A stretch of DNA of 64,000 nucleotides from Fodinicurvata sediminis DSM 21159. GTDB taxonomy: Bacteria; Pseudomonadota; Alphaproteobacteria; Kiloniellales; DSM-21159. The translations under genes were made by a program, and so were the position numbers. This document shows, piece by piece, positions 1 to 64,000 of the stretch. Position 1 is the first letter of the stretch; each line of letters opens with the position of its first letter. The stretch lies in contig NZ_ATVH01000014.1 of the NCBI RefSeq assembly GCF_000420625.1, positions 470,348 to 534,347 on the forward strand, written 5' to 3'. The notes beneath the pieces were generated by a model. That model saw nothing but the letters and a program-made list of their open reading frames with translations, was not told the DNA's origin and did no database searches.

Positions 1-564
1 CTTGACGGCCGCACCAATCTGCTTGCCTTCCAGGCCCAGCGCGAAGGCAATCTTGCGCCCCTGATAGGGCATGAAGCCGATGGCCGGATCGATCGCTTCC
101 TTGAAGATCTTCTCCGGGTTTTCGGCGGCCACTTCCTCGATTTCCATGCCGCCCTCGGTGGAGGCAACGATGGTCACCCGCGAAGTGGCACGGTCCAGCA
201 GCATCGAAAGGTAAAGCTCGCGCGCAATGTCGCAACCTTCCTCGATATAAAGCCGCTTGACCTCCTTGCCCTCGGATCCGGTCTGCTTGGTGACGAGCGT
301 AGCGCCCAGCATCTGCTCGGCGTTCTCGCGCACCTCGTCCCTGGATTTGACGACCCGGACGCCACCCTTGCCATCCGGATCTTCCTTGAAGCGGCCGGCG
401 CCTCGTCCGCCCGCATGGATCTGGGATTTCACGACCCAGACGGGTCCGCCCAGTTCGTCAGCTGCCTTCTCGGCCTCCGCCGGCGTATAGGCCACCTGGC
501 CCTTCGGCACGGCAACGCCGAACTTCGCCAGCAGGCTCTTTGCCTGATATTCGTGGATATTCAT
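1..564 (-). CDS. sucC: succinyl-CoA synthetase beta subunit, 5' portion (N-terminal ~188 aa); gene runs off window start
   Basis: Reverse-complement translation from ATG (complement of 562..564) reads [57 protein letters not shown]..., the canonical SucC ATP-grasp N-terminus. It lies immediately downstream of mdh on the same strand, the conserved mdh-sucCD order. It is absent from the ORF track as a single ORF because it leaves the window. Confidence 0.9.
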
Positions 565-742
565 GCTGGTCCGTTCGTGATGTTCGTGATCTTTGTGCTG
601 GTGACGACAAGGCGGGACGGCAGCCCCGCCAAATCCTCTTGCGCACCGGAAGCGCGCGTCACTTTATCACCCTGCCAGTGACACGCAACCGTCGCGGCCG
701 CCTTTTGTGGCGCCCGGTCAACCTTGTGAAGGGCTGGCGGCA

Positions 743-1717
<975 letters not shown>

Positions 1718-2158
1718 CTATGGTCGGGCAACCCGCCCTTGTGAAATTCACGGGCTGTTTACGCCCTTTGCCTCCAGCGGGCAAGGGATCGGCGGGCGCC
1801 TGTGCCTCTTTCCGGGCACTACATCAATCTGCGGTAGATGCTGGCCGGACTCTAGCTCCTACCGCTCGTCGAAAAGCTTTGCATCGGAGCTCCATTGCGC
1901 CAACTCCGGGTTCCCTTGCAGCGCCCACATATACGCTCCCCTGCCCATTCACTTTCGAAAGTATCGCGGCAACGCAGGCACTGCCTGGTCTTGCCTTCAG
2001 CCACATCTGGTCTGTCCCCCAACGGACTGTCACCCGAGGGTTGGAAGAAGGTCATGTCGTGGTTTCCTTGCAGATTCATACACATGCAGCTGTCTGTCCG
2101 GCAGCAATCGCACCGCCGGACAGTCGGGCCCTGAAAAGCCGAAATTCAGCGAGCGGGC

Positions 2159-2290
2159 TTAACGGGCGGGCTTGGAGCCCTTCGCTGCGTCGCTGCTCTT
2201 GGCCGTGCCGGCGGGAGCGTCGGCAGGTTTCGTATCAGCCTTGTCCTCAGGTTTATCTTTTTGCTTCGAGGAAAAATCTTTGAATGACAT
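2159..2290 (-). CDS. hypothetical small Lys/Ala/Pro-rich protein (43 aa), uncertain
   Basis: Own translation MSFKDFSSKQKDKPEDKADTKPADAPAGTAKSSDAAKGSKPAR*. ATG start and clean stop, with a hairpin 2094..2122 just downstream. Low-complexity, so it could be non-coding. Confidence 0.2.
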   Translation of the reverse strand: MSFKDFSSKQKDKPEDKADTKPADAPAGTAKSSDAAKGSKPAR

Positions 2291-2477
2291 TGAAATTTTC
2301 TTTCGTATTTTCCGGCATTAATTCGCCGGTCTTAAATATATGGGTATTATGGAATTGATTCCCAGATTATAATATTTACGTAAAGACTCTACGTTTATTT
2401 CCAAATTCTGCTGGATACACGGTAAGAAGTGACCGAAAAAGACGTGACTTCAATGCACAAGCCCATGAAAGACCATA

Positions 2478-3551
2478 GTGATCCAAGAAAAAGCCATCGG
2501 GGATGCGCCTTCAGCCCAAGCTGAATTTCCGACCCAAGCTGAACTTCAACGTGCCACTGCCCCCTTCCAGACACCGACGCTCCGTGAAAGCTTGAGCCAG
2601 ATTGTCACCTCCTTCGGGGGGTTCATCCTCACCTGCACGGGCATGTATTTGCTGGCAGCACAGTCCTACTGGCTCGCCCTGCTGCCAGCGCCTCTGGCCG
2701 CATTGTTCCTTGTCCGCATCTTCATCATACAACATGACTGCGGCCACTATTCCTTCTTCCGCTCACGCAGGGCCAACAACGTCACCGGGTTTATCTGTGG
2801 CCTTCTGACCCTGACCCCCTACACATCATGGCGCCGCCAGCATGCGGGACACCACGGCATCTGGAACGACCTGGATCGGCGTCAAAGCGGCGCAGACATC
2901 TACTCGTCCTGCCTGACCACCGACGAATACAAGGCCTTGAGTCCGCGCCAGCGTTGGGCTTATCGCACGGCGCGACACCCGCTTGTCGCCAACCTTCTGC
3001 TGCCCCCGCTGATCTTCCTGCTGCTCTATCGCCTGCCCTTCGACATGCCACGCGATTGGCAACGCGAAAGACGCGGTGTCTATTTGACAAACATTGCATT
3101 GCTCGGCCTGCTTACCGGCCTTGGTCTGCTGCTTGGCTTCGAGCGTGTGGTTCTGGTTCAGTTACCGGTCATGATCCTGGCCGCGATCGTCGGGGTCTGG
3201 CTGTTCTCGGTTCAGCATCGCAGCGAGTCCACCCAGTGGTTCCGGCATGATCGCTGGAGTGCGCAGGCCGCTTCAATCGAGGGCTCCACCTTTCTGAACC
3301 TGCCTCGGATCCTGCGCTGGTTCACGGGCAATATCGGCTATCACCATGTCCACCACCTGAATCCGCGAGTCCCCAATTACCGTTTGAAGAGCTGTCATGA
3401 AGCCCTGCCGACCCTGCACGGCGCATCACAACTCAGCTTTCGCGGAGGCATGCGCGCGCTTTGGTACGTCCTCTGGGATGAAGGGCGCGAGAAAATGGTG
3501 ACACTGCGGCAGCTGAATCGAGAACAGCCGCAAGGCAATGCGCCTGCATGA
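2478..3551 (+). CDS. membrane fatty acid desaturase (DesA/sphingolipid-type family)
   Basis: Three His boxes are visible: HDCGH, HAGHHGIWN, HHVHHL. Multiple hydrophobic spans. GTG start directly after an in-frame TAG, preceded by a conspicuously AT-rich upstream region. Confidence 0.85.
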   Translation: MIQEKAIGDAPSAQAEFPTQAELQRATAPFQTPTLRESLSQIVTSFGGFILTCTGMYLLAAQSYWLALLPAPLAALFLVRIFIIQHDCGHYSFFRSRRANNVTGFICGLLTLTPYTSWRRQHAGHHGIWNDLDRRQSGADIYSSCLTTDEYKALSPRQRWAYRTARHPLVANLLLPPLIFLLLYRLPFDMPRDWQRERRGVYLTNIALLGLLTGLGLLLGFERVVLVQLPVMILAAIVGVWLFSVQHRSESTQWFRHDRWSAQAASIEGSTFLNLPRILRWFTGNIGYHHVHHLNPRVPNYRLKSCHEALPTLHGASQLSFRGGMRALWYVLWDEGREKMVTLRQLNREQPQGNAPA

Positions 3552-4642
3552 AGCTCTTCGAGTGCCAGAACTGCAGGCAACGCCTCTATTTCGAGAACAC
3601 GAGGTGCGAGCACTGCGGCATGGCACTGGGCTACATTCCCGAAATAACGACGCTCAGTGCGCTTTCGCCCTCTGGTGACGGCGCCTGGAAGGCACTGGCT
3701 GCCTCCGGCCGGACCTTCCGCTTCTGCGCCAATGCCAGTCACGACGCCTGCAACTGGCTTGTGCCCCAGGGCAGTAAGGATATCTGCAGCAAGGACATCT
3801 ACTGCCACGCCTGTCGACACAACCGGACGATACCTAACCTCTCGGATGCGCGGAACCTGCTGCTATGGCAGAGGATCGAGGGCGCCAAGCATCGGCTCTT
3901 TTACGGCCTGCTGCGCCTTGGCCTGCCATTGGTGGACAAGCGTGCGGATGCCGCGCATGGCCTTGCGTTCGACTTCCTTGGCCAGGCACCCGAGCCGTTC
4001 CAGGAATCTTCCCAGGTCATGACAGGACATGCCGAGGGCCTGATCACCCTGGATATTTCGGAAGCCGACGACGCAGCGCGCGAACGCCACCGCCTGCAGA
4101 TGGCGGAACCCTATCGCACCCTGCTTGGGCACTTTCGCCACGAGATCGGGCATCACTACTGGGAAAGGCTTGTGCGAGGCGGCGTCTGGCACAGCGCTTT
4201 TCGCGAGCTGTTCGGCGATGAGCGCCAGGACTACATGACGGCCCTGCAGAACCACTATTCCCATGGCCCTCCTTCCGACTGGCAGGACCACTACATAAGC
4301 AGCTATGCCAGCGCCCATCCCTGGGAGGACTTCGCCGAGTGCTGGGCACACTATCTGCATATTCTGGACACCCTGGAAACGGCACATGCCTTCCAGTTGC
4401 AGGTTGCGCCGCGCACCGGCCGCGATTTCGAAACCGCCCAAAGCTTTGACATCGATCCCTACGAGGAAGCGGATTTCGACCGTCTGTTCGCAAACTGGCC
4501 GTCCCTGACCTTTGCGATCAACAGCCTAAGTCACAGCATGGGGCAGCCCGACCTCTATCCCTTTGTCCTGACTCCGACTGTCATGGGCAAGCTTCGCTTC
4601 GTGCACGGGCTTGTCCAGGCCAACAGAGGACAGCTTTGCTAG
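3548..4642 (+). CDS. putative zinc-binding metallopeptidase (N-terminal zinc-ribbon + zincin HEIGHH motif)
   Basis: N-terminal CQNCRQ...CEHCG zinc ribbon; FRHEIGHHYWE matches HExxH. Start overlaps the desaturase stop by 4 nt (ATGA), suggesting an operon. Confidence 0.75.
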   Translation: MKLFECQNCRQRLYFENTRCEHCGMALGYIPEITTLSALSPSGDGAWKALAASGRTFRFCANASHDACNWLVPQGSKDICSKDIYCHACRHNRTIPNLSDARNLLLWQRIEGAKHRLFYGLLRLGLPLVDKRADAAHGLAFDFLGQAPEPFQESSQVMTGHAEGLITLDISEADDAARERHRLQMAEPYRTLLGHFRHEIGHHYWERLVRGGVWHSAFRELFGDERQDYMTALQNHYSHGPPSDWQDHYISSYASAHPWEDFAECWAHYLHILDTLETAHAFQLQVAPRTGRDFETAQSFDIDPYEEADFDRLFANWPSLTFAINSLSHSMGQPDLYPFVLTPTVMGKLRFVHGLVQANRGQLC

Positions 4643-4652
4643 CCCCAGAGAG

Positions 4653-5711
4653 CTATCCGCGCCGCGGCATCAGGACGGTATAGTCCAGGTCCAGCACAAC
4701 GCAGGGGTCGGGCTTTCCCTCTTCATCCTTGTCAGGAAACTCGGTACAGGGCCGGTCCTTCGCGCCAACGCTCCGCAGCCTCAAGGCCGCAAGATCGTTG
4801 CGGCCGGGCAGTTCCATCTTCTCCAGAACCTCGGACCAGGCAAAAAGCGTATGGCCTGCAAAGGTGGGCGAAACATGGCGCCCGCCATTGATGGCCGCAA
4901 TCCGGACGGCATTGCCCAACCCGTTGAAACTGAGCGCACGGACCAGGGAGATGACATGTCCACCATAGACGATACGGCGCCCGAAACGGTTGCTGTTGGC
5001 TGCCAATTGGTCGAAATGCACCCGGGCGGTGTTCTGGTAGAGACGGGTTGCCATCTGATGCTCGGCTTCCTCCAGGGTCATGGCGTCACCGTGATCAATC
5101 CGCTCACCAACCGCGTAATCCTCCCAGAAATACGGACTGCCGGCCAACTCGCCATCATAGCCGGCGCAGTTCAGACCTTCGGGCAGCACCAGGTCTTCTG
5201 CCGCGACCGCATCGGCCAACTCCGGGACCTGGGTCTGTGGTGCCGGCGAGTCCGGATCGCGCTTGTTGACCAGAACCCAGCGCTTGAAGTCCAGGACCGG
5301 TTCGCCCAGCTGGTTCACTCCTGTGGTCTGAACATAGACGATCCCGGTATTGCCCGCAGAGGTCTGCTTCAGGCCGATCACCTGCGAATAGGCCGTCAGT
5401 GTATCCCCGGGATAGACCGGAATGCCGAAGCGGCACTCGGCATACCCGAGATTGGCCACGGCATTGAGCGAGATATCCGGCACCGACTTGCCGAAAACCA
5501 CGTGAAAGACCAGCAGGTCATCCAGCGGCGCCTCGTCCAGCCCCAGCGACACGGCAAAGTCCGCCGAGGAATGCAGGGCAAAGCGACTGCCCGTCAGTGC
5601 CATGTAGAGTGCAGCATCCCCCTCCGTCACCGTGCGCGGCGTGGCATGACGGATTTCCTGGCCAAGCGTGAAATCCTCGAAGAAATTGCCCTGAAAGGCC
5701 TTGTCACTCAC
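4653..5711 (-). CDS. mch: mesaconyl-CoA hydratase-like double MaoC/hotdog dehydratase
   Basis: 352 aa with two MaoC-like halves; motifs FHVVFGKSVPDISLNAVANLGYAE, VGERIDH, EEAEH, YGGHVISL, LDLDY resemble Mch of the ethylmalonyl-CoA pathway. Adjacent to a CitE-like gene, as in Rhodobacter mch-mcl2. Confidence 0.65.
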   Translation of the reverse strand: MSDKAFQGNFFEDFTLGQEIRHATPRTVTEGDAALYMALTGSRFALHSSADFAVSLGLDEAPLDDLLVFHVVFGKSVPDISLNAVANLGYAECRFGIPVYPGDTLTAYSQVIGLKQTSAGNTGIVYVQTTGVNQLGEPVLDFKRWVLVNKRDPDSPAPQTQVPELADAVAAEDLVLPEGLNCAGYDGELAGSPYFWEDYAVGERIDHGDAMTLEEAEHQMATRLYQNTARVHFDQLAANSNRFGRRIVYGGHVISLVRALSFNGLGNAVRIAAINGGRHVSPTFAGHTLFAWSEVLEKMELPGRNDLAALRLRSVGAKDRPCTEFPDKDEEGKPDPCVVLDLDYTVLMPRRG

Positions 5712-5755
5712 ATTCTGCTCCTTGTCCGGTCGGAAGGACTGCTCCCGGGTTCACC

Positions 5756-6643
5756 TCAGGACGCCGCCTGGTCCTCCAGCTCCTTGATGGCCTCGGCCAG
5801 GGCCACGGTTCGCTTGGCCGTTTCCACATGCAGGTTCTCGATCAGTTTGCCATCCAGCACGACCACGCCCTTGCCTTCGCGCACGGCTTCGCCATGTGCC
5901 TCGATGATGCGATTGGCCTCGGCCACTTCGTCGCTGGAGGGGGCAAAAACCTCGTTTGCCTTTGCGATCGTCTTGGGGTGGATCAGGGTCTTTCCGTCAA
6001 AGCCAAGCTCCCTGCCCTGGCGGCAATGCTCGGAAAAGCCCGCGTCGTCGCTCAGATCCAGGTGCACGCCATCGACGATCGCCAGACCGGCGGCCCGGGC
6101 AGCCAGGACACAAAGCGACAGCGAGGTCAGGACCGGCAGACGCTGATGGGTATGCTCGGCATTCAATTCCTTCACCAGGTCCGAAGTGCCCATCACCAGA
6201 CAGGTCAGCCGTTTGCTGGCCTGTGCAATCTCGTCCGCATTCAGGATTCCACGCGGGGTCTCCATCATGCACATCAGGCCAACGTCCTCCCCGGCACCGG
6301 CCTTCACCATCAGTTCCTCGGCCTGCCGGACCATGGCTGCCGATTCCACCTTGGGAAGCATCAAGGCATCGGCCCCGCAGGTCGCAAGGGCCTCGATATC
6401 CGCACGGCCCCAATCGCTATCCAGTCCGTTGACGCGGACGATGATTTCACGACGTCCATATCCGCCCTGCTTCACGGCTTCGGCAATGTTCGCGCGCGCC
6501 TCGTCCTTGGCGTCGGGTGCCACGGCATCCTCGAGGTCCAGGATCAGGGCATCCGCCGGCAGGCCGCGGCCCTTATCGAGGGCTCGCGTGTTCGAGCCGG
6601 GCATATAGAGGACACTGCGGCGCGGGCGGAAGGTTTCGGTCAT
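5756..6643 (-). CDS. CitE/HpcH-family (3S)-malyl-CoA lyase/thioesterase-like protein (Mcl2-like)
   Basis: 295 aa, ILDLEDAVAP...ARANI motif typical of the citrate lyase beta / malyl-CoA lyase family. The size matches the ~285-aa CitE-like malyl-CoA thioesterase found next to mch. Confidence 0.65.
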   Translation of the reverse strand: MTETFRPRRSVLYMPGSNTRALDKGRGLPADALILDLEDAVAPDAKDEARANIAEAVKQGGYGRREIIVRVNGLDSDWGRADIEALATCGADALMLPKVESAAMVRQAEELMVKAGAGEDVGLMCMMETPRGILNADEIAQASKRLTCLVMGTSDLVKELNAEHTHQRLPVLTSLSLCVLAARAAGLAIVDGVHLDLSDDAGFSEHCRQGRELGFDGKTLIHPKTIAKANEVFAPSSDEVAEANRIIEAHGEAVREGKGVVVLDGKLIENLHVETAKRTVALAEAIKELEDQAAS

Positions 6644-6798
6644 TCTGCTCTACCTCTCTGTCGTAGGGTCGGTCGAGGCTCTTGCGGCAAGCCTGTCCGA
6701 CGGTCGGTTCTTGCAATCAAAGGAATTCTTGCCGAAGCAGGGCTGCTACAGCAAGTTTGCAGGAAAGAAAAATCGTCAATCCCACTGGAAAGTCCAAA

Positions 6799-7656
6799 AT
6801 GAGCATACTCTCCGTCCAGTCCCATGTCGCCTATGGTTATGTCGGGAACCGCGCCGCCGTATTTCCCTTGCAACGCCTCGGTTTCGACGTCTGGGCCGTC
6901 AACACGGTCCAGTTCTCCAACCATACGGGCTACGGCAGCTGGACCGGAGAAATCTTCACGCCCGAGCATATCTCCTCGGTCCTTTCCGGCATCTTCGAGC
7001 GCGCGCCCCTGGAGTCCTGCGAAGCGGTCCTGTCGGGTTATCTGGGCGCAGCCAAGCTGGGCGAGACCATCCTGTCCACAGTGGACCGCGTTCGCGAAGC
7101 CCGGCCAACAGCGCTCTATACCTGTGATCCGGTCATGGGGGACGTAGGCCGCGGCATTTTCGTCCAGCCGGAAATCCCTGACTTCATGAAACAGCGCGCC
7201 GTCCCGGCCGCCGACATCATCACGCCCAACCAGTTCGAACTGGAACTCTTGACGGGAGAGACGCCAAGCGACCTTGAACACGCCATCGCAGCAGCTCAAA
7301 AGGCACGCGCCCTGGGTCCGGAAGTGGTTGTGGTGACCTCGCTTCAGACCTCGGAAACTCCGGACGACTCCATCGAAATGCTGGCCGTCTCGGGCGAAGG
7401 CGCCTGGCGCGTGCGCACGCCCATGCTGCCACTGGAAATCCCGCCGAACGGCGCCGGGGATGCCGTCACAGCTCTGTTCCTGGCACATTACCTGAAAACG
7501 CACTCGGCGCCCGACAGCCTGGCCGCCATGGCCGCGGCCGTCTTCGAGATCATTTCTGCCACTCTGGAAGCCGGCACACGGGAATTGCAGCTTATCGCTT
7601 CACAAGACCGCTTCGTGAAGCCGGACAAGCGCTTCACGCCGGACAAGGTGGGGTGA
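6799..7656 (+). CDS. pdxY: pyridoxal/pyridoxamine kinase
   Basis: [46 protein letters not shown] is a close match to the PdxY/PdxK ribokinase-family N-terminus. The ATG at 6799 is internal to the longer track ORF 6682..7656. Confidence 0.85.
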
Positions 7657-7693
7657 CAACGCGCTCCCACCCTTCATCCGGCGTTGATATGGC

Positions 7694-8707
7694 TCAGAGG
7701 TAGCTCTCGACCAGCTTCTCTGCGATCTGGACCGTGTTGAGAGCGGCACCTTTGCGCAGGTTGTCGGAGACGACCCACAGGGCCAGGCCGTTGTCGACGG
7801 TCGGATCCTGGCGGATTCGACTGACGAAGACGGAATCCTCGCCGGCGGACTCGACCGGGGTGACATAGCCTTCGTCGACCCGGTGATCGACCACGGAGAC
7901 CCCAGGTGCCTCGCGCAGGATTTCGCGGGCGCGCTCCTCACCCAGCTCATCCATGAACTCGATGTTCACGGCCTCGCCATGGCCCACGAAGACCGGCACG
8001 CGCACACAGGTGGCGTGCAGCTTGATCTGCGGATCCATGATCTTCTTGGTCTCCACTGTCATCTTCCACTCTTCCTTGGTCGAGCCATCGTCCATGAAGA
8101 CGTCGATGTGGGGAATGACGTTGAAGGCGATCTGCTTGGTGAACTGCTCCTTCTTGATCGGATCGTTCACGTAGATGGCGCGGGTCTGGTTGAACAGTTC
8201 GTCCATGCCCTCCTTGCCACTGCCGGAGACCGACTGGTAGGTCGACACCACCACCCGCTCGATGGGCATGACTTCATGCAGCGGCTTCAGTGCCATGACC
8301 AGCTGGATCGTCGAGCAGTTGGGATTGGCTATGATATTCTTGCGGCCATAGCCGGCGATGGCCTCGGGATTGACTTCGGGGACCACCAGCGGGACGTCGG
8401 GATCCATGCGGAACTGCGAGGTGTTGTCGATCACCACGGTTCCGGCACGTGCGGCAATCGGCGCATACTGCTCGGAAACCTTGCCACCCGGCGAAAAGAG
8501 CGCAATATCGACACCGGTGAAGTCGAACTTGGCCAGGTCCTGGACCTTCAGAACCTTGTCCTCGCCGAAGGAAACCTCACTCCCGGCCGAACGCTCGGAG
8601 GCGACGGCGTAGACTTCATCCGCGGGAAATCCACGCTCGGAAAGGATCGTGAGCATTTCGCGACCAACGTTGCCGCTTGCTCCGACGACTGCCACCTTGT
8701 AACCCAT
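7694..8707 (-). CDS. asd: aspartate-semialdehyde dehydrogenase
   Basis: MGYKVAVVGASGNVGREMLTILSERGFP... with the active-site region NPNCSTIQLV. Start moved to the internal ATG (complement of 8705..8707) of track ORF 7694..8776. Confidence 0.9.
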   Translation of the reverse strand: MGYKVAVVGASGNVGREMLTILSERGFPADEVYAVASERSAGSEVSFGEDKVLKVQDLAKFDFTGVDIALFSPGGKVSEQYAPIAARAGTVVIDNTSQFRMDPDVPLVVPEVNPEAIAGYGRKNIIANPNCSTIQLVMALKPLHEVMPIERVVVSTYQSVSGSGKEGMDELFNQTRAIYVNDPIKKEQFTKQIAFNVIPHIDVFMDDGSTKEEWKMTVETKKIMDPQIKLHATCVRVPVFVGHGEAVNIEFMDELGEERAREILREAPGVSVVDHRVDEGYVTPVESAGEDSVFVSRIRQDPTVDNGLALWVVSDNLRKGAALNTVQIAEKLVESYL

Positions 8708-8798
8708 AATAACTATCCATATTTGACTTGCGCCTGAACGGGGCTCGGACTTTAGACCTTTGCTTCCGTTTTGCAAGAGATGCAGATGGACGAAAAAT

Positions 8799-9782
8799 AT
8801 GTCTCAGTCACGCTATGATCACCCCGATTCCTCCCGTCGCGGCTTCCTGAAGGCCAGCGCCTGGACCCTGGCGGCCGGCGCCCTGTTCTCAGGGACACTG
8901 GCCGCTGGCCAGGCCTTTGCCGTGGACGGCACTGCCAGCACTGAAGAAGGCGAACGTCCCGAAAGCCGCCTGGTGGGTGAGCTGCGGTATTACCAGGCCA
9001 GGAAGGACGACACCCTGGTGGACATCGCAACGCGCATGGGCATCGGCTTCGTGGCCCTGCGCGCGGCCAATCCCGACGTGGATGTCTGGTTGCCGGGCGA
9101 GGGAACGGAAATTATCCTTCCGACACAAAGCCTGCTGCCGCCGGCTGAGCACAACGGTATCGTCATCAACCTGCCGGAAATGCGCCTCTATCATTTCCGG
9201 GAGGAAGGCGCCCTGCCCGTCTTCTATCCCATCGGAATCGGCCGCGAAGGCCGCACAACCCCGCTGGGCAGCACGCGGATCGAGCGCAAGACCGAGAATC
9301 CGACCTGGTATCCGCCGGAATCCATCAAGGCCGAAAAACCCGAGCTGCCCGATGTGGTGCCGCCGGGGCCGGACAACCCCCTGGGCACCCGTGCCCTCTA
9401 CCTGGGCTGGCCGGCTTACCTGATCCACGGAACCAACAACCCCTATGGTATCGGACGACGCGCCAGTGCCGGCTGTATCCGCATGTACCCTGACGATGTC
9501 GAGGCACTCTATCCCACCGTGCCCATAGGCACCGGCGTCCAGGTGCTGAACGAACCGGTCAAGATCGCCTGGGTCGGCAAGGCGCTCTATCTGGAAGTCC
9601 ACCCCACACAGCAGCAGGCGGACCAGGTGGAACGAAGCGGCTATTTCGACCGCGTCATGCCTGAGAATCTGGTCGGACGCGTCATGCAGGCCGCCGGCCG
9701 GGACAGGGACCGCCTGAACTGGCAGGCCATCGACAAGGCCGGAATGGAACGCCCGGGCTATCCCATCCAGGTCAACGTATAA
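8799..9782 (+). CDS. L,D-transpeptidase (YkuD domain) with LysM domain and Tat signal
   Basis: Tat motif SRRGFLKASAWTLAAGA, a LysM-like stretch (DDTLVDIATRMGIGFVALRAANP) and YkuD catalytic motifs HGTNNP...SAGCIRM. Confidence 0.85.
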   Translation: MSQSRYDHPDSSRRGFLKASAWTLAAGALFSGTLAAGQAFAVDGTASTEEGERPESRLVGELRYYQARKDDTLVDIATRMGIGFVALRAANPDVDVWLPGEGTEIILPTQSLLPPAEHNGIVINLPEMRLYHFREEGALPVFYPIGIGREGRTTPLGSTRIERKTENPTWYPPESIKAEKPELPDVVPPGPDNPLGTRALYLGWPAYLIHGTNNPYGIGRRASAGCIRMYPDDVEALYPTVPIGTGVQVLNEPVKIAWVGKALYLEVHPTQQQADQVERSGYFDRVMPENLVGRVMQAAGRDRDRLNWQAIDKAGMERPGYPIQVNV

Positions 9783-9845
9783 GCCGATCAGGACCGACCA
9801 GCGCAGGGCTCACACGAGCAATACGGCCTTAAAAAGGGGGCAGCC

Positions 9846-10457
9846 ATGGCCATCACGACCGTCGCGCAACTGGAAGCGCTTTATGACACAAGCGTCTCCC
9901 AAGCCGCGCGCGAGAAGGAAACCGACCGGGTCATCGCGCCCTATGCGCACTTGATCGAAGCCTCCCCCTTCGCGATCCTGGCCACATCGGGCCCTGAAGG
10001 ACTGGACTGCTCCCCGCGCGGCGACCGCCCCGGCTTCTTGAAGCTTCAGGATGACCGCACCCTGATCCTACCCGACCGCAAGGGCAACAACCGCTTGGAC
10101 TCCTTACGCAACATTCTGAATGACCCCCGTGTCGCCCTGCTCTTTCTGATCCCGGGCAGCGGCACGACCCTGCGCGTCAATGGAAGGGCCATCATCTCCG
10201 ACGATCCGGAGTTACTCGACAGCCTGGCCATCGACGGCAAGCCACCGAAAACCGCCCTGGTGATCTCTGTCGAGACGGTCTATTTCCAGTGTGCACGCGC
10301 CGTTCTGCGGGCCGGACTCTGGGACAGCGACAGCCAGGTGGACCCAAAAAGCCTGCCAAGTGCAGGCGACATCCTGGAAGCGGTTTCCCAAGCGCGCATC
10401 AATGGGGAAAGTTTCGATCAGGACTGGAATGAACGTGCCGTAAAGACGCTGTGGTAG
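9846..10457 (+). CDS. pyridoxamine 5'-phosphate oxidase-family FMN-binding protein (MSMEG_1061-like)
   Basis: 203 aa; the split-barrel PPOX-like pattern (RVALLFLIPGSGTTLRVNGRA...LVISVETVYFQCARA) is typical of this flavoprotein family. Confidence 0.7.
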   Translation: MAITTVAQLEALYDTSVSQAAREKETDRVIAPYAHLIEASPFAILATSGPEGLDCSPRGDRPGFLKLQDDRTLILPDRKGNNRLDSLRNILNDPRVALLFLIPGSGTTLRVNGRAIISDDPELLDSLAIDGKPPKTALVISVETVYFQCARAVLRAGLWDSDSQVDPKSLPSAGDILEAVSQARINGESFDQDWNERAVKTLW

Positions 10458-10490
10458 AGTTTCCTGTCCGCAACAGCTACCAGACAGAAT

Positions 10491-10535
10491 AAAAAAAAAC
10501 CCGACCCTGAAGACTGCAGGGCCGGGTTTTTCTTT
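10491..10535. terminator. bidirectional rho-independent terminator between convergent genes
   Basis: aaaaaaaaa-CCCGACCCTG-aagactg-CAGGGCCGGG-tttttcttt. GC stem with an A-run upstream and a T-run downstream, so it serves both the + gene (9846..10457) and the - gene (10553..10798). Confidence 0.8.
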
Positions 10536-10552
10536 GAAAGTTGCCGAAAGGC

Positions 10553-10798
10553 TTACTTGCGGACAGAACTTTCGAAAGCGCGATCGGCGCGGGCTGCCGC
10601 ACCTTCGGCACGCTCGGCCGCAGCTTCCGCGCGCACGGCGGAGTCCTCGGCGGAACGTGCAGCCTGTTCGGCCCGCTCAACCGAAGCCATGACCTGCGAC
10701 TTTTCCTCTTCGCTCATCGCGGTGGAGCAGGCTGCCAGACCGGTTGCGCTCAGCGTGGCGATGCCGACAACGGCGAATGTACGTGCGAACTTGGACAT
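10553..10798 (-). CDS. small Ala/Glu/Arg-rich repeat lipoprotein (hypothetical)
   Basis: Signal peptide plus lipobox (TLSATGLAAC|S), followed by degenerate AxRAExAA repeats (SAERAEQAARSAEDSAVRAEAAAERAEGAAARADRA). Confidence 0.5.
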   Translation of the reverse strand: MSKFARTFAVVGIATLSATGLAACSTAMSEEEKSQVMASVERAEQAARSAEDSAVRAEAAAERAEGAAARADRAFESSVRK

Positions 10799-11058
10799 CT
10801 TGAGTCCCCTTATCCATTGTTCGAAGTTTATAATTCTGCGTCGCCCCTCCTTGCGTCAGGGCTCATCAACAAGGTGTGATGCATTTGGGAATATTGCAAG
10901 TTTGTCGCCTCCAATGTCCCAAAATTGCAACCGCTTACCTCCACAGCACCCTGTTTCGTCCGGAAAGCGTCACAGCCGTTCGGCGAACAGGAGGCATGAT
11001 GCCATTCATTATTGGTGCAGTTTGCGGCAAAGTTGTGGCAAACCGCCTGCCATGACGA

Positions 11059-12180
11059 TCACGCGTTGAGGCGGTTCAGTTCGCTAAGCACGGCATCGCC
11101 CATCTGGATGGTCGAAACCGCCTTGGTGCCCTCGGCCATGATATCAGGCGTGCGCAAACCGGAATCCAGGACATTCTGGACCGCCTGCTCGATCAGGTCG
11201 GCTTCCGTGCCCAGGTCGAAGGTATAGCGCAGGGCCATGGCATAGCTGAGCAGGGTGGCCAGGGGATTGGCCTTGTCTTGTCCCGCAATGTCAGGCGCAG
11301 AGCCATGCACGGGCTCGTACAACGCCTTGCGCCGTCCATTGTCGTCCACATCGCCCAGCGAAGCCGAGGGCAGCATGCCCAGCGAGCCCGTCAGCATGGC
11401 GGCCACGTCCGATAGCAGGTCGCCGAACAGATTGTCCGTCACGATCACGTCGAACTGCTTGGGATTGCGCACCAGTTGCATGCCGGCGTTGTCTGCGTAC
11501 ATGTGGTCAAGCGCGATGTCGCTGTGCTTTTCCTGGTGCAGCTTCGTGATCTCCTGGCGCCAGAGCACGCCGGATTCCATGACGTTGGCCTTTTCACTGG
11601 AGGTCACGCGCCCGCTGCGCTTGCGTGCCAGGTCAAAGGCCACGTCGCCCACACGCCGGATCTCGTTGGTCGTGTAGACCTGGGTATTGATACCGCGGCG
11701 CTGGCCGTCCGGCAGTTCCTCGATGCCGCGCGGCTCGCCGAAATAGACCCCGCCGGTCAGTTCGCGCACGATCATGATATCCAGGCCCGAAACGATTTCC
11801 GGCTTCAGGCTGGAGGCATCGACCAGGGCCTCGAAACAGAGCGCCGGGCGCAGGTTGGCATAGAGCTCCATCTCCTTGCGCAGGCGCAGCAGGCCGCGTT
11901 CCGGCTTCTTCTCGAAGGGCAGGTCGTCCCATTTCGGCCCGCCGACCGCACCCAGCAGGACGGCATCGACGTTGAGCGCCTTGTCCATGGTGGCGTCCGT
12001 CAACGGCACACCGTGGGCGTCGATGGCAGCCCCGCCCACCAGATCCTCGTCCATTTCGAAGGAAACCGAGCGTTCGCGGTCCATCCAGTCGATGACCCGG
12101 CGCACCTGGGTCATGGCCTCGGGCCCGATGCCGTCACCGGGAAGGAAGAGTATCGATTTGTTGGCTGCCATCTTGCTCAC
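11059..12180 (-). CDS. leuB: 3-isopropylmalate dehydrogenase
   Basis: 373 aa, ...[16 protein letters not shown]... and ...NLFGDLLSD...; last gene of a leuC-leuD-leuB run. Confidence 0.95.
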
Positions 12181-12222
12181 TTTGTCCTGTCTGCTTTCAC
12201 GGTGTCTGGAAATACTTCCGGC

Positions 12223-12831
12223 TCAGGCATAGAGCCAGGGTTGCCGGGCCTTCTGTGTATTCTCGAAGCTGTCGATTTCGGCCGCCTTGTTCAGGGTCTG
12301 GCCCACGTCGTCCAGTCCGTTCAGCAGGCAGTGCTTCTTCCAGGGATCGATATCGAAGGTGATGCGCCCGCCGTCGGGCCCCTCGATCGTCTGGCTTTCC
12401 AGGTCGACCGTCAGGGTCGCATTCGCGCCCCGCTCGGCGTCCTCCATCAGCTTGTCGATCTCCTCCTGGGGCAGGACGATCGGCAGGATGCCGTTCTTGA
12501 AGCAGTTGTTGTGAAAGATGTCGGCAAAGGACGGACCTATGACGCAGCGGATGCCCGCGTCCAGCAGCGCCCAGGGCGCATGTTCGCGTGAGGAGCCGCA
12601 ACCGAAGTTGTCTCCAACGATCAGGATCTGTGCAGACTTGTAGGCCGGCCGATCCAGCACGAAGTCCTTGGGATTGCCGTCCTTGTCGTGCCGTAGCGCA
12701 TAGAACAGGCCCTCTGACAGGCCGGTGCGCTTGATGGTCTTCAGGAAGCGCGCCGGGATGATCATGTCGGTGTCCACGTTCACCATGGGCAGCGGCGCGG
12801 CAACGGCGGTCAGCTTGTCGAACTTTTCCAT
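12223..12831 (-). CDS. leuD: 3-isopropylmalate dehydratase small subunit
   Basis: [31 protein letters not shown]... is a classic LeuD. Start set at the internal ATG of track ORF 12223..13035, whose upstream extension is spurious. Confidence 0.95.
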
Positions 12832-12857
12832 TGTCTTCTCTCCTCTTCGCGCCCTGC

Positions 12858-14267
12858 TCAGCAGGCCAGTTCGCGCACGTCGCTCAGATGACCCGAGATC
12901 GCGGCAGCAGCCGCCATGGCCGGGCTCATCAGATGTGTGCGTCCGCCGGGGCCCTGGCGGCCCTCGAAATTGCGGTTGGACGTGGAGGCACAGCGTTCCC
13001 CCGGCTGCAGCTTGTCGGCGTTCATGGCCAGGCACATGGAACAGCCCGGTTCGCGCCAGTCGAATCCGGCCTTGCGGAAGATCTGGTCCAGGCCCTCGGC
13101 CTCGGCCTGTTCCTTCACCAGGCCCGAGCCGGGCACGATCATGGCATAGACGCTGTCGGCCACGCGGCGCCCCTCGGCCACACGCGCCACTTCGCGCAGG
13201 TCCTCGATGCGCCCGTTGGTACAGGAGCCGATGAAGACCTTGTCCACCGGAATGTCCTGCAGCCGCGTGCCGGGCGTCAGGCCCATGTACTCCAGGGAGC
13301 GCTTGATGGCCGCAGACTTGTTCTCGTTGGGAGCGTCCTCGGGCCGCGGAATGGCGCCGGAGATCGGCAACACATCCTCGGGCGAGGTGCCCCAGGTGAC
13401 CAGCGGCTCGATCTCGCTGGTCGAGAGTACGACCTCCTTGTCGTAGCGCGCACCTTCATCGGACGGCAGCGCGCGCCAGAAGGCCTCGGCCTGTTCCCAG
13501 GCGCCCCCCTTGGGCGCATAGGGGCGCCCCTTGATGTATTCGATGGTGGTGTCGTCCGGCGCGATCAGGCCGGCGCGCGCACCGCCCTCGATGGACATGT
13601 TGCAGATCGTCATGCGCCCTTCCATGGAGAGGTCGCGGATCGCCTGCCCGGCATACTCGATGACATGCCCGGTGCCACCGGCCGTGCCGATCTTGCCGAT
13701 GATGGCCAGGATCAGGTCCTTGGCCGTCACGCCGGTGGGCAGGGGACCGTCCACGGTAATGCGCATGTTCTTGGCATGGCTCTGATAGAGTGTCTGGGTG
13801 GCCAGCACATGTTCGACCTCGCTGGTGCCGATGCCAAAGGCCAGCGCCCCGAAGGCCCCATGAGTCGAGGTATGGCTATCGCCGCAGACGATGGTCATGC
13901 CGGGCTGGGTCAGCCCCTGCTCCGGGCCGATGATGTGCACGATTCCCTGGCGTACGTCGTTCATGCGGAAGATCGGCACGCCGAAATCGGCACAGTTCTG
14001 CTCCAGCGTATCGACCTGGATGCGGCTTTCCTCGTCCTCGATGCCGCGCGCGCGGCCTTCCGTCGGCACGTTATGATCCGGCACGGCAAGGGTCGCCTCG
14101 GGCCGGCGCACCTTGCGTCCGGCAAGCCGCAGCCCCTCGAAGGCCTGCGGGCTGGTGACCTCGTGCACCAGATGACGGTCAATGTACAACAGGCAGGTAC
14201 CATCCTCCTGCTGATCCACGAGGTGGCTGTCCCAAATCTTGTCGAACAGCGTGCGCGGCTGAGACAT
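12858..14267 (-). CDS. leuC: 3-isopropylmalate dehydratase large subunit
   Basis: 469 aa, [17 protein letters not shown]..., aconitase-family Fe-S cysteine region (..[11 protein letters not shown]..). Confidence 0.95.
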
Positions 14268-14470
14268 AACTCTCGCTCCTAACCCTTACCGAATGGGGAT
14301 TTGTCCTATATATGGCCCCTGAACCGGGACTTGTCTGCCCCAGGGCGCGCGAGAATAGCGCCGCTCACCGGGAACCGCAATTCACCCCCGGGCTTTTGTC
14401 GCGAAGTTTTTTTTAAGGCTCGGATGCCCCCTGCCGTTCCGAAGCAGCCCCACAACTCAGCGCACGCAAC

Positions 14471-15253
14471 TCAGCGCGCGAAGAATGGCCCGCCCGGTCC
14501 AGGCTGGATCTGCGAGGAGTGCGCAAAGCTCTGGGCCGAAATAGGTTTGGCGGTATAGGGCAGCGTGCTGGCCGGCGCGGACGGATCGCTTTTGTCTGAA
14601 GGGTCGCCATTGTTTGCCGGACGGGACGCCTGCTGCACGGGAAGGAAGGTGTCCTCGTTGCCCGAGGCCATCTTCTGTTGTTCCTTGTTCCAGATATCCA
14701 TGACCTTGGTGCGGTAACGCAGGTTGTACTTGGGTGTTGCCGAGTGATAGCGCCCCACCGCGGCTTCCCAGGAATTGAGTTCGCGATAGTGGTCCAGGAG
14801 GTATTTCGCACTATAGGCCACGTTGTAGGCCGGATCGAAGGCTTGCTCCAGGCTGTCGAAGGCCTGCGGATGATACATCAGGTTGATCTGCATGCAGCCG
14901 ACATCGATGTTGCGCACGCCCTTGGCCTTCAACTGACGCACTTCGTTAACGGCCGCCGTCCGAGTGGGCAGATAGCGCCCCTTACCCTCGGCCATGACCG
15001 TCCAGGGCCAGGCAAAAACTGCCCGCTGTTCCTTGTTGTGCCGCCCGGATTCCGCCATGGAAATGGCCGTCAGCAGCCTGGCCGGCACACCCAGCAGGCG
15101 CTCCGCCTCGGCAACATGTCGCGCACAGAGAGTCCAATCGGACTCGACGCCGGCCGGCGCAGACTGCGGCCCCTGGGCCCTGACCGGCCAGGCCGCGAAG
15201 ACAAGCAGTCCCAGGAACATAAGGGAATAGGTCAATCTGCCAAAAGTGGTCAC
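14471..15253 (-). CDS. lytic transglycosylase (SLT domain) periplasmic protein
   Basis: SLT signature ...AISMAESGRHNKEQ...GCMQINLMYHP...YN. Probable GTG start 7 nt after a perfect AGGAGG, giving the signal peptide MTTFGRLTYSLMFLGLLVFAAWPVRA. Confidence 0.8.
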   Translation of the reverse strand: MTTFGRLTYSLMFLGLLVFAAWPVRAQGPQSAPAGVESDWTLCARHVAEAERLLGVPARLLTAISMAESGRHNKEQRAVFAWPWTVMAEGKGRYLPTRTAAVNEVRQLKAKGVRNIDVGCMQINLMYHPQAFDSLEQAFDPAYNVAYSAKYLLDHYRELNSWEAAVGRYHSATPKYNLRYRTKVMDIWNKEQQKMASGNEDTFLPVQQASRPANNGDPSDKSDPSAPASTLPYTAKPISAQSFAHSSQIQPGPGGPFFAR

Positions 15254-15484
15254 CTTGGAACCTCCTGTGAATTCACAGGGTATAGAAAGCAAACTTCATG
15301 CCACATAAGGCGGAATGATCCAGAATCAGGAGGCAGAGCCAGGTTCATGATTGTGCGTTGCAGCACGAAACAACCACTGCCCCCACACGCATCCTAGTGG
15401 CCAGTAATGGTGGAATATATATGTATTCCAACTAGATATTATTTTCGCTCTTGCACTCTCCAGGGAAATCTTTATATTGTGCAG

Positions 15485-15582
15485 TGCGGCATGCGAAGGA
15501 TTTCCTTCGTACGCCGTACGTCTCTAAGGGCGTTTCCTCCCTAGACTTGGGGCCGTGCCAAGCGCACGGCCCTTTTTTCTTT
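15485..15582 (+). ncRNA. candidate small RNA (orphan promoter + intrinsic terminator, ~100 nt)
   Basis: Near-consensus promoter (TTGCAC 15451..15456, spacer 16, TATATT 15473..15478). Predicted hairpins follow (CGAAGGA-tt-TCCTTCG), then the terminator GGCCGTGC-caag-GCACGGCC + CTTTTTTCTTT at 15548..15582. Both flanking genes are on the minus strand and no + strand gene lies upstream. Confidence 0.3.
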
Positions 15583-15620
15583 CCGGCCAGAAATTTGGGA
15601 CAGTCGGCGCCTCCGTCCTT

Positions 15621-16499
15621 CTACGCAGCGCGCAGATCCAACTGACCGAGACTGCGGATCAGTTCCGGAACCATGCCGGCCAGACGGTCGAGGCCGGCTG
15701 TGCGTTCTATGCGCGTCTCATCCATGTAAAGCCGGCGATTGATCTCGATCTGCAGGCAGTGCAGGCCTTCGCGCGGGCGGCCATAGTGCCGTGTTACAAA
15801 GCCGCCGGAATAGGGTTTGTTGCGGCCCACCCGATAGCCGGCCGCACGCAGCACCTCGGTTGCGCATTCGGTCACCTGCGCCGCACAGGCCGAGCCATGG
15901 CAATCGCCGAGCACAATATCCATCATCGGCAAGCGCGGGTCGTGCCCGCAGTTCTGCGCACTGGACGGCATGGAGTGGCAGTCGAGCAGCAGGCAGGCGC
16001 CGAAGCGCTCCCGCGTATCGCCCAGAAGGTGCGCCAAGGCATCGTGATAAGGCCGATAGCAGCTGTCGATCCGTTTCAGGGCCTCCTCCAGGGTCAGCTT
16101 GCCTTCGTAGATTTCCGCACCGTTCGCGACCACACGGGCCACCGTTCCCAGGCCGGCCGCAACGCGCGGTGAGCTGGTATTGACGTAATCGGGCAGCGGT
16201 TCCTTGAACATTGTCGGATCCAGTTCATAGGGCTCGCGGTTGGGGTCCACATAGGCCCGCGGAAAGAGCGCTCGCAGCAAGGGGGCGCCAAGCTCGGGCG
16301 CGGAAGCGAAGATCTCGTCGACAAAGCTGTCCTCGGACCGGCGCAGCATCAGCGGGTCAAGTCGCGAACGCGCCAGGAAATCGGCCGGATAGCTGTTACC
16401 GCTGTGCGGCGAGGCGACGACAAGCGGCAGGCTCTGGCGCCTGGGACGCAAGACCTCGTGACTCTCGCAGATATCGGTCCTCTGGGCCGGGCCGTCCAT
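15621..16499 (-). CDS. N-formylglutamate amidohydrolase-family protein (HutG-like)
   Basis: 292 aa with the family pattern ...LVVASPHSGNSYPADF... Lies next to cpdR, as in other alphaproteobacteria. Confidence 0.75.
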   Translation of the reverse strand: MDGPAQRTDICESHEVLRPRRQSLPLVVASPHSGNSYPADFLARSRLDPLMLRRSEDSFVDEIFASAPELGAPLLRALFPRAYVDPNREPYELDPTMFKEPLPDYVNTSSPRVAAGLGTVARVVANGAEIYEGKLTLEEALKRIDSCYRPYHDALAHLLGDTRERFGACLLLDCHSMPSSAQNCGHDPRLPMMDIVLGDCHGSACAAQVTECATEVLRAAGYRVGRNKPYSGGFVTRHYGRPREGLHCLQIEINRRLYMDETRIERTAGLDRLAGMVPELIRSLGQLDLRAA

Positions 16500-16793
16500 G
16501 CTGACTCCGCAAAATATCTGACTTCATTGCTCAATGTCCGAATGTTGCCGGCACTTCGCAACGATTTCTTTGACCTGGCACAGATCCGGTCGCTGACAGG
16601 CTTTCCAGGCATCGAAGCGCAATTCGACTCCCCTGCCCGGTCCGAATCCGCTAGTCTGCCCTTTTCAAGGCCGTCCTGACAGGGGTTCATGCTCCGGAAC
16701 GGCGCGCCATAGCAACTGACAAGCGGGACACGCGATCCCTTTGCCTGGGCAGGATGCCCGGGACCGCCCGCTCGGACTGGAGGCAGGAAACCC

Positions 16794-17162
16794 ATGGCGC
16801 GCATACTTCTGGCGGAGGACGACCCGGATCTGCGCCGGGTTCTGGTGCGCGCACTGGGTGCGGCCGGACACTCTGTCGAGGCCACGGGCAACGGCCTGGA
16901 GGCTCTGGAGACTCTTGAGGCGCAGCCGGTGGACCTGCTGCTCGCGGACATCGTCATGCCGGGACTGGACGGCATGGAGCTCTCGCGCCGGGCCGCCGCG
17001 CTCCACCCCGATGTCCGGATCATGTTCATCACCGGCTTTGCCGCAGTCACCATACATGACGGCAGAGTGGAGCACGCCCCGGAAGGCGCGCGCCTGCTGT
17101 CAAAGCCCTTCCATTTACGCGACCTGGTCCGGCAGATCGAGGCCTTGCTGGAAGCCGCGTGA
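16794..17162 (+). CDS. cpdR: single-domain response regulator CpdR (CheY-like receiver)
   Basis: MARILLAEDDPDLRRVLVRALGAAGHSVEATGNGLEALETLEAQPVDLLLADIVMPGLDGMELSRRAAALHPDVRIMFITGFAAV...LSKPFHLRDLV. Near-identical motif order to Caulobacter and Sinorhizobium CpdR. Confidence 0.85.
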   Translation: MARILLAEDDPDLRRVLVRALGAAGHSVEATGNGLEALETLEAQPVDLLLADIVMPGLDGMELSRRAAALHPDVRIMFITGFAAVTIHDGRVEHAPEGARLLSKPFHLRDLVRQIEALLEAA

Positions 17163-17288
17163 CGGCCAACCAGGAATCGCAGCAGCGTCCATCGAAAATG
17201 AAGGCAGAGGAGACTTGTCAAACACGGGCGAGGGTGCTATCTGCCCGCCCTACCGCAGGCGATCATCCCGTGCATCGCCGACCATGGT

Positions 17289-17365
17289 GCGGGCGCGTAG
17301 CTCAGCGGGAGAGCACTACGTTGACATCGTAGGGGTCGCTGGTTCAATCCCAGCCGCGCCCACCA
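17289..17365 (+). tRNA. tRNA-Val (anticodon GAC), CCA encoded
   Basis: GCGGGCGCGTAGCTCAGCGGGAGAGCACTACGTTGACATCGTAGGGGTCGCTGGTTCAATCCCAGCCGCGCCCACCA. Cloverleaf with anticodon loop tTGACAt, T-arm GGTTCAATCC, 77 nt. Confidence 0.9.
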
Positions 17366-17390
17366 TATATTTCAAGGACTTATCATACTT

Positions 17391-17452
17391 TTTTCACCGC
17401 AGGGTTCTCGCTCGTCGCGATTTCGGCATTTTCACCGCAGTTCTCACCGCAG
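17391..17452 (+). repeat. tandem short direct repeats (TTTTCACCGCAG x2 + TCTCACCGCAG) immediately 3' of tRNA-Val
   Basis: Read directly: ttttcaccgcag at 17391 and 17429, tctcaccgcag at ~17442. Non-coding, and sits at the tRNA boundary of the AT-richer segment. Confidence 0.6.
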
Positions 17453-17793
17453 TCTGTTGCAGCCGTCTGAACACGTTCCAGGGACTTTCTCTTGCGAGTT
17501 TTACGCGCTGTCAGCGGAACATGGTCCATGTACTGAGATTGGGAGAAAGCTGCACCAGTGATGGTATAGGGGAGTTGTCAGGCCGTTCTGAACAGAGGGG
17601 CTAAACTGGTGAGGGAAGGAAGCCTGGCTGGCCGCTATAAAGAGGGAAAAGCTGTTCTCCGAATACCGTTCGGACGAACGCATAGGAATGCGAATGGCGG
17701 CTCAACAACCCCGAACTCCAGTCGCAATAAAGCAACTAAAGAAGTGGGTTAAATGCTACATAGGCTGATTGCCCAGGACAGCCCCTGGACATT

Positions 17794-18723
17794 TCAGTAG
17801 CTTTGCTCTTGGAGCCAATCGCGATATCGGATGACCCCTTCATGGATTGATAGTTGCGGCTTGAACGCGAGCTCAGTCTTGATCCGCGTAGGGTCCAGTT
17901 GGCCCTGGTACAGATCTCCGGTATCCGCACTTTCATCAAGCACGACCTCAATGTCAGGCAAAGCATTTTGGAGCGTTTCGCAGACGTCCTTGAGCTGTAA
18001 AAAACGATCACTGCTCAAGTTATAAACCAGCGATGGTGCAGACTTCGCGTCAAGAGCGGCGATAACGCCCCTGACCACATCGTCAACGTATAGGTAGTGG
18101 CACGGAAAATCAGCCGGCCCAGGAATTACGATTTTCTCGCCCCTCAATCCGCTCTTGAGGGCTTCTCGAATCATGCATGCCGTCCGTCGTCCCGGGCCAT
18201 AGACCCAACCTATGCGCAAAGCCAGGCCTTCGAGCCCATGCTGATAGCGATACCCTGCCAGCAGGTGTTCACCAGCTGCCTTGCTGCCCCCATAAACATC
18301 TGTGGGAAAGAGCGGACACTCTTCTGTTATTGGCCCTTCGGAGGTCGGTCCATATGCAGCAATTGAGGAACAGTATATAAAGCGCCGCACCCCATGAATG
18401 CGTGCCGCTTCCAAAAGATTTGCAGTTCCGGTTATATTAGTTTCACAGATCCAGTATGGATTATCATTTGACACCATCGGACCGGATATTGCGCCGCAAT
18501 GTATCAAGGCATCAGCGTTACTCGACTTAAGTATTGCATGCGCGCGCAGACTATCTGTCAGCTCGGCAGCATAGCTTAGGACGTTGTGATGATTAAATTT
18601 CACCTCATCACGATCAAGGGCAATCACCTTAAAACCACGTTCAGCAAGTGCCCGGATCAACGGCCTCCCTATCAAACCTCCGGCACCCGTAACTACTACT
18701 GTTTTCGTCATTTGCATTACCAT
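17794..18723 (-). CDS. NAD-dependent epimerase/dehydratase (extended SDR family)
   Basis: TGAGGLIGRPLIRAL glycine-rich NAD motif, YGGSK catalytic YxxxK. Sits in a visibly lower-GC segment. Confidence 0.8.
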   Translation of the reverse strand: MVMQMTKTVVVTGAGGLIGRPLIRALAERGFKVIALDRDEVKFNHHNVLSYAAELTDSLRAHAILKSSNADALIHCGAISGPMVSNDNPYWICETNITGTANLLEAARIHGVRRFIYCSSIAAYGPTSEGPITEECPLFPTDVYGGSKAAGEHLLAGYRYQHGLEGLALRIGWVYGPGRRTACMIREALKSGLRGEKIVIPGPADFPCHYLYVDDVVRGVIAALDAKSAPSLVYNLSSDRFLQLKDVCETLQNALPDIEVVLDESADTGDLYQGQLDPTRIKTELAFKPQLSIHEGVIRYRDWLQEQSY

Positions 18724-18824
18724 TTATTAATAGCTGCTTACTAAGTGCATGATTCGAAAAGAATTGTGTGATTTCAGTTCGTTGTGGATTCCACGTTGTG
18801 CTGAGAAACAGATGTGACCGTAAT

Positions 18825-19130
18825 ATGTGGACCCAAACCACTCGTTTGAAGTATGACCGCAGTGCCTTGCGGCATGCAAGTGACGTCACCGATGCCAAAT
18901 GGGAACTGATCGCACCGTAACTGCCCAAACTGCTCTCTCTTGAGCAGCCGCACGCCCCCAGAACGCATTCAGTTACGACTGAATCGTTGGTTGATTTTGA
19001 CCTTGGCCCTAAGCTTAGGGCCAAGGTCACGAAGACCCGGCGCGCAATCACCTCTATCTTCGATAGCGAACCCGCATTATCCAGAACAGCCCCGATAATG
19101 AACGAATGGGTCCTGCGGCCAGGCAATGTA
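18825..19130 (+). pseudogene. decayed IS5-family transposase remnant
   Basis: ATG at 18825 gives MWTQTTRLKYDRSALRHASDVTDAKWELIAP* (32 aa). This resembles the conserved IS5/IS427-group transposase N-terminus (..YPSDLTDAEWALIEPLLP..). Reading continues out of frame (LPKLLSLEQPHAPRT...) with stops, and no intact transposase follows. Confidence 0.4.
18998..19029. repeat. perfect 32-bp palindrome
   Basis: tgaccttggccctaag|cttagggccaaggtca is a perfect 16+16 inverted repeat inside the IS remnant. A second hairpin-forming IR (attcagt-n-actgaat) lies at ~18966..18985. Confidence 0.7.
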
Positions 19131-19190
19131 AATTATTGCCAACTCAATTCTTTTTACCCAGTTTGAGCTTGGTTAGGCTGCGGTGGCCCA

Positions 19191-19748
19191 ATGGTCGGAT
19201 CGGGTACGCGGTTTTGCGGCGGAGTGAATTGGTTCATGAAAAGTGAGGGGGATATCCAGAAGTTGCAATCGAGCCGGAGAACTCATCAACTTATCGGAGC
19301 CGGGGTTGCCGCTGGCGTCATCTCGGCATTCGTGAAGTCAGGCGTGGAGACGCTGTTACCCCCCAGATTGCCGAACGTGACTCCCCCGCCCATCAGCCTG
19401 CTCGAACGCCTCGGCTTCGATGCGACGTCAATGACCTACCACTTCTCGGACCAAGTCGTGAACTGGGGCGGAAACGGGGTGCATATTCTGTTCTCGGTGG
19501 TGATTGCCGTGATCTATTGCCTGCTCGTCCATGCCAACACCATCTTTCGCGTATGGCAGGGGATTCCTTTTGGTTTGGCCATGGGTTTGGGGGCACACCT
19601 TATCGTGCTTCCGATCATCGGTGTGGGTCCAATGTTCTGGAATATCCCGTTCGAAGGGTATGTCTCGGAAATCGTCGGCACGATATTCTGGATCTGGACG
19701 ATCGAATGCGTTCGACGTGCCATCCTGGCCGACAGCCAGTCATACTGA
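19191..19748 (+). CDS. YagU-family (DUF1440-like) inner membrane protein
   Basis: ~185 aa with 3-4 hydrophobic helices and an overall YagU-like pattern. True start may be the internal Met at ~19236. Confidence 0.5.
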   Translation: MVGSGTRFCGGVNWFMKSEGDIQKLQSSRRTHQLIGAGVAAGVISAFVKSGVETLLPPRLPNVTPPPISLLERLGFDATSMTYHFSDQVVNWGGNGVHILFSVVIAVIYCLLVHANTIFRVWQGIPFGLAMGLGAHLIVLPIIGVGPMFWNIPFEGYVSEIVGTIFWIWTIECVRRAILADSQSY

Positions 19749-19905
19749 AAACGTTCCGTTTCAGATCCATGTTGCAGGAATACAGGGCTCGTCGGTTCTC
19801 TATCAGCCTCACCCACCCTATTCTTCAAGGGCTTACGCCTGCCCTTCTTCACCGCAACTCTCACAGCAATCATCCAGTGCGCTGTTGTGAATCGGGAACA
19901 TCCAT

Positions 19906-20703
19906 ATGACAGGAGACAAGTGGTTCATGCCCCCACCCGCCGGCAGGGGGTCACGGCACACACGTCTGCGGCTGTTCTGCTTCCCCTTTGCCGGGGGCGG
20001 GGCCGCAGTCTATCGGTCCTGGCAGGACAAGCTGCCTGAAGAAATCGAGGTGCGCCCGGTCTGCCTGCCCGGCCGTGAACAGCGTTTCGGCGAAGCGGCG
20101 TTCGAAGCCATCGACGATGCGGTCGCCGCACTGATCGATGCCATTCGCCCCATGGCGGCCACGCCTTACGCCTTCTTTGGCTATTCCATGGGGGGCATCA
20201 TCGCGCACCATCTGGCTTGCCGTCTCATGGCTGATGGCGCGCCCCTTCCCGCACATCTCTTCATTGCGGCCCTGCGCGGTCCGAACATGACAGCACCGCG
20301 CCGACAGCTTCATTCCCTGCCATCGGATGACTTCTGGTCCGAGGTCGCCGCATATGGCGGAACACCCGCCGAAATCCTCGAAAGCAGCGAGTATCGCACC
20401 CTGTTCGAGCCTTCCCTGCGCGCCGATTTCAAGCTTGCGCAAACGGCCTCCTCGGCCGATCTCCCCCAACTGGCGTGCCCGATCACGGCTTTCGGGGGCA
20501 CCGATGACAGCAACCCTGCACCGACGGATCTGGATGGCTGGCGGCAGGCAACAACAGGGCGGTTCGAGAAGCACATCTATCCCGGTGGGCATTTCTTCAT
20601 GGCCCAGAACGAGGTGCCGATGCTCGAGCTCATCGCGACAAAACTCGGCTGTCCGCCGGTTGCGGGTGGACAGGAAAGCTACTCCCGGACTTCGTCGAAC
20701 TGA
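19906..20703 (+). CDS. type II (editing) thioesterase, alpha/beta hydrolase
   Basis: LFCFPFAGGGAAVYRSW...FGYSMGGIIAHHLA...GGHFF are the classic TEII motifs (GxSxG = GYSMG); ~260 aa. Confidence 0.85.
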   Translation: MTGDKWFMPPPAGRGSRHTRLRLFCFPFAGGGAAVYRSWQDKLPEEIEVRPVCLPGREQRFGEAAFEAIDDAVAALIDAIRPMAATPYAFFGYSMGGIIAHHLACRLMADGAPLPAHLFIAALRGPNMTAPRRQLHSLPSDDFWSEVAAYGGTPAEILESSEYRTLFEPSLRADFKLAQTASSADLPQLACPITAFGGTDDSNPAPTDLDGWRQATTGRFEKHIYPGGHFFMAQNEVPMLELIATKLGCPPVAGGQESYSRTSSN

Positions 20704-22334
20704 CCATCCCGGACATGATAGACCCGGTCTGCGACATGAAACCACCGGTCATCATGGGTGACACAGATCAGGATCTTGCCTTGGTCACGCAGGCTGGGCA
20801 GGATTTCCTCATAGAAAATGGCCCGAAAATGCGGATCCTGGTCCGCCGCCCACTCATCGAGAACCAGGATTGGCTTCTCCTCCAGTTGCGCGACGATCAG
20901 AGCCAGGCGCTTCCTCTGCCCCTGGGAGAGTGCGGTGGTCGAGAATGCGTTGTCCTCAAGCGCAACCTTGTGCTCGACCTCCATCTGGTGGATCAGGGCA
21001 TCGACACGCTCGGGATCGACCGGATCGATGCCATAGAGTTCGCCAAACAGGTGATATCCCGAAAGCACTGTCGCGAACTGATCACGATATGACTGCAACC
21101 GGTCAACAGGCACGGCTATGTCGTTCACGGTGATTTCGCCGCTGTCCACCGCGCGCAGGCCGGTCAGCAGAGCAATGATCGTGGATTTCCCGGCGCCATT
21201 CCCACCTGTAATGAACGTGATTTCACCGCCTTTGAAACCTGCATTCAGAGGACCGACACCGAAGCCTCCGGTTGGTCCCGGATAGGTGAAGTGCACATCC
21301 TTGAGCGCGATTTCCCGGATATCCGAAAGGCTATCCGCGACAGGGTCGGAATGTCCGCTAAGCTCCGTGGTGATACCGCCCCCTACTTCGCGCTGTTTTT
21401 CCAAGGCGTCGCCAAGCCGGTTCTCGAGTTCGGTGATCTTCGAGATCGCCGCGTCGGCATCGTTGAAACTCGGCACCGCCATAATGGTCGATCCGATCGG
21501 GCCCAGAAGAAACAGGGTGGCCGTTGCCGTTTGCACGGCAACATCATGATAGTCCGTCGTGAAGTTCGGGACGATGAACACCATCGCGGCCATCATGAAA
21601 TAGAAGGCCAGCTGGATACTGGCCGTCTCACGCGCCCACTGGGCCTTGGTCGCCGACTTGGTGTCCCGCGCCCGCCCCGAACGCTCATGCAGCTGTGCCA
21701 GCAGCGCATCACGCCGCAGGCTGTTCATCTTGACCTCCTTGAAGCCATCCAGAAGGTCGCTCAGCCCGCCGAACAGCTGGCCTTCGTCCTCCACGGCGGC
21801 GCGGGTAGCGGCGCTGATCCCGCGGACGCGATGCAGATGAATGCCGACAGACAGGACGGCCAGCACGCCCACGATGACGAAGGCGAACAGCGACAGCCAC
21901 GCCAGATAGAGACTGACAAAGACGATTAGCACCAGTTGCTGAACGCCGTTCAGCATCATCGGCAAGGAATTCGAGATGGTCTGCATCTCCTGTGTCAGGG
22001 CGGTCTGGACCGGCCCCTGGCCAACGGAGTCCAGAACCTCGGGACCGGATTTGCGCACACGGTCGAACAGGTTCAGCCGGAATTGGTGCAGCACCCGTTC
22101 GACCTCGGCCGAAACGAGAACATCGGACTTGTGCTGCGCCCAGATGAAGCCCAGCAAGGAAACCGCCATCAGGCTCATCAAGCGCGGGCTGACCTCGCGG
22201 TTCTGAGCCTGCTCGGAGGCAAGGTTGACGATCACCAGAACCATGGTTGTCGAGATCGCCGCCATGACCAGCAGCGCCATGACGGTTCTGAGGTCGATCC
22301 GGGCCCGGGACCGGAGAATGTCGAACAACCGCAT
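20679..22334 (-). CDS. cyclic-peptide/siderophore export ABC transporter, fused permease-ATPase (SyrD/PvdE/YojI family)
   Basis: 551 aa: N-terminal ~6 TM, then Walker A GGNGAGKST, signature LSQGQRKRL, Walker B ILVLDEWAADQD. Confidence 0.85.
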   Translation of the reverse strand: MRLFDILRSRARIDLRTVMALLVMAAISTTMVLVIVNLASEQAQNREVSPRLMSLMAVSLLGFIWAQHKSDVLVSAEVERVLHQFRLNLFDRVRKSGPEVLDSVGQGPVQTALTQEMQTISNSLPMMLNGVQQLVLIVFVSLYLAWLSLFAFVIVGVLAVLSVGIHLHRVRGISAATRAAVEDEGQLFGGLSDLLDGFKEVKMNSLRRDALLAQLHERSGRARDTKSATKAQWARETASIQLAFYFMMAAMVFIVPNFTTDYHDVAVQTATATLFLLGPIGSTIMAVPSFNDADAAISKITELENRLGDALEKQREVGGGITTELSGHSDPVADSLSDIREIALKDVHFTYPGPTGGFGVGPLNAGFKGGEITFITGGNGAGKSTIIALLTGLRAVDSGEITVNDIAVPVDRLQSYRDQFATVLSGYHLFGELYGIDPVDPERVDALIHQMEVEHKVALEDNAFSTTALSQGQRKRLALIVAQLEEKPILVLDEWAADQDPHFRAIFYEEILPSLRDQGKILICVTHDDRWFHVADRVYHVRDGQFDEVRE

Positions 22335-22336
22335 GG

Positions 22337-23989
22337 TCAGATCCTCCCGCGTGCATCGTCAGCCTCGAGTTCAACAAGTTTGCCGGTCTCAAGATGCAAA
22401 CGACGGTCCGGAACATCGAAGTAATGATCGTCATGCGTAACCGCGATGATCGTGGTGCCACGCCTTTTCAGTTCGGGCAGGATCTCGTGATAGAACTTCT
22501 TGCGGAACTGCGGATCCTGGTCGGCCGCCCATTCGTCCAGGACAATAATCGGGCGATGCTCCAGGATCGCCGTAATCAGGCCCAGCCGTTTGCGTTGTCC
22601 GGCCGACAGGTCGATTGTTGTATAGCGCCCATCCTGAATGCTGGTGGCATGGGCCATCTCGAAGCGTTCAAGCCAATAGGCGGCTTCCTCAGGATCAATC
22701 CCATCAATGCCATGCAGATCGGCAAACAGATGGGAGTCCGAGAACACCGTGGCGATCAGGTTGCGATAGGGTGCGATGCTTTGCGGTCCCAACTGAAGCT
22801 GGTCGATCCTGATCGTCCCAGACACCGGCCGGTAAAGCCCGGTCAGCAGCTTGACCAGTGTCGATTTCCCCGCTCCATTGCCCCCAGTTACAAACAGAAG
22901 CTCCCCGCGCTCGATGGAGAGATCGAGGGGACCAAGCACGAAGCCGTGTCGCGGATCGCGACCGGGGTAGGTGAAGGTCACCTGGTCAAAGGTGATGCGG
23001 TTGAACTCGGACGGCAGGGCCGCAGTCCCCTCATCGGCGATCGGTTCGCTGATGGTCGAAAGATCCTTCGACAGTGCCGCCATGCGCTGTGCGGATTGTT
23101 CGGCCAGGCCGAGGACAGTCATGGACTGCACGATGATGCTGATGGGCCCGATCATGAAAAGGACCGCCGTGACGATCTTCGAGATATCGGTGCCAAGGCT
23201 TGCCGTATAGACTGGCACGACAAATACGATCACGGCCAGCAGGACATAGAAGGCCGAAATGCCCATGATCATCTGGCGCGATATCAGGCGATGGGCGGTC
23301 TGGCCGATTTCCATCTTGTCTTCCGACGTACTCGCGAAGGATGCATAGAGCGTGTCGCTGCGCCGCGACCACATCCGGACTTCCTTGATGCCGAAGAACA
23401 GGTCGGCAATCTTCCCGAACAGGACCCCTTCGATCCGGTGAAGCTCGCCGAACCAGTCCGACAGAGTCCGACCCATGCGCAGGTAGATAACGATGCCGAC
23501 CCCGATCACGACAACGATCAGGAAAAAGGCCAGCGCGGAAAGCCAGAAGACATAGACCATCACTGCAACCAGCAACAGCAGGCTGCGGAAGGTCATTCCG
23601 ATCAGGTGCGAGTTCTGGGAAATGACCTGAGTGCTTTGGGTGATGCTGTCATAAAGCCGGGCCTGCCCGAATGTTTCGAGTTGGGCGAAATCGGCCGCCG
23701 CGATCTGCCCGAAAAGCCGCTTGCGAACCTTGTCGATGCCATCCTCGATCTGCCTGGCAATATTGCTCAGCAGATAGACCTCGGCCAGGAAATAGACGAC
23801 GGAAATAAGAATGAAGATGCCGGCCAGAAGCCAGTTGACGCGGTCCAGGCCGTTGTCGCTGATTTCCTCGGCTGCAGAGTTCACGATGCCAAGAAGGGCG
23901 GCACTTCCGATACCGGAAAGCGTTCCCGCAATGGCCAGCCGGAGCATGAACCTGTTATCGCCCCAGGATAACAATTCCAGCAACTTCAT
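22337..23989 (-). CDS. cyclic-peptide export ABC transporter, fused permease-ATPase (paralogue, likely heterodimer partner)
   Basis: 550 aa with the same architecture: GGNGAGKST, LSAGQRKRL, IVLDEWAADQD. Stop is 2 nt from the downstream paralogue. Confidence 0.85.
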   Translation of the reverse strand: MKLLELLSWGDNRFMLRLAIAGTLSGIGSAALLGIVNSAAEEISDNGLDRVNWLLAGIFILISVVYFLAEVYLLSNIARQIEDGIDKVRKRLFGQIAAADFAQLETFGQARLYDSITQSTQVISQNSHLIGMTFRSLLLLVAVMVYVFWLSALAFFLIVVVIGVGIVIYLRMGRTLSDWFGELHRIEGVLFGKIADLFFGIKEVRMWSRRSDTLYASFASTSEDKMEIGQTAHRLISRQMIMGISAFYVLLAVIVFVVPVYTASLGTDISKIVTAVLFMIGPISIIVQSMTVLGLAEQSAQRMAALSKDLSTISEPIADEGTAALPSEFNRITFDQVTFTYPGRDPRHGFVLGPLDLSIERGELLFVTGGNGAGKSTLVKLLTGLYRPVSGTIRIDQLQLGPQSIAPYRNLIATVFSDSHLFADLHGIDGIDPEEAAYWLERFEMAHATSIQDGRYTTIDLSAGQRKRLGLITAILEHRPIIVLDEWAADQDPQFRKKFYHEILPELKRRGTTIIAVTHDDHYFDVPDRRLHLETGKLVELEADDARGRI

Positions 23990-24092
23990 CTATTGAACGC
24001 CCCCCTCAAGGCACCCCCTGTTTTATTGCCTGCAACTGTAACCATGCTGGCCCGGGTGTCCAGCAAGCAGCACAGGAGAACCTGTCCGGATT

Positions 24093-25202
24093 TCAATGAG
24101 ATTCTCCGGGACTGGCCCCTTCACTGTTCACGACCAGCACCCTGCTTCGAGCGGTCAGCCCGAATTTTCCGCGCAACTCCCTGTTCTTCGCTGCATGCCA
24201 CAATCCGGCAATTCCGGAAATGCCGGTATCCCATGTATCCAAGGGTGCATCTCTTAGAAGGCCACAGCACAGCTGTTCCTGCACCTGAGCTGCCGTCGTA
24301 TCATCGATTGCAAGACTGCCCGCACAGACACTCCGAAGAATCTCAAGAGCCGGCAGGCTTGGACAGCCACAGGAAAGTCCCACCATGCGGGTTGATAGCG
24401 TTCCTGGCAGACGGGTCAGCCGGCCGCTCTCCAGGCTGGCTTTCACACAGGCAGCCGTTTCGGGTTCGACCGAATAGACAATCGGCTTGACCCCACTTTC
24501 CTGCCAGAAGCCGATGGCGCAGCCTGCCGCCATTCCGCCCACACCGCATTGCAGAAACAGGCTGTCGATCGCGACAGACTCTGAAGCGATTTGACGCGCA
24601 CACTCCACTCCCAAAAGGGCATAACCGGCCATGATATCGCGTGTGACCTCAAGGTTCCCACGGTAATCGGTATCGGTGACCAGGATCACGTTTGGCGCGT
24701 TCGCATTTTCCTCGGCGGCGGAGACGGCGTCATCATAGGTTCCATCCACCTTGACGATCTCGGCACCGCTTTCACGCAAGCGCTGTATCCGGGCCGTATC
24801 GACTTCGTTGCCGACGAAGATCCGGGCGCAACAGTTGAACTGTCTCGCCGCCCAGGCAAGCGCCAGCCCATGATTGCCGTCCGTTGCTGCAACCGCGATA
24901 TAGTCCCGGCAGCCAGGAGCTCCAGGATAGAGGCCAAGTTTCTGGAACTGCCGGCTCAGACCATAAGGCGCACCGAGAACCTTGACACCCCCCAACCCGA
25001 AACGCCTGCTTTCGTCCTTGATCCAGACCTCTCCCAGCGCCAGTTCGCGTGCAAGGCCGGGCGATGGCAACAGGGGGCTTGGCGCGTAATCCGGCCATGA
25101 GGAGATCTCCGTGACAGCTCGTCGAATCTCTGCAGGTATAACAACAGGGCTGTCAAAGCCACTCATGAGTTGCTCCGGAATGCAATCGACCTTAACAGCC
25201 AC
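24093..25202 (-). CDS. fold-type II PLP-dependent enzyme, diaminopropionate ammonia-lyase (DpaL/YgeX)-like
   Basis: WIKDESRRFGLGGVKVLGAPYG (PLP lysine) and ATDGNHGLALAWAA line up with DpaL KDESKRFGLNAFKMLGGAYA / TTDGNHGRGVAWAA; 369 aa. Confidence 0.65.
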   Translation of the reverse strand: MAVKVDCIPEQLMSGFDSPVVIPAEIRRAVTEISSWPDYAPSPLLPSPGLARELALGEVWIKDESRRFGLGGVKVLGAPYGLSRQFQKLGLYPGAPGCRDYIAVAATDGNHGLALAWAARQFNCCARIFVGNEVDTARIQRLRESGAEIVKVDGTYDDAVSAAEENANAPNVILVTDTDYRGNLEVTRDIMAGYALLGVECARQIASESVAIDSLFLQCGVGGMAAGCAIGFWQESGVKPIVYSVEPETAACVKASLESGRLTRLPGTLSTRMVGLSCGCPSLPALEILRSVCAGSLAIDDTTAAQVQEQLCCGLLRDAPLDTWDTGISGIAGLWHAAKNRELRGKFGLTARSRVLVVNSEGASPGESH

Positions 25203-25357
25203 TCTCGAGAACGAAAGCTATCGAGTTTGCAGCGACTGCCGGCAAACCTGACCGGAGGGAAGGGTCGAGTAAATGTCTGAAAGAATTTGTATTCCTTCAC
25301 AATGAATCTCGACGGTCAGTTGGCAATTCCCTAAGCTGTAACCTGCTGTGCAAACAT

Positions 25358-26650
25358 TTGGTGGTGGGGATAATCTTGCGCGTGTTGGTGTCCCGAGCAG
25401 GAAAGTCGACTGGGTGGATCATCGCAAGCCTGTATCTGGCATGTGGAGTGGCAACCTTTGCGCTGGCACAAGAAGCACCACAGGAATTTCCCCTTCCGCA
25501 AGACGAGGCGCTTGGCAGCATTATCCTCGAAGAGACCGCCAAAGACTCCAATACCGACCGCTTCAAAAGCGGCGCCCTGATGCCTTCACCCCAGGATCAA
25601 CAGAGGGTCGACGGTCTGATCTATGAACCGGATGCCATTCCGCTGTCGCAATATCGTCGCCAGCTCGACGATTCGGCAAGCCTGATCTCCTTCTCCGAAT
25701 ATGACATTGCAAGCGATGGCGAGACCCGCCCGTCCTATTATGCAGCCATCTACAGCGGCAGCACGGGCGGCGCCTACTTCAAGGTTGCCGCAGCCATCTG
25801 CGACATGATGCGCCGAACCTACGAGCGTCACCGTGTTCGCTGCGTTCCGTTGCGCTCGCAAGGGGTTGGCAGCAACATTCAGCTCATGAACGAAGGGCGT
25901 GTTCAGATGGCGCTGGTGCAATCCAACAACAACTGGGAAGCACAGGAAGGGATCAATCCGATCCCCGGGGCCCGGTCCGTCATGTCGCTTCATGACGAAA
26001 TGGGACTTCTGGTCGTGCGCCGTGATTCCGATATTGAAAGCCTAGCCGACCTGCCTGGCAAACGCATCAATATCGGGCCGGAAGGCTCTGCTTCACGTGA
26101 ACTCTGGCTTGAGTTGCTTGAGCAGAACGAGATCGACCTCGATGACTTCGAGACGGTTTACAGTGTCGCCCAGGATTACAATCGGCAGGGTATCTGCAAT
26201 GACTACATCGATGCCTTCGGTCTCTGGATCGGACACCCCGTCCCGGTGATTGAAGAAAGCCTGGCCTGCGATTCCAAGGTCGTTGGCATGGGCGGAGAAT
26301 TGACCCGCGAGCTTGTCGAACAGCACCCCTACTACTTCAATCAGGTTTTGCCGACGGGCACCTACTCCAATCAGAACGAATCCATCGACTCATACGGCTT
26401 CAAGGCCTCCCTGATTGCCTATGAGCCAGCAGATCCCTACGTCGTTTATTGGGTGACACGCATCATTCACGAGAACATCGAAACACTGAGAGCAGAGTAT
26501 CCCACTTTCAGAAGCACAACAGCAGAGGACTTGTCTGAAAAAGGAAACTTCCTACCCTTTCACAGGGGCGCCGCATGCTATTGGCAAATACGCCCGGATG
26601 CCTGTGAATGGCAGGAAACCTACGACTCAGTCGCCCATTCAAGGGAATAG
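25358..26650 (+). CDS. TAXI-family TRAP-type periplasmic solute-binding protein (orphan, no permease nearby)
   Basis: YYAAIYSGSTGGAYFKVAAAICD is the hallmark TAXI motif. Signal-like N-terminus; start codon uncertain. Confidence 0.65.
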   Translation: MVVGIILRVLVSRAGKSTGWIIASLYLACGVATFALAQEAPQEFPLPQDEALGSIILEETAKDSNTDRFKSGALMPSPQDQQRVDGLIYEPDAIPLSQYRRQLDDSASLISFSEYDIASDGETRPSYYAAIYSGSTGGAYFKVAAAICDMMRRTYERHRVRCVPLRSQGVGSNIQLMNEGRVQMALVQSNNNWEAQEGINPIPGARSVMSLHDEMGLLVVRRDSDIESLADLPGKRINIGPEGSASRELWLELLEQNEIDLDDFETVYSVAQDYNRQGICNDYIDAFGLWIGHPVPVIEESLACDSKVVGMGGELTRELVEQHPYYFNQVLPTGTYSNQNESIDSYGFKASLIAYEPADPYVVYWVTRIIHENIETLRAEYPTFRSTTAEDLSEKGNFLPFHRGAACYWQIRPDACEWQETYDSVAHSRE

Positions 26651-26658
26651 GCAACAGG

Positions 26659-27342
26659 CTACCCCTGCATGAACTGGGCGGGCCTCCAACCTATCTCCGG
26701 AACTGTGTCGTCGGACGCCTTGCGGTAAGTCACTCCGACATAGCCAGCCTCGAGCAGTTCCTCGCAGCGCTCAAGATCATTGCACAGGCACCAGGTGCTC
26801 ATTTCCGATGGATCACTTGAGGAGGTCACCGTTCCGCTGTGATCCTCCAGGTCCCGGCGCAACAAGAATCGCTTGCCGCCGAACTTGCTGATCAAGTTGC
26901 GGATGGACAGACCGGCCGACAAGATATTAACAACGCTCGCATAATTTTCCGGAGCAACCGTGCTGAGCGCGATCTTGCGTCCGGCTTCCCTGGCTGCCTG
27001 CAGGCGGTGCTGGACCATCCTGTGCTGCCAACGAAGCCTGCGTTGATCGGCGCGCACCGCAACACCGTCTATATGTGCAACGCCCGCCAGTTCATGATCC
27101 GGAAGTCCATGATCCCTGCCAAAGTTGGGGTCTCCCGGACGGGGCAGGCCCAGGACGCCATAAGCGATCAGCCGATCATGCCTGAAGGCCCCGAAGATCT
27201 GTCCGCAGGCCGCCATGTGATCACGGAAAAACGCATCGGTTTCTCTTGCCACCAACTCAGGCGGAAATTCGCGTACGACTTCATGGTGCAGTGCAATCAC
27301 GGCCTCCAGGTGCGACTCGTTCAGACGGATGATCGGTGTCAT
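26659..27342 (-). CDS. hypothetical protein, possibly an acyl-CoA N-acyltransferase fold, uncertain
   Basis: ATG (MTPIIRLNESHLEAV...) lies 7 nt after the stop of the upstream MFS gene. Weak GNAT-like core (HIDGVAVRADQRRLRW...); no confident family assignment by eye. Confidence 0.35.
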   Translation of the reverse strand: MTPIIRLNESHLEAVIALHHEVVREFPPELVARETDAFFRDHMAACGQIFGAFRHDRLIAYGVLGLPRPGDPNFGRDHGLPDHELAGVAHIDGVAVRADQRRLRWQHRMVQHRLQAAREAGRKIALSTVAPENYASVVNILSAGLSIRNLISKFGGKRFLLRRDLEDHSGTVTSSSDPSEMSTWCLCNDLERCEELLEAGYVGVTYRKASDDTVPEIGWRPAQFMQG

Positions 27343-27349
27343 GAGATAC

Positions 27350-29359
27350 TCAAGAAAGCTCCCCTGAATCGCCGGACTTGGCCGCCTGCTCATTGGGGGC
27401 GATCCGGATCATGAGTTCGAAGGCCGTCACCGCAACAGCGGCAATGATGCCCAGCACAAGGACCGCACCCCCGGTACCGACCCATAGGGTCAATCCTGCT
27501 GCCAGTAACGGACCAAGCGCACCGCCCAATCGTTCAGCAAGGCGCAGCACGGCCAAGACCGGACCGGTCCCGTGACTGCGCGTAAACTCCTCACTGAGTT
27601 TAAGGCTTGCGGAAACCTGGGCAGGAATCGATGTCGCCTGTGCCAGCCCCAGCATTGCAATGGCCACGGCAAAAATCCCGTAGTCCGGCATCCATCCAGC
27701 CAGCAGGAGGCCGACAGCCGTAAGTGCGCCTCCAATACCCACCGCACGGGTTTCGTTCTGCTTGTCATCTGTCCAGCGCGCGATGGCCCAGCCGGTCAGC
27801 AAGGCCACCAGCCCGTAAAGCATGAGGACACGACCTGTCTCAGCCGTAGTGGCGCCGGACTGCAACAGGATAAGCGGGGTCAGATAATAGAGGAACCCGC
27901 TCAGGATCAGCTTGGCGGGAACGGCCGCAAAGAGAATCAGAACCTGAAACCGCCGATTGGACAGCATGGCCCGAAACGCCTCGCGTGTCGGAACCGGGGG
28001 TGTAGCCTGTCCCCGCACCCTGTCATCCATCAGGAAATAGGCCAGTGCCACGGCGAGGCCGGCCACTGTGCCCCCCGCCAGGAATGTGGCCGCTTCTCCG
28101 AAGTGGCCAGCAAGAATGCCCCCTATGGCAGGGCCGCAAATGTCGGCCAGCATGATCCCGCCGACCATCATGGCGGTCCCCTGCGTCCGGTTCTTTTCGT
28201 TGGTGGCGTTCAGCACATAGGACTGGCAAGCCACAAAGGTGGTCGCATAGCCGATCCCGGAGAGCGCCCGCCAGGACAAAAGGTCCCAGAAACCAATCGC
28301 GAAGGCCGTGCCAAACAGACCGACGGTCGCCAGAAACGCCCCTGCAAGATACATCCTCAGCGATCCGACCTGCTCCTGGAACAGGCTGCACAGCGGCATG
28401 GCGACAGCCACCATCAGAAGCTGCAAGGCCATGACAATGCCGGCACCCAACTGCCCGTCCAGGGTGTTCGCGGAAATCTCGCCAAAGAAACTCGGCATGA
28501 TCGGCCGGGCCAATTCCTCAGCCAGCACGAACAGGAATGCCAGCATCCGCACCCCGATCAGTTTTGCCTCCCGCACGCGATGAGGCTCGGTGCCGGCCTT
28601 GCGCGCCATATGGCCGATCATGGAATTCATGCGTTCCATGAAACGGCCGATTTCATCGTGGGTCGACTGGCCGTGCAGAAGGGTGAACTTGCGTGCGCGC
28701 ATGTTCAGCAGGACACGTTTGGCAACCCGCGCAGGCAGAACGACATTCACCGTCAGAACCAACAGGACCAGCTCAAAGGACAAGGCCAATGTAATGAAGA
28801 AGATGACCCCAATATCGTACAGGTTGTCTGTGACCGGGCGCATCAGGGCCGCCCTGTCGTGGCCAACAACGATGTCCAGGTTCTCTGCATTGCCTCCCGT
28901 AGGCTGAACCAGCACACGGGTTACGATATAGGGTGAAGTTTCTGTGTCCCCTGCCGGATCGAGGAGCGGGGCAATTTCCCCGGCCGAAAAGCCACCATTG
29001 TGCAGAATGGATTCATCCTGGACGACAGCGGCAAAGACCAGGTCCGGATCTCCATCCTGCAGCTGGCCAACAACCTCTCCAAAGCCGACGATCTCTTCCA
29101 CCGGGATTTCTAGATGCAGAGCATGCGCGATTCTCTCTGACAGTGTGCGCGCTTCGATTTCAGCCTTCTGGGTGATTTCGGATTGCAGGTCCGCGCGCGC
29201 CAGATCGGCAGCACGCCAGGAAACGGCGACCAGGGTGGCGCAAAGGGCAATGGCACTGAACAGAAGCAGGATCCAGATCTTGCCCCTGGGCAGCAGACGC
29301 CTGCGGGACTCCCTTCCCTTATCGACATTTTCCGAATTCGGCTCGGACAATCGGCTCAT
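27350..29359 (-). CDS. MFS transporter with a ~260-aa N-terminal sensor-like extension (TM-periplasmic domain-TM-cytoplasmic linker)
   Basis: 669 aa. Residues ~28-48 and ~185-210 are TM helices flanking a ~135-aa hydrophilic loop, then a cytoplasmic helical linker, then a 12-TM MFS core with G-rich loops (GPAIGGILAGHFG). Confidence 0.7.
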   Translation of the reverse strand: MSRLSEPNSENVDKGRESRRRLLPRGKIWILLLFSAIALCATLVAVSWRAADLARADLQSEITQKAEIEARTLSERIAHALHLEIPVEEIVGFGEVVGQLQDGDPDLVFAAVVQDESILHNGGFSAGEIAPLLDPAGDTETSPYIVTRVLVQPTGGNAENLDIVVGHDRAALMRPVTDNLYDIGVIFFITLALSFELVLLVLTVNVVLPARVAKRVLLNMRARKFTLLHGQSTHDEIGRFMERMNSMIGHMARKAGTEPHRVREAKLIGVRMLAFLFVLAEELARPIMPSFFGEISANTLDGQLGAGIVMALQLLMVAVAMPLCSLFQEQVGSLRMYLAGAFLATVGLFGTAFAIGFWDLLSWRALSGIGYATTFVACQSYVLNATNEKNRTQGTAMMVGGIMLADICGPAIGGILAGHFGEAATFLAGGTVAGLAVALAYFLMDDRVRGQATPPVPTREAFRAMLSNRRFQVLILFAAVPAKLILSGFLYYLTPLILLQSGATTAETGRVLMLYGLVALLTGWAIARWTDDKQNETRAVGIGGALTAVGLLLAGWMPDYGIFAVAIAMLGLAQATSIPAQVSASLKLSEEFTRSHGTGPVLAVLRLAERLGGALGPLLAAGLTLWVGTGGAVLVLGIIAAVAVTAFELMIRIAPNEQAAKSGDSGELS

Positions 29360-30207
29360 GCGTTCTTGTCCGCAGACGCAGGCACAGTCTTCTCCACTGC
29401 CGCGTCATGGGGCAGCTGATCGCGGATTTCACGATAGAGTTCAACCAGCTCCATCTCGCTTTCGGTCAGGACATCGCCATCATGGGTCGGGCCAGAACCG
29501 GCCTTGCCAGATTCTGCTTGTTCAAGATCCGCATGCAATTCGTCGAAAACGCGGTGGCGTCGGCGCATGAGAACCACTAACAGCCCCAGCACGGGGATGA
29601 TTGCCAGCATACCCATGCTGGCCGACTTCCACATTTTGGCAGAGGCGTTCTCAAGCTTCCGCCGGTATGTTTCGCCGTCAACCTGCAGGTGAAGAAGACC
29701 CGCACACTGGCCGAGACTGTCATACAGCGTGGTCCCTGCCGCCACTGCGTGTTCTCCGAAGTGAACCCAGTATGACTGTTCAATGTTACCGGGCGGAGGC
29801 GTGTCCGGAATACCGTTCGTATCCGGCAGGTCAGTGGTCGCAATCGGCGTTCCCTGGCAATCCAGTACGCTCATCCTTCTGATTTCCGGCGACATTGCGG
29901 CGCGCCGTTCGAGGATCTCCTCCAGGTTTTCCATGCTTTCAAGCCTGAGGCCCAAATCCATGGCCGCATGCAGGTCCTGATTGGTTTCAGAAGCAACGAC
30001 GTTGACCCGCTGCGTTAGCAAGGTTCGAAGCGTCTGCTCAAATCGAAGGTAATTGAGCACAGTCGTCATGCATAAAGCTGTGACGAACACGACGAACAAC
30101 GCCACGCCGATCTTCGTTGCCAGGTTCAAGTTGCAGCTCCAATCATCCCCGAGGCAGCTGGCAGGTTTCCAACAGCAAACTGGTACAGCCTGACTGCAAC
30201 CGATCAA
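29356..30207 (-). CDS. membrane protein with 2 TM helices flanking a periplasmic domain (sensor-like, no output domain)
   Basis: TM1 IGVALFVVFVTALCMTTVL, a ~170-aa hydrophilic domain, TM2 MLAIIPVLGLLVVLM, then a short acidic cytoplasmic tail. Stop overlaps the MFS start by 4 nt; true start codon uncertain. Confidence 0.45.
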   Translation of the reverse strand: MIGCSQAVPVCCWKPASCLGDDWSCNLNLATKIGVALFVVFVTALCMTTVLNYLRFEQTLRTLLTQRVNVVASETNQDLHAAMDLGLRLESMENLEEILERRAAMSPEIRRMSVLDCQGTPIATTDLPDTNGIPDTPPPGNIEQSYWVHFGEHAVAAGTTLYDSLGQCAGLLHLQVDGETYRRKLENASAKMWKSASMGMLAIIPVLGLLVVLMRRRHRVFDELHADLEQAESGKAGSGPTHDGDVLTESEMELVELYREIRDQLPHDAAVEKTVPASADKNA

Positions 30208-30507
30208 AGTTCAATTGCTTCTTGATGAAGGTCAAGCTCTGCATGACTTCCGTTCTGTCAGGGTCAGACACTCGTCTTCCCGCCAATGCGACGCCGAAAA
30301 AAGAAGTGGAGGACAGTGGAGCCTTGCAAAAGGGATGGTGTCCGCCATTCAAGGAATCTCAACAGGCGCTTCAAGCTTGATGGCAGACCTTATCAGACGG
30401 CATTCATAATCTTAATAGAGACCCCTGAAACGATTGCAGTCTATAGTGTTAGCGTTTACGCTTCGCCCCGCTGATGGGGAGAAGAAAAAGAACTGCAGGG
30501 GGACCTA

Positions 30508-31014
30508 TTGGACAGTGAAAAGCTGGAAGCATTGAAGCGCAAGGCACGGCATCGTCGTGCCTCGTCCATTGTTCAGCGCAACACACTCTGGGCCGCCGGT
30601 ACAGGCCTGATACCAATTCCCGTTTTGGATTCGGCGGCGATCGTTGCGGTGCAGCTGAAGATGCTGGCCGAAATCAGCAACGTCTACGGGGTCCATTTCC
30701 AGAAAAGCAGCGGCAGGTCCGTCATTGCAGCGTTGATGACCAGCCTGACCAGCAATGTGCTTGGCAAATCGCTTCTGGGGACAGGTATATTCTCCAGCCT
30801 GTCCAAGACGCTTCCGGTCATTGGCTCGACATTGAGCATCCTGACCATGCCTGGCTTCAACGCGGCGTTCACTTATGCACTGGGCAAGGTCTTCCAACAG
30901 CATTATGCCCTTGGGGGAACCTTGCAGGATTTCGACCCCAAGAAGGCAGAACCCTATTTCCACGAGAAGCTTAAAGAAGGTTTCGTGTTCTCCCAGAAGG
31001 CAAAATCAGCCTGA
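30508..31014 (+). CDS. DUF697-like (YcjF-type) membrane-associated protein, paralogue 1
   Basis: TTG start preceded by GGGGGA. AAGTGLIPIPVLDSAAIVAVQLKMLAEI... matches the DUF697 pattern as I recall it. Clear paralogue of 32808..33383. Confidence 0.45.
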   Translation: MDSEKLEALKRKARHRRASSIVQRNTLWAAGTGLIPIPVLDSAAIVAVQLKMLAEISNVYGVHFQKSSGRSVIAALMTSLTSNVLGKSLLGTGIFSSLSKTLPVIGSTLSILTMPGFNAAFTYALGKVFQQHYALGGTLQDFDPKKAEPYFHEKLKEGFVFSQKAKSA

Positions 31015-31056
31015 CCGGACAAGCCCGACAAACCCAAGGCATCAGGACCTGACCCC

Positions 31057-31254
31057 ATGTATTTGATGGTAATCATGCTTTATATCCTGGCCGCGGTCGT
31101 TTGCGGCCTGCTGGGCCGGCATACTTCTTTCGGATTCCTGGGGCATTTCATTCTGGCGATCTTCATTACGCCGGTTGGGGACTTTCTGGTGCAGCTTGTC
31201 GCGCGACCCTCAAAGGAGATTCGCCGGAGAATCCAGGATATCGATGAGAACTAG
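31057..31254 (+). CDS. small hydrophobic protein (65 aa, 2 predicted TM)
   Basis: MYLMVIMLYILAAVVCGLLG...FILAIFITPVGDFLV. Sits between the DUF697 and SPFH genes on the same strand. Confidence 0.3.
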   Translation: MYLMVIMLYILAAVVCGLLGRHTSFGFLGHFILAIFITPVGDFLVQLVARPSKEIRRRIQDIDEN

Positions 31255-31300
31255 CGTGCAATCGACCCTCCGCATGACGCATACGAAAGTGAAATGACGA

Positions 31301-32701
31301 ATGGTTGACAGCACGGCAACGCCGGCCGGCCGGCCACATGATGATCCCGGCCAGGACGAAAGTCGCTTGCGGGGTAGCTGGTGGCGGTTCGTCGAGAAAT
31401 TCGGCCGCTTCTTCAAGCGTTTCCAGGCAGGCCTGCTAATCACGATCTTCTTTATCCTGATCGCAATGATCGTATTGGCGCCTCAGATCTTCATCACGAT
31501 CCCCGCCGGGCATGTCGGTGTGATGTGGTATCGCTTCTTTGGCGGCACGGTCGTTGATCATACCTATGGCGAAGGCATCCACATGATCTTCCCGTGGGAC
31601 AAGATGTTCGTCTATGACGCGCGCCTGCAGAATCAGGCGCGCATCTATGACACGATCTCGTCGAACGGACTGTCGATGGAAGTCGACATTGCGGTGCGCT
31701 ACCGCATCAACCGTGAAGCCGCCGGCATGCTTCACAAGCTCGTAGGGCCGAACTACCCTGAGATTCTCGTTTATCCTGAAATCGGATCACATGCACGCGA
31801 ACTGATTTCTCGCTATACACCGGAACAGCTCTATACGGAAACCCGCGCCTTCATTCAGGCTGAAATTCTCGAACGCATGGTCAACGAGCTTGGCTCTTCG
31901 CTCTTGAATCAGAGCTTTCAGGGACGCTTGGTAACAGTTGAGGATGTACTCATCCGCTCGGTCAAGCTGCCTGAACGTGTGGCCAACGCGATCGAACGCA
32001 AGGCTGAACAATATCAGATCATGCAGGAATACGACTTCCGCCTGGCGCGCGAAGCCAAGGAAAGGGATCGCAAGAAGATCGAGGCGGAAGGCATCCGTGA
32101 ATTCCAGGACATCGTTGCCAAGACGATCACCGAGGAATATCTGCGCCTGCGTGGCATCGAAGCGACCATGTCGCTGGCAACCTCGAAGAACAGCAAGACC
32201 ATCATCATCGGCGGCAAGGACGGCCTTCCGGTCATTCTCAATACGGGAGAAACCGGGACTCCTTCAGGATCCGCAGCAGGCACTCCCGAATTGACGGGCG
32301 ATTCGGCGGATAGCCTGCCCCTGCCAAACGAAACCAATGCCAATTTCCGTGAAATCTCCCCACACAATTCAGTATCGCCAGGCGTGCGCGAAGAGGGGGG
32401 CGGCGAGTCCAGGACCAGGCCAACAACGACGGACCAGTCCAGGAGTCCGGCGGGCAGCCCTCTCAGGGCTCCGGGCCCCGAGGTGCAGTCCAGCACACCT
32501 ACGGCCAGACCGGCAAACCCTGATAGTGAAGAGGAGACAGCGCCTGGCAATATCGAAAGGGTGATGCGTTCCCTCTCGCCAATTTATGACCCAAGTGCCG
32601 GAAACGCGAGCAAGAATCCTCCTGCACCCCCGGGTACAAGATCACAGCCGGAACATGAACCAGAAGCCCAACCGGAAATGAAAACAGATTCAAAACAATA
32701 G
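31301..32701 (+). CDS. SPFH/band-7 (prohibitin/HflC/flotillin-like) membrane protein with long Pro/Ser/Thr-rich disordered C-terminal tail
   Basis: N-terminal TM (LLITIFFILIAMIVLAP), SPFH core (...VDIAVRYRINREAAGMLHKLVGPNYPEILVYPEIGSHARE...), a coiled-coil (AEQYQIMQEYDFRLAREAKERDRKKIEAEGIREFQ) and a ~170-aa low-complexity tail. Confidence 0.75.
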   Translation: MVDSTATPAGRPHDDPGQDESRLRGSWWRFVEKFGRFFKRFQAGLLITIFFILIAMIVLAPQIFITIPAGHVGVMWYRFFGGTVVDHTYGEGIHMIFPWDKMFVYDARLQNQARIYDTISSNGLSMEVDIAVRYRINREAAGMLHKLVGPNYPEILVYPEIGSHARELISRYTPEQLYTETRAFIQAEILERMVNELGSSLLNQSFQGRLVTVEDVLIRSVKLPERVANAIERKAEQYQIMQEYDFRLAREAKERDRKKIEAEGIREFQDIVAKTITEEYLRLRGIEATMSLATSKNSKTIIIGGKDGLPVILNTGETGTPSGSAAGTPELTGDSADSLPLPNETNANFREISPHNSVSPGVREEGGGESRTRPTTTDQSRSPAGSPLRAPGPEVQSSTPTARPANPDSEEETAPGNIERVMRSLSPIYDPSAGNASKNPPAPPGTRSQPEHEPEAQPEMKTDSKQ

Positions 32702-32807
32702 TTGCTCTTGCAATTTGCGATAGACTACAAATTCGAGTATCTTACACCACCATTTAAAAATCAGAATACCGAGTCCAAAGGCCAACGACACTTGAAAAGG
32801 GGCGAGC

Positions 32808-33383
32808 ATGAGCGAAGAAGAGAACACAGAGCAAACTGAAGAAGTCACTGTCACGGAATCTGACGAACACCACACTCAGGCTCGCGACTGTATCCATCGC
32901 CACAGCGCCTATGCCGCGGTCGGTGGTCTCGTTCCAATTCCCTTCCTCGAAATGGCGGCAAGCAGCACCATTCAGTTGCGGATGATCGCAAAGCTTTGCG
33001 ATATCTTTGGGGTGCCCTTCTCTGAGAACGCGATCAAGAACTCGATTGCAACTCTGGTGGCAACGGTTCTGCCAGCATCCGGCATTGGGCTTGCAACAGC
33101 CAGCCTGATCCGCCGCGTTCCGGTGGTTGGCACAATTTTCGGTGTTGTTGCCATGCCGACCTTTGCAGCGGCCTGTACCTATGCATTGGGGCGCGTTTTT
33201 GCCTGGCATTTTGCCAAAGGCGGTACTGTTGATGATTTCGATGCCGAGGAAATGAAAGGTCGTTTCCAGGACGAGTTTGCCGAGGGCAAGCGCAAGGCTT
33301 CGGATTTCGTCAAGGGAGAGAAGGCCAGTTCAAAGACAAGCGGCACAAAGACTCCAGGGGGCGCAGCAGCTGCCAAAGCCTGA
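32808..33383 (+). CDS. DUF697-like membrane-associated protein, paralogue 2
   Basis: AAVGGLVPIPFLEMAASSTIQLRMIAKLCDIFGVPF... is colinear with paralogue 1 (GxxPIPxxDxAA...QLxMxA...GxxF). Confidence 0.45.
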   Translation: MSEEENTEQTEEVTVTESDEHHTQARDCIHRHSAYAAVGGLVPIPFLEMAASSTIQLRMIAKLCDIFGVPFSENAIKNSIATLVATVLPASGIGLATASLIRRVPVVGTIFGVVAMPTFAAACTYALGRVFAWHFAKGGTVDDFDAEEMKGRFQDEFAEGKRKASDFVKGEKASSKTSGTKTPGGAAAAKA

Positions 33384-33420
33384 CTTCAAGCTTGTTGTCC
33401 AGAACCGACCCGAATTTAGA

Positions 33421-33453
33421 ATGCCCAAAACCTGTTTTGGGCATTCTTTTTTC
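33421..33453 (+). terminator. rho-independent terminator
   Basis: ATGCCCAAA-acctgt-TTTGGGCAT followed by TCTTTTTTC, directly after the stop of 32808..33383. Confidence 0.8.
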
Positions 33454-33492
33454 TCGGGAGACACAAGCCCGGACACTTCGCGGTAAAGCGCG

Positions 33493-34263
33493 ATGAAGCC
33501 TCAAGACGCTGTCCGCGTCCATTCGCTTCAAATGAAACGTGCGAAAGGATCTGTGACCTTCTGCGATGTTACGTATCTGCGTGCGACACTGGTGGTCCTT
33601 GCGCTCGATCAGCTGGATGACGATTGCCTGGACGACTATATGACGTCCTGTTTTCATGCAGAGGAATGGGCCCGGCTGCAGGCGCTGGAACACGACAAAC
33701 GCAAGCAAAGCTACGCCACTGGGCGAATTGCCGCAAAGTTGGCCCTGAAAAGCCATCACGACGGCCTCGACCCACGTGAAATCTCCATTGGATCTGGCGT
33801 ATTCGAACAGCCAGTGATTTGCGTCACGTATCCAGGGATCAGCGAAACGGGCATATCCATTTCGCACTCGGCCAGCTACGCCGCAGCGCTGGTATTCCAT
33901 AGGGCGCATCCGATGGGGATCGATATCGATCTGCCGGCGAAGAAAGACATAGGACCAGTGCTTTCCGGCCTTGCTTCAGAGGAACGGGGTTTGCTCGACG
34001 ATCTGGGTCTCGATGAGTCTGCGGCGGCCACATTGATCTGGGTCGCCCGCGAAAGTCTCGCGAAGACGCTTACCACCGGCATGATGACGCCGCTGTCCAT
34101 CTACGCACCTTCCTCGATCGAGGCAGACAACGGTATTTTCACCCTTCGCTATCGCAATTTCGCCCAGTACCGCACCCTCGTCTGGCAGGGCCTCAAGGGG
34201 TGGCTGGCCGTGACACTTCCAGAACGGACCGCTCTCGACGTATCCAGCCTTCCATGGGCTTGA
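33493..34263 (+). CDS. 4'-phosphopantetheinyl transferase (Sfp/EntD type)
   Basis: GIDID motif (HPMGIDIDL) and WVARESLAKTL (the W/FxxKE[S/A]xxK motif); 256 aa. Confidence 0.8.
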   Translation: MKPQDAVRVHSLQMKRAKGSVTFCDVTYLRATLVVLALDQLDDDCLDDYMTSCFHAEEWARLQALEHDKRKQSYATGRIAAKLALKSHHDGLDPREISIGSGVFEQPVICVTYPGISETGISISHSASYAAALVFHRAHPMGIDIDLPAKKDIGPVLSGLASEERGLLDDLGLDESAAATLIWVARESLAKTLTTGMMTPLSIYAPSSIEADNGIFTLRYRNFAQYRTLVWQGLKGWLAVTLPERTALDVSSLPWA

Positions 34264-34304
34264 AGGCAAAGGCAACTTGAATCAGGCCGCAATGCCGATC
34301 AGCC

Positions 34305-37300
34305 TTACCTTAGCTCATGCCGGATACAGGCAGCGACATTGACTATATCCGGGTCGAACATCATCGATCCGTGCGTGCCCGGAACCCATTCCAGCTTCAC
34401 CTTCTCGCCCGCGAAGCTTTTCCAGCCGTTATAGTCATCGCCTTCAATACCGGGGGCTGCCGAGATTATGGTTTTCGGGCGGATCAACAGTACATCGACA
34501 GTCTCGAGAACTGGTGGAATGTAGTGGACGGCCGCCAGAGCATTGTTCTGAAACACGGCCAGAAGGCGCCGGATCACGCCACGATCGGCTTCCCTGGGCA
34601 GAAGCTTGGAATTCTTTCCCCGTTCAAGCAGTAAATCAATACGACCCTCCGGAGTCAGCGGCCTAAGCTCAGCAGCCTCGACAATGCCGAGTTCGGCGAA
34701 CAGATCTGATAGATACTCGGCCTCATCCTTGCGCAGAAGTTCACGCACGGCATCCGGCACCGCAACTGCGTCGAACAGGAAGACGCCTTGCACCTCCACA
34801 CCGGCCTGCTGCAGGCGGTAGGCGGCCTCGTAGGCAAGCAATCCACCGAAACTCCAGCCGGCAAGGAACACCGGCCCCTCCGGAATGACCTCTCGAACGT
34901 GGGGCATATAGGCCGCCACCATTTCCTCTACGGAAGGGGCAAGTGACTGGCCTTCCTCAAGCCCCTGCGCTTCAACCATGTAGATCGGCTGGTTCGGCCC
35001 TAGTTCCCGGGCCAGGGCCTGGTAACAGAGGATGTTCCCACCAACGGGGTGAAAACAGACCATTGGAACGGCCGATCCCGTCGTATTGACGGGCACGAGC
35101 GGACTCTTGGCGGCTTGTGCCTGTTTTCTTTCCGATATGCGGGCCGCGAGTCTGGCAACGCTTGAGCAGCTGAAGAGATCGCTGAGCGGAATCTTTACAC
35201 CAGTCTCTCGCGTGATCCTGGAAAGAAACTGAACGGCAAGAACGCTGTGCCCGCCAAGCTCGAAGAAATCTGCATCGGCGTCGTCGACAGAAAGATCGAG
35301 CACGTCGGCCATCAGAGCGGCAATCTGATGCTCCATGGCATCCGCCAGCGGCTTTGCCGGTCTCTTCATTCCATCCGGCCGTGTCTTCTCCGGACTCGGC
35401 AGCTTCGCGTAATCGATCTTGCCATTCGCGGTCAGCGGAATCTCGTCGACACAGATGAAACAGCTGGGCAGCATATAGGATGGCAGCGCCTCTTCCAGCT
35501 GAGCGCGACAGGCGGCAGCATCGAACCCGTCTTCTGTCACCAGATAGGCCACGATTCCCGGGCTGCTCTCCTGTCCCTCCTCTGCCATTATGACAGTGGC
35601 CCGGCGAACCAGGGGGTGCCGGGCAATAGCATTCTCGACCTCTCCCAACTCGAGCCGGTTGCCACGGACCTTGACCTGCCTGTCCTCGCGCCCGACGAAG
35701 ACGATTTCCCCATCGCCACGCCGACGGCCCACGTCACCGCTGCGATACCACCGGCTGCCGTCTGCACGCTTGATGAACTTCAGGGCATTCTCGTCGTCTT
35801 CACCCAGATATCCGCGCGCGACACCGGCCCCACCGATACGGATTTCACCGGGTACGCCATCGGGCAAGCTGTTGCCCTGGTCATCACAGATATCGAGGAT
35901 GACACCCTGTATCGCCTGGCCGATCGGTGGGGGCAGGATCTGGCGAAAATTGTAAGCGGTCATCACATACTGAGCCGCAGATACACAGCATTCCGTAGGG
36001 CCATAGGCATTGACCACTCTGATGTCGCTGTGACCGGGAAGCGCGAAGAAGCGTTCCACAAGATCCGTCGACACCACCTCTCCACCCAGCACGACCATAC
36101 GCGCCCCACAGGATTCTCCCATTTCCTCCCAGTAATCCAGCAGCAGCGCGAAGAGGCTCGGCGTTGCATCGAGTTGGTCGATTCCATGTTCGCGGATGAA
36201 ACGGTGCAGAGCCTCGGGGTCACTCCGGGTATCGAAGCCCGGAACATGCAGGCACTGGCCATTCAGGATGGCGGCAAATAACTGCACGATCGAGCCGTCA
36301 AAGCCAAAGGGCGCCACACAGGTCAGATCGAGACAGGCGCCCGGATCGTCCGCCCCAAGAAGCAAAAGCTGAGTATCAAGGACCGACTGGGCAAGATTGA
36401 CGACGGACCCATGCTCGATCATCACTCCTTTCGGACGTCCGGTTGTCCCGCTGGTGAACAGCACATAGGCAAGATCGCCGGCCGAGGTGTCAGCCAGCTG
36501 CGCTCCACTGCTGCAAGCCTCCAACTGCGCTCTCGCGTAGCGTCGTTTCCGAGCGTATCCCGCCGCCACGCTATCATCGGCCGTGAGGAGGAAGTCAAAG
36601 GCATACGGGGCTGGATCGAACCCGGGGGCATCGATTGCCGATCGCTGCGAAGTAAAGCCACCCCTCTCGGCGCGCCAGTCCTGCAGGAAAGCCTCGGGAA
36701 CGAAAAGATCCTCCAGGAAATCGAGGCGGGTGTCATATCCCTTTCCGGCATTCTCACGAGCGAAAGCCGCCAGATCCGCCAGGTAAGCATCACGCCGGTC
36801 GGCATCCCAGACATTGCCAATGAAGATTGCGCCGCCAGGCGCCAGAAGCCGGGCCACCTTGTCCAGCACCTGACGCAGGTAACCAAATCCCGGGAAATTC
36901 TCGATCACGCTGTTGAGGATGACCAGATCGAAGGAACCCGGCTCAAAGACATCCACATCATGGGCGGCCAGCTGGCGCCCCATGACATGGCTCATGCCGG
37001 ATTCGATCGCCAGGATTTCCGTGCGTTCGACATTGCGCCGCGAGATATCGGTCGCAACATACTCGCCGACCAGGGGGGCAACATGCCTCATGGTCACACC
37101 GGAGGCACAGCCAATCTCGAGAACCCGGCTGTCCTGCGAAACGACGCCCGCCACCTTGCTGCGCGCATTGGCGCCGAAGGCTTCCATGACCTTCTGGGGT
37201 ATCTGCTGCCCTGTAAAGGCAGATTTCCAGCCACCGGCAAGAATATCGTCAGCGTCATCGCCGGCAAGATGATCCCAGAGCTCGGCCGACATCAAGGATC

Positions 37301-37799
37301 CGGGCGCCTCGGAGAGTGCGTCGACCTCATCTTGGTCCATACATAGTATGCGGTCGACTGACCCGCAGCGCCATTGCAACTGATGCAGATCCCCGATGTG
37401 GGCGCCATCTCCCACAATTAACGGGAGTCCGGTACTTCGGACGATGGAAAGACGCCGGATCAGCGGCATATTGGGATCGAGCGGGACAAAGGCGCAGCCT
37501 GCCTTGAGGACGCCCAGTATTGTCGTGATGTAGTGCCGCGAACGGCCGGTCATCACGCCGACCAGGGTTTCCTTGCCGAGATCCAGGGCGGCGATGAAAC
37601 GGGCGATCCGGCTGCTTTCGAAATCAAGTTCTCGGTAGGTCAGTTTCCCGTCTTCGTCATGAACGGCCAGGCGCTCGGGATGCTCTGAAAGCCCGTTCGC
37701 AAATCGCTCGACAATGCTGTCGGTCACCACATGCGACGTGGGGGCCGGCGCTTCATGCGAGGCTTCAAGGTCGTCAAAATCGAAATCGCCAATCTTCAT
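34305..37799 (-). CDS. NRPS termination subunit: A domain interrupted by a methyltransferase (between cores a2 and a3) - T - TE
   Basis: a2 LKAGCAFVPLD (aa ~98-108), SAM motif I VLEIGCASG (aa ~226-234), a3 LAYVLFTSGTTGRPKG (aa ~445), A10 NGKIDYAKL, T-domain FFELGGHSV, TE GWSFGG. No C domain. Confidence 0.9.
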   Translation of the reverse strand: MKIGDFDFDDLEASHEAPAPTSHVVTDSIVERFANGLSEHPERLAVHDEDGKLTYRELDFESSRIARFIAALDLGKETLVGVMTGRSRHYITTILGVLKAGCAFVPLDPNMPLIRRLSIVRSTGLPLIVGDGAHIGDLHQLQWRCGSVDRILCMDQDEVDALSEAPGSLMSAELWDHLAGDDADDILAGGWKSAFTGQQIPQKVMEAFGANARSKVAGVVSQDSRVLEIGCASGVTMRHVAPLVGEYVATDISRRNVERTEILAIESGMSHVMGRQLAAHDVDVFEPGSFDLVILNSVIENFPGFGYLRQVLDKVARLLAPGGAIFIGNVWDADRRDAYLADLAAFARENAGKGYDTRLDFLEDLFVPEAFLQDWRAERGGFTSQRSAIDAPGFDPAPYAFDFLLTADDSVAAGYARKRRYARAQLEACSSGAQLADTSAGDLAYVLFTSGTTGRPKGVMIEHGSVVNLAQSVLDTQLLLLGADDPGACLDLTCVAPFGFDGSIVQLFAAILNGQCLHVPGFDTRSDPEALHRFIREHGIDQLDATPSLFALLLDYWEEMGESCGARMVVLGGEVVSTDLVERFFALPGHSDIRVVNAYGPTECCVSAAQYVMTAYNFRQILPPPIGQAIQGVILDICDDQGNSLPDGVPGEIRIGGAGVARGYLGEDDENALKFIKRADGSRWYRSGDVGRRRGDGEIVFVGREDRQVKVRGNRLELGEVENAIARHPLVRRATVIMAEEGQESSPGIVAYLVTEDGFDAAACRAQLEEALPSYMLPSCFICVDEIPLTANGKIDYAKLPSPEKTRPDGMKRPAKPLADAMEHQIAALMADVLDLSVDDADADFFELGGHSVLAVQFLSRITRETGVKIPLSDLFSCSSVARLAARISERKQAQAAKSPLVPVNTTGSAVPMVCFHPVGGNILCYQALARELGPNQPIYMVEAQGLEEGQSLAPSVEEMVAAYMPHVREVIPEGPVFLAGWSFGGLLAYEAAYRLQQAGVEVQGVFLFDAVAVPDAVRELLRKDEAEYLSDLFAELGIVEAAELRPLTPEGRIDLLLERGKNSKLLPREADRGVIRRLLAVFQNNALAAVHYIPPVLETVDVLLIRPKTIISAAPGIEGDDYNGWKSFAGEKVKLEWVPGTHGSMMFDPDIVNVAACIRHELR

Positions 37800-40700
37800 T
37801 CAACTGTCCTTGTGGAAATTCTCGGCTGCTGCGCGGGCAAACCTCTCCAGGAAGCCAAGCCAGCGCTGCATGGTCTGTGCCTCGAAAAGGTCGGTATCAT
37901 ACTCCAGCGTGAAGCGCGCCTGACCGGCCTCTTCAGTCAGGAAAAGAATCAGGTCGTGTTTTGCCGTCGTGTTGTCGACGAATTTGTCCAGATTGCCTGA
38001 CAGCAGGCCTTCCCGTTCGCTGGAAATCGCAGGCAAGCCGCTGTTTTCATCCATGCGAGCCAGCGCATCGAAGCGCTGGTACTCGAAGACCACATTCACA
38101 AGCGGCTGGCGGTTGGCATGGCGTTTGGGCGCCACGGCGCGCACCAGTTCATCAAAGGGATAGTCCTGCCGGTCCAGAGCCGAGGTGATGTTCAGGTGGA
38201 CATCGTCGATCAAGGCCTCCAGATCGGATTCCTCGTCAAGATGCACACGGATCGGCAGGACATTGACGAAGAAGCCGATCAATCCTTCCGTCTCGGTCCT
38301 CTCGCGGCCGGCCACCCCCATACCGATGACCATATCCTGCTGTCGGGTCAGGCGATAAAGCATCGCCGAAAAGATGGCCAGCCCGACAGCCGAAAGCGTC
38401 GTATTGCGGGCCTGCGCCAAGCCATGCAGGCCGCTGAGAACCTCTGGCGCTATAGGCAGATGGACATGAGCCCCGCGATAGGACTGAACCTCCGGCGCCG
38501 GTCGGTCCGTGGGAAGCTTGATCTGCTCAGGCGCCCCCTCCAACTTCGCGCGCCAATACGCGGCCGCCTCCAACCAGTTCTGTTCGACCTGCCAATGGGC
38601 GAAGTCCTTGTAGGTGATGGGCAGTGGCGCCAGATCAGGCGTTTCACCTCCCAATGCTGCTTGATAGAACAGGTTGAGCTCGCGCAACAGAATCCGCGAG
38701 GACCAGCCATCCCCCACGATATGATGTGTTGCCAGGATCAGCAGCTGCTCGTCGGAACCGACCTTGATCATCTGCGCACGGATCAAGGGCGGACGGTCGA
38801 GCGCGACCGGAGTGGCCGCTTCCTCACGCGCCAGGCGCAACGCTTCACGAAGAGGATCGGAATGATCCGAGACATCATTGAAGGCGACAGTCGGTGATGT
38901 GGTTTGGTCAATGCGCTGCACGATACTGCCGTCCTGTTCGATGAAGGCAGTACGCAAGGTTTCATGGCGTTCGACCAGAGCCCGAAGCGCGGATTGCAGG
39001 GCCTCGGCTTTCAGCGCCCCGCTGCACCGCAGCGCAAACAGCATTCCGTAAGCGCCACTGCCGGCCTCCATCTGCGAGAGCAGATACAGCCTTCTTTGCG
39101 CATGACTGGTGGGATAGACATCCATCTTCGGAGCCGGCGGGATGACGGTCCCGGCGGCATGGTTGTCATCTGTGCTCATATCATCGATATGGCGTGCCAG
39201 GCCCGCAATGCTCGGGTTGGCAAAGAAGTCTGCCATGCTGAGACGTTTGCCTGTGCGATCCATGATCCGATTGACAATCCGGATTGCCATCAGACTGTGG
39301 CCGCCAAGGACGGCGAAGCTGGCATTACGGCTCTGGATCGTGGTCTCGAACACTTCACTGAATATATCGGCAACAAGCTGCTCGGTCGGCGCAAGCGCTG
39401 TTTCTTCCTCGTCCGGCCCCTGTGCATCGATCGGGGACTGCATGAGCACCCTGTCCAGCAGTGCCTTGCGATCAACCTTGCCGTTCTCCGTGATCGGGAT
39501 GTCATCGACCAGGTACCATTTCGCCGGCAGCATGTAGCTGGGCAGGCGTTGACCGAGCCAGGCCTGCAGACCTCCCAACCGGCTGTCCGATACGGTACCT
39601 GCTTCATCGCTTTCCTGGATGCAGGCGATGATCTCGCTACCGTTCAGGCCATCAGGGTTGAACAATGCAACGGCATTCCTGATGGAAGGTGCCTGGCGCA
39701 GCTGCTGTTCGATTTCATCCAGTTCGATGCGGAAACCGCGCAGCTTAACCTGGTTGTCCCGGCGGCCGCCAAATTCGATCCGGCCATCACGGGTCCAGCG
39801 TGCCAGGTCGCCGGTCCGGTAGAGTCGTGCACTGGGGCAGTCGGGATCGGGCACGAACCGTTCCGCAGTCAATTCCGGGCGGCCCCAGTATTCGCGCGCC
39901 AGCCTGTCTCCCCCGATCTGCAGTTCTCCCCAGGCCCCGATCGGCACGCGCAATCCGCTTTCGTCACGGATCACCGTCCTGGTGTCCGCAATGGGGCGTC
40001 CAATGACGGTGGAATCCATATTCTCGTCCAGTTCGGACGCCCGGATCCGTGTCACGGTCGTAAAGGTCGTGCTCTCGGTCGGGCCGTAAGCATTCAAAAG
40101 TTGGGTGTCCGGGCAGGCCTCCATGAACCTGCGGGCGTGCGACTTGCTGATGCTGTCGCCGCCGATCATCAGGACCTTCAGTCCCGACAGGCTTGCCGGA
40201 TCATGGTCGATCTGTCGATTGAACAGCCCCACGCTCATGAACATCTTGTCGACACCAAAGCGCTCCAGGGACCTGGCGAAGGCGGCTGGATCGAGCAGCG
40301 TATGGCGATCAATCACGGCGATCTCGGCGCCGCAAAGCAGCGTCGTCCAGATTTCGAAGGTCGCGGCATCGAATGACAATGGCCCGGCCTGGGCCACCAC
40401 ATCACCGGGTGCAACCCAGGCATAGTCCTCGCCCAGGGCCAGGCGCAGGACAGCCCCCTGCTCAATCAGAACCCCCTTGGGCTGACCCGTCGAGCCGGAG
40501 GTGTACATGAGGTAGGCCGGCGCCGCGTGCGGGTCCTGTAATGCCGGGGGCTCGAAACTGCCATCGTCAGGAGGGATTTCGGCGACATGGCAGACCTGTG
40601 CGACACAGTCCGACATCTCTGCGAAGGCAGCTTGTCCGACATCATCGACCAGAACAATTCTGGCGCCACTGTCTTCTAGTATGAAGCGGTTCCGTTCCAC

Positions 40701-43700
40701 TGGATAAGCCGGATCGAGCGGCACATAACCGGCGCCGATTGCAGCGACGCCAAGCATGGCGGCAATTGCCTGACGGCCGCGCTCCACATGCATCGCGATA
40801 AAATCACCCGGCTCGACCCCGGCCGCTGCCAAGTGGCGCGCCACGGCCCGCGCTTCGGCCAGCAATTCGCTGTAGGTCCAGGCGCCCTCGGAATCGCGGG
40901 CGGCGCAGTGCTCTGGCGAAACCGTGACCTTCGACGCAAACAGGCCAAACAGGCTGGTATCATCGGGAACAGTGGCAGCGGGACCGTTCTCCCATACCTG
41001 CAGGTGCCTGGTCTGGTCTTCGGGCAACAGCTCGATGGACCCGACCTGCTGGGCATTGGAGTGGATCAGGCGCTTCAAGGTGTTGGAGAACACCTCGCCA
41101 AGCTGTTCGATACGTGCACGGTCATAAAGGTCCGCATAGTAGTCGAAGGTGATCGCCATCCTCTCGGGCAAATCACGCACGAAGATCGAGATGTCGTTCT
41201 TGCTGTGGCGACGATCGAGGCTGATCACCTTCGGCGCAATGCCGCTGCTGTCCGATCCCGGATTTGCCGCCTGATAGTTCATGTAGGACAGCGTCACTTC
41301 CGACAGCAGAGTTCGATCCGGAGCAGCGGGAGGAGACAGGTCATCGAGAAGCTGGTCCAGGAAATAGGCCCGGTGGCGAAGGGCATTGACATGATGGTGC
41401 TGCATTCGCGCCAGCAGACCCTCGACAGTATCCCTGCCACGGACCTGCATGCGCAAAGGCAACAACGAGACCATCATCCCTGCCACATCCCGGAAACCGG
41501 TAGCATCACGAGCATCCACCGGCACGCCGATGACGAGATCCTCCGTCTCGGCAAGACGCGAGAGAACGACGAACCAGGTCGTCAGGACCAGGGTGAACAT
41601 CGTCACCCGCTGATTTGCGGCAAACTTCCGCGCCTCCCCCAGCAGCTCGGGATCAAGCTCGAACCCGACGATATCTCCCCGGAAGGTGTGATAGGCCGGG
41701 CGACGCCGATCGGCAGGCAGGTCGAGCTTGGGCAGTGAATCGGCATAGAGTGACTGCCAATAGCTCTTCGCCGACGCGAGACGCTGGCGATTGTCATCCG
41801 TGTGGCTCCACCAGGCATAATCGCGCAACTGGTAACGAAGCGGGGCAAGGTCCTCTCCGCAATGAAGTGCAAACAGTTCGCCAAGCAATCGTTCGACACT
41901 AAAGGCGTCGGCAAGTATGTGGTGGATATCGAAGAACAGGGCCGTCTTCCCGGAGGGGTCGGCCAGGAAGCGCCAGCGCACCGGGATCTCATTTTCCAGA
42001 TCGAAGGGCTCCACCAGCGCCGTACAGGCCTCTTCAACCGGCGCGTTGACCTGCGTCACGGGCAGCTCGCTGATGACCTGTGCAGCCGGCAACACCTCCA
42101 TCTGCCAGTCGTCACCATCGGGCAAGATCCGCGTGCGCAAGATTTCATGGCGCTCGGTCAGACTCCGGATTGCGGCCCGTAGACCATCAAGATCACAGTC
42201 TTCGCCAAGCACAAAGGCGTGGGGCAGGTTGAACGCGGTGCCCATGTTGCCCTTCTGCGCGGCATTCATCACCGACAACTGTTCCAGCGCCAAGGGGTAG
42301 CGCGACAACTCCGGTGCACATCGCGGGTCGGCTTCCTCGGGCGGAGCCTGGTCAACCACGTCCGCTGGCGTCTCCGCTTCCGCCTCCAGCGGGGAATCCT
42401 TCACGGCTTCCGCTTCACCGTCCGAAGGCGCCAGTTTCTCCTTCAGTTTCCGGATGCTCGAATGCTCAAACAGGTCGGTGAGGCTCACCTCATGCCCGAG
42501 TTCGCGAACTATGCGATCGGTAATTTCCATACCGGTGATGGAATCTCCGCCAAGCGCATAGAAATCCTCATCTGGATCGACCGCGTCATATCCCAGCGTT
42601 TCGGCCCAGATCGCTGCAAGCGCCTTCTCCAGACCGGCCGCCGGTCGGTCGCCTGTGCCGGCAGCGTCCTCTGGCAGTTCGCCCCCCCTGCCCGCGCCAT
42701 CGGGCGCGCTACGGGCAAGGGCCGCAACTTCCGACACGCTCGAGGCCGTGAAGAGGTCCGAGAGTGTCAAGGAAAGCCCGAGTTCCCCGTTGATCTCGTC
42801 GACGATCTGCATGCCGGTGATGGAATCACCGCCAAGCGCAAAGAAATCATCCTGTGGAGCGACGGAGTCATACCCAAGTACCGCCGCCCAGATCTTCGCG
42901 ATGCGGGCTTCCACATCACTTTCGACAGCGGGTGGCAATGCTGCTTGCGAAGAGACAGATGGGGTTATCGCTTCGGGAACGCTCTGTGGATCATCTTGCA
43001 GAAGGACGGGGTCAAGCATGGTCAGCTGTGCAGTCGAACTGCCCAGTACGCTCCGCCACAGCCTGGCGGCATCTCCCGGACGGATCCAGGCCCCCTCCTG
43101 CATCGGCACATCGTTGCGGGCAGCCATGCCCTGGTCACTGAGCGCACACCAGTCAATCGTCTGGGCTGGCCGCCCTTGGTTTCTGCGCAGCTGTGCAAAA
43201 CCATCCAGGTAGGCGTTCGCTGCCGAATAGGCTGTTTGGCCCGGCGCACCGACCACGGCCGTCAGGCTACCGAACATCATAAAGGCCTGAAGCGGATCAT
43301 TGCGGGTCAGTTGATCAAGGTTCACAGCCCCTGCAACCTTGGCCGATTGCACCGCATCGAACTGTGCCATGTCGCGCAAGGCAAGAAAGCCACCGTCCGC
43401 GATACCGGCGGCATGCACCACCGCCGTGATGGGGCCCAGTTCCTTCCGGATACGATCCAGCGTCTTACCAAGTTCAGCACTGTCGGCAACATCGCAGGCG
43501 AAGAGTGACAGCCCCATCCCCTTGCCACGCAGCGCCTCAAGACCACGCCGTGTGTCCTCGTCCAGGCCCGCTTCATCGCGCCGGCCGAGCAAGGCCAGGT
43601 GCACCTTTCCGCCTGCCGACATTTCCTCGGCCAATGCCAAGGCAAAACCGCCCGTTCCACCGGTGACAAGACATACACCGTAATCCGGCCAGCCGGCGTC

Positions 43701-46700
43701 CTCGCGCCGGTCGCTTTCCTCAAGCGGCACGAGCTTGCGCACGAAACATGATTCATCGCGATAGACAGTGACCGGATCGCGTGCGGGTTTGCAGGCCAGT
43801 TCGGCCCCCAGGCAACTCCGGAGCGTTTCGGGCGTCATGTCGGCATAGCTTATCGCAAGCCTGGGTTCTTCATGTGCAACAGCGGTCACAACGCCTGCTG
43901 TTCCGGATTGATCCGGCGCCATCGCGACATCATCGCCCGCCATCTGGAACGCACCGCACCCCAGGGTGACAAGTCGCAATCCTCCGCTCATGTTGCGCAG
44001 GACACTGCGCAGGGCTTCAGCGTTCCGGCGCGGCGCGTCCGAACCGGGCTGCAGCGCCAGCACCGCATGTGACATGTCCGAGAGAACCCTGCGATCAAGA
44101 TCGTCGGGATGCACCGCCCGGCAGCCGTGTGGCACCGGCCAGAAATCCCCATCCGTGATGAACAGGCACCCCTCGGGGATATCCTGCTGCCGCACGGCTG
44201 TCGTTTCCCAGAGGGTCTTCAGCGGTTCCGGAGCCCCTGTCCTGGCCTCACCGCCTGCGTTACCAAAGCGGATGCCGGTGACCGTCAGGACAGGTTCGAG
44301 GCTGTCGGCATCGAACAGCGTCACATCAAACTTACCGGGAGAATGTAACTGGCCGCACGCAAACACCTCTGCGCTGGATAGCCCATGAACCATGACCCGC
44401 TCTATACCGAGCGGAATGGAGCCTTCAGCCATAATATCCAGGGCCATGCTGCATGCGACATCCGCCAGGGCCGGGTGGAACAGCCAGTCGTCCAGGTCCG
44501 TGTGATACTTGTCGGCCAGTCGCAGATGCTTGATTGCAGAGGTGCTTTCCGGATCGCTCTGGAAGGATAAACTGCAATCCCAGCGCTCACTCATGGCAAC
44601 CGGGCCATACTGTCCGGTGAAGCCTGCAAGAGAGTGTGTAACCGTCGCCTTGCCTCGAATGGATGTCAGATCGGGACCGGGACGGTTGGATGCTATGACG
44701 TGCCTGTTCCATCTGGCCGTAGCAAAGACGCGCCACTTCCCATTCTTCAAACGCCCGGCCAATTCGACTTGGCCGTCCTCGTATATGCTGAGCGTCACCT
44801 TGCCATCAGGCACAGCGGACGCGACCAGTGGGTGATGCCAGGTCAGATCATCTATCCCCACCGTCCGGCCTCCGCCGTCAAGCTGCTTGACTGCCTGGGC
44901 GATCAGTGCCGGCACCGCCATGCCGACAAGAGTCGGCTGGCCGTTCAGCTTGTGCTCATTGACCGGCCAGAAGTCGGGATCACTGATGGCAAGGCTGAAG
45001 CACTGTGCCGTTGCGGTTTCCACCGGCCCCCGCAGCCAGGTTTCTAATGTTCGCTGCCCTGCCTTGAAATCCGGCTTGCAGGGCTTCTTGACGAAGGGGG
45101 CAGACGGCAAGGACACGCGCCGCGCCTGCCGCCCATCGGGCCAGCCGAGCGGCGCACCGTCAAGATAACGGATGATATGACCCTGCGCTTCTGCCGCCGT
45201 GGTGGCAGAGGCACTCCCTGCCTTGCCTTCGCCGGGAGTCTTGGCGAAACCTGCCTGACGTCGGCCATCTGCAAGCTGCGTCAGCTGGTCCAGCAATTCC
45301 TCGCGATTCTGAACTGCGACGGCAAAGCGATACTTCAGGTCATCGCGGCCTGTGGCCAGCGTGAAGGCGATATCGCGCACGGCAAGGCTGTCGTCGGACC
45401 GGATACGCTGATGAAGTTTTGCGGCATAGTCGCGCAATGCCGCCTCGCTGCCCGCTGAAAGAGCAACCACGTGGATTAAACCTGCATCGGTGTGAGCACT
45501 AATTGTGTCGATGAAGGCTTGGGCTGCTTCGACCACCATGTGCGCATTGATTCCGCTCAGGCCAAAGGAGCTGACACCCGCACGCCGTGCCTGGCCACGA
45601 TCGGGCAGTTTCTCCAACCGCTCGGGCACACGAACCGGTGAGCGGTCGAAATCGATCTTCGGATTGGGGTTTTCGAAGAAAGGTTGCGGCGGGGCGCGAT
45701 CATGGCGAAGTGCCAGGATCGCCCGCGCCAAGCCCAACGCACCGGCGGCACCGTCCAGGTGTCCGTAATTGCCCTTCCCCGATCCGATAAAGGCGGATTC
45801 AAACAGCTGATCCCTTCCTTCGAAGGCACGGGTGATGCCATCGATCTCGATCGGATCGCCGAGCGATGTCCCCGTTCCATGCGCCTCGAAATAGGAGAGG
45901 CTTGAAAGATCGATATCGGCGGATTCCGCCGCCTGTCGAATGACCTCCGCTTGCTGCATCGGGTTCGGTGCGGCCGCACCGCTGGAGGCGCCGTCTTGGT
46001 TGACTGCACTGCCGCGAATGACGGCGTGGACGGGGTCTCCATCCTTCATCGCCGCGTCGAGCGGCTTCAGGACAAAGACGGCACTGCCTTCGCCCACCCC
46101 CGTCCCATCGGCATCTGCGTCAAAGGCACGCGTGCGTGCGGTCGAGGAGTCGATTGTGAAAGCGCTGTCCGCATCGGACGGACAGGGCAGCAGCTTTGCG
46201 CCGCCGGCGATGGCGATCCTGCTGCTGCCATCACGCAAACTCTGACAGGCATCGTGGACGGCGACGAGCGAGGAGGAGCACGCCGTATCGATCACCCGGG
46301 CAGGACCATGCCAGTCCTTCAGGTAGGAAAGGCGCGCGACGATGTTGGACGGCACATTGAGGGCGAAGGCCTGCTCGGCCTTCCCGCTCGCCGCATGCTC
46401 CATGACAAGCCGCCAGGCCGGATTGGCACCACCGCCGGCAAACACGCCAACTCTCTGGCCGCGCAGGGCGTTGCCGCCATAACCGGCATTCTCCAGCGCC
46501 ATCAGGGCGGTTTCCATGAACAACCGCTGTTCGGGATCCAACAGGCTGGCGTCCGCGGGTGCCATGCGGAAACGCTGGGCATCGAAATCGAAGATGCTTT
46601 CAAGGTAGGCGGCTTCACGGAAGTGCTTGGGTGCCTTAATGCCGATGGCGGAGAGGAGAGCACGTGTTTCCGCTTCGCGTGTCACCGGAAGCGGGCGGAC

Positions 46701-49700
46701 ATGATCCTGCCCCTCTGCGATATCACGCCAGAAGGCATCCAGATCCTCGGCGCCGGCAAGCTGGACCCCCATGCCGATCACGGCAATCGGTGCAAACTCG
46801 GCCAGCTTCACTTCTGCCGCCTCGGCCAAGTCGCCCGATTTCGCATCGGCAGACTGACCGGCAAGCAGTTCGGCCTGGCGCGCAATCGAGGGGTTGGCAA
46901 AGAGGTCGGCGATCCGAAGCTTTCCCGGCCAGCGCGCCTCGATCTTCTCGAACAGTCGCAGCAACAGAAGGGAGTTTCCGCCTACATCGAAGAAGCCATC
47001 TTCGCGTGCTGGCGCAACATCCGGCAGCACCTCCTGCCAGAACCGGGTAAGTTGCGCTTCAAGCAGGCCTGCCTGCGGGTCATCCTTTTCTGTCGATTCC
47101 ACTGCGGCTTCGGCCGATCTATCGGCGGCATTCGGTGAAGCCGCCAGAGGTGCCCCGGCAAGAGCCTTGCGATCGATCTTGCCGCTGCTCGTCAGCGGCA
47201 GATGCTCGATGACGAAGAAACGGGCGGGCATCATGTACTCAGGCAAGCGACCACGCAGATAGTCACGCAAGCCAAGGGGAGTCAGGTCGTCGCTGCCCAG
47301 GATGAAGGCATGCAATTCGTCGAGTTCGCCGATCTTGACGGCCTTGACCGGCGCGCGCTCCACGGAAGGATGGCTTTCTAGGGCGGCTTCGACCTCACCG
47401 CATTCGATGCGGAAACCGCGAATCTTGACCTGATGATCGATGCGGCCGAGATACTCGATCGTCCCGTCCCGGCGCCATCGCCCCAGGTCACCGGTACGAT
47501 AGAGGCGTTGCCCGGGATTGCATGGATCTTCGGGGAATTTTTCGGCACTCAGTTCGGGACGGTTGCGGTATCCCCGTGCAACCTGAACACCGCCCAGGAC
47601 AATCTCACCGGTCACGCCGATCGGCAGCGGCTGCAGCTCCTCTGTCAGGATCTGAACCGTCGTATTGGCAATCGGTTTGCCAATCGGCACCACAGATCTG
47701 CCCGGACTGGGCGAACAGGGCTGCCAGGTCACATCCACCGTCGCCTCTGTCGGACCATAGAGATTGTGCAGTTCGGTCCCGAATCTCTCGTACAGTAGAT
47801 CGTTGAAACGCTCCACGATCGGAGCGTCCAGGGCTTCACCGCTGGCAAAGACGCGTCTGAGGCTGGACAGCTTGTCGATAGCGACCATGCCGCTTTCGAT
47901 GGCGAACAGGAAGGTCGCAAGCATCGATGGCACGAAATGCAGTGTCGTGACCCCATTGTCGTGGATTGTTTCAGCAAGCTGCTGGGGATCACGCTCGGCC
48001 CCAGGGGGCGGCAGAACGAGTTTCGCACCGGTCCACGACCACCAGAAGAGTTCCCAGACCGACACATCGAAGGTGATCGGGGTTTTCTGCAGGACAACGT
48101 CATCCGGTCCGATCGGGAAGGCGTCCTGCATCCACAGGATCCGGTTCAGGACCCCCCGATGCGCAATCTCGACTCCCTTGGGACGCCCCGTCGACCCGGA
48201 GGTAAACAGCACATAGGCAAGGTCATCCGGTCCGCCGGCGAGCTCCGGGATATCGGTATCCTCATGACCCTCGACAACGAGGACCCGGCCGTCATCGAAC
48301 AGCTCGACAAGATCCGGCGTCGTCAGCACCGGACCATCGCCAAGATCTTCAAGCATCTCCCGACGGCGCTGTTCGGGATGGTCGGGGTCGAGCGGGCTAT
48401 AAGCCGCCCCAGCCAGAAGGATGCCGTGGATAGCAGCCAGCATGTCGACGGAACGCCGCATGGCCAGGCCGACCACCTGACCGGGCCGAACGGACCTTTC
48501 CGCCAGTTTCGTGGCGATTCCGGAGGCGCGCCGCGCAAACTCCGTGTAGGTCAGGCTTTCCCGGCCATCCTGGAGCGCGACTGCATCCGGTGTCCTGCGG
48601 ACCTGATCGAGAAAGGGTTCTGGAATGCTGCGCTCGATTGGCAGATCCTGCGTGGTCGCATTGAACCGGTCGAGCTCGTCCCTTTCGCCCTCCGGCATCA
48701 TGGGCAGGCGCGAAACCGCTGTCGTGGCGCCGGAGGCAAGGGCACTGCGGCAGAGGATGTTCAGTCGTTCGACCAGAGCCGCGATGGTTTCGCGATCGAA
48801 CAGGTCGCTGTCGAACTCGATCTGACCCTGCAGGCGCCCATGACGGCGCCAGAAATAGAAGCCCAGATCGAACTTGGAGAAGGGGAACGCGGTCTCGACC
48901 AGAGAGAGCTCTGCGTCACCCAGTTTGCCCATCTCCGGGATGCCGTCCTGCCAGGCGACCAGGACGTCAAAAAGCGGATTTCGCGAAAGCTCGCGCGGTG
49001 CATTGACCGCACTTACGATGTCCTCAAAGGGCACGGCCTGATCGGACAGTGCATCCATGATCGTCCTGCTGGTGACGGCCAGATGGTCGTCGAACCGCAT
49101 CCCGGGATCGACCGACTGGCGCAGCAGCACAGTGTTGACGAAGAACCCTATGACACTGTCGAGGGCGCTATGCTCGCGCCCGGCAACCAGCATGCCCAGT
49201 GGAATGTCAGTCTGCCCGCAATGGCGATGGAGCAGGAGTTGCACAAGTGCCGTCAGGATACTGAAGGCGGTCGTGCCGCTACGCTCTGCTTTTTCCTCGA
49301 TGAGTTGGGTTGTTTCCGCGTCAAACGTGAAGTCATGGAAACCTCCGGCAAAGCGCCGTTCAGCCCCGCGCGGCCGATCCGTTGGCAGATCAAGCGGTTC
49401 GGGCAAAGGCGTCAAGCGATCTTTCCAGCGTGCGAGCGCCTCCTTGCCGGCATCGCTTTCCAGATAGGCCCGCTGCCAGCTTGCGAAATCTTCATAATGA
49501 CGCTCCAGCTCTGGCAGGACGGCGGCTTCGCTGGCCGCTTCAGCTTGATACAGAGCCGTCAGTTCCTGCAAAAGAATCGGCATGGACCAGCCGTCACAGA
49601 TCGCATGGTGCAGTGAGATCATCAGCCAGTGACGATCGCTAGCCAGGGTGATCAGGTCTGCACGCGCCATTGGCACATCATCGAGGTCGAAAGGCCGCGC

Positions 49701-52700
49701 AGCTTCACATGCAATGAAGCTGCGCGCCGATGCCTCATCCATTCGATGGCGGCGCAAGCTCCAGGACCCGCCGGGGGCTAGATACTGGCTGACTCCATCC
49801 GGATGTCCGGGGTCGCTCCTGAAGCGTAGGCGCAGTGCATGCTGGCGCTCTTCCAAGGCATGAAGCGCGCGCTGCAGGGCCTCGGCATCAACGGAACCAT
49901 CGATCTGGAGCGTTGCCGGAACCGAATAAACGGCAAGATCCGGCTGCATGCGCTGCAGGACCCAAAGCCGGGCCTGACCGCTTGAAAGCGGGAAGCGCTC
50001 GCCGCGTGCCCTGGGCAAGCTGCTAGAGCCCGTTGTCCCTCCCTGGCTATCCACAAGTGCCGCCAGGTTCGCAACTGTGCGTGACGTGAAGATATCCTGA
50101 AGCTTTGGACGGAAACCGGTTTCCTTTTCGATCAGGCCGGCAAGCCGCATGGCGATCAGGCTATGCCCGCCAAGGGCGAAGAAATCGGAAGCCGGCGTGA
50201 TCTCGTTACCGGCGAACAGGCTTTCAAACAGGGCGAGGACGAGCTGTTCTGAAGCGCTATTCGCAGTGGCTGCCTGTACCGGGGTGTCCTCGGCACTTGC
50301 GATCATGGAATGCAGCGCCTTGCGATCCACCTTGCCATTGGCATTGACCGGCAGGTGGTCCAGCACAACGACCCGTTCCGGGATCATGTACTCGGGAAGC
50401 GCGCGCGCCGCTGCGGCAATCCATGAATCGCGATGGTCGCAATCAGCGGCGATTGCAGCGCCAAGAAAGGCATCGGCACCTTTGCCCATAGTCAGGACGC
50501 AGATATTTCGGATGCCCTCCAATTCGGAGAACTTCTGCTCTACCGCCGCAAGCTCGATCCGGTGTCCACGGATCTTGACTTGGCCATCCCCGCGTCCACC
50601 GAATTCGATGGTGCCATCGCTACGCCAGCGGGCCCGATCCCCGGTTCTGTATAGCCGCTCCTCGGCGATATTGCCGTACTGCACGAAGGATCTGGCTGTT
50701 CGTTCGGGAGCGCCACTGTACCCCAGTGCCAGGCCATCACCCGCAGCATGAAGCGTGCCCCAGCAGTCGGTTGGCGCCACTTGGCTCCTGCTGTCCAGAA
50801 CGTAGACCCGGGTATTGCCGATTGGCCTGCCGATGGGGATGTTGCTGGCGGAAACATCCTGCCCGGTGATCCTGTGCGTGCAGGTGAATGTCGTGTTCTC
50901 GGTCGGGCCATAGCCGTTGATCAGCGTCAGATTGGGACAGGCCTGCATGACCTTCATGACATGCGCAGGGCTCAGCGCCTCTCCTCCGGTCATGAGGCGC
51001 TCCAAGGACGCGAAGGCTGTCGGAAGATCGTCGGCTATGCGGTTGAACAGGCTGGACGTCAGCCACAGGCTCGTCACCCCGCACGTATCAAGAGTGTCCT
51101 TCAGTGCGTTGGGATCGAATAGCGTATCATCCTCGATGACTTGAAGCCGCCCACCATTGAGAAGCGGCGCCCAGATCTCGAGCGTCGAAGCATCGAAGCC
51201 AAGAGACGCCGCTTGAGCGATCACATCCTCCGGCCCGAAAGGCAAAGCCACATTGTTCAGAACAAGGCGCGCAACAGCCCGGTTCGGCACCAGAACGCCC
51301 TTGGGCTTTCCGGTCGAACCCGAAGTGAACATGACATAGGCCAGGTCATGCCCCCTGCGCTTTGCAGGAACGGCGTCCCGTGCCCTGCCGTCCTGGTCCT
51401 CGCCACCGCCTTTCGGAAGCGACGTGACCTGGAAGCTGTCTTCAAGTTCGGACAGGCGCGCGCGTTCGCGCGGATCACATAGCAGTGTCCGCGCGTCGCA
51501 CTCGTTCATGAGGTCGGCAACCGTCCTGGCAGGCAGGGACCGGTCAATCGGCAGATAGGCCGCCCCATGCCAGACCAGACCCAGGATCGTAAGGATGCTG
51601 TCCAGACCACGCGCGGCGGCCAGGCCGACGGTCTCCCCCGCCCTGACGCCGCTTTCGTCGAGTTCCGCAGAAATCGCAGCCAGCCGGTTTCCCAGCTCAC
51701 GATAGGTGATCCGGGACCTGCCATCCTCAAGAGCCACCCGCTCAGCAGAATCCGGATGGTTGATGCGCTGTGCCAGCAGTTCGCCAAGACCGGAATCTCT
51801 TGGATAATCCGATTGCGTCGCGTTGAACGCCGTTTCCAGAAGGTGCTTTTCATCTGCCGGAATCAGGTCGACATCGCCGATCGGTTGCGAGGGATCCCTG
51901 GCAAGAGCGCAGGCAAAGTTCAGGAAACGATCCGTAAAACGTTTCACCCAGTCGACGCTGAAGGCGGCTGTTTGATGTTCCACCGCCAGATAGGTACCGG
52001 ATGCGAATTTGACCAGCGCGATCAGCAGCGGGAACTTCCCGGCGCCAACATCGATGTCGGTGACATCCTCCACGTCCTCATGAATTTCGATGACGCTGAC
52101 GGCATCGAACGGCAAATCGGCAGGGCCTTGCGCGTGTTTCGAGAGCCCCTGGATCAGGCGCGTAAGCGGATAGTCCTGCACATCCATAATCGAGAGGATT
52201 TCGCGCCCGACCTGCTTCAGCAGCACATCAAAACCTGCGTCCATATCAGGCGTAATGGCAATCGGCAGGACATTTGCAAAACAACCAAGCGCATGCAGGC
52301 TTTCGCGATCCGCACGCCCGGAAAACGGTAGGCCAAGACAGGCTGCGCCATCCTCTCTGTGGCGCGCGATGACTGCAATCACAAGTGCCATCCAAAGCGC
52401 TGATTGGGTCGCTTTCTCGGCATGGCGCGCTAGTGTCTCCAGCGCTTCGGCTTGGGCTGGTGTCAACTCGACCAGATGGCGTTTGGCCCGATCCTCCTTT
52501 TCCGCAAAGGGGTCGCTTGGCAAGCCCTCGGCCAGAAGCTGGTCGTACCGCTGTTCCCAGAATTCGACAGCCTTGCGTCCACGCTCGCCGGCCAGTTCCC
52601 GGTGAGCGCGCCGGGATAGAGCCTCGGCACTGGATGGGGTTTGCGGCTGCCCGCCTGATAGCTCCTCGAGCAGTTCCTTGCGCAACAACGCGATGGATTG

Positions 52701-53333
52701 ACCATCGAAGCACAAATGGTCAGCGACAAGCCCCAGAAAGGGTGAGTGTGTTTCGGACGGCTCGATATAGCCGAACCTGATGAGCGGGCCGTTCTGAATG
52801 TCGAACACCCTGCTCTGGATATCGTCGAATTGGGCAATTCGAGTGATCGAAACTGGCATTTGCTCGTGCACGCGCTGGATCAACTGGCCATCACGCTCGA
52901 CAAAGGTGGAGCGCAGCGCATCGTTCCGGGCAATGATTCGCCCCAGCGCCCGTTTCACGGCATCGAAGGCGGTATCGTCCGGAAGCCGGAAATGCGTGGC
53001 GATATGGTAATCGTCGCCTGCCGGTATATCGCGGCGGGCCAGCCATTGCCCTTCGACCGCAGGATGAGCTGGGAAACTGGCGACTACGGCGCCAATGTCA
53101 CGATCACGTCCGACTGTCTCTTGCCCATCCGTGCCGTCCCGCAGGATCTCGATGATCTCGTGCTTAAGGGCACGAACCTGCATCTTGAGGTCTTCGTCGA
53201 AGGCCCCGCTTGGCGCATCGAAGACAAGATCGCCTCCATTCTCATGCAGCGAGAGCTGGATATCTCGCGATGCTAGGATCTCAAGCAGCTCGAAGACATC
53301 CGGCTTCCGGTGAATTGGGCTTTCGACATTCAT
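37800..53333 (-). CDS. hybrid NRPS-PKS megasynthetase (5177 aa): dock-C-A-T-C-A-T-KS-(DH-like)-KR-ACP-ACP-C-A-T-C
   Basis: N-terminal TubC-like docking segment (ELLEILASRDIQLSLHENGGDLVFDAP...LKHEIIEIL). C1 DHLCFDG, C2 HHAICDGWS, C3 HHILADAFS, C4 HHIVGDGWS. A domains: FTSGSTGKPKG, FTSGSTGRPKG, YTSGSTGQPKG. T domains: GGHS, GGNS, GGHS. KS: DTACSSS, HGTGT, GHLDGAAG. KR: TGGTGG, YSAAN. ACPs: LGGDS x2. No AT or TE domain. Confidence 0.9.
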   Translation of the reverse strand: MNVESPIHRKPDVFELLEILASRDIQLSLHENGGDLVFDAPSGAFDEDLKMQVRALKHEIIEILRDGTDGQETVGRDRDIGAVVASFPAHPAVEGQWLARRDIPAGDDYHIATHFRLPDDTAFDAVKRALGRIIARNDALRSTFVERDGQLIQRVHEQMPVSITRIAQFDDIQSRVFDIQNGPLIRFGYIEPSETHSPFLGLVADHLCFDGQSIALLRKELLEELSGGQPQTPSSAEALSRRAHRELAGERGRKAVEFWEQRYDQLLAEGLPSDPFAEKEDRAKRHLVELTPAQAEALETLARHAEKATQSALWMALVIAVIARHREDGAACLGLPFSGRADRESLHALGCFANVLPIAITPDMDAGFDVLLKQVGREILSIMDVQDYPLTRLIQGLSKHAQGPADLPFDAVSVIEIHEDVEDVTDIDVGAGKFPLLIALVKFASGTYLAVEHQTAAFSVDWVKRFTDRFLNFACALARDPSQPIGDVDLIPADEKHLLETAFNATQSDYPRDSGLGELLAQRINHPDSAERVALEDGRSRITYRELGNRLAAISAELDESGVRAGETVGLAAARGLDSILTILGLVWHGAAYLPIDRSLPARTVADLMNECDARTLLCDPRERARLSELEDSFQVTSLPKGGGEDQDGRARDAVPAKRRGHDLAYVMFTSGSTGKPKGVLVPNRAVARLVLNNVALPFGPEDVIAQAASLGFDASTLEIWAPLLNGGRLQVIEDDTLFDPNALKDTLDTCGVTSLWLTSSLFNRIADDLPTAFASLERLMTGGEALSPAHVMKVMQACPNLTLINGYGPTENTTFTCTHRITGQDVSASNIPIGRPIGNTRVYVLDSRSQVAPTDCWGTLHAAGDGLALGYSGAPERTARSFVQYGNIAEERLYRTGDRARWRSDGTIEFGGRGDGQVKIRGHRIELAAVEQKFSELEGIRNICVLTMGKGADAFLGAAIAADCDHRDSWIAAAARALPEYMIPERVVVLDHLPVNANGKVDRKALHSMIASAEDTPVQAATANSASEQLVLALFESLFAGNEITPASDFFALGGHSLIAMRLAGLIEKETGFRPKLQDIFTSRTVANLAALVDSQGGTTGSSSLPRARGERFPLSSGQARLWVLQRMQPDLAVYSVPATLQIDGSVDAEALQRALHALEERQHALRLRFRSDPGHPDGVSQYLAPGGSWSLRRHRMDEASARSFIACEAARPFDLDDVPMARADLITLASDRHWLMISLHHAICDGWSMPILLQELTALYQAEAASEAAVLPELERHYEDFASWQRAYLESDAGKEALARWKDRLTPLPEPLDLPTDRPRGAERRFAGGFHDFTFDAETTQLIEEKAERSGTTAFSILTALVQLLLHRHCGQTDIPLGMLVAGREHSALDSVIGFFVNTVLLRQSVDPGMRFDDHLAVTSRTIMDALSDQAVPFEDIVSAVNAPRELSRNPLFDVLVAWQDGIPEMGKLGDAELSLVETAFPFSKFDLGFYFWRRHGRLQGQIEFDSDLFDRETIAALVERLNILCRSALASGATTAVSRLPMMPEGERDELDRFNATTQDLPIERSIPEPFLDQVRRTPDAVALQDGRESLTYTEFARRASGIATKLAERSVRPGQVVGLAMRRSVDMLAAIHGILLAGAAYSPLDPDHPEQRRREMLEDLGDGPVLTTPDLVELFDDGRVLVVEGHEDTDIPELAGGPDDLAYVLFTSGSTGRPKGVEIAHRGVLNRILWMQDAFPIGPDDVVLQKTPITFDVSVWELFWWSWTGAKLVLPPPGAERDPQQLAETIHDNGVTTLHFVPSMLATFLFAIESGMVAIDKLSSLRRVFASGEALDAPIVERFNDLLYERFGTELHNLYGPTEATVDVTWQPCSPSPGRSVVPIGKPIANTTVQILTEELQPLPIGVTGEIVLGGVQVARGYRNRPELSAEKFPEDPCNPGQRLYRTGDLGRWRRDGTIEYLGRIDHQVKIRGFRIECGEVEAALESHPSVERAPVKAVKIGELDELHAFILGSDDLTPLGLRDYLRGRLPEYMMPARFFVIEHLPLTSSGKIDRKALAGAPLAASPNAADRSAEAAVESTEKDDPQAGLLEAQLTRFWQEVLPDVAPAREDGFFDVGGNSLLLLRLFEKIEARWPGKLRIADLFANPSIARQAELLAGQSADAKSGDLAEAAEVKLAEFAPIAVIGMGVQLAGAEDLDAFWRDIAEGQDHVRPLPVTREAETRALLSAIGIKAPKHFREAAYLESIFDFDAQRFRMAPADASLLDPEQRLFMETALMALENAGYGGNALRGQRVGVFAGGGANPAWRLVMEHAASGKAEQAFALNVPSNIVARLSYLKDWHGPARVIDTACSSSLVAVHDACQSLRDGSSRIAIAGGAKLLPCPSDADSAFTIDSSTARTRAFDADADGTGVGEGSAVFVLKPLDAAMKDGDPVHAVIRGSAVNQDGASSGAAAPNPMQQAEVIRQAAESADIDLSSLSYFEAHGTGTSLGDPIEIDGITRAFEGRDQLFESAFIGSGKGNYGHLDGAAGALGLARAILALRHDRAPPQPFFENPNPKIDFDRSPVRVPERLEKLPDRGQARRAGVSSFGLSGINAHMVVEAAQAFIDTISAHTDAGLIHVVALSAGSEAALRDYAAKLHQRIRSDDSLAVRDIAFTLATGRDDLKYRFAVAVQNREELLDQLTQLADGRRQAGFAKTPGEGKAGSASATTAAEAQGHIIRYLDGAPLGWPDGRQARRVSLPSAPFVKKPCKPDFKAGQRTLETWLRGPVETATAQCFSLAISDPDFWPVNEHKLNGQPTLVGMAVPALIAQAVKQLDGGGRTVGIDDLTWHHPLVASAVPDGKVTLSIYEDGQVELAGRLKNGKWRVFATARWNRHVIASNRPGPDLTSIRGKATVTHSLAGFTGQYGPVAMSERWDCSLSFQSDPESTSAIKHLRLADKYHTDLDDWLFHPALADVACSMALDIMAEGSIPLGIERVMVHGLSSAEVFACGQLHSPGKFDVTLFDADSLEPVLTVTGIRFGNAGGEARTGAPEPLKTLWETTAVRQQDIPEGCLFITDGDFWPVPHGCRAVHPDDLDRRVLSDMSHAVLALQPGSDAPRRNAEALRSVLRNMSGGLRLVTLGCGAFQMAGDDVAMAPDQSGTAGVVTAVAHEEPRLAISYADMTPETLRSCLGAELACKPARDPVTVYRDESCFVRKLVPLEESDRREDAGWPDYGVCLVTGGTGGFALALAEEMSAGGKVHLALLGRRDEAGLDEDTRRGLEALRGKGMGLSLFACDVADSAELGKTLDRIRKELGPITAVVHAAGIADGGFLALRDMAQFDAVQSAKVAGAVNLDQLTRNDPLQAFMMFGSLTAVVGAPGQTAYSAANAYLDGFAQLRRNQGRPAQTIDWCALSDQGMAARNDVPMQEGAWIRPGDAARLWRSVLGSSTAQLTMLDPVLLQDDPQSVPEAITPSVSSQAALPPAVESDVEARIAKIWAAVLGYDSVAPQDDFFALGGDSITGMQIVDEINGELGLSLTLSDLFTASSVSEVAALARSAPDGAGRGGELPEDAAGTGDRPAAGLEKALAAIWAETLGYDAVDPDEDFYALGGDSITGMEITDRIVRELGHEVSLTDLFEHSSIRKLKEKLAPSDGEAEAVKDSPLEAEAETPADVVDQAPPEEADPRCAPELSRYPLALEQLSVMNAAQKGNMGTAFNLPHAFVLGEDCDLDGLRAAIRSLTERHEILRTRILPDGDDWQMEVLPAAQVISELPVTQVNAPVEEACTALVEPFDLENEIPVRWRFLADPSGKTALFFDIHHILADAFSVERLLGELFALHCGEDLAPLRYQLRDYAWWSHTDDNRQRLASAKSYWQSLYADSLPKLDLPADRRRPAYHTFRGDIVGFELDPELLGEARKFAANQRVTMFTLVLTTWFVVLSRLAETEDLVIGVPVDARDATGFRDVAGMMVSLLPLRMQVRGRDTVEGLLARMQHHHVNALRHRAYFLDQLLDDLSPPAAPDRTLLSEVTLSYMNYQAANPGSDSSGIAPKVISLDRRHSKNDISIFVRDLPERMAITFDYYADLYDRARIEQLGEVFSNTLKRLIHSNAQQVGSIELLPEDQTRHLQVWENGPAATVPDDTSLFGLFASKVTVSPEHCAARDSEGAWTYSELLAEARAVARHLAAAGVEPGDFIAMHVERGRQAIAAMLGVAAIGAGYVPLDPAYPVERNRFILEDSGARIVLVDDVGQAAFAEMSDCVAQVCHVAEIPPDDGSFEPPALQDPHAAPAYLMYTSGSTGQPKGVLIEQGAVLRLALGEDYAWVAPGDVVAQAGPLSFDAATFEIWTTLLCGAEIAVIDRHTLLDPAAFARSLERFGVDKMFMSVGLFNRQIDHDPASLSGLKVLMIGGDSISKSHARRFMEACPDTQLLNAYGPTESTTFTTVTRIRASELDENMDSTVIGRPIADTRTVIRDESGLRVPIGAWGELQIGGDRLAREYWGRPELTAERFVPDPDCPSARLYRTGDLARWTRDGRIEFGGRRDNQVKLRGFRIELDEIEQQLRQAPSIRNAVALFNPDGLNGSEIIACIQESDEAGTVSDSRLGGLQAWLGQRLPSYMLPAKWYLVDDIPITENGKVDRKALLDRVLMQSPIDAQGPDEEETALAPTEQLVADIFSEVFETTIQSRNASFAVLGGHSLMAIRIVNRIMDRTGKRLSMADFFANPSIAGLARHIDDMSTDDNHAAGTVIPPAPKMDVYPTSHAQRRLYLLSQMEAGSGAYGMLFALRCSGALKAEALQSALRALVERHETLRTAFIEQDGSIVQRIDQTTSPTVAFNDVSDHSDPLREALRLAREEAATPVALDRPPLIRAQMIKVGSDEQLLILATHHIVGDGWSSRILLRELNLFYQAALGGETPDLAPLPITYKDFAHWQVEQNWLEAAAYWRAKLEGAPEQIKLPTDRPAPEVQSYRGAHVHLPIAPEVLSGLHGLAQARNTTLSAVGLAIFSAMLYRLTRQQDMVIGMGVAGRERTETEGLIGFFVNVLPIRVHLDEESDLEALIDDVHLNITSALDRQDYPFDELVRAVAPKRHANRQPLVNVVFEYQRFDALARMDENSGLPAISSEREGLLSGNLDKFVDNTTAKHDLILFLTEEAGQARFTLEYDTDLFEAQTMQRWLGFLERFARAAAENFHKDS

Positions 53334-56300
53334 TAAAGCGCCCCGTGCTCACGTCCTCGCGAGCCATTCGTCGTCAGAGCAGTCGACGCCCCGTCCGCAT
53401 GCGCTGTACGCTCAGAAAGGAATTTCGCCACAGCTTCTGGCGTCTGGTACTCAATCATCACCGAGGCCGGGACTTCGACCTTGAACACCTCGGAGATGCG
53501 TGACGCGATCCGCACCGCCAACAGGGAATCCCCGCCCAGGTCAGTAAAGTCCTGATCTGCCGTGATGCCCGAATTCCCGAACATCTCGCTCCAGATTCTA
53601 AGAACCTTGAAAAGATGCATCTGCTCCGCGGACGCGGTCTGTCCATCGTTGACGATTTCCGGAGTGCCCGTTTCCAGTGTGCCCGCCGTATCCTCGGCGC
53701 GCAGCGAAGCGGGATGCAGGCGCTCTTTGCCTGTCCGGCTCGACTGTTCAGCACTTGATCTCGCCCAATGGCGTCGCCGGTCAAATGCATAAGTCGGCAC
53801 CGGAATGCGACGCACCATGTCACTCGGCACGACAGTTCCGAAATCAAGCTTCACGCCCTGAACCCACATCTGCGCCAACGCGGTCTGCAGGGCGACGTGA
53901 CCGGCATCGACTTCACTGCCAGTTTGTTCTGACATTTGCCGTGGATGGGTTGCAATGCAGAGCTTGGCATCCGCACCGTTCGCGGCGGCGAGCCGGCAGG
54001 CGATGTCACCATGACCACAGTCCACCATCAGGGCTCCGGGCATGGCCGCCTGCAGTCCTTTGATGTTATCGGCGAAGCGGACCGAGTTGCGCATGTGCTG
54101 CACCCAGTAATCGGGATTGACCGCCTCAGCATCACGCAGCCACTGACCGGTCAGATTGGACTGTATCGGAATGCCGGGCGGGGACAACGCGATCTGGCCA
54201 ACAGCTTTCCGAAAGTCCGCGAGCACCGATTCCATCAAGGCGGAATGGAAGGCGCGTGAAACCATGAGCCGCCGTCCGACCTTGCCTTCTTGCTGCAGAC
54301 GCTTCTCGAAATCGTCGATCGCTTTGATCGAGCCGGAAACCACGCACTGCCGCGGGCTGTTGATCGCGGCAAGCGAGAGCTCTGGACCATGGGCCTCCAG
54401 AAGTGCTCCGACTTCCGCCTCACCGGCCGCGAGCGCATACATGGCACCAGGGTTTGTCGAGGCCATCAGCCGCCCGCGTATCACCATGAGACGCAAGGCA
54501 TCCTCGAACGACATGACACCGGCCAGGCAGGCCGCGACATATTCCCCGATGCTGTGCCCAGCCAGCGCGGCCGGTTGGACACCGCAGGCCATCAGGTGGC
54601 GGGCCATGGCATATTCACAAATGAACAGAGCCGGCTGCGCATGGTCGGTTTGCGCAAGACGTTCCGCAGATTCGGATGTCGGCTCAGTTGCAAGAAGCAG
54701 GGATCTGAGATCTTCAGGACCGGAAAAATGCGCTACAGTTTCACAGGCCTGATCGATCAGTTCGGCAGAGGCCGCGTCGGCAGAATGGAGCATGCGTGCC
54801 ATACCCGGTTGCTGCGCCCCCTGCCCCGGAAAGAGGAATGCGGTGATCGCCTCGCTGCTGTCCGCCAACCCTTCGACACGCGCAGGAGACTTCGCATCGG
54901 CAAGAGCCCAGCCGGCAGCTTGGATTGTCTTGGCAACGATGGCGGCACGGTAGGGATATTGTCGCCGCCTGGAAAGGCTGTAGGCCAGATCGCGAATATC
55001 GGCATCCGCCCCTTTGTGCGACAACCAAACAGATGTTCGCGCCATCAAGGATGTCAGCGCCCCCGGGGTGGCTGCGGAAAAACACAGCAAGTGGGGGATC
55101 GGATCGGCAATGCGCTCATCACGCGTTGTCGTTTCCGGGGCGGCTTCAAGAACGACATGCGCGTTGGTGCCGCCAATCCCGAAACTGCTGACACCCGCGC
55201 GAAGTGGTGTCGCTCCGTCCCCTGCCAACGCGACAGGCTGGCCGTTGATCTGGAAGGGCCCATCCTCAAGCGGCAGGCGCGGATTGGGCTCCTCGAAATG
55301 GCAGGTCGGCGGCAGCGTACGGTATTTCAGCGCCAGCAGCGCTTTGATGAGTCCGACCATTCCCGCCGCAGCATCCAGATGCCCGAAATTCCCCTTGACC
55401 GATCCCAGCCAGATTGGGGCTTTGCCTGATGTATCGCCGCTGCCGAAAACCTGATTGAGCGCCGATACCTCGATCGGATCGCCAAGAGGGGTTCCGGTGC
55501 CGTGCCCCTCGATGAAGCGGATGCTTTCCGGGGCGACCTTCCCATCGGCCAGAGCTGTCCGGATAGCACTGGCCTGGCCATTTGCAGTCGGGGCGCTGAA
55601 AGCCGCCTTCGCTGTGCCATCGTTGGAAAGCCCGACCCCCTTGATAACGCCATGAATGGTATCCCCGTCGGCGACGGCATCGCTTAGCTTTTTCAGGACA
55701 ACGACCGCGCCACCACTGGCGCCAACAACACCGTCTGAGCGATGGTCGAAGGGGCGGCATATACCACTGCGCGACCCGATTCCGCCTTCAGTGAAGTAGT
55801 ACCCACCTGAAGGCGCAAGCCCCAAGGAAGCAGCCCCCGCAAGGGCAACGCGGCACTGCCCCGCGCGCAGGGCCTGCACGGCAAGTGCAATGTTGACCAG
55901 ACCGGTTGAGCATGCGGTGGACGTGGACAGTGCCGGGCCAGTCAGGTTCAGCTTGTAGGCCAGCCGACTGGCCGCATAATCCTTGTCATTGGCGATTGCG
56001 AACCCGTACCGCACGGCCCCCGAACCCGTGCCCGCTTCTGCGCGGCCGAGAACATCGAGCATATAGCTGTTGAAACCAACGCCCACATAGACCCCAACCG
56101 GGCCGTCCTGCTCCGGCTGGCAGCCGCTGTCTTCCATGGCGGTCAACGCCGTCTCGAGCAGCAGGCGATGCTGCGGATCGGTTTCGCGCGCCTCCCGATC
56201 CGTCATGGAGAACAGGGTTGCATCAAAGGAATCCACGTCATCGAGAATGCCATGACGTGCGACAAAGGCCGGATCCTCCAGCTGTGAAGGATCCCCACCC

Positions 56301-58213
56301 AGGCTTTCCAGGCGGGCCGCATCGATCTCGCGAATCATGTCCGTCCCGCTTTCCAGCAGCGACCAAAGCGCATCGCGATCCTCTGCACCCGGCAGGCGGA
56401 TCCCCATGCCGACAATGGCGATGTCGGATGTATCGGTTTCAGCGCCCTCGGCCCGCTGTTTCGTGTCCAGATCCGCTAGAGGGATAGCCGGGCTCGCTTG
56501 CCCCAGAAGATAGCGCGCGAAATCCTTGACGGAAGGGTGCTCGAATATCTCGACGGATCTGATCTCGCGTCCGGCCAGTTTCGTCAGGGCAAACTGCGCC
56601 CGTGGAACGAGCAGAGAATGTGCACCGATTTCGAACAGATTGGCATCCACCGGGATATCATCACTCTGAAGGAGCTCGGCCCAGACAGCCTTGACCTTCT
56701 GCGTGAAATCACGCTCGGCCAGCTTGCCAACCGTTGAGTCTTGGGCCATACGCTCCTGTGAAGTCGGCGTCGTTGCCTGTACCGGAGGATCCTGCAGCTG
56801 TACCCCGCTACCCGCTACGATGCCACCGCCCGGACGCAGCTCTTCGCCCGCATCGCCGACCAGAGCCGCAAGGGCGGCTATCTCCTGCTCAGGATCCGCG
56901 ATGACGGCATCGAGGATATGGCGAAAGCATTCAGCGATTCTTACGACCGTTTCGTGTTCCAGGCGGTCGGCATTGTATTGCCAGATCAGTTCGGCTTCGT
57001 TCTCGGTTTCGCTGAGCGCTTGGGCAAAGTAGACCAGTCCAAGGTCATTGACTGGCGCGTTATAGATATTCATCCGCTTGGCTTTGGTGTCGTCAAACTC
57101 CAGCGGTGTCATCGAATCCAGGCTGTTGAAGAATGCCCCGCCGCCAAGGAGGCTGTGCCCCCCCAGGCGCGCCGCACGCATGCGTGCCGGCCCGAGACGA
57201 ATGTGACGGACATCCCGGCGCACACGTCCGAAGATATCCTTGGCCAGTTCCGAAATGCGTTGATGCTTGTTCAGGTCGATATCTAGGGGAACGACACAGG
57301 AAAAGGCACCGGGGGTATTCCGCTCGTCACGGCCGATCCGGTTCAGCATCGGCACAGTCAGGATGGGGTGACTTTCTCCTGAAATCTGGCCAAGCAGAAC
57401 TGCAAACGTGGCCATCATCAACGAAGGCGAAGAGGTGCCGGCTTTCTTGGCTGCACCGATAATGGCATCCAGCTCATCGCCGCTCAGACTTTGCGGGAAT
57501 TGCCTGTGGTGCGACTGCGCACTGTCTGGGCGCGCAGAAAAACGTGTGACCGGCCTGCCGTCTGCCAGGCGATACTTCCAATAGGCCAGGTCCCGTGTGT
57601 AGGCATCACTCTCGGGATAGGCCGCGTCCGATAGGATGAAGTTCCGATAGGAGCGGAAGGAACAGTCCGGAATCGCCGTATTCGAACCCAGCGCGCGATA
57701 GATCTCCTGCACGCGCTCGGCCAGCAGATGCCCGGCAAAACCGTCGCAAACAAGGTGGTGGTACACCCGAACCCACCAACAGACCTTGTCCTCGAGACGG
57801 AACAGGCGGTGACGGCAAAGAAACCCGTTTTCGGGATCAAGAAGACGCGTACGGGTGGCTTCGAGTTCCTGATAGGCAGCCGCCTCGACATCATCGGCAA
57901 ATCGAAGATCGATTACGCTGAAATCGGTGGCACGAACTTCCGAAGCAAAATGCTGCCTCACGTCTCCATCGACGTTGGAAAAGCGCAGTCGAAGGGCATC
58001 GTTCTCGCGGTCTGCCTTTACAATGGCCTGCCAGAGCCTGTCGACATCAAGGTTGCCCTCGAATTGGATGACATTGCAGATATTGTAGCTGGACGGATCT
58101 TGCTCTTTTTTCCAGTCGAGCCAGATACCTGCCTGTATTGTTGTCAGTGCGAACTGTTCATTCGTGTCACTATTTGCTGAGTCACTGGATTCCTGCGAAT
58201 TGATCGCTTTCAA
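53333..58213 (-). CDS. hybrid loading/extension subunit (1626 aa): C - T - KS - AT - ACP, no A domain
   Basis: C domain with HHLVCDG (aa ~151-157), carrier EIGAHSL (~530), KS TACSTG/EGHGTGT/GHLDAAAG, AT GQGAQ/GHSIGE/RAFHS (malonyl-type motifs), ACP LGGDSL. Stop overlaps the megasynthetase start (TAATG). Confidence 0.9.
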   Translation of the reverse strand: MKAINSQESSDSANSDTNEQFALTTIQAGIWLDWKKEQDPSSYNICNVIQFEGNLDVDRLWQAIVKADRENDALRLRFSNVDGDVRQHFASEVRATDFSVIDLRFADDVEAAAYQELEATRTRLLDPENGFLCRHRLFRLEDKVCWWVRVYHHLVCDGFAGHLLAERVQEIYRALGSNTAIPDCSFRSYRNFILSDAAYPESDAYTRDLAYWKYRLADGRPVTRFSARPDSAQSHHRQFPQSLSGDELDAIIGAAKKAGTSSPSLMMATFAVLLGQISGESHPILTVPMLNRIGRDERNTPGAFSCVVPLDIDLNKHQRISELAKDIFGRVRRDVRHIRLGPARMRAARLGGHSLLGGGAFFNSLDSMTPLEFDDTKAKRMNIYNAPVNDLGLVYFAQALSETENEAELIWQYNADRLEHETVVRIAECFRHILDAVIADPEQEIAALAALVGDAGEELRPGGGIVAGSGVQLQDPPVQATTPTSQERMAQDSTVGKLAERDFTQKVKAVWAELLQSDDIPVDANLFEIGAHSLLVPRAQFALTKLAGREIRSVEIFEHPSVKDFARYLLGQASPAIPLADLDTKQRAEGAETDTSDIAIVGMGIRLPGAEDRDALWSLLESGTDMIREIDAARLESLGGDPSQLEDPAFVARHGILDDVDSFDATLFSMTDREARETDPQHRLLLETALTAMEDSGCQPEQDGPVGVYVGVGFNSYMLDVLGRAEAGTGSGAVRYGFAIANDKDYAASRLAYKLNLTGPALSTSTACSTGLVNIALAVQALRAGQCRVALAGAASLGLAPSGGYYFTEGGIGSRSGICRPFDHRSDGVVGASGGAVVVLKKLSDAVADGDTIHGVIKGVGLSNDGTAKAAFSAPTANGQASAIRTALADGKVAPESIRFIEGHGTGTPLGDPIEVSALNQVFGSGDTSGKAPIWLGSVKGNFGHLDAAAGMVGLIKALLALKYRTLPPTCHFEEPNPRLPLEDGPFQINGQPVALAGDGATPLRAGVSSFGIGGTNAHVVLEAAPETTTRDERIADPIPHLLCFSAATPGALTSLMARTSVWLSHKGADADIRDLAYSLSRRRQYPYRAAIVAKTIQAAGWALADAKSPARVEGLADSSEAITAFLFPGQGAQQPGMARMLHSADAASAELIDQACETVAHFSGPEDLRSLLLATEPTSESAERLAQTDHAQPALFICEYAMARHLMACGVQPAALAGHSIGEYVAACLAGVMSFEDALRLMVIRGRLMASTNPGAMYALAAGEAEVGALLEAHGPELSLAAINSPRQCVVSGSIKAIDDFEKRLQQEGKVGRRLMVSRAFHSALMESVLADFRKAVGQIALSPPGIPIQSNLTGQWLRDAEAVNPDYWVQHMRNSVRFADNIKGLQAAMPGALMVDCGHGDIACRLAAANGADAKLCIATHPRQMSEQTGSEVDAGHVALQTALAQMWVQGVKLDFGTVVPSDMVRRIPVPTYAFDRRRHWARSSAEQSSRTGKERLHPASLRAEDTAGTLETGTPEIVNDGQTASAEQMHLFKVLRIWSEMFGNSGITADQDFTDLGGDSLLAVRIASRISEVFKVEVPASVMIEYQTPEAVAKFLSERTAHADGASTALTTNGSRGREHGAL

Positions 58214-58582
58214 AAGCCTTGCCCCTCAACAGCGAACTGTCATTGGTATTCTTTCACCCCTGCATTGTGGTCCACAGGGTTGTTCCTTGGTCTCATGCCT
58301 GCAGCAGAGCGGAGAGCAATTTCGTGGCAAATATGCCCTTCATTGATACGCTATTGCAAGCTGCAACCTGATCTGTTTTGGCAAAATCTGCGCGAGGTCA
58401 ATTACCGCCACAGGAGTTGTTTCTTCCGATATTCTGAGTGTGATTGCGCCAACGACACGCCCCTTGGCACACTATTGTGAACACCGGCATGTGTTCTCCT
58501 TCCGGCGAACTGGTCGCAGTGCACATCTTTCGTGAAGTCGATCTGAATGGTCTGCTGGCTGCCCGGCTTCAACCGCGTGTGT

Positions 58583-58945
58583 CTACAGGCGGCGTCTTCT
58601 TGCCGAGAGCACGGCCACGAGCAGGAAGGCTAGGATCGCAGCGACGGCACCTGGAACAAGCGCCAGGGCGACGGCGGCGAGAATATCGACGATGGAGCCC
58701 AGCGCGCCCAGATCGGCGTGGGTCCAGGCCGGGGCCAGCAGGGTTGCAACGAAGGTTGTCACGGCTCCAAGCGCCAGGGCAATCAGGATCGGTCGGCCGA
58801 AGGGCTGGCCCTTACGGCGCAGCAAAACAAAGCCGACGATGATCCCGGCCAGAAACAGCAGTGCCAGGATGACGGCCGGCCAGAACCAGGACCCGAAACT
58901 CTCGTAAAGGATGAAGAAAAGGCTGACGGGATCGAATTCGCTCAT
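58583..58945 (-). CDS. small integral membrane protein (3-4 TM), hypothetical
   Basis: 120 aa, almost entirely hydrophobic helices. Lies 16 nt downstream of the SQR-like gene on the same strand. Confidence 0.45.
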   Translation of the reverse strand: MSEFDPVSLFFILYESFGSWFWPAVILALLFLAGIIVGFVLLRRKGQPFGRPILIALALGAVTTFVATLLAPAWTHADLGALGSIVDILAAVALALVPGAVAAILAFLLVAVLSARRRRL

Positions 58946-58961
58946 TGTTCCATCCTTACCC

Positions 58962-60257
58962 TCAGGCGCGCCCGCGCAGCATGGCCAGATAGGCGCCCTT
59001 CAGCCCCTTTTCCTCGATCAGCCAGGAGACCCAGCGCTCTTCCAGAGGCTCGATGAAAGGGAAGGACTGGATCAGGTTGCCTTCGTAATCGAACTCGATC
59101 AGCATGGCCGTGCCATAGGCCGTCACCATCGGGCAGGAGGTATAGCCGTTGTAGGCCGCCACCGGCTCCTCGCCCCGTGTTTCCGCCACGAAGTTGTCGG
59201 CCACTACCGGGACCTGCCACTTCACGCTGGCCGCCGTCTTGCCGCGCGGCACGCCGGCCACATCCCCCAGGGCGAAGACATTGGGATAGCGAGGATGGCG
59301 CAGGGTTTCCCGATCTGCCTCGATCCAGCCGTCGGCCGCAAGCGGCCCTTCTTGCCATGGCAGAGGGCTGTTGCGCACAGGGTCGGGCGCGCGCATCGGC
59401 GGGACCACATGGATGAAGTCATAATCCAGGACAACCTCGCCCTCCACGGTTTCGTAGACGGCCTGCCGTCGGCCGGGTTCCAAGGCTTTCAGGACATGTC
59501 CATAATTCACCTGCACATCACGCGCGGCGAAAAGCTCCTCCACCTTGTCATTGACGGGCGGGATGGCGAAAAGGCTATCGTTGTGGGCGTTATAGACCAG
59601 TTCCACGTTGCCCCGACGCCCCTGGCGCCGCGCCTTGTCCTCGGTGATGAAGGTCATCTTCAGCGGCGCGCCGGCACACTTGATTTCCGTGGCCGAACGT
59701 CCGAAGAGGCCCGTCCCGCCACTTTCAAGGAAACGATCCATTGCTGCCGATGAAGCTGCCGCAGCCTCCGGACCGGCATAGACACTGGCGATGCCCTCCT
59801 TGCCGATCAGCGAGGTCTCCATCCCTTCGATCGCAGCATAATCCAGCTTCAGTCCGGTCGTTACGAAGAGATAATCATAGTCCAGCCGCTGACCGCCACT
59901 GGTGGTGATGCTGTTGGACTCGGGATCGAATTCGGCGACCGCCTCTTCGACCCACTCCACATCCCGCGGCATGTACTCGGCATTACTTTCAGTCACATCC
60001 CCGGGCTGCCAGAGGCCAGCCATGATCAAGGTGAAGCCCGGCTGGAAATGGTGTTCGCGCTTGGCATCAACGATCGTGATCCGCGCCTTGCCCATGCTGC
60101 GGCGCAGCCTGCTGGCAAGGGACAGGCCGGCCGCCCCGGCTCCCGCAATCACGATCTTGACCGCTGCATCCGATGTCTGCGCCACTGTTCCCGGCACCCT
60201 CAGCGACAATGCTGCGAGCGCTGATGAACTGCCCAGCAGGAAAGTTCTACGGTTCAC
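58962..60257 (-). CDS. Tat-exported FAD-dependent sulfide dehydrogenase / sulfide:quinone oxidoreductase-family flavoprotein
   Basis: GTG start; Tat signal MNRRTFLLGSSSALAALS; FAD motif KIVIAGAGAAGLSLA; second nucleotide-binding segment ALGDVAG; 431 aa. Confidence 0.7.
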   Translation of the reverse strand: MNRRTFLLGSSSALAALSLRVPGTVAQTSDAAVKIVIAGAGAAGLSLASRLRRSMGKARITIVDAKREHHFQPGFTLIMAGLWQPGDVTESNAEYMPRDVEWVEEAVAEFDPESNSITTSGGQRLDYDYLFVTTGLKLDYAAIEGMETSLIGKEGIASVYAGPEAAAASSAAMDRFLESGGTGLFGRSATEIKCAGAPLKMTFITEDKARRQGRRGNVELVYNAHNDSLFAIPPVNDKVEELFAARDVQVNYGHVLKALEPGRRQAVYETVEGEVVLDYDFIHVVPPMRAPDPVRNSPLPWQEGPLAADGWIEADRETLRHPRYPNVFALGDVAGVPRGKTAASVKWQVPVVADNFVAETRGEEPVAAYNGYTSCPMVTAYGTAMLIEFDYEGNLIQSFPFIEPLEERWVSWLIEEKGLKGAYLAMLRGRA

Positions 60258-60286
60258 GGCAGTCCCACCCTTTCCAAGGCCATAAT

Positions 60287-60314
60287 TTACACTGATTCAG
60301 TGTAACTTACACTA
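60287..60314. promoter_or_regulatory. palindromic candidate operator TTACACTGA-T-TCAGTGTAA plus a third TTACACT copy, ~30-55 bp upstream of the SQR-like gene start
   Basis: A perfect 9-1-9 inverted repeat read directly, followed by ...cTTACACTag. Confidence 0.4.
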
Positions 60315-60435
60315 GCCAGTAAAAAGGAGAATTGCTCTGCGCGAATTGTCACGTGTTCAAGGGCCATGGACCGTCCTGTCAGAAGGCCGCCTGCCCTGCC
60401 TTGGACAGGGCAGGCCCTTGCAAAGGACTCAAATC

Positions 60436-60557
60436 TATTGCGTTTCTTCCTCGGCTTTCTTCTTGGCGGCATCCTCCATCAACTCGAACCACATCGCGTT
60501 GAGGATGGCAAAGGCCGCAGCCAACGGAAGTCCCAGCAACCAGGCAAAATACCACAT
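60436..60557 (-). CDS. cydX: cytochrome bd oxidase small subunit CydX (40 aa)
   Basis: Own translation MWYFAWLLGLPLAAAFAILNAMWFELMEDAAKKKAEEETQ*. N-terminus MWYFAW matches E. coli CydX MWYFAWILG. Lies directly downstream of cydB. Absent from the ORF track because it is short. Confidence 0.7.
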
Positions 60558-60578
60558 TCTATGCTCCTTCCTGCGGCG

Positions 60579-61733
60579 TCAGTAGGAATGACTGCTTTCG
60601 TCTCGTATCTCCTCCTCATCGATCTTGCCCCACAGGACCTTGTAGACCCAGCTTGTGTAGAGCGCGATCAGCGGCAGGAAGATGGCGGTCGAAACCAGCA
60701 TGATGAACAGGGTCAGGTGGCTAGAGGAGGAGTCCCATACCGTCAGACTGGCGTCCGGCTGAATCGAGGACGGCAGAATGAAGGGAAACATCGACAGTCC
60801 GACCGTCGAGATGATGCCGAAAATCGACAGCTTACTGAGCAGCAGGGTTAGGACTTCACGCCCGCCACGCATTGCCAGCAGGGCGCCGAAAGCGCCCAGG
60901 AAACCGAACAGTGGAGCAAGCATCGTCCAGGGATGTTCGCCATAGTTCGCAAACCAGGCGCCTCCATCACGCACCACCTCGGACCTCAGTGGATTGGACG
61001 GGCCCGTCATCTCGGGCGCGGACACGAAGCGATAACCGTCGACGCCCAACCAAAGTGCGATTCCCCCCAACGCAAACAGCAGTATCGTCAAGATGGCCGA
61101 GATGCTGCCGAACCGCAGGGAACGCTCCGCCACCCTGCCACTGGTCTTGAGGACGAGCCAGGCGGCCCCGTGCATCACCAGCATGGCCACCGACAGCAGC
61201 CCGCAGAGCAGCGCAAAGGGATTGAGCAGCGCGAGGAAACTGCCCTCGTAGAAAATGCGCAGATCCGCATCCAGTCGGAAGGGCACACCCTGCAGAACGT
61301 TCCCGACAGCAACCCCGAAGATCAGCGCGGGCACGAAACCGCCTATGAACAGGGCCCAGTCCCAGCTGCTGCGCCAGGTCGGGTCTTCCAGTTTCGAGCG
61401 ATACTTGAAACCCACCGGACGTAGTATCAGGGCGGCCAGGATGGCGAACATCGCAAGATAGAAGCCCGAGAAGGAAACTGCATAAAGCTGTGGCCAGGCG
61501 GCGAAGATCGCGCCGCCGCCCAGGATCAGCCAGACCTGGTTGCCTTCCCACACGGGACCGATGGTGTTGATGGCAACCCGCCGCTCGACATCGCTGCGCG
61601 CCACAAAGGGAAGAAGTGCACCGACACCCAGGTCGAAACCGTCGGTAACCGCGAAGCCGATCAGCAACACGCCCAGCAGCAGCCACCAGATCACGCGCAA
61701 GGTTTCGTAGTCGATCAATTCATGCAGGATCAT
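60579..61733 (-). CDS. cydB: cytochrome bd ubiquinol oxidase subunit II
   Basis: 384 aa multi-TM, MILHELIDYETLRVIWWLLLGVLLIGFAVTDGFDLGVG... is a typical CydB. Confidence 0.95.
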   Translation of the reverse strand: MILHELIDYETLRVIWWLLLGVLLIGFAVTDGFDLGVGALLPFVARSDVERRVAINTIGPVWEGNQVWLILGGGAIFAAWPQLYAVSFSGFYLAMFAILAALILRPVGFKYRSKLEDPTWRSSWDWALFIGGFVPALIFGVAVGNVLQGVPFRLDADLRIFYEGSFLALLNPFALLCGLLSVAMLVMHGAAWLVLKTSGRVAERSLRFGSISAILTILLFALGGIALWLGVDGYRFVSAPEMTGPSNPLRSEVVRDGGAWFANYGEHPWTMLAPLFGFLGAFGALLAMRGGREVLTLLLSKLSIFGIISTVGLSMFPFILPSSIQPDASLTVWDSSSSHLTLFIMLVSTAIFLPLIALYTSWVYKVLWGKIDEEEIRDESSHSY

Positions 61734-61738
61734 GGCTC

Positions 61739-63316
61739 TTACTCCGCCGGTACAATACGGGAGGAAATCAGTTCAGCTTCAGGCGCATCGTCGGGATCCG
61801 GTCCCTTGCGAATGGCCCGGAGCATCAATCCCATCTCGATCACGATCAAAACCGTGTAGATCAGCACGAAACCGATGATCGTCATCAGCACGGTCGAAGC
61901 CCCAAGGCTGGACACCGCCGCGGCCGTCGGAAGGATGCCCTCGATAATCCAGGGCTGGCGGCCGAACTCGGCCACGATCCACCCCAGCTCGGCTGCAATC
62001 CAGGGCAGGGGAATGGCGAAAACGGCCACGCGCAGCAGGAAAGGGTACTTGTCCAGGGCCCGCCGCGCCGAGAGCACGAAGAAGGTGCCCGTCAGCAGGA
62101 TGAAGAAGAAGCCCAGTCCCACCATGATCCGGAACGACCAGAAAAGCGTCGGCACGTGCGGAACGGTATCCCAGGCCGCCGCCTCGATCTGTTCCTCCGA
62201 GGCTTCCCGCGGATCATCCAGATAACGCTGCAGCAGCAGGGCATATCCCATGTTGGCGCCGTTCTCCTCAAAAGCCTGGCGCACATCCTCGGGCACGTTC
62301 TCGCTGCTGCCGGCGGCGCGGATATCCAGCAACGCCTCATAACCGCGAATGCCGCTGCGGATACGCTCCTCAGCTCCCTCGACCAGGTTCTCAATGCCCG
62401 GTATCTCGGAAGTCAACGAGCGTGTCCCGATCAGGCCCATGACCCAGGGGATCTTGACGGCGAAGTGTGTCTCGCGCGCTTCCTGGTCGGGGAAGCCGAT
62501 CACGGTGAAGGCCGCCGGAGCCGGCTCGGTTTCCCACATACCTTCCATGGCCGCGAGCTTCATCTTCTGATGTTCGGTCGAGAGATAGCCGCTTTCATCG
62601 CCGAGCACGACCACCGACAGCGAGGCGGCAAGGCCGAAGGAGGCAGCCACTGTCATCGAGCGCTTGGCCAGATCGGTATGGCGCCCCTTTAGAAGGTACC
62701 AGGCCGAAACACCCAGAACGAAGACCGATGCCGTCACATAGCCTGCGGAAACGGTATGCACGAACTTCGCTTGCGCCACGGGATTGAAGAGCACATCAAA
62801 GAAGTTCGTGACTTCCATGCGCATGGTTTCCGGGTTGAAAGTCGAGCCGATCGGGTTCTGCATCCAGCCGTTGGCGATCAAAATCCACAGCGCCGAGAAG
62901 TTCGAACCCAAGGCGACGGCCCAGGTCGTGGCCAGGTGGCCGACCTTGGACAGCTTGTCCCAGCCGAAGAAGAAAAGGCCGACAAAGGTGGCTTCCAGGA
63001 AGAAGGCCATCAGACCTTCGATCGCCAGAGGTGCCCCGAATATGTCGCCGACATAATGGCTGTAATAGCTCCAGTTCATCCCGAACTGGAACTCCATGAC
63101 GATTCCCGTGGCCACCCCCAGAACGAAGTTGATGCCGAACAGCACGCCCCAGAACTTGGTCATCTGCCGCCAGATCTGACGGCCGGTCATGACATAGACC
63201 GTTTCCATGATGGCCAGCAGCATGGACAGACCAAGTGTCAGCGGAACGAACAGGAAGTGATACAAGGCTGTTATCGCGAACTGCAGACGCGACAGCGAAA
63301 CGATATCAAGTTCCAT
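61739..63316 (-). CDS. cydA: cytochrome bd ubiquinol oxidase subunit I
   Basis: 525 aa, MELDIVSLSRLQFAITALYHFLFVPLTLGLS... with the Q-loop and haem ligand region. Confidence 0.95.
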   Translation of the reverse strand: MELDIVSLSRLQFAITALYHFLFVPLTLGLSMLLAIMETVYVMTGRQIWRQMTKFWGVLFGINFVLGVATGIVMEFQFGMNWSYYSHYVGDIFGAPLAIEGLMAFFLEATFVGLFFFGWDKLSKVGHLATTWAVALGSNFSALWILIANGWMQNPIGSTFNPETMRMEVTNFFDVLFNPVAQAKFVHTVSAGYVTASVFVLGVSAWYLLKGRHTDLAKRSMTVAASFGLAASLSVVVLGDESGYLSTEHQKMKLAAMEGMWETEPAPAAFTVIGFPDQEARETHFAVKIPWVMGLIGTRSLTSEIPGIENLVEGAEERIRSGIRGYEALLDIRAAGSSENVPEDVRQAFEENGANMGYALLLQRYLDDPREASEEQIEAAAWDTVPHVPTLFWSFRIMVGLGFFFILLTGTFFVLSARRALDKYPFLLRVAVFAIPLPWIAAELGWIVAEFGRQPWIIEGILPTAAAVSSLGASTVLMTIIGFVLIYTVLIVIEMGLMLRAIRKGPDPDDAPEAELISSRIVPAE

Positions 63317-63400
63317 TTTCTACCCCTGGCCCTCTCAGGCCTCCTTCAGTTTTGCCCCGACAGGAAATTCAGTCGGAAGGGGCAAGATCGGCAAGCGGCC

Positions 63401-64000
63401 TCAGTCAGGTCGCAAACCACCCAGTATTGATGCAAAGGCTTCCGTACCTCGTTCCGCCGAGGCAACAATGCGGCCCGCATCCAGGACAAAGAGACGATCC
63501 GCCAGCTCGGCTTCACGCTTGATGTGCGTAGCGATCACAAGGCTTCGGCCTTCCGCACATTTTCGAATCCGACCCAGAACATCCCGCGCAATCTCGCCAT
63601 CGAGGCCCTGGGTCGGCTCATCGAGCAGCCAGATGGGCGAGTCGCGAAGCAGGAGACGTGCCAGCGCCAGGCGCCGCGCCTGCCCGCCCGAAAGACCGGA
63701 ACCACCTTCGCCCAGGGCTGTATCCAGCCCGTATCCGAACAACCTGTCACGCGCGTCCAACCCGGACATCGCCAGCACCTGATTCAGACAGTCGTCATTG
63801 GCATCCGGTCTGGCAAGGCGCAGATTGTCGCGCAGGCTGCCCCGAAACAGCTCGGTTCGCTGGGGCAGCAAACAGGTCTCGCGCGTTTCGACCTGTCCTT
63901 CACTTGGGCGAAGCTCACCAGCAAGGGCGCCGAGCAGGGTCGACTTCCCGGAACCGCTCGTGCCCACAAGTGCCACATGCTCTCCAGGGCTCACCTCCAG
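63401..64000 (-). CDS. cydC: thiol-reductant ABC exporter subunit CydC (C-terminal ATPase part; 5' end beyond window)
   Basis: Walker A GTSGSGKST, signature LSGGQARRLALA, Walker B IWLLDEPTQGLD. The frame stays open to the window edge. Taken as CydC because it is the ABC gene directly upstream of cydA. Confidence 0.75.
   Translation of the reverse strand: MEVSPGEHVALVGTSGSGKSTLLGALAGELRPSEGQVETRETCLLPQRTELFRGSLRDNLRLARPDANDDCLNQVLAMSGLDARDRLFGYGLDTALGEGGSGLSGGQARRLALARLLLRDSPIWLLDEPTQGLDGEIARDVLGRIRKCAEGRSLVIATHIKREAELADRLFVLDAGRIVASAERGTEAFASILGGLRPD

What the first reader, a model, noticed from the sequence alone, without database searches (positions are those of the whole stretch)
56489..58213. 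Loading subunit begins with an intact C domain plus carrier but has no adenylation domain (C-T-KS-AT-ACP)
The first assembly-line protein has an HHxxxDG-intact condensation domain (HHLVCDG) followed directly by a carrier (EIGAHSL) and then KS-AT-ACP. Residues ~450-500 are only a linker, so there is no room for an A domain. A starter-C/carrier pair with no cognate A means the carrier must be primed in trans, or the C domain acts on a CoA or ACP donor in a non-canonical way. Candidates for priming are a free-standing A protein or acyl-ACP/CoA ligase outside the window, or the A domain of the A(MT)-T-TE protein. This is an uncommon initiation logic.
Basis: seen in the sequence. Interest (0 to 1): 0.7.

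Follow-up and report, generated by a model that had tools for sequence, protein, structure and literature searches.

The report
Thalassospiramide synthetase start module lacking adenylation
The odd "condensation-carrier with no adenylation domain" start is real. It is the first protein of a thalassospiramide-type peptide/polyketide assembly line in Fodinicurvata sediminis, a family where adenylation domains of later modules load this carrier, so it is a known kind of oddity.

Summary
ORF 53333-58213 (-) encodes a 1626-aa C-T-KS-AT-ACP protein with an intact HHxxxDG motif, a carrier serine, and no adenylation (A) domain.

It is not a new initiation logic.
- The protein is 100% identical to F. 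sediminis WP_022728593.1.
- It is the orthologue of TtcA, the first protein of the thalassospiramide NRPS/PKS. It aligns to a Thalassospira TtcA homologue in two blocks of 54-55% identity, and only the ~535-aa A1a domain is missing.
- The next two genes are TtcB and TtcC orthologues, and a PPTase gene follows, as in ttc.
- Tistrella mobilis TtmA also starts C1-T1 without an A domain.

Published mutagenesis (bioRxiv 10.1101/560987) shows that this C domain is a starter C that adds the fatty acid. It also shows that the first carrier is loaded by the downstream A3 (Ser) and A2 (Val) domains. Both A domains are conserved here with the same specificity codes.

A review states that a thalassospiramide cluster was found in Fodinicurvata, with no product detected.

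Side observation: two relatives carry a divergent stand-alone C-A-T gene next to this gene. F. sediminis lacks it.

The parts
53333..58213 (-). ttcA-like gene: 1626-aa C1a-T1a-KS1b-AT1b-T1b protein with no A1a and no KR
   Evidence: Pfam. 100% identical to F. sediminis WP_022728593.1. 54-55% identical in two blocks to Thalassospira xianhensis TtcA homologue P0015.
56867..58156 (-). Starter-type condensation domain C1a (residues 20-449), HHLVCDG at residue 152
   Evidence: Pfam Condensation, E=5e-55. Best solved-structure hits are 7C1K/7C1H (which I recall, from memory, to be the RzmA starter C domain), then EntF, ObiF1, PvdL and CDA-C1. 54% identical to TtcA C1a. dN/dS 0.13.
56699..56866 (-). 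C-T linker (about residues 450-505) where homologues carry the A1a domain
   Evidence: Single ~535-aa gap against A-containing TtcA homologues. dN/dS 0.65. No AMP-binding hit.
56474..56698 (-). Carrier domain T1a (about residues 506-580), serine in FEIGAHSLLVPRAQ
   Evidence: Second PP-binding stretch. PDB carrier hits at 499-572. The motif is nearly identical in TtcA homologues.
55292..56428 (-). KS1b (residues 596-974) with the Cys/His/His catalytic residues
   Evidence: Pfam ketoacyl-synt N and C. TACS 766, HGTGT 904, NFGH 942.
54038..54838 (-). AT1b (residues 1126-1392), GHSIG and RAFHS motifs (malonyl-type by motif, from my own knowledge)
   Evidence: Pfam Acyl_transf_1. Motifs.
53417..53608 (-). 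Carrier T1b (residues 1536-1599), GGDSL
   Evidence: Pfam PP-binding. Motif.
53336..53353 (-). C-terminal tail REHGAL, a putative docking peptide for the TubC_N-type docking domain of the next protein
   Evidence: The RExGxL terminus is conserved in all TtcA homologues and in the stand-alone C-T of F. fenggangensis. TubC_N domain at the N-terminus of the next protein. The docking function is inferred.
37800..53333 (-). ttcB-like gene, 5177 aa: dock-C2-A2-T2-C3-A3-T3-KS4-(no AT)-DH4-KR4-T4a-T4b-C5-A5-T5-C6
   Evidence: Pfam. Motifs. 61% identical and collinear with T. xianhensis TtcB over the 3333 aa available. 44% identical to TtmA.
50298..51341 (-). A2, Val-type code DALWMGG(TF)K, candidate trans-loader of T1a
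   Evidence: Specificity code extracted against GrsA. A2 loads T1 in Ttm (10.1101/560987).
47145..48218 (-). A3, Ser code DVWHFSLV(D)K, best candidate trans-loader of T1a
   Evidence: The code is identical in T. xianhensis TtcB and T. mobilis TtmA. A3 loads T1a with Ser in Ttc (10.1101/560987).
34305..37799 (-). ttcC-like gene, 1164 aa: A6 with an embedded methyltransferase near its N-terminus, then T6 and TE
   Evidence: Pfam. 52% identity over 100% of its length to TtmB on T. mobilis plasmid pTM1.
33493..34263 (+). PPTase gene, in the position of ttcD
   Evidence: Pfam ACPS and 4PPT_N. ttc includes the PPTase TtcD. Orthology to TtcD was not tested.
58383..58582 (.). ~200-bp unique stretch upstream of ttcA, at the position where two relatives carry a 3.66-kb segment with a divergent stand-alone C-A-T gene
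   Evidence: blastn of the window against L005. Gene tables of L005 and L001.

Best explanation
The protein is the Fodinicurvata sediminis orthologue of TtcA, the first subunit of the thalassospiramide hybrid NRPS/PKS. In this version the module-1a adenylation domain is absent.

Proposed mechanism:
1. The holo carrier T1a is aminoacylated by an adenylation domain of the neighbouring TtcB-like megasynthase. A3 (Ser) is the most likely loader, and A2 (Val) is the alternative or additional one.
2. The starter condensation domain C1a N-acylates that amino acid with a fatty acyl group taken from acyl-CoA or acyl-ACP.
3. The N-acyl-aminoacyl chain then takes one of two routes. Either KS1b/AT1b extends it by one malonyl unit onto T1b, with the keto group reduced later by KR4, or module 1b is skipped.
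4. The chain passes through the RExGxL tail / TubC_N docking pair to C2 of the 5177-aa protein.
5. Assembly then proceeds as in Ttc and ends at the A(MT)-T-TE protein.

Shown here: the domain anatomy, the clean absence of A1a, orthology of all three synthetase genes to Ttc/Ttm, conserved catalytic motifs, purifying selection on every domain, and conserved Ser and Val codes for A3 and A2.

Taken from published experiments on the orthologues: the starter-C function, trans-loading by A3/A2, skipping of module 1b, and no need for additional enzymes.

Inferred for this organism: which A domain loads T1a, and whether any product is made.
For: - Architecture C-T-KS-AT-ACP without AMP-binding.
- Downstream genes have the Ttc layout: a TubC_N dock, a trans-AT module 4 with DH-KR and tandem T domains, a terminal C, an MT-in-A6-T-TE protein, and a PPTase.
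- The protein is 100% identical to the F. sediminis protein.
- Two-block alignment to the Thalassospira TtcA homologue: residues 7-450 (54%) and 474-1600 (55%), with the A domain (P0015 residues 447-982) missing.
- TtcB orthology at 61%. TtmB at 52% and TtmA at 44%.
- TtmA begins C1-T1 with no A domain, and window residues 21-572 align across it.
- The C domain is closest to the 7C1K/7C1H structures and to other acyl- or aryl-accepting C domains.
- A3 has the Ser code and A2 the Val code, both conserved across three genera.
- dN/dS is 0.13-0.21 for C, T, KS, AT and ACP.
- Literature (10.1101/560987): C1a/C1 inactivation abolishes all products. A1a mutants still make Ser-first analogues. A3 loads T1a. 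In Ttm both A2 and A3 load T1. No stand-alone A or AT is needed in a heterologous host.
Against: - A review reports that no thalassospiramide was detected from Fodinicurvata (PMC5577590), so function in this strain is unproven.
- Ttc, the closest characterised relative, has A1a, so the A-less state combined with the PKS module 1b has not itself been tested. It is unknown whether KS1b accepts N-acyl-Ser or N-acyl-Val.
- Two relatives keep a stand-alone C-A-T gene next to this gene. That gene could be the natural loader in this lineage, and it is missing here.
It reproduces DAWTIAAICK, but the last positions of some codes are alignment-dependent.
Confidence: 0.75

Rival explanations
1. T1a is loaded by a dedicated enzyme outside the operon, such as a stand-alone A or C-A-T protein encoded elsewhere in the genome. 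This is essentially the first reader's main suggestion.
For: Both relatives examined (Logan contig L005 at 90% identity, and F. fenggangensis L001 at 65%) carry a divergent stand-alone C-A-T gene directly upstream of the C-T gene. Its C domain is starter-like. It ends in SREQHLI, which resembles the RExGxL tail.
Against: The window has no such gene: at the syntenic site 3.66 kb is replaced by ~200 bp, and no A or acyl-ligase gene was found elsewhere in the window. Region 13-19.9 kb was checked only for ORFs, not by Pfam. A search with the C-A-T protein returned no F. sediminis hit, but that search also missed the F. fenggangensis copy, so this is weak evidence. Ttc and Ttm work in Pseudomonas putida without any extra A. 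The C-A-T is only 26-30% identical to any Ttc/Ttm module.
Confidence: 0.15
2. The cluster is a silent or decaying relic in this strain. Loss of A1a, and of the neighbouring C-A-T gene, left an initiation module that no longer works.
For: No thalassospiramide was detected from Fodinicurvata (review PMC5577590). The C-A-T gene present in relatives is missing. F. fenggangensis retains only a C-T remnant-like gene, without the PKS part and with no TtcB-like gene within 10 kb.
Against: All catalytic motifs in the three synthetase genes are intact, and there are no frameshifts or stops across 23.9 kb. dN/dS is 0.13-0.21 in every domain against a relative at dS about 0.2. The A-less start works in Tistrella. 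Lack of detection in culture is common for silent clusters.
Confidence: 0.08
3. C1a transfers the fatty acyl group directly onto the phosphopantetheine thiol of T1a, so the line starts with a fatty acyl chain extended by KS1b and no first amino acid.
For: There is no A domain in the module. The T-KS junction resembles the Pks13 N-terminal ACP-KS, which takes a fatty acyl chain. Thiol-to-thiol acyl transfer occurs in the wider CoA-dependent acyltransferase superfamily (own knowledge).
Against: The orthologous C1a/C1 domains N-acylate an aminoacyl carrier. The reported products begin with an N-acyl amino acid, and in the reported mutants the first residue follows A1a/A2/A3 activity.
Confidence: 0.02

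Closest known systems
TtcA-TtcB-TtcC-TtcD thalassospiramide NRPS/PKS of Thalassospira sp. CNJ-328 (compared here through the T. xianhensis homologues P0015 and L003)
   Same: Same gene order, with the ttcA stop overlapping the ttcB start. The domain order is the same throughout: KR-less PKS module 1b, TubC_N dock, AT-less module 4 with DH-KR and tandem T, terminal C6, MT inside A6, and a PPTase gene. Identity is 54-61%. The RExGxL tail is shared. A3 has the identical Ser code.
   Different: The ~535-aa A1a domain (Phe/Tyr-activating in Ttc) is absent here and replaced by a ~55-aa linker. Only the trans-loading route, which in Ttc competes with A1a, remains available.
TtmA-TtmB of Tistrella mobilis KA081020-065 (plasmid pTM1, NC_017957.2)
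   Same: The assembly line starts with C1-T1 without an A domain. This has been characterised experimentally: T1 is loaded by A2 and A3, and C1 is essential. TtmB is 52% identical to the A(MT)-T-TE protein.
   Different: Ttm has no PKS module 1b, C1-T1 is fused directly to C2, A5 is also missing, and there is no PPTase gene. C1-T1 is only 30% identical to the window's C-T, so the A-less state probably arose independently.
Other nonlinear NRPSs with A-less C-T or Cy-T modules loaded by another module's A domain, for example yersiniabactin HMWP1 loaded by HMWP2 (own knowledge; the class is cited as refs 6-10 in 10.1101/560987)
   Same: A carrier that follows a condensation-type domain, has no A domain of its own, and is aminoacylated by an A domain elsewhere in the complex.
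   Different: In those cases an upstream A domain supplies a downstream module. Here, as in Ttc/Ttm, downstream A domains would supply the very first module.

Membership tests
Thalassospiramide-type (Ttc/Ttm) hybrid NRPS/PKS assembly line | First subunit orthologous to TtcA (starter C, T, then KS-AT-T without KR) | tested here: met
   Two collinear BLASTP blocks of 54% and 55% identity to the Thalassospira TtcA homologue P0015. The Thalassospira homologues are the next-best database hits after the protein itself and its 90%-identical relative P0013.
Thalassospiramide-type (Ttc/Ttm) hybrid NRPS/PKS assembly line | Second subunit C2-A2-T2-C3-A3-T3-KS4-(trans-AT)-DH-KR-T(-T)-C5-A5-T5-C6, orthologous to TtcB/TtmA | tested here: met
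   Pfam and motif layout. 61% identity, collinear over 3333 aa of T. xianhensis TtcB. 44% identity over about 4000 aa of TtmA.
Thalassospiramide-type (Ttc/Ttm) hybrid NRPS/PKS assembly line | Terminal subunit with a methyltransferase embedded near the N-terminus of A6, followed by T-TE | tested here: met
   MT at residues 221-352 splits the AMP-binding match. 52% identity over full length to TtmB.
Thalassospiramide-type (Ttc/Ttm) hybrid NRPS/PKS assembly line | A3 specific for Ser, and A2 (and A5) for Val, as required for the Ser-C2-Val units and the 12-membered ring | tested here: met
   A3 is DVWHFSLV(D)K in the window, T. xianhensis and T. mobilis. A2 is DALW(M/L)GG.. (Val-like). A5 is Val/Ile-like but less certain. 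The A6 code could not be interpreted.
Thalassospiramide-type (Ttc/Ttm) hybrid NRPS/PKS assembly line | Makes thalassospiramide lipodepsipeptides | not testable with these tools
   A review reports a cluster in Fodinicurvata but no detectable product (PMC5577590). The primary paper (J Biol Chem 2016, 291:27228) is not in the library.
Starter (lipo-initiation) condensation domains | N-terminal position, an intact HHxxxDG motif, and closest similarity to C domains that take acyl-CoA, acyl-ACP or aryl-carrier donors | tested here: met
   The domain is at the N-terminus of the first protein, with HHLVCDG. Top PDB sequence hits are 7C1K/7C1H (recalled from memory as the RzmA starter C), EntF, ObiF1, PvdL and CDA-C1. 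No formal phylogeny was made. The function is shown only for the orthologues.
A-less NRPS modules loaded in trans (nonlinear NRPS) | C-T module with no A domain, with the carrier serine retained and under selection | tested here: met
   No AMP-binding hit at E<=0.1. Clean A-sized gap. Serine in GAHSL. dN/dS of T is 0.19.
A-less NRPS modules loaded in trans (nonlinear NRPS) | Demonstrated aminoacylation of the carrier by an A domain of another module | not testable with these tools
   Shown genetically for Ttc (A3) and Ttm (A2, A3) in 10.1101/560987. Inferred here by orthology.

The most novel reading that the evidence does not exclude
In the Fodinicurvata lineage the natural partner of the A-less C-T start is the divergently encoded stand-alone starter-C-A-T protein. 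It is present in a 90%-identical relative and in F. fenggangensis, and it ends in SREQHLI, which resembles the RExGxL docking tail. It would act either as the trans-loader of T1a or as a second, competing initiation module that docks on the TtcB-like protein. Its 3.66-kb deletion in F. sediminis DSM 21159 would then explain why no product was detected from this genus.
Probability: 0.2. Interest if true: 0.45.

Novelty: already known. Interest (0 to 1): 0.25.

Why it matters
The finding points at a non-textbook feature: an assembly line whose first carrier has no adenylation domain of its own. That feature is the hallmark of thalassospiramide synthetases. Their inter-module loading, module skipping and pass-back extension have already been worked out by heterologous expression and point mutants.

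The value of this window is comparative. F. sediminis carries a natural "A1a-deleted TtcA" that still has the PKS module 1b. This is a natural version of the A1a-inactivation mutants and sits between the "complete" Ttc and the "incomplete" Ttm architectures. If it is expressed, it would show whether KS1b accepts Ser- or Val-derived starters. Together with the relatives that keep an extra stand-alone C-A-T gene, it would also show how these lines gain and lose domains.

Tried and rejected
1. Word-indexed homology search with the C-T part alone. It returned only 11 hits and missed both the identical F. sediminis protein and the 54%-identical Thalassospira TtcA homologues. My early impression that the C-T was nearly unique was therefore an artefact. 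The full-length query and the exhaustive search corrected it.

2. Siderophore idea. The best NCBIfam C-domain hits are MxcG and EntF, which suggested an aryl-capped siderophore. I rejected this because no DHB genes are in the window and the orthology to Ttc is clear.

3. Split-off A1a idea. I tested whether the stand-alone C-A-T of the relatives is a relocated A1a. It is only 26-30% identical to every Ttc/Ttm module, with no special affinity to module 1a, so this is not supported.

4. Remnants of the C-A-T gene in the 58214-58582 intergenic region. None were found.

5. The primary papers on cluster variants (J Biol Chem 2016, PMC5207150; JACS 2013, PMC3563429) are not held. I could not confirm exactly how the Fodinicurvata architecture was described there.

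The rest of the F. sediminis and F. fenggangensis genomes could therefore not be searched for stand-alone A genes or for a TtcB homologue.

7. The exhaustive representative search ranks huge multi-C synthetases highly because scores sum over domains. It was of limited use beyond revealing P0132 and P0135.
Full report
**Observation**

The ORF at 53333-58213 on the minus strand encodes 1626 aa. Pfam finds:
- Condensation at residues 20-449
- two PP-binding stretches
- ketoacyl synthase at 596-974
- acyltransferase at 1126-1392
- no AMP-binding match, even at E<=0.1

The HHLVCDG motif is at residue 152 and EIGAHSL at residue 530. The finding's coordinates correspond to residues 1-575, which is the C-T pair.

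**Context in the window**

- The gene is first in an operon. Its stop overlaps the start of a 5177-aa gene (37800-53333), which abuts a 1164-aa gene (34305-37799). A PPTase gene lies on the other strand at 33493-34263.
- The 5177-aa protein reads: TubC_N dock, C-A-T, C-A-T, KS without AT, DH, KR, two tandem carriers, C-A-T, terminal C. The 1164-aa protein is an A domain interrupted near its N-terminus by a methyltransferase, followed by T-TE.
- Upstream lie a DUF5368-type membrane protein (family taken from the annotation of the L005 orthologue), a Tat-signal flavoprotein and the cytochrome bd genes. None of these is biosynthetic.
- Region 1-13 kb is housekeeping.
- No stand-alone A or acyl-ligase gene was found in the parts of the window I annotated.

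**Identity**

- The protein is 100% identical to a Fodinicurvata sediminis protein, WP_022728593.1.
- Apart from a 90%-identical sequence from a Logan assembly, the best hits are ~2120-2160-aa C-A-T-KS-AT-T proteins of Thalassospira.
- Against the T. xianhensis protein P0015 the alignment falls into two blocks: residues 7-450 on 2-446 (54%) and 474-1600 on 983-2094 (55%). Exactly the AMP-binding region of P0015 (Pfam 478-832 plus the C-terminal subdomain) is skipped.
- In T. xianhensis the next gene is a 5181-aa protein with a TubC_N domain, and its start overlaps the previous stop just as in the window. It is 61% identical and collinear with the window's 5177-aa protein over all 3333 aa that I could fetch.
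- The A(MT)-T-TE protein is 52% identical over its full length to the first gene of Tistrella mobilis plasmid pTM1.
- The 5215-aa gene that precedes it across the plasmid origin is 44% identical to the window's megasynthase. That gene begins with C-T and no A domain, and window residues 21-572 align to its residues 29-560.

**What these proteins are**

These are the thalassospiramide synthetases. According to bioRxiv 10.1101/560987:
- Thalassospira Ttc consists of TtcA (C1a-A1a-T1a-KS1b-AT1b-T1b, lacking KR1b), TtcB (over 15.5 kb, with a trans-AT module 4 and tandem T domains), TtcC (MT positioned at the N-terminus of A6) and the PPTase TtcD.
- Tistrella Ttm lacks A1 and A5.
- Both clusters produced thalassospiramides in Pseudomonas putida without any stand-alone A or AT gene.
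- Inactivating C1a (or C1) abolished all products, consistent with a starter C that adds the fatty acid.
- Inactivating A1a removed only the Phe/Tyr-first analogues, whereas inactivating A3 or T1a abolished everything. The authors conclude that A3 loads T1a with Ser.
- In Ttm both A2 and A3 load T1.

A review (PMC5577590) states that the 2016 J Biol Chem survey found thalassospiramide clusters of varying completeness across Rhodospirillaceae. That survey included Fodinicurvata, from which no product was detected. I could not read the primary paper.

**Mechanism proposed for this locus**

1. T1a is aminoacylated in trans by A3, or by A2, of the adjacent megasynthase.
   - A3 carries the Ser code DVWHFSLV(D)K, identical in the window, T. 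xianhensis and T. mobilis.
   - A2 carries a Val-type code.
2. C1a then N-acylates the loaded amino acid. By sequence C1a is closest to the solved structures 7C1K/7C1H, followed by EntF, ObiF1, PvdL and CDA-C1. I recall 7C1K/7C1H to be the RzmA starter C domain; that is from memory, since the tool names them only as NRPS modules.
3. The chain is then either extended by module 1b or skips it.
4. It passes to C2. The extreme C-terminus RExGxL is conserved in all TtcA homologues and faces a TubC_N docking domain. A docking role is my inference.

**Evidence that the A-less protein is maintained rather than decaying**

- All catalytic motifs are intact. C2 has DHxxxDG in both F. sediminis and T. 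xianhensis, so that deviation is ancestral.
- Against the 90%-identical relative, dN/dS by region is: C 0.13, T 0.19, KS 0.17, AT 0.21, ACP 0.21, and the C-T linker 0.65.

It is partly right. Priming in trans is the accepted logic.

**Beyond the finding**

- F. fenggangensis (and a 99%-identical MAG protein) encodes a 607-aa stand-alone C-T that is 65% identical to the window's C-T. It ends in the same KREHGAL tail, as if the PKS part had been cut out in frame.
- Both F. fenggangensis and the 90%-identical relative (L005) carry a divergent stand-alone C-A-T gene immediately upstream. The two copies are 81% identical to each other. The protein has a starter-like C domain, the code DA(D/E)NIGAITK and the tail SREQHLI.
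- In the window the corresponding 3.66 kb is replaced by ~200 bp at 58383-58582.
- This protein is only 26-30% identical to any Ttc/Ttm module, so it is not a relocated A1a. Whether it loads T1a or acts as an alternative initiation module in those relatives is open. Its absence here is compatible with either A3/A2 loading or a crippled pathway.
- A Thalassospira MAG protein (P0132) shows yet another A1-less variant: C-T, no KS, then AT, fused to the TtcB part.

**Verdict**

The feature is real and unusual by textbook standards. It belongs to a characterised family in which exactly this peculiarity has been explained, and in an organism whose cluster is already mentioned in the literature. Interest is therefore low to moderate. 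The residual novelty lies in the domain gain and loss among Fodinicurvata relatives.

Noticed in passing
L005 4615-7881 (-) and L001 6191-9418 (-); syntenic site in the window is 58383-58582: Two relatives encode a stand-alone starter-C-A-T protein (1088 and 1075 aa, 81% identical to each other) divergently upstream of the C-T gene. It has the code DA(D/E)NIGAITK and the tail SREQHLI, which resembles the RExGxL tail. F. sediminis lacks the whole 3.66-kb segment. Next to the gene in L005 is a 66-aa ORF (4438-4638) with no Pfam hit.
   Followed up: partly
L001 10001-11824 (F. fenggangensis) and L002 2064-3872 (MAG): A stand-alone 607-aa (602-aa in the MAG) C-T protein, 65% identical to the window's C-T, keeps the same C-terminal KREHGAL tail but lacks KS-AT-ACP. 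No TtcB-like gene lies within 10 kb. It may be a remnant of a reduced thalassospiramide-type line or part of a small separate system.
   Followed up: partly
window 53336-53353 and 53139-53291: The terminal hexapeptide RE(H/Q/T/R)G(A/V/M)(L/I) is conserved in all TtcA homologues examined and pairs with a TubC_N-type docking domain at the N-terminus of the TtcB-like protein. It is probably a short linear docking motif.
   Followed up: partly
window 36744-37139 (residues 221-352 of the 1164-aa protein): The methyltransferase is inserted early in the A domain, before Pfam AMP-binding profile position ~155, rather than at the commoner late site. This matches the described N-terminal position of MT6 in TtcC.
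   Followed up: partly
window 37800-53333, roughly 42.4-46.3 kb: Module 4 has KS-DH-KR and two tandem carriers (GGDS at residues 3501 and 3595) but no AT. The only AT in the window is AT1b. Module 1b has no KR. Both gaps are known features of Ttc.
   Followed up: partly
window 52.7 kb (residue ~210 of the 5177-aa protein) and residue 3804: C2 has DHLCFDG instead of HHxxxDG, conserved in T. xianhensis. C5 has HHILADA, with Ala in place of the final Gly.
   Followed up: partly
P0132 (Thalassospira sp. MAG, 3174 aa, partial): Another natural variant: C-T without A, the KS lost, the AT retained, and a direct fusion to the C2-A2-T2-C3-A3-T3-KS part. Loss of A1 has happened repeatedly in this family.
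   Followed up: partly
window 19906-25202: A type II thioesterase gene, two ~550-aa ABC transporter genes and a PLP-dependent (PALP) enzyme gene lie 9-14 kb from the synthetase genes. Housekeeping-looking transporter genes and an SPFH-domain gene lie in between. Whether they belong to the cluster is unknown; flanking genes were dispensable for ttc.
   Followed up: no
window 27350-30207: A 669-aa MFS protein has a ~270-aa N-terminal extension. It is translationally coupled to a 283-aa ORF with no Pfam match.
   Followed up: no
(tool behaviour): The word-indexed protein search missed a 100%-identical full-length protein and 54%-identical orthologues when queried with the 600-aa C-T fragment. It also missed the F. 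fenggangensis C-A-T in the last search. Absence of hits from that tool should not be read as rarity.
   Followed up: yes
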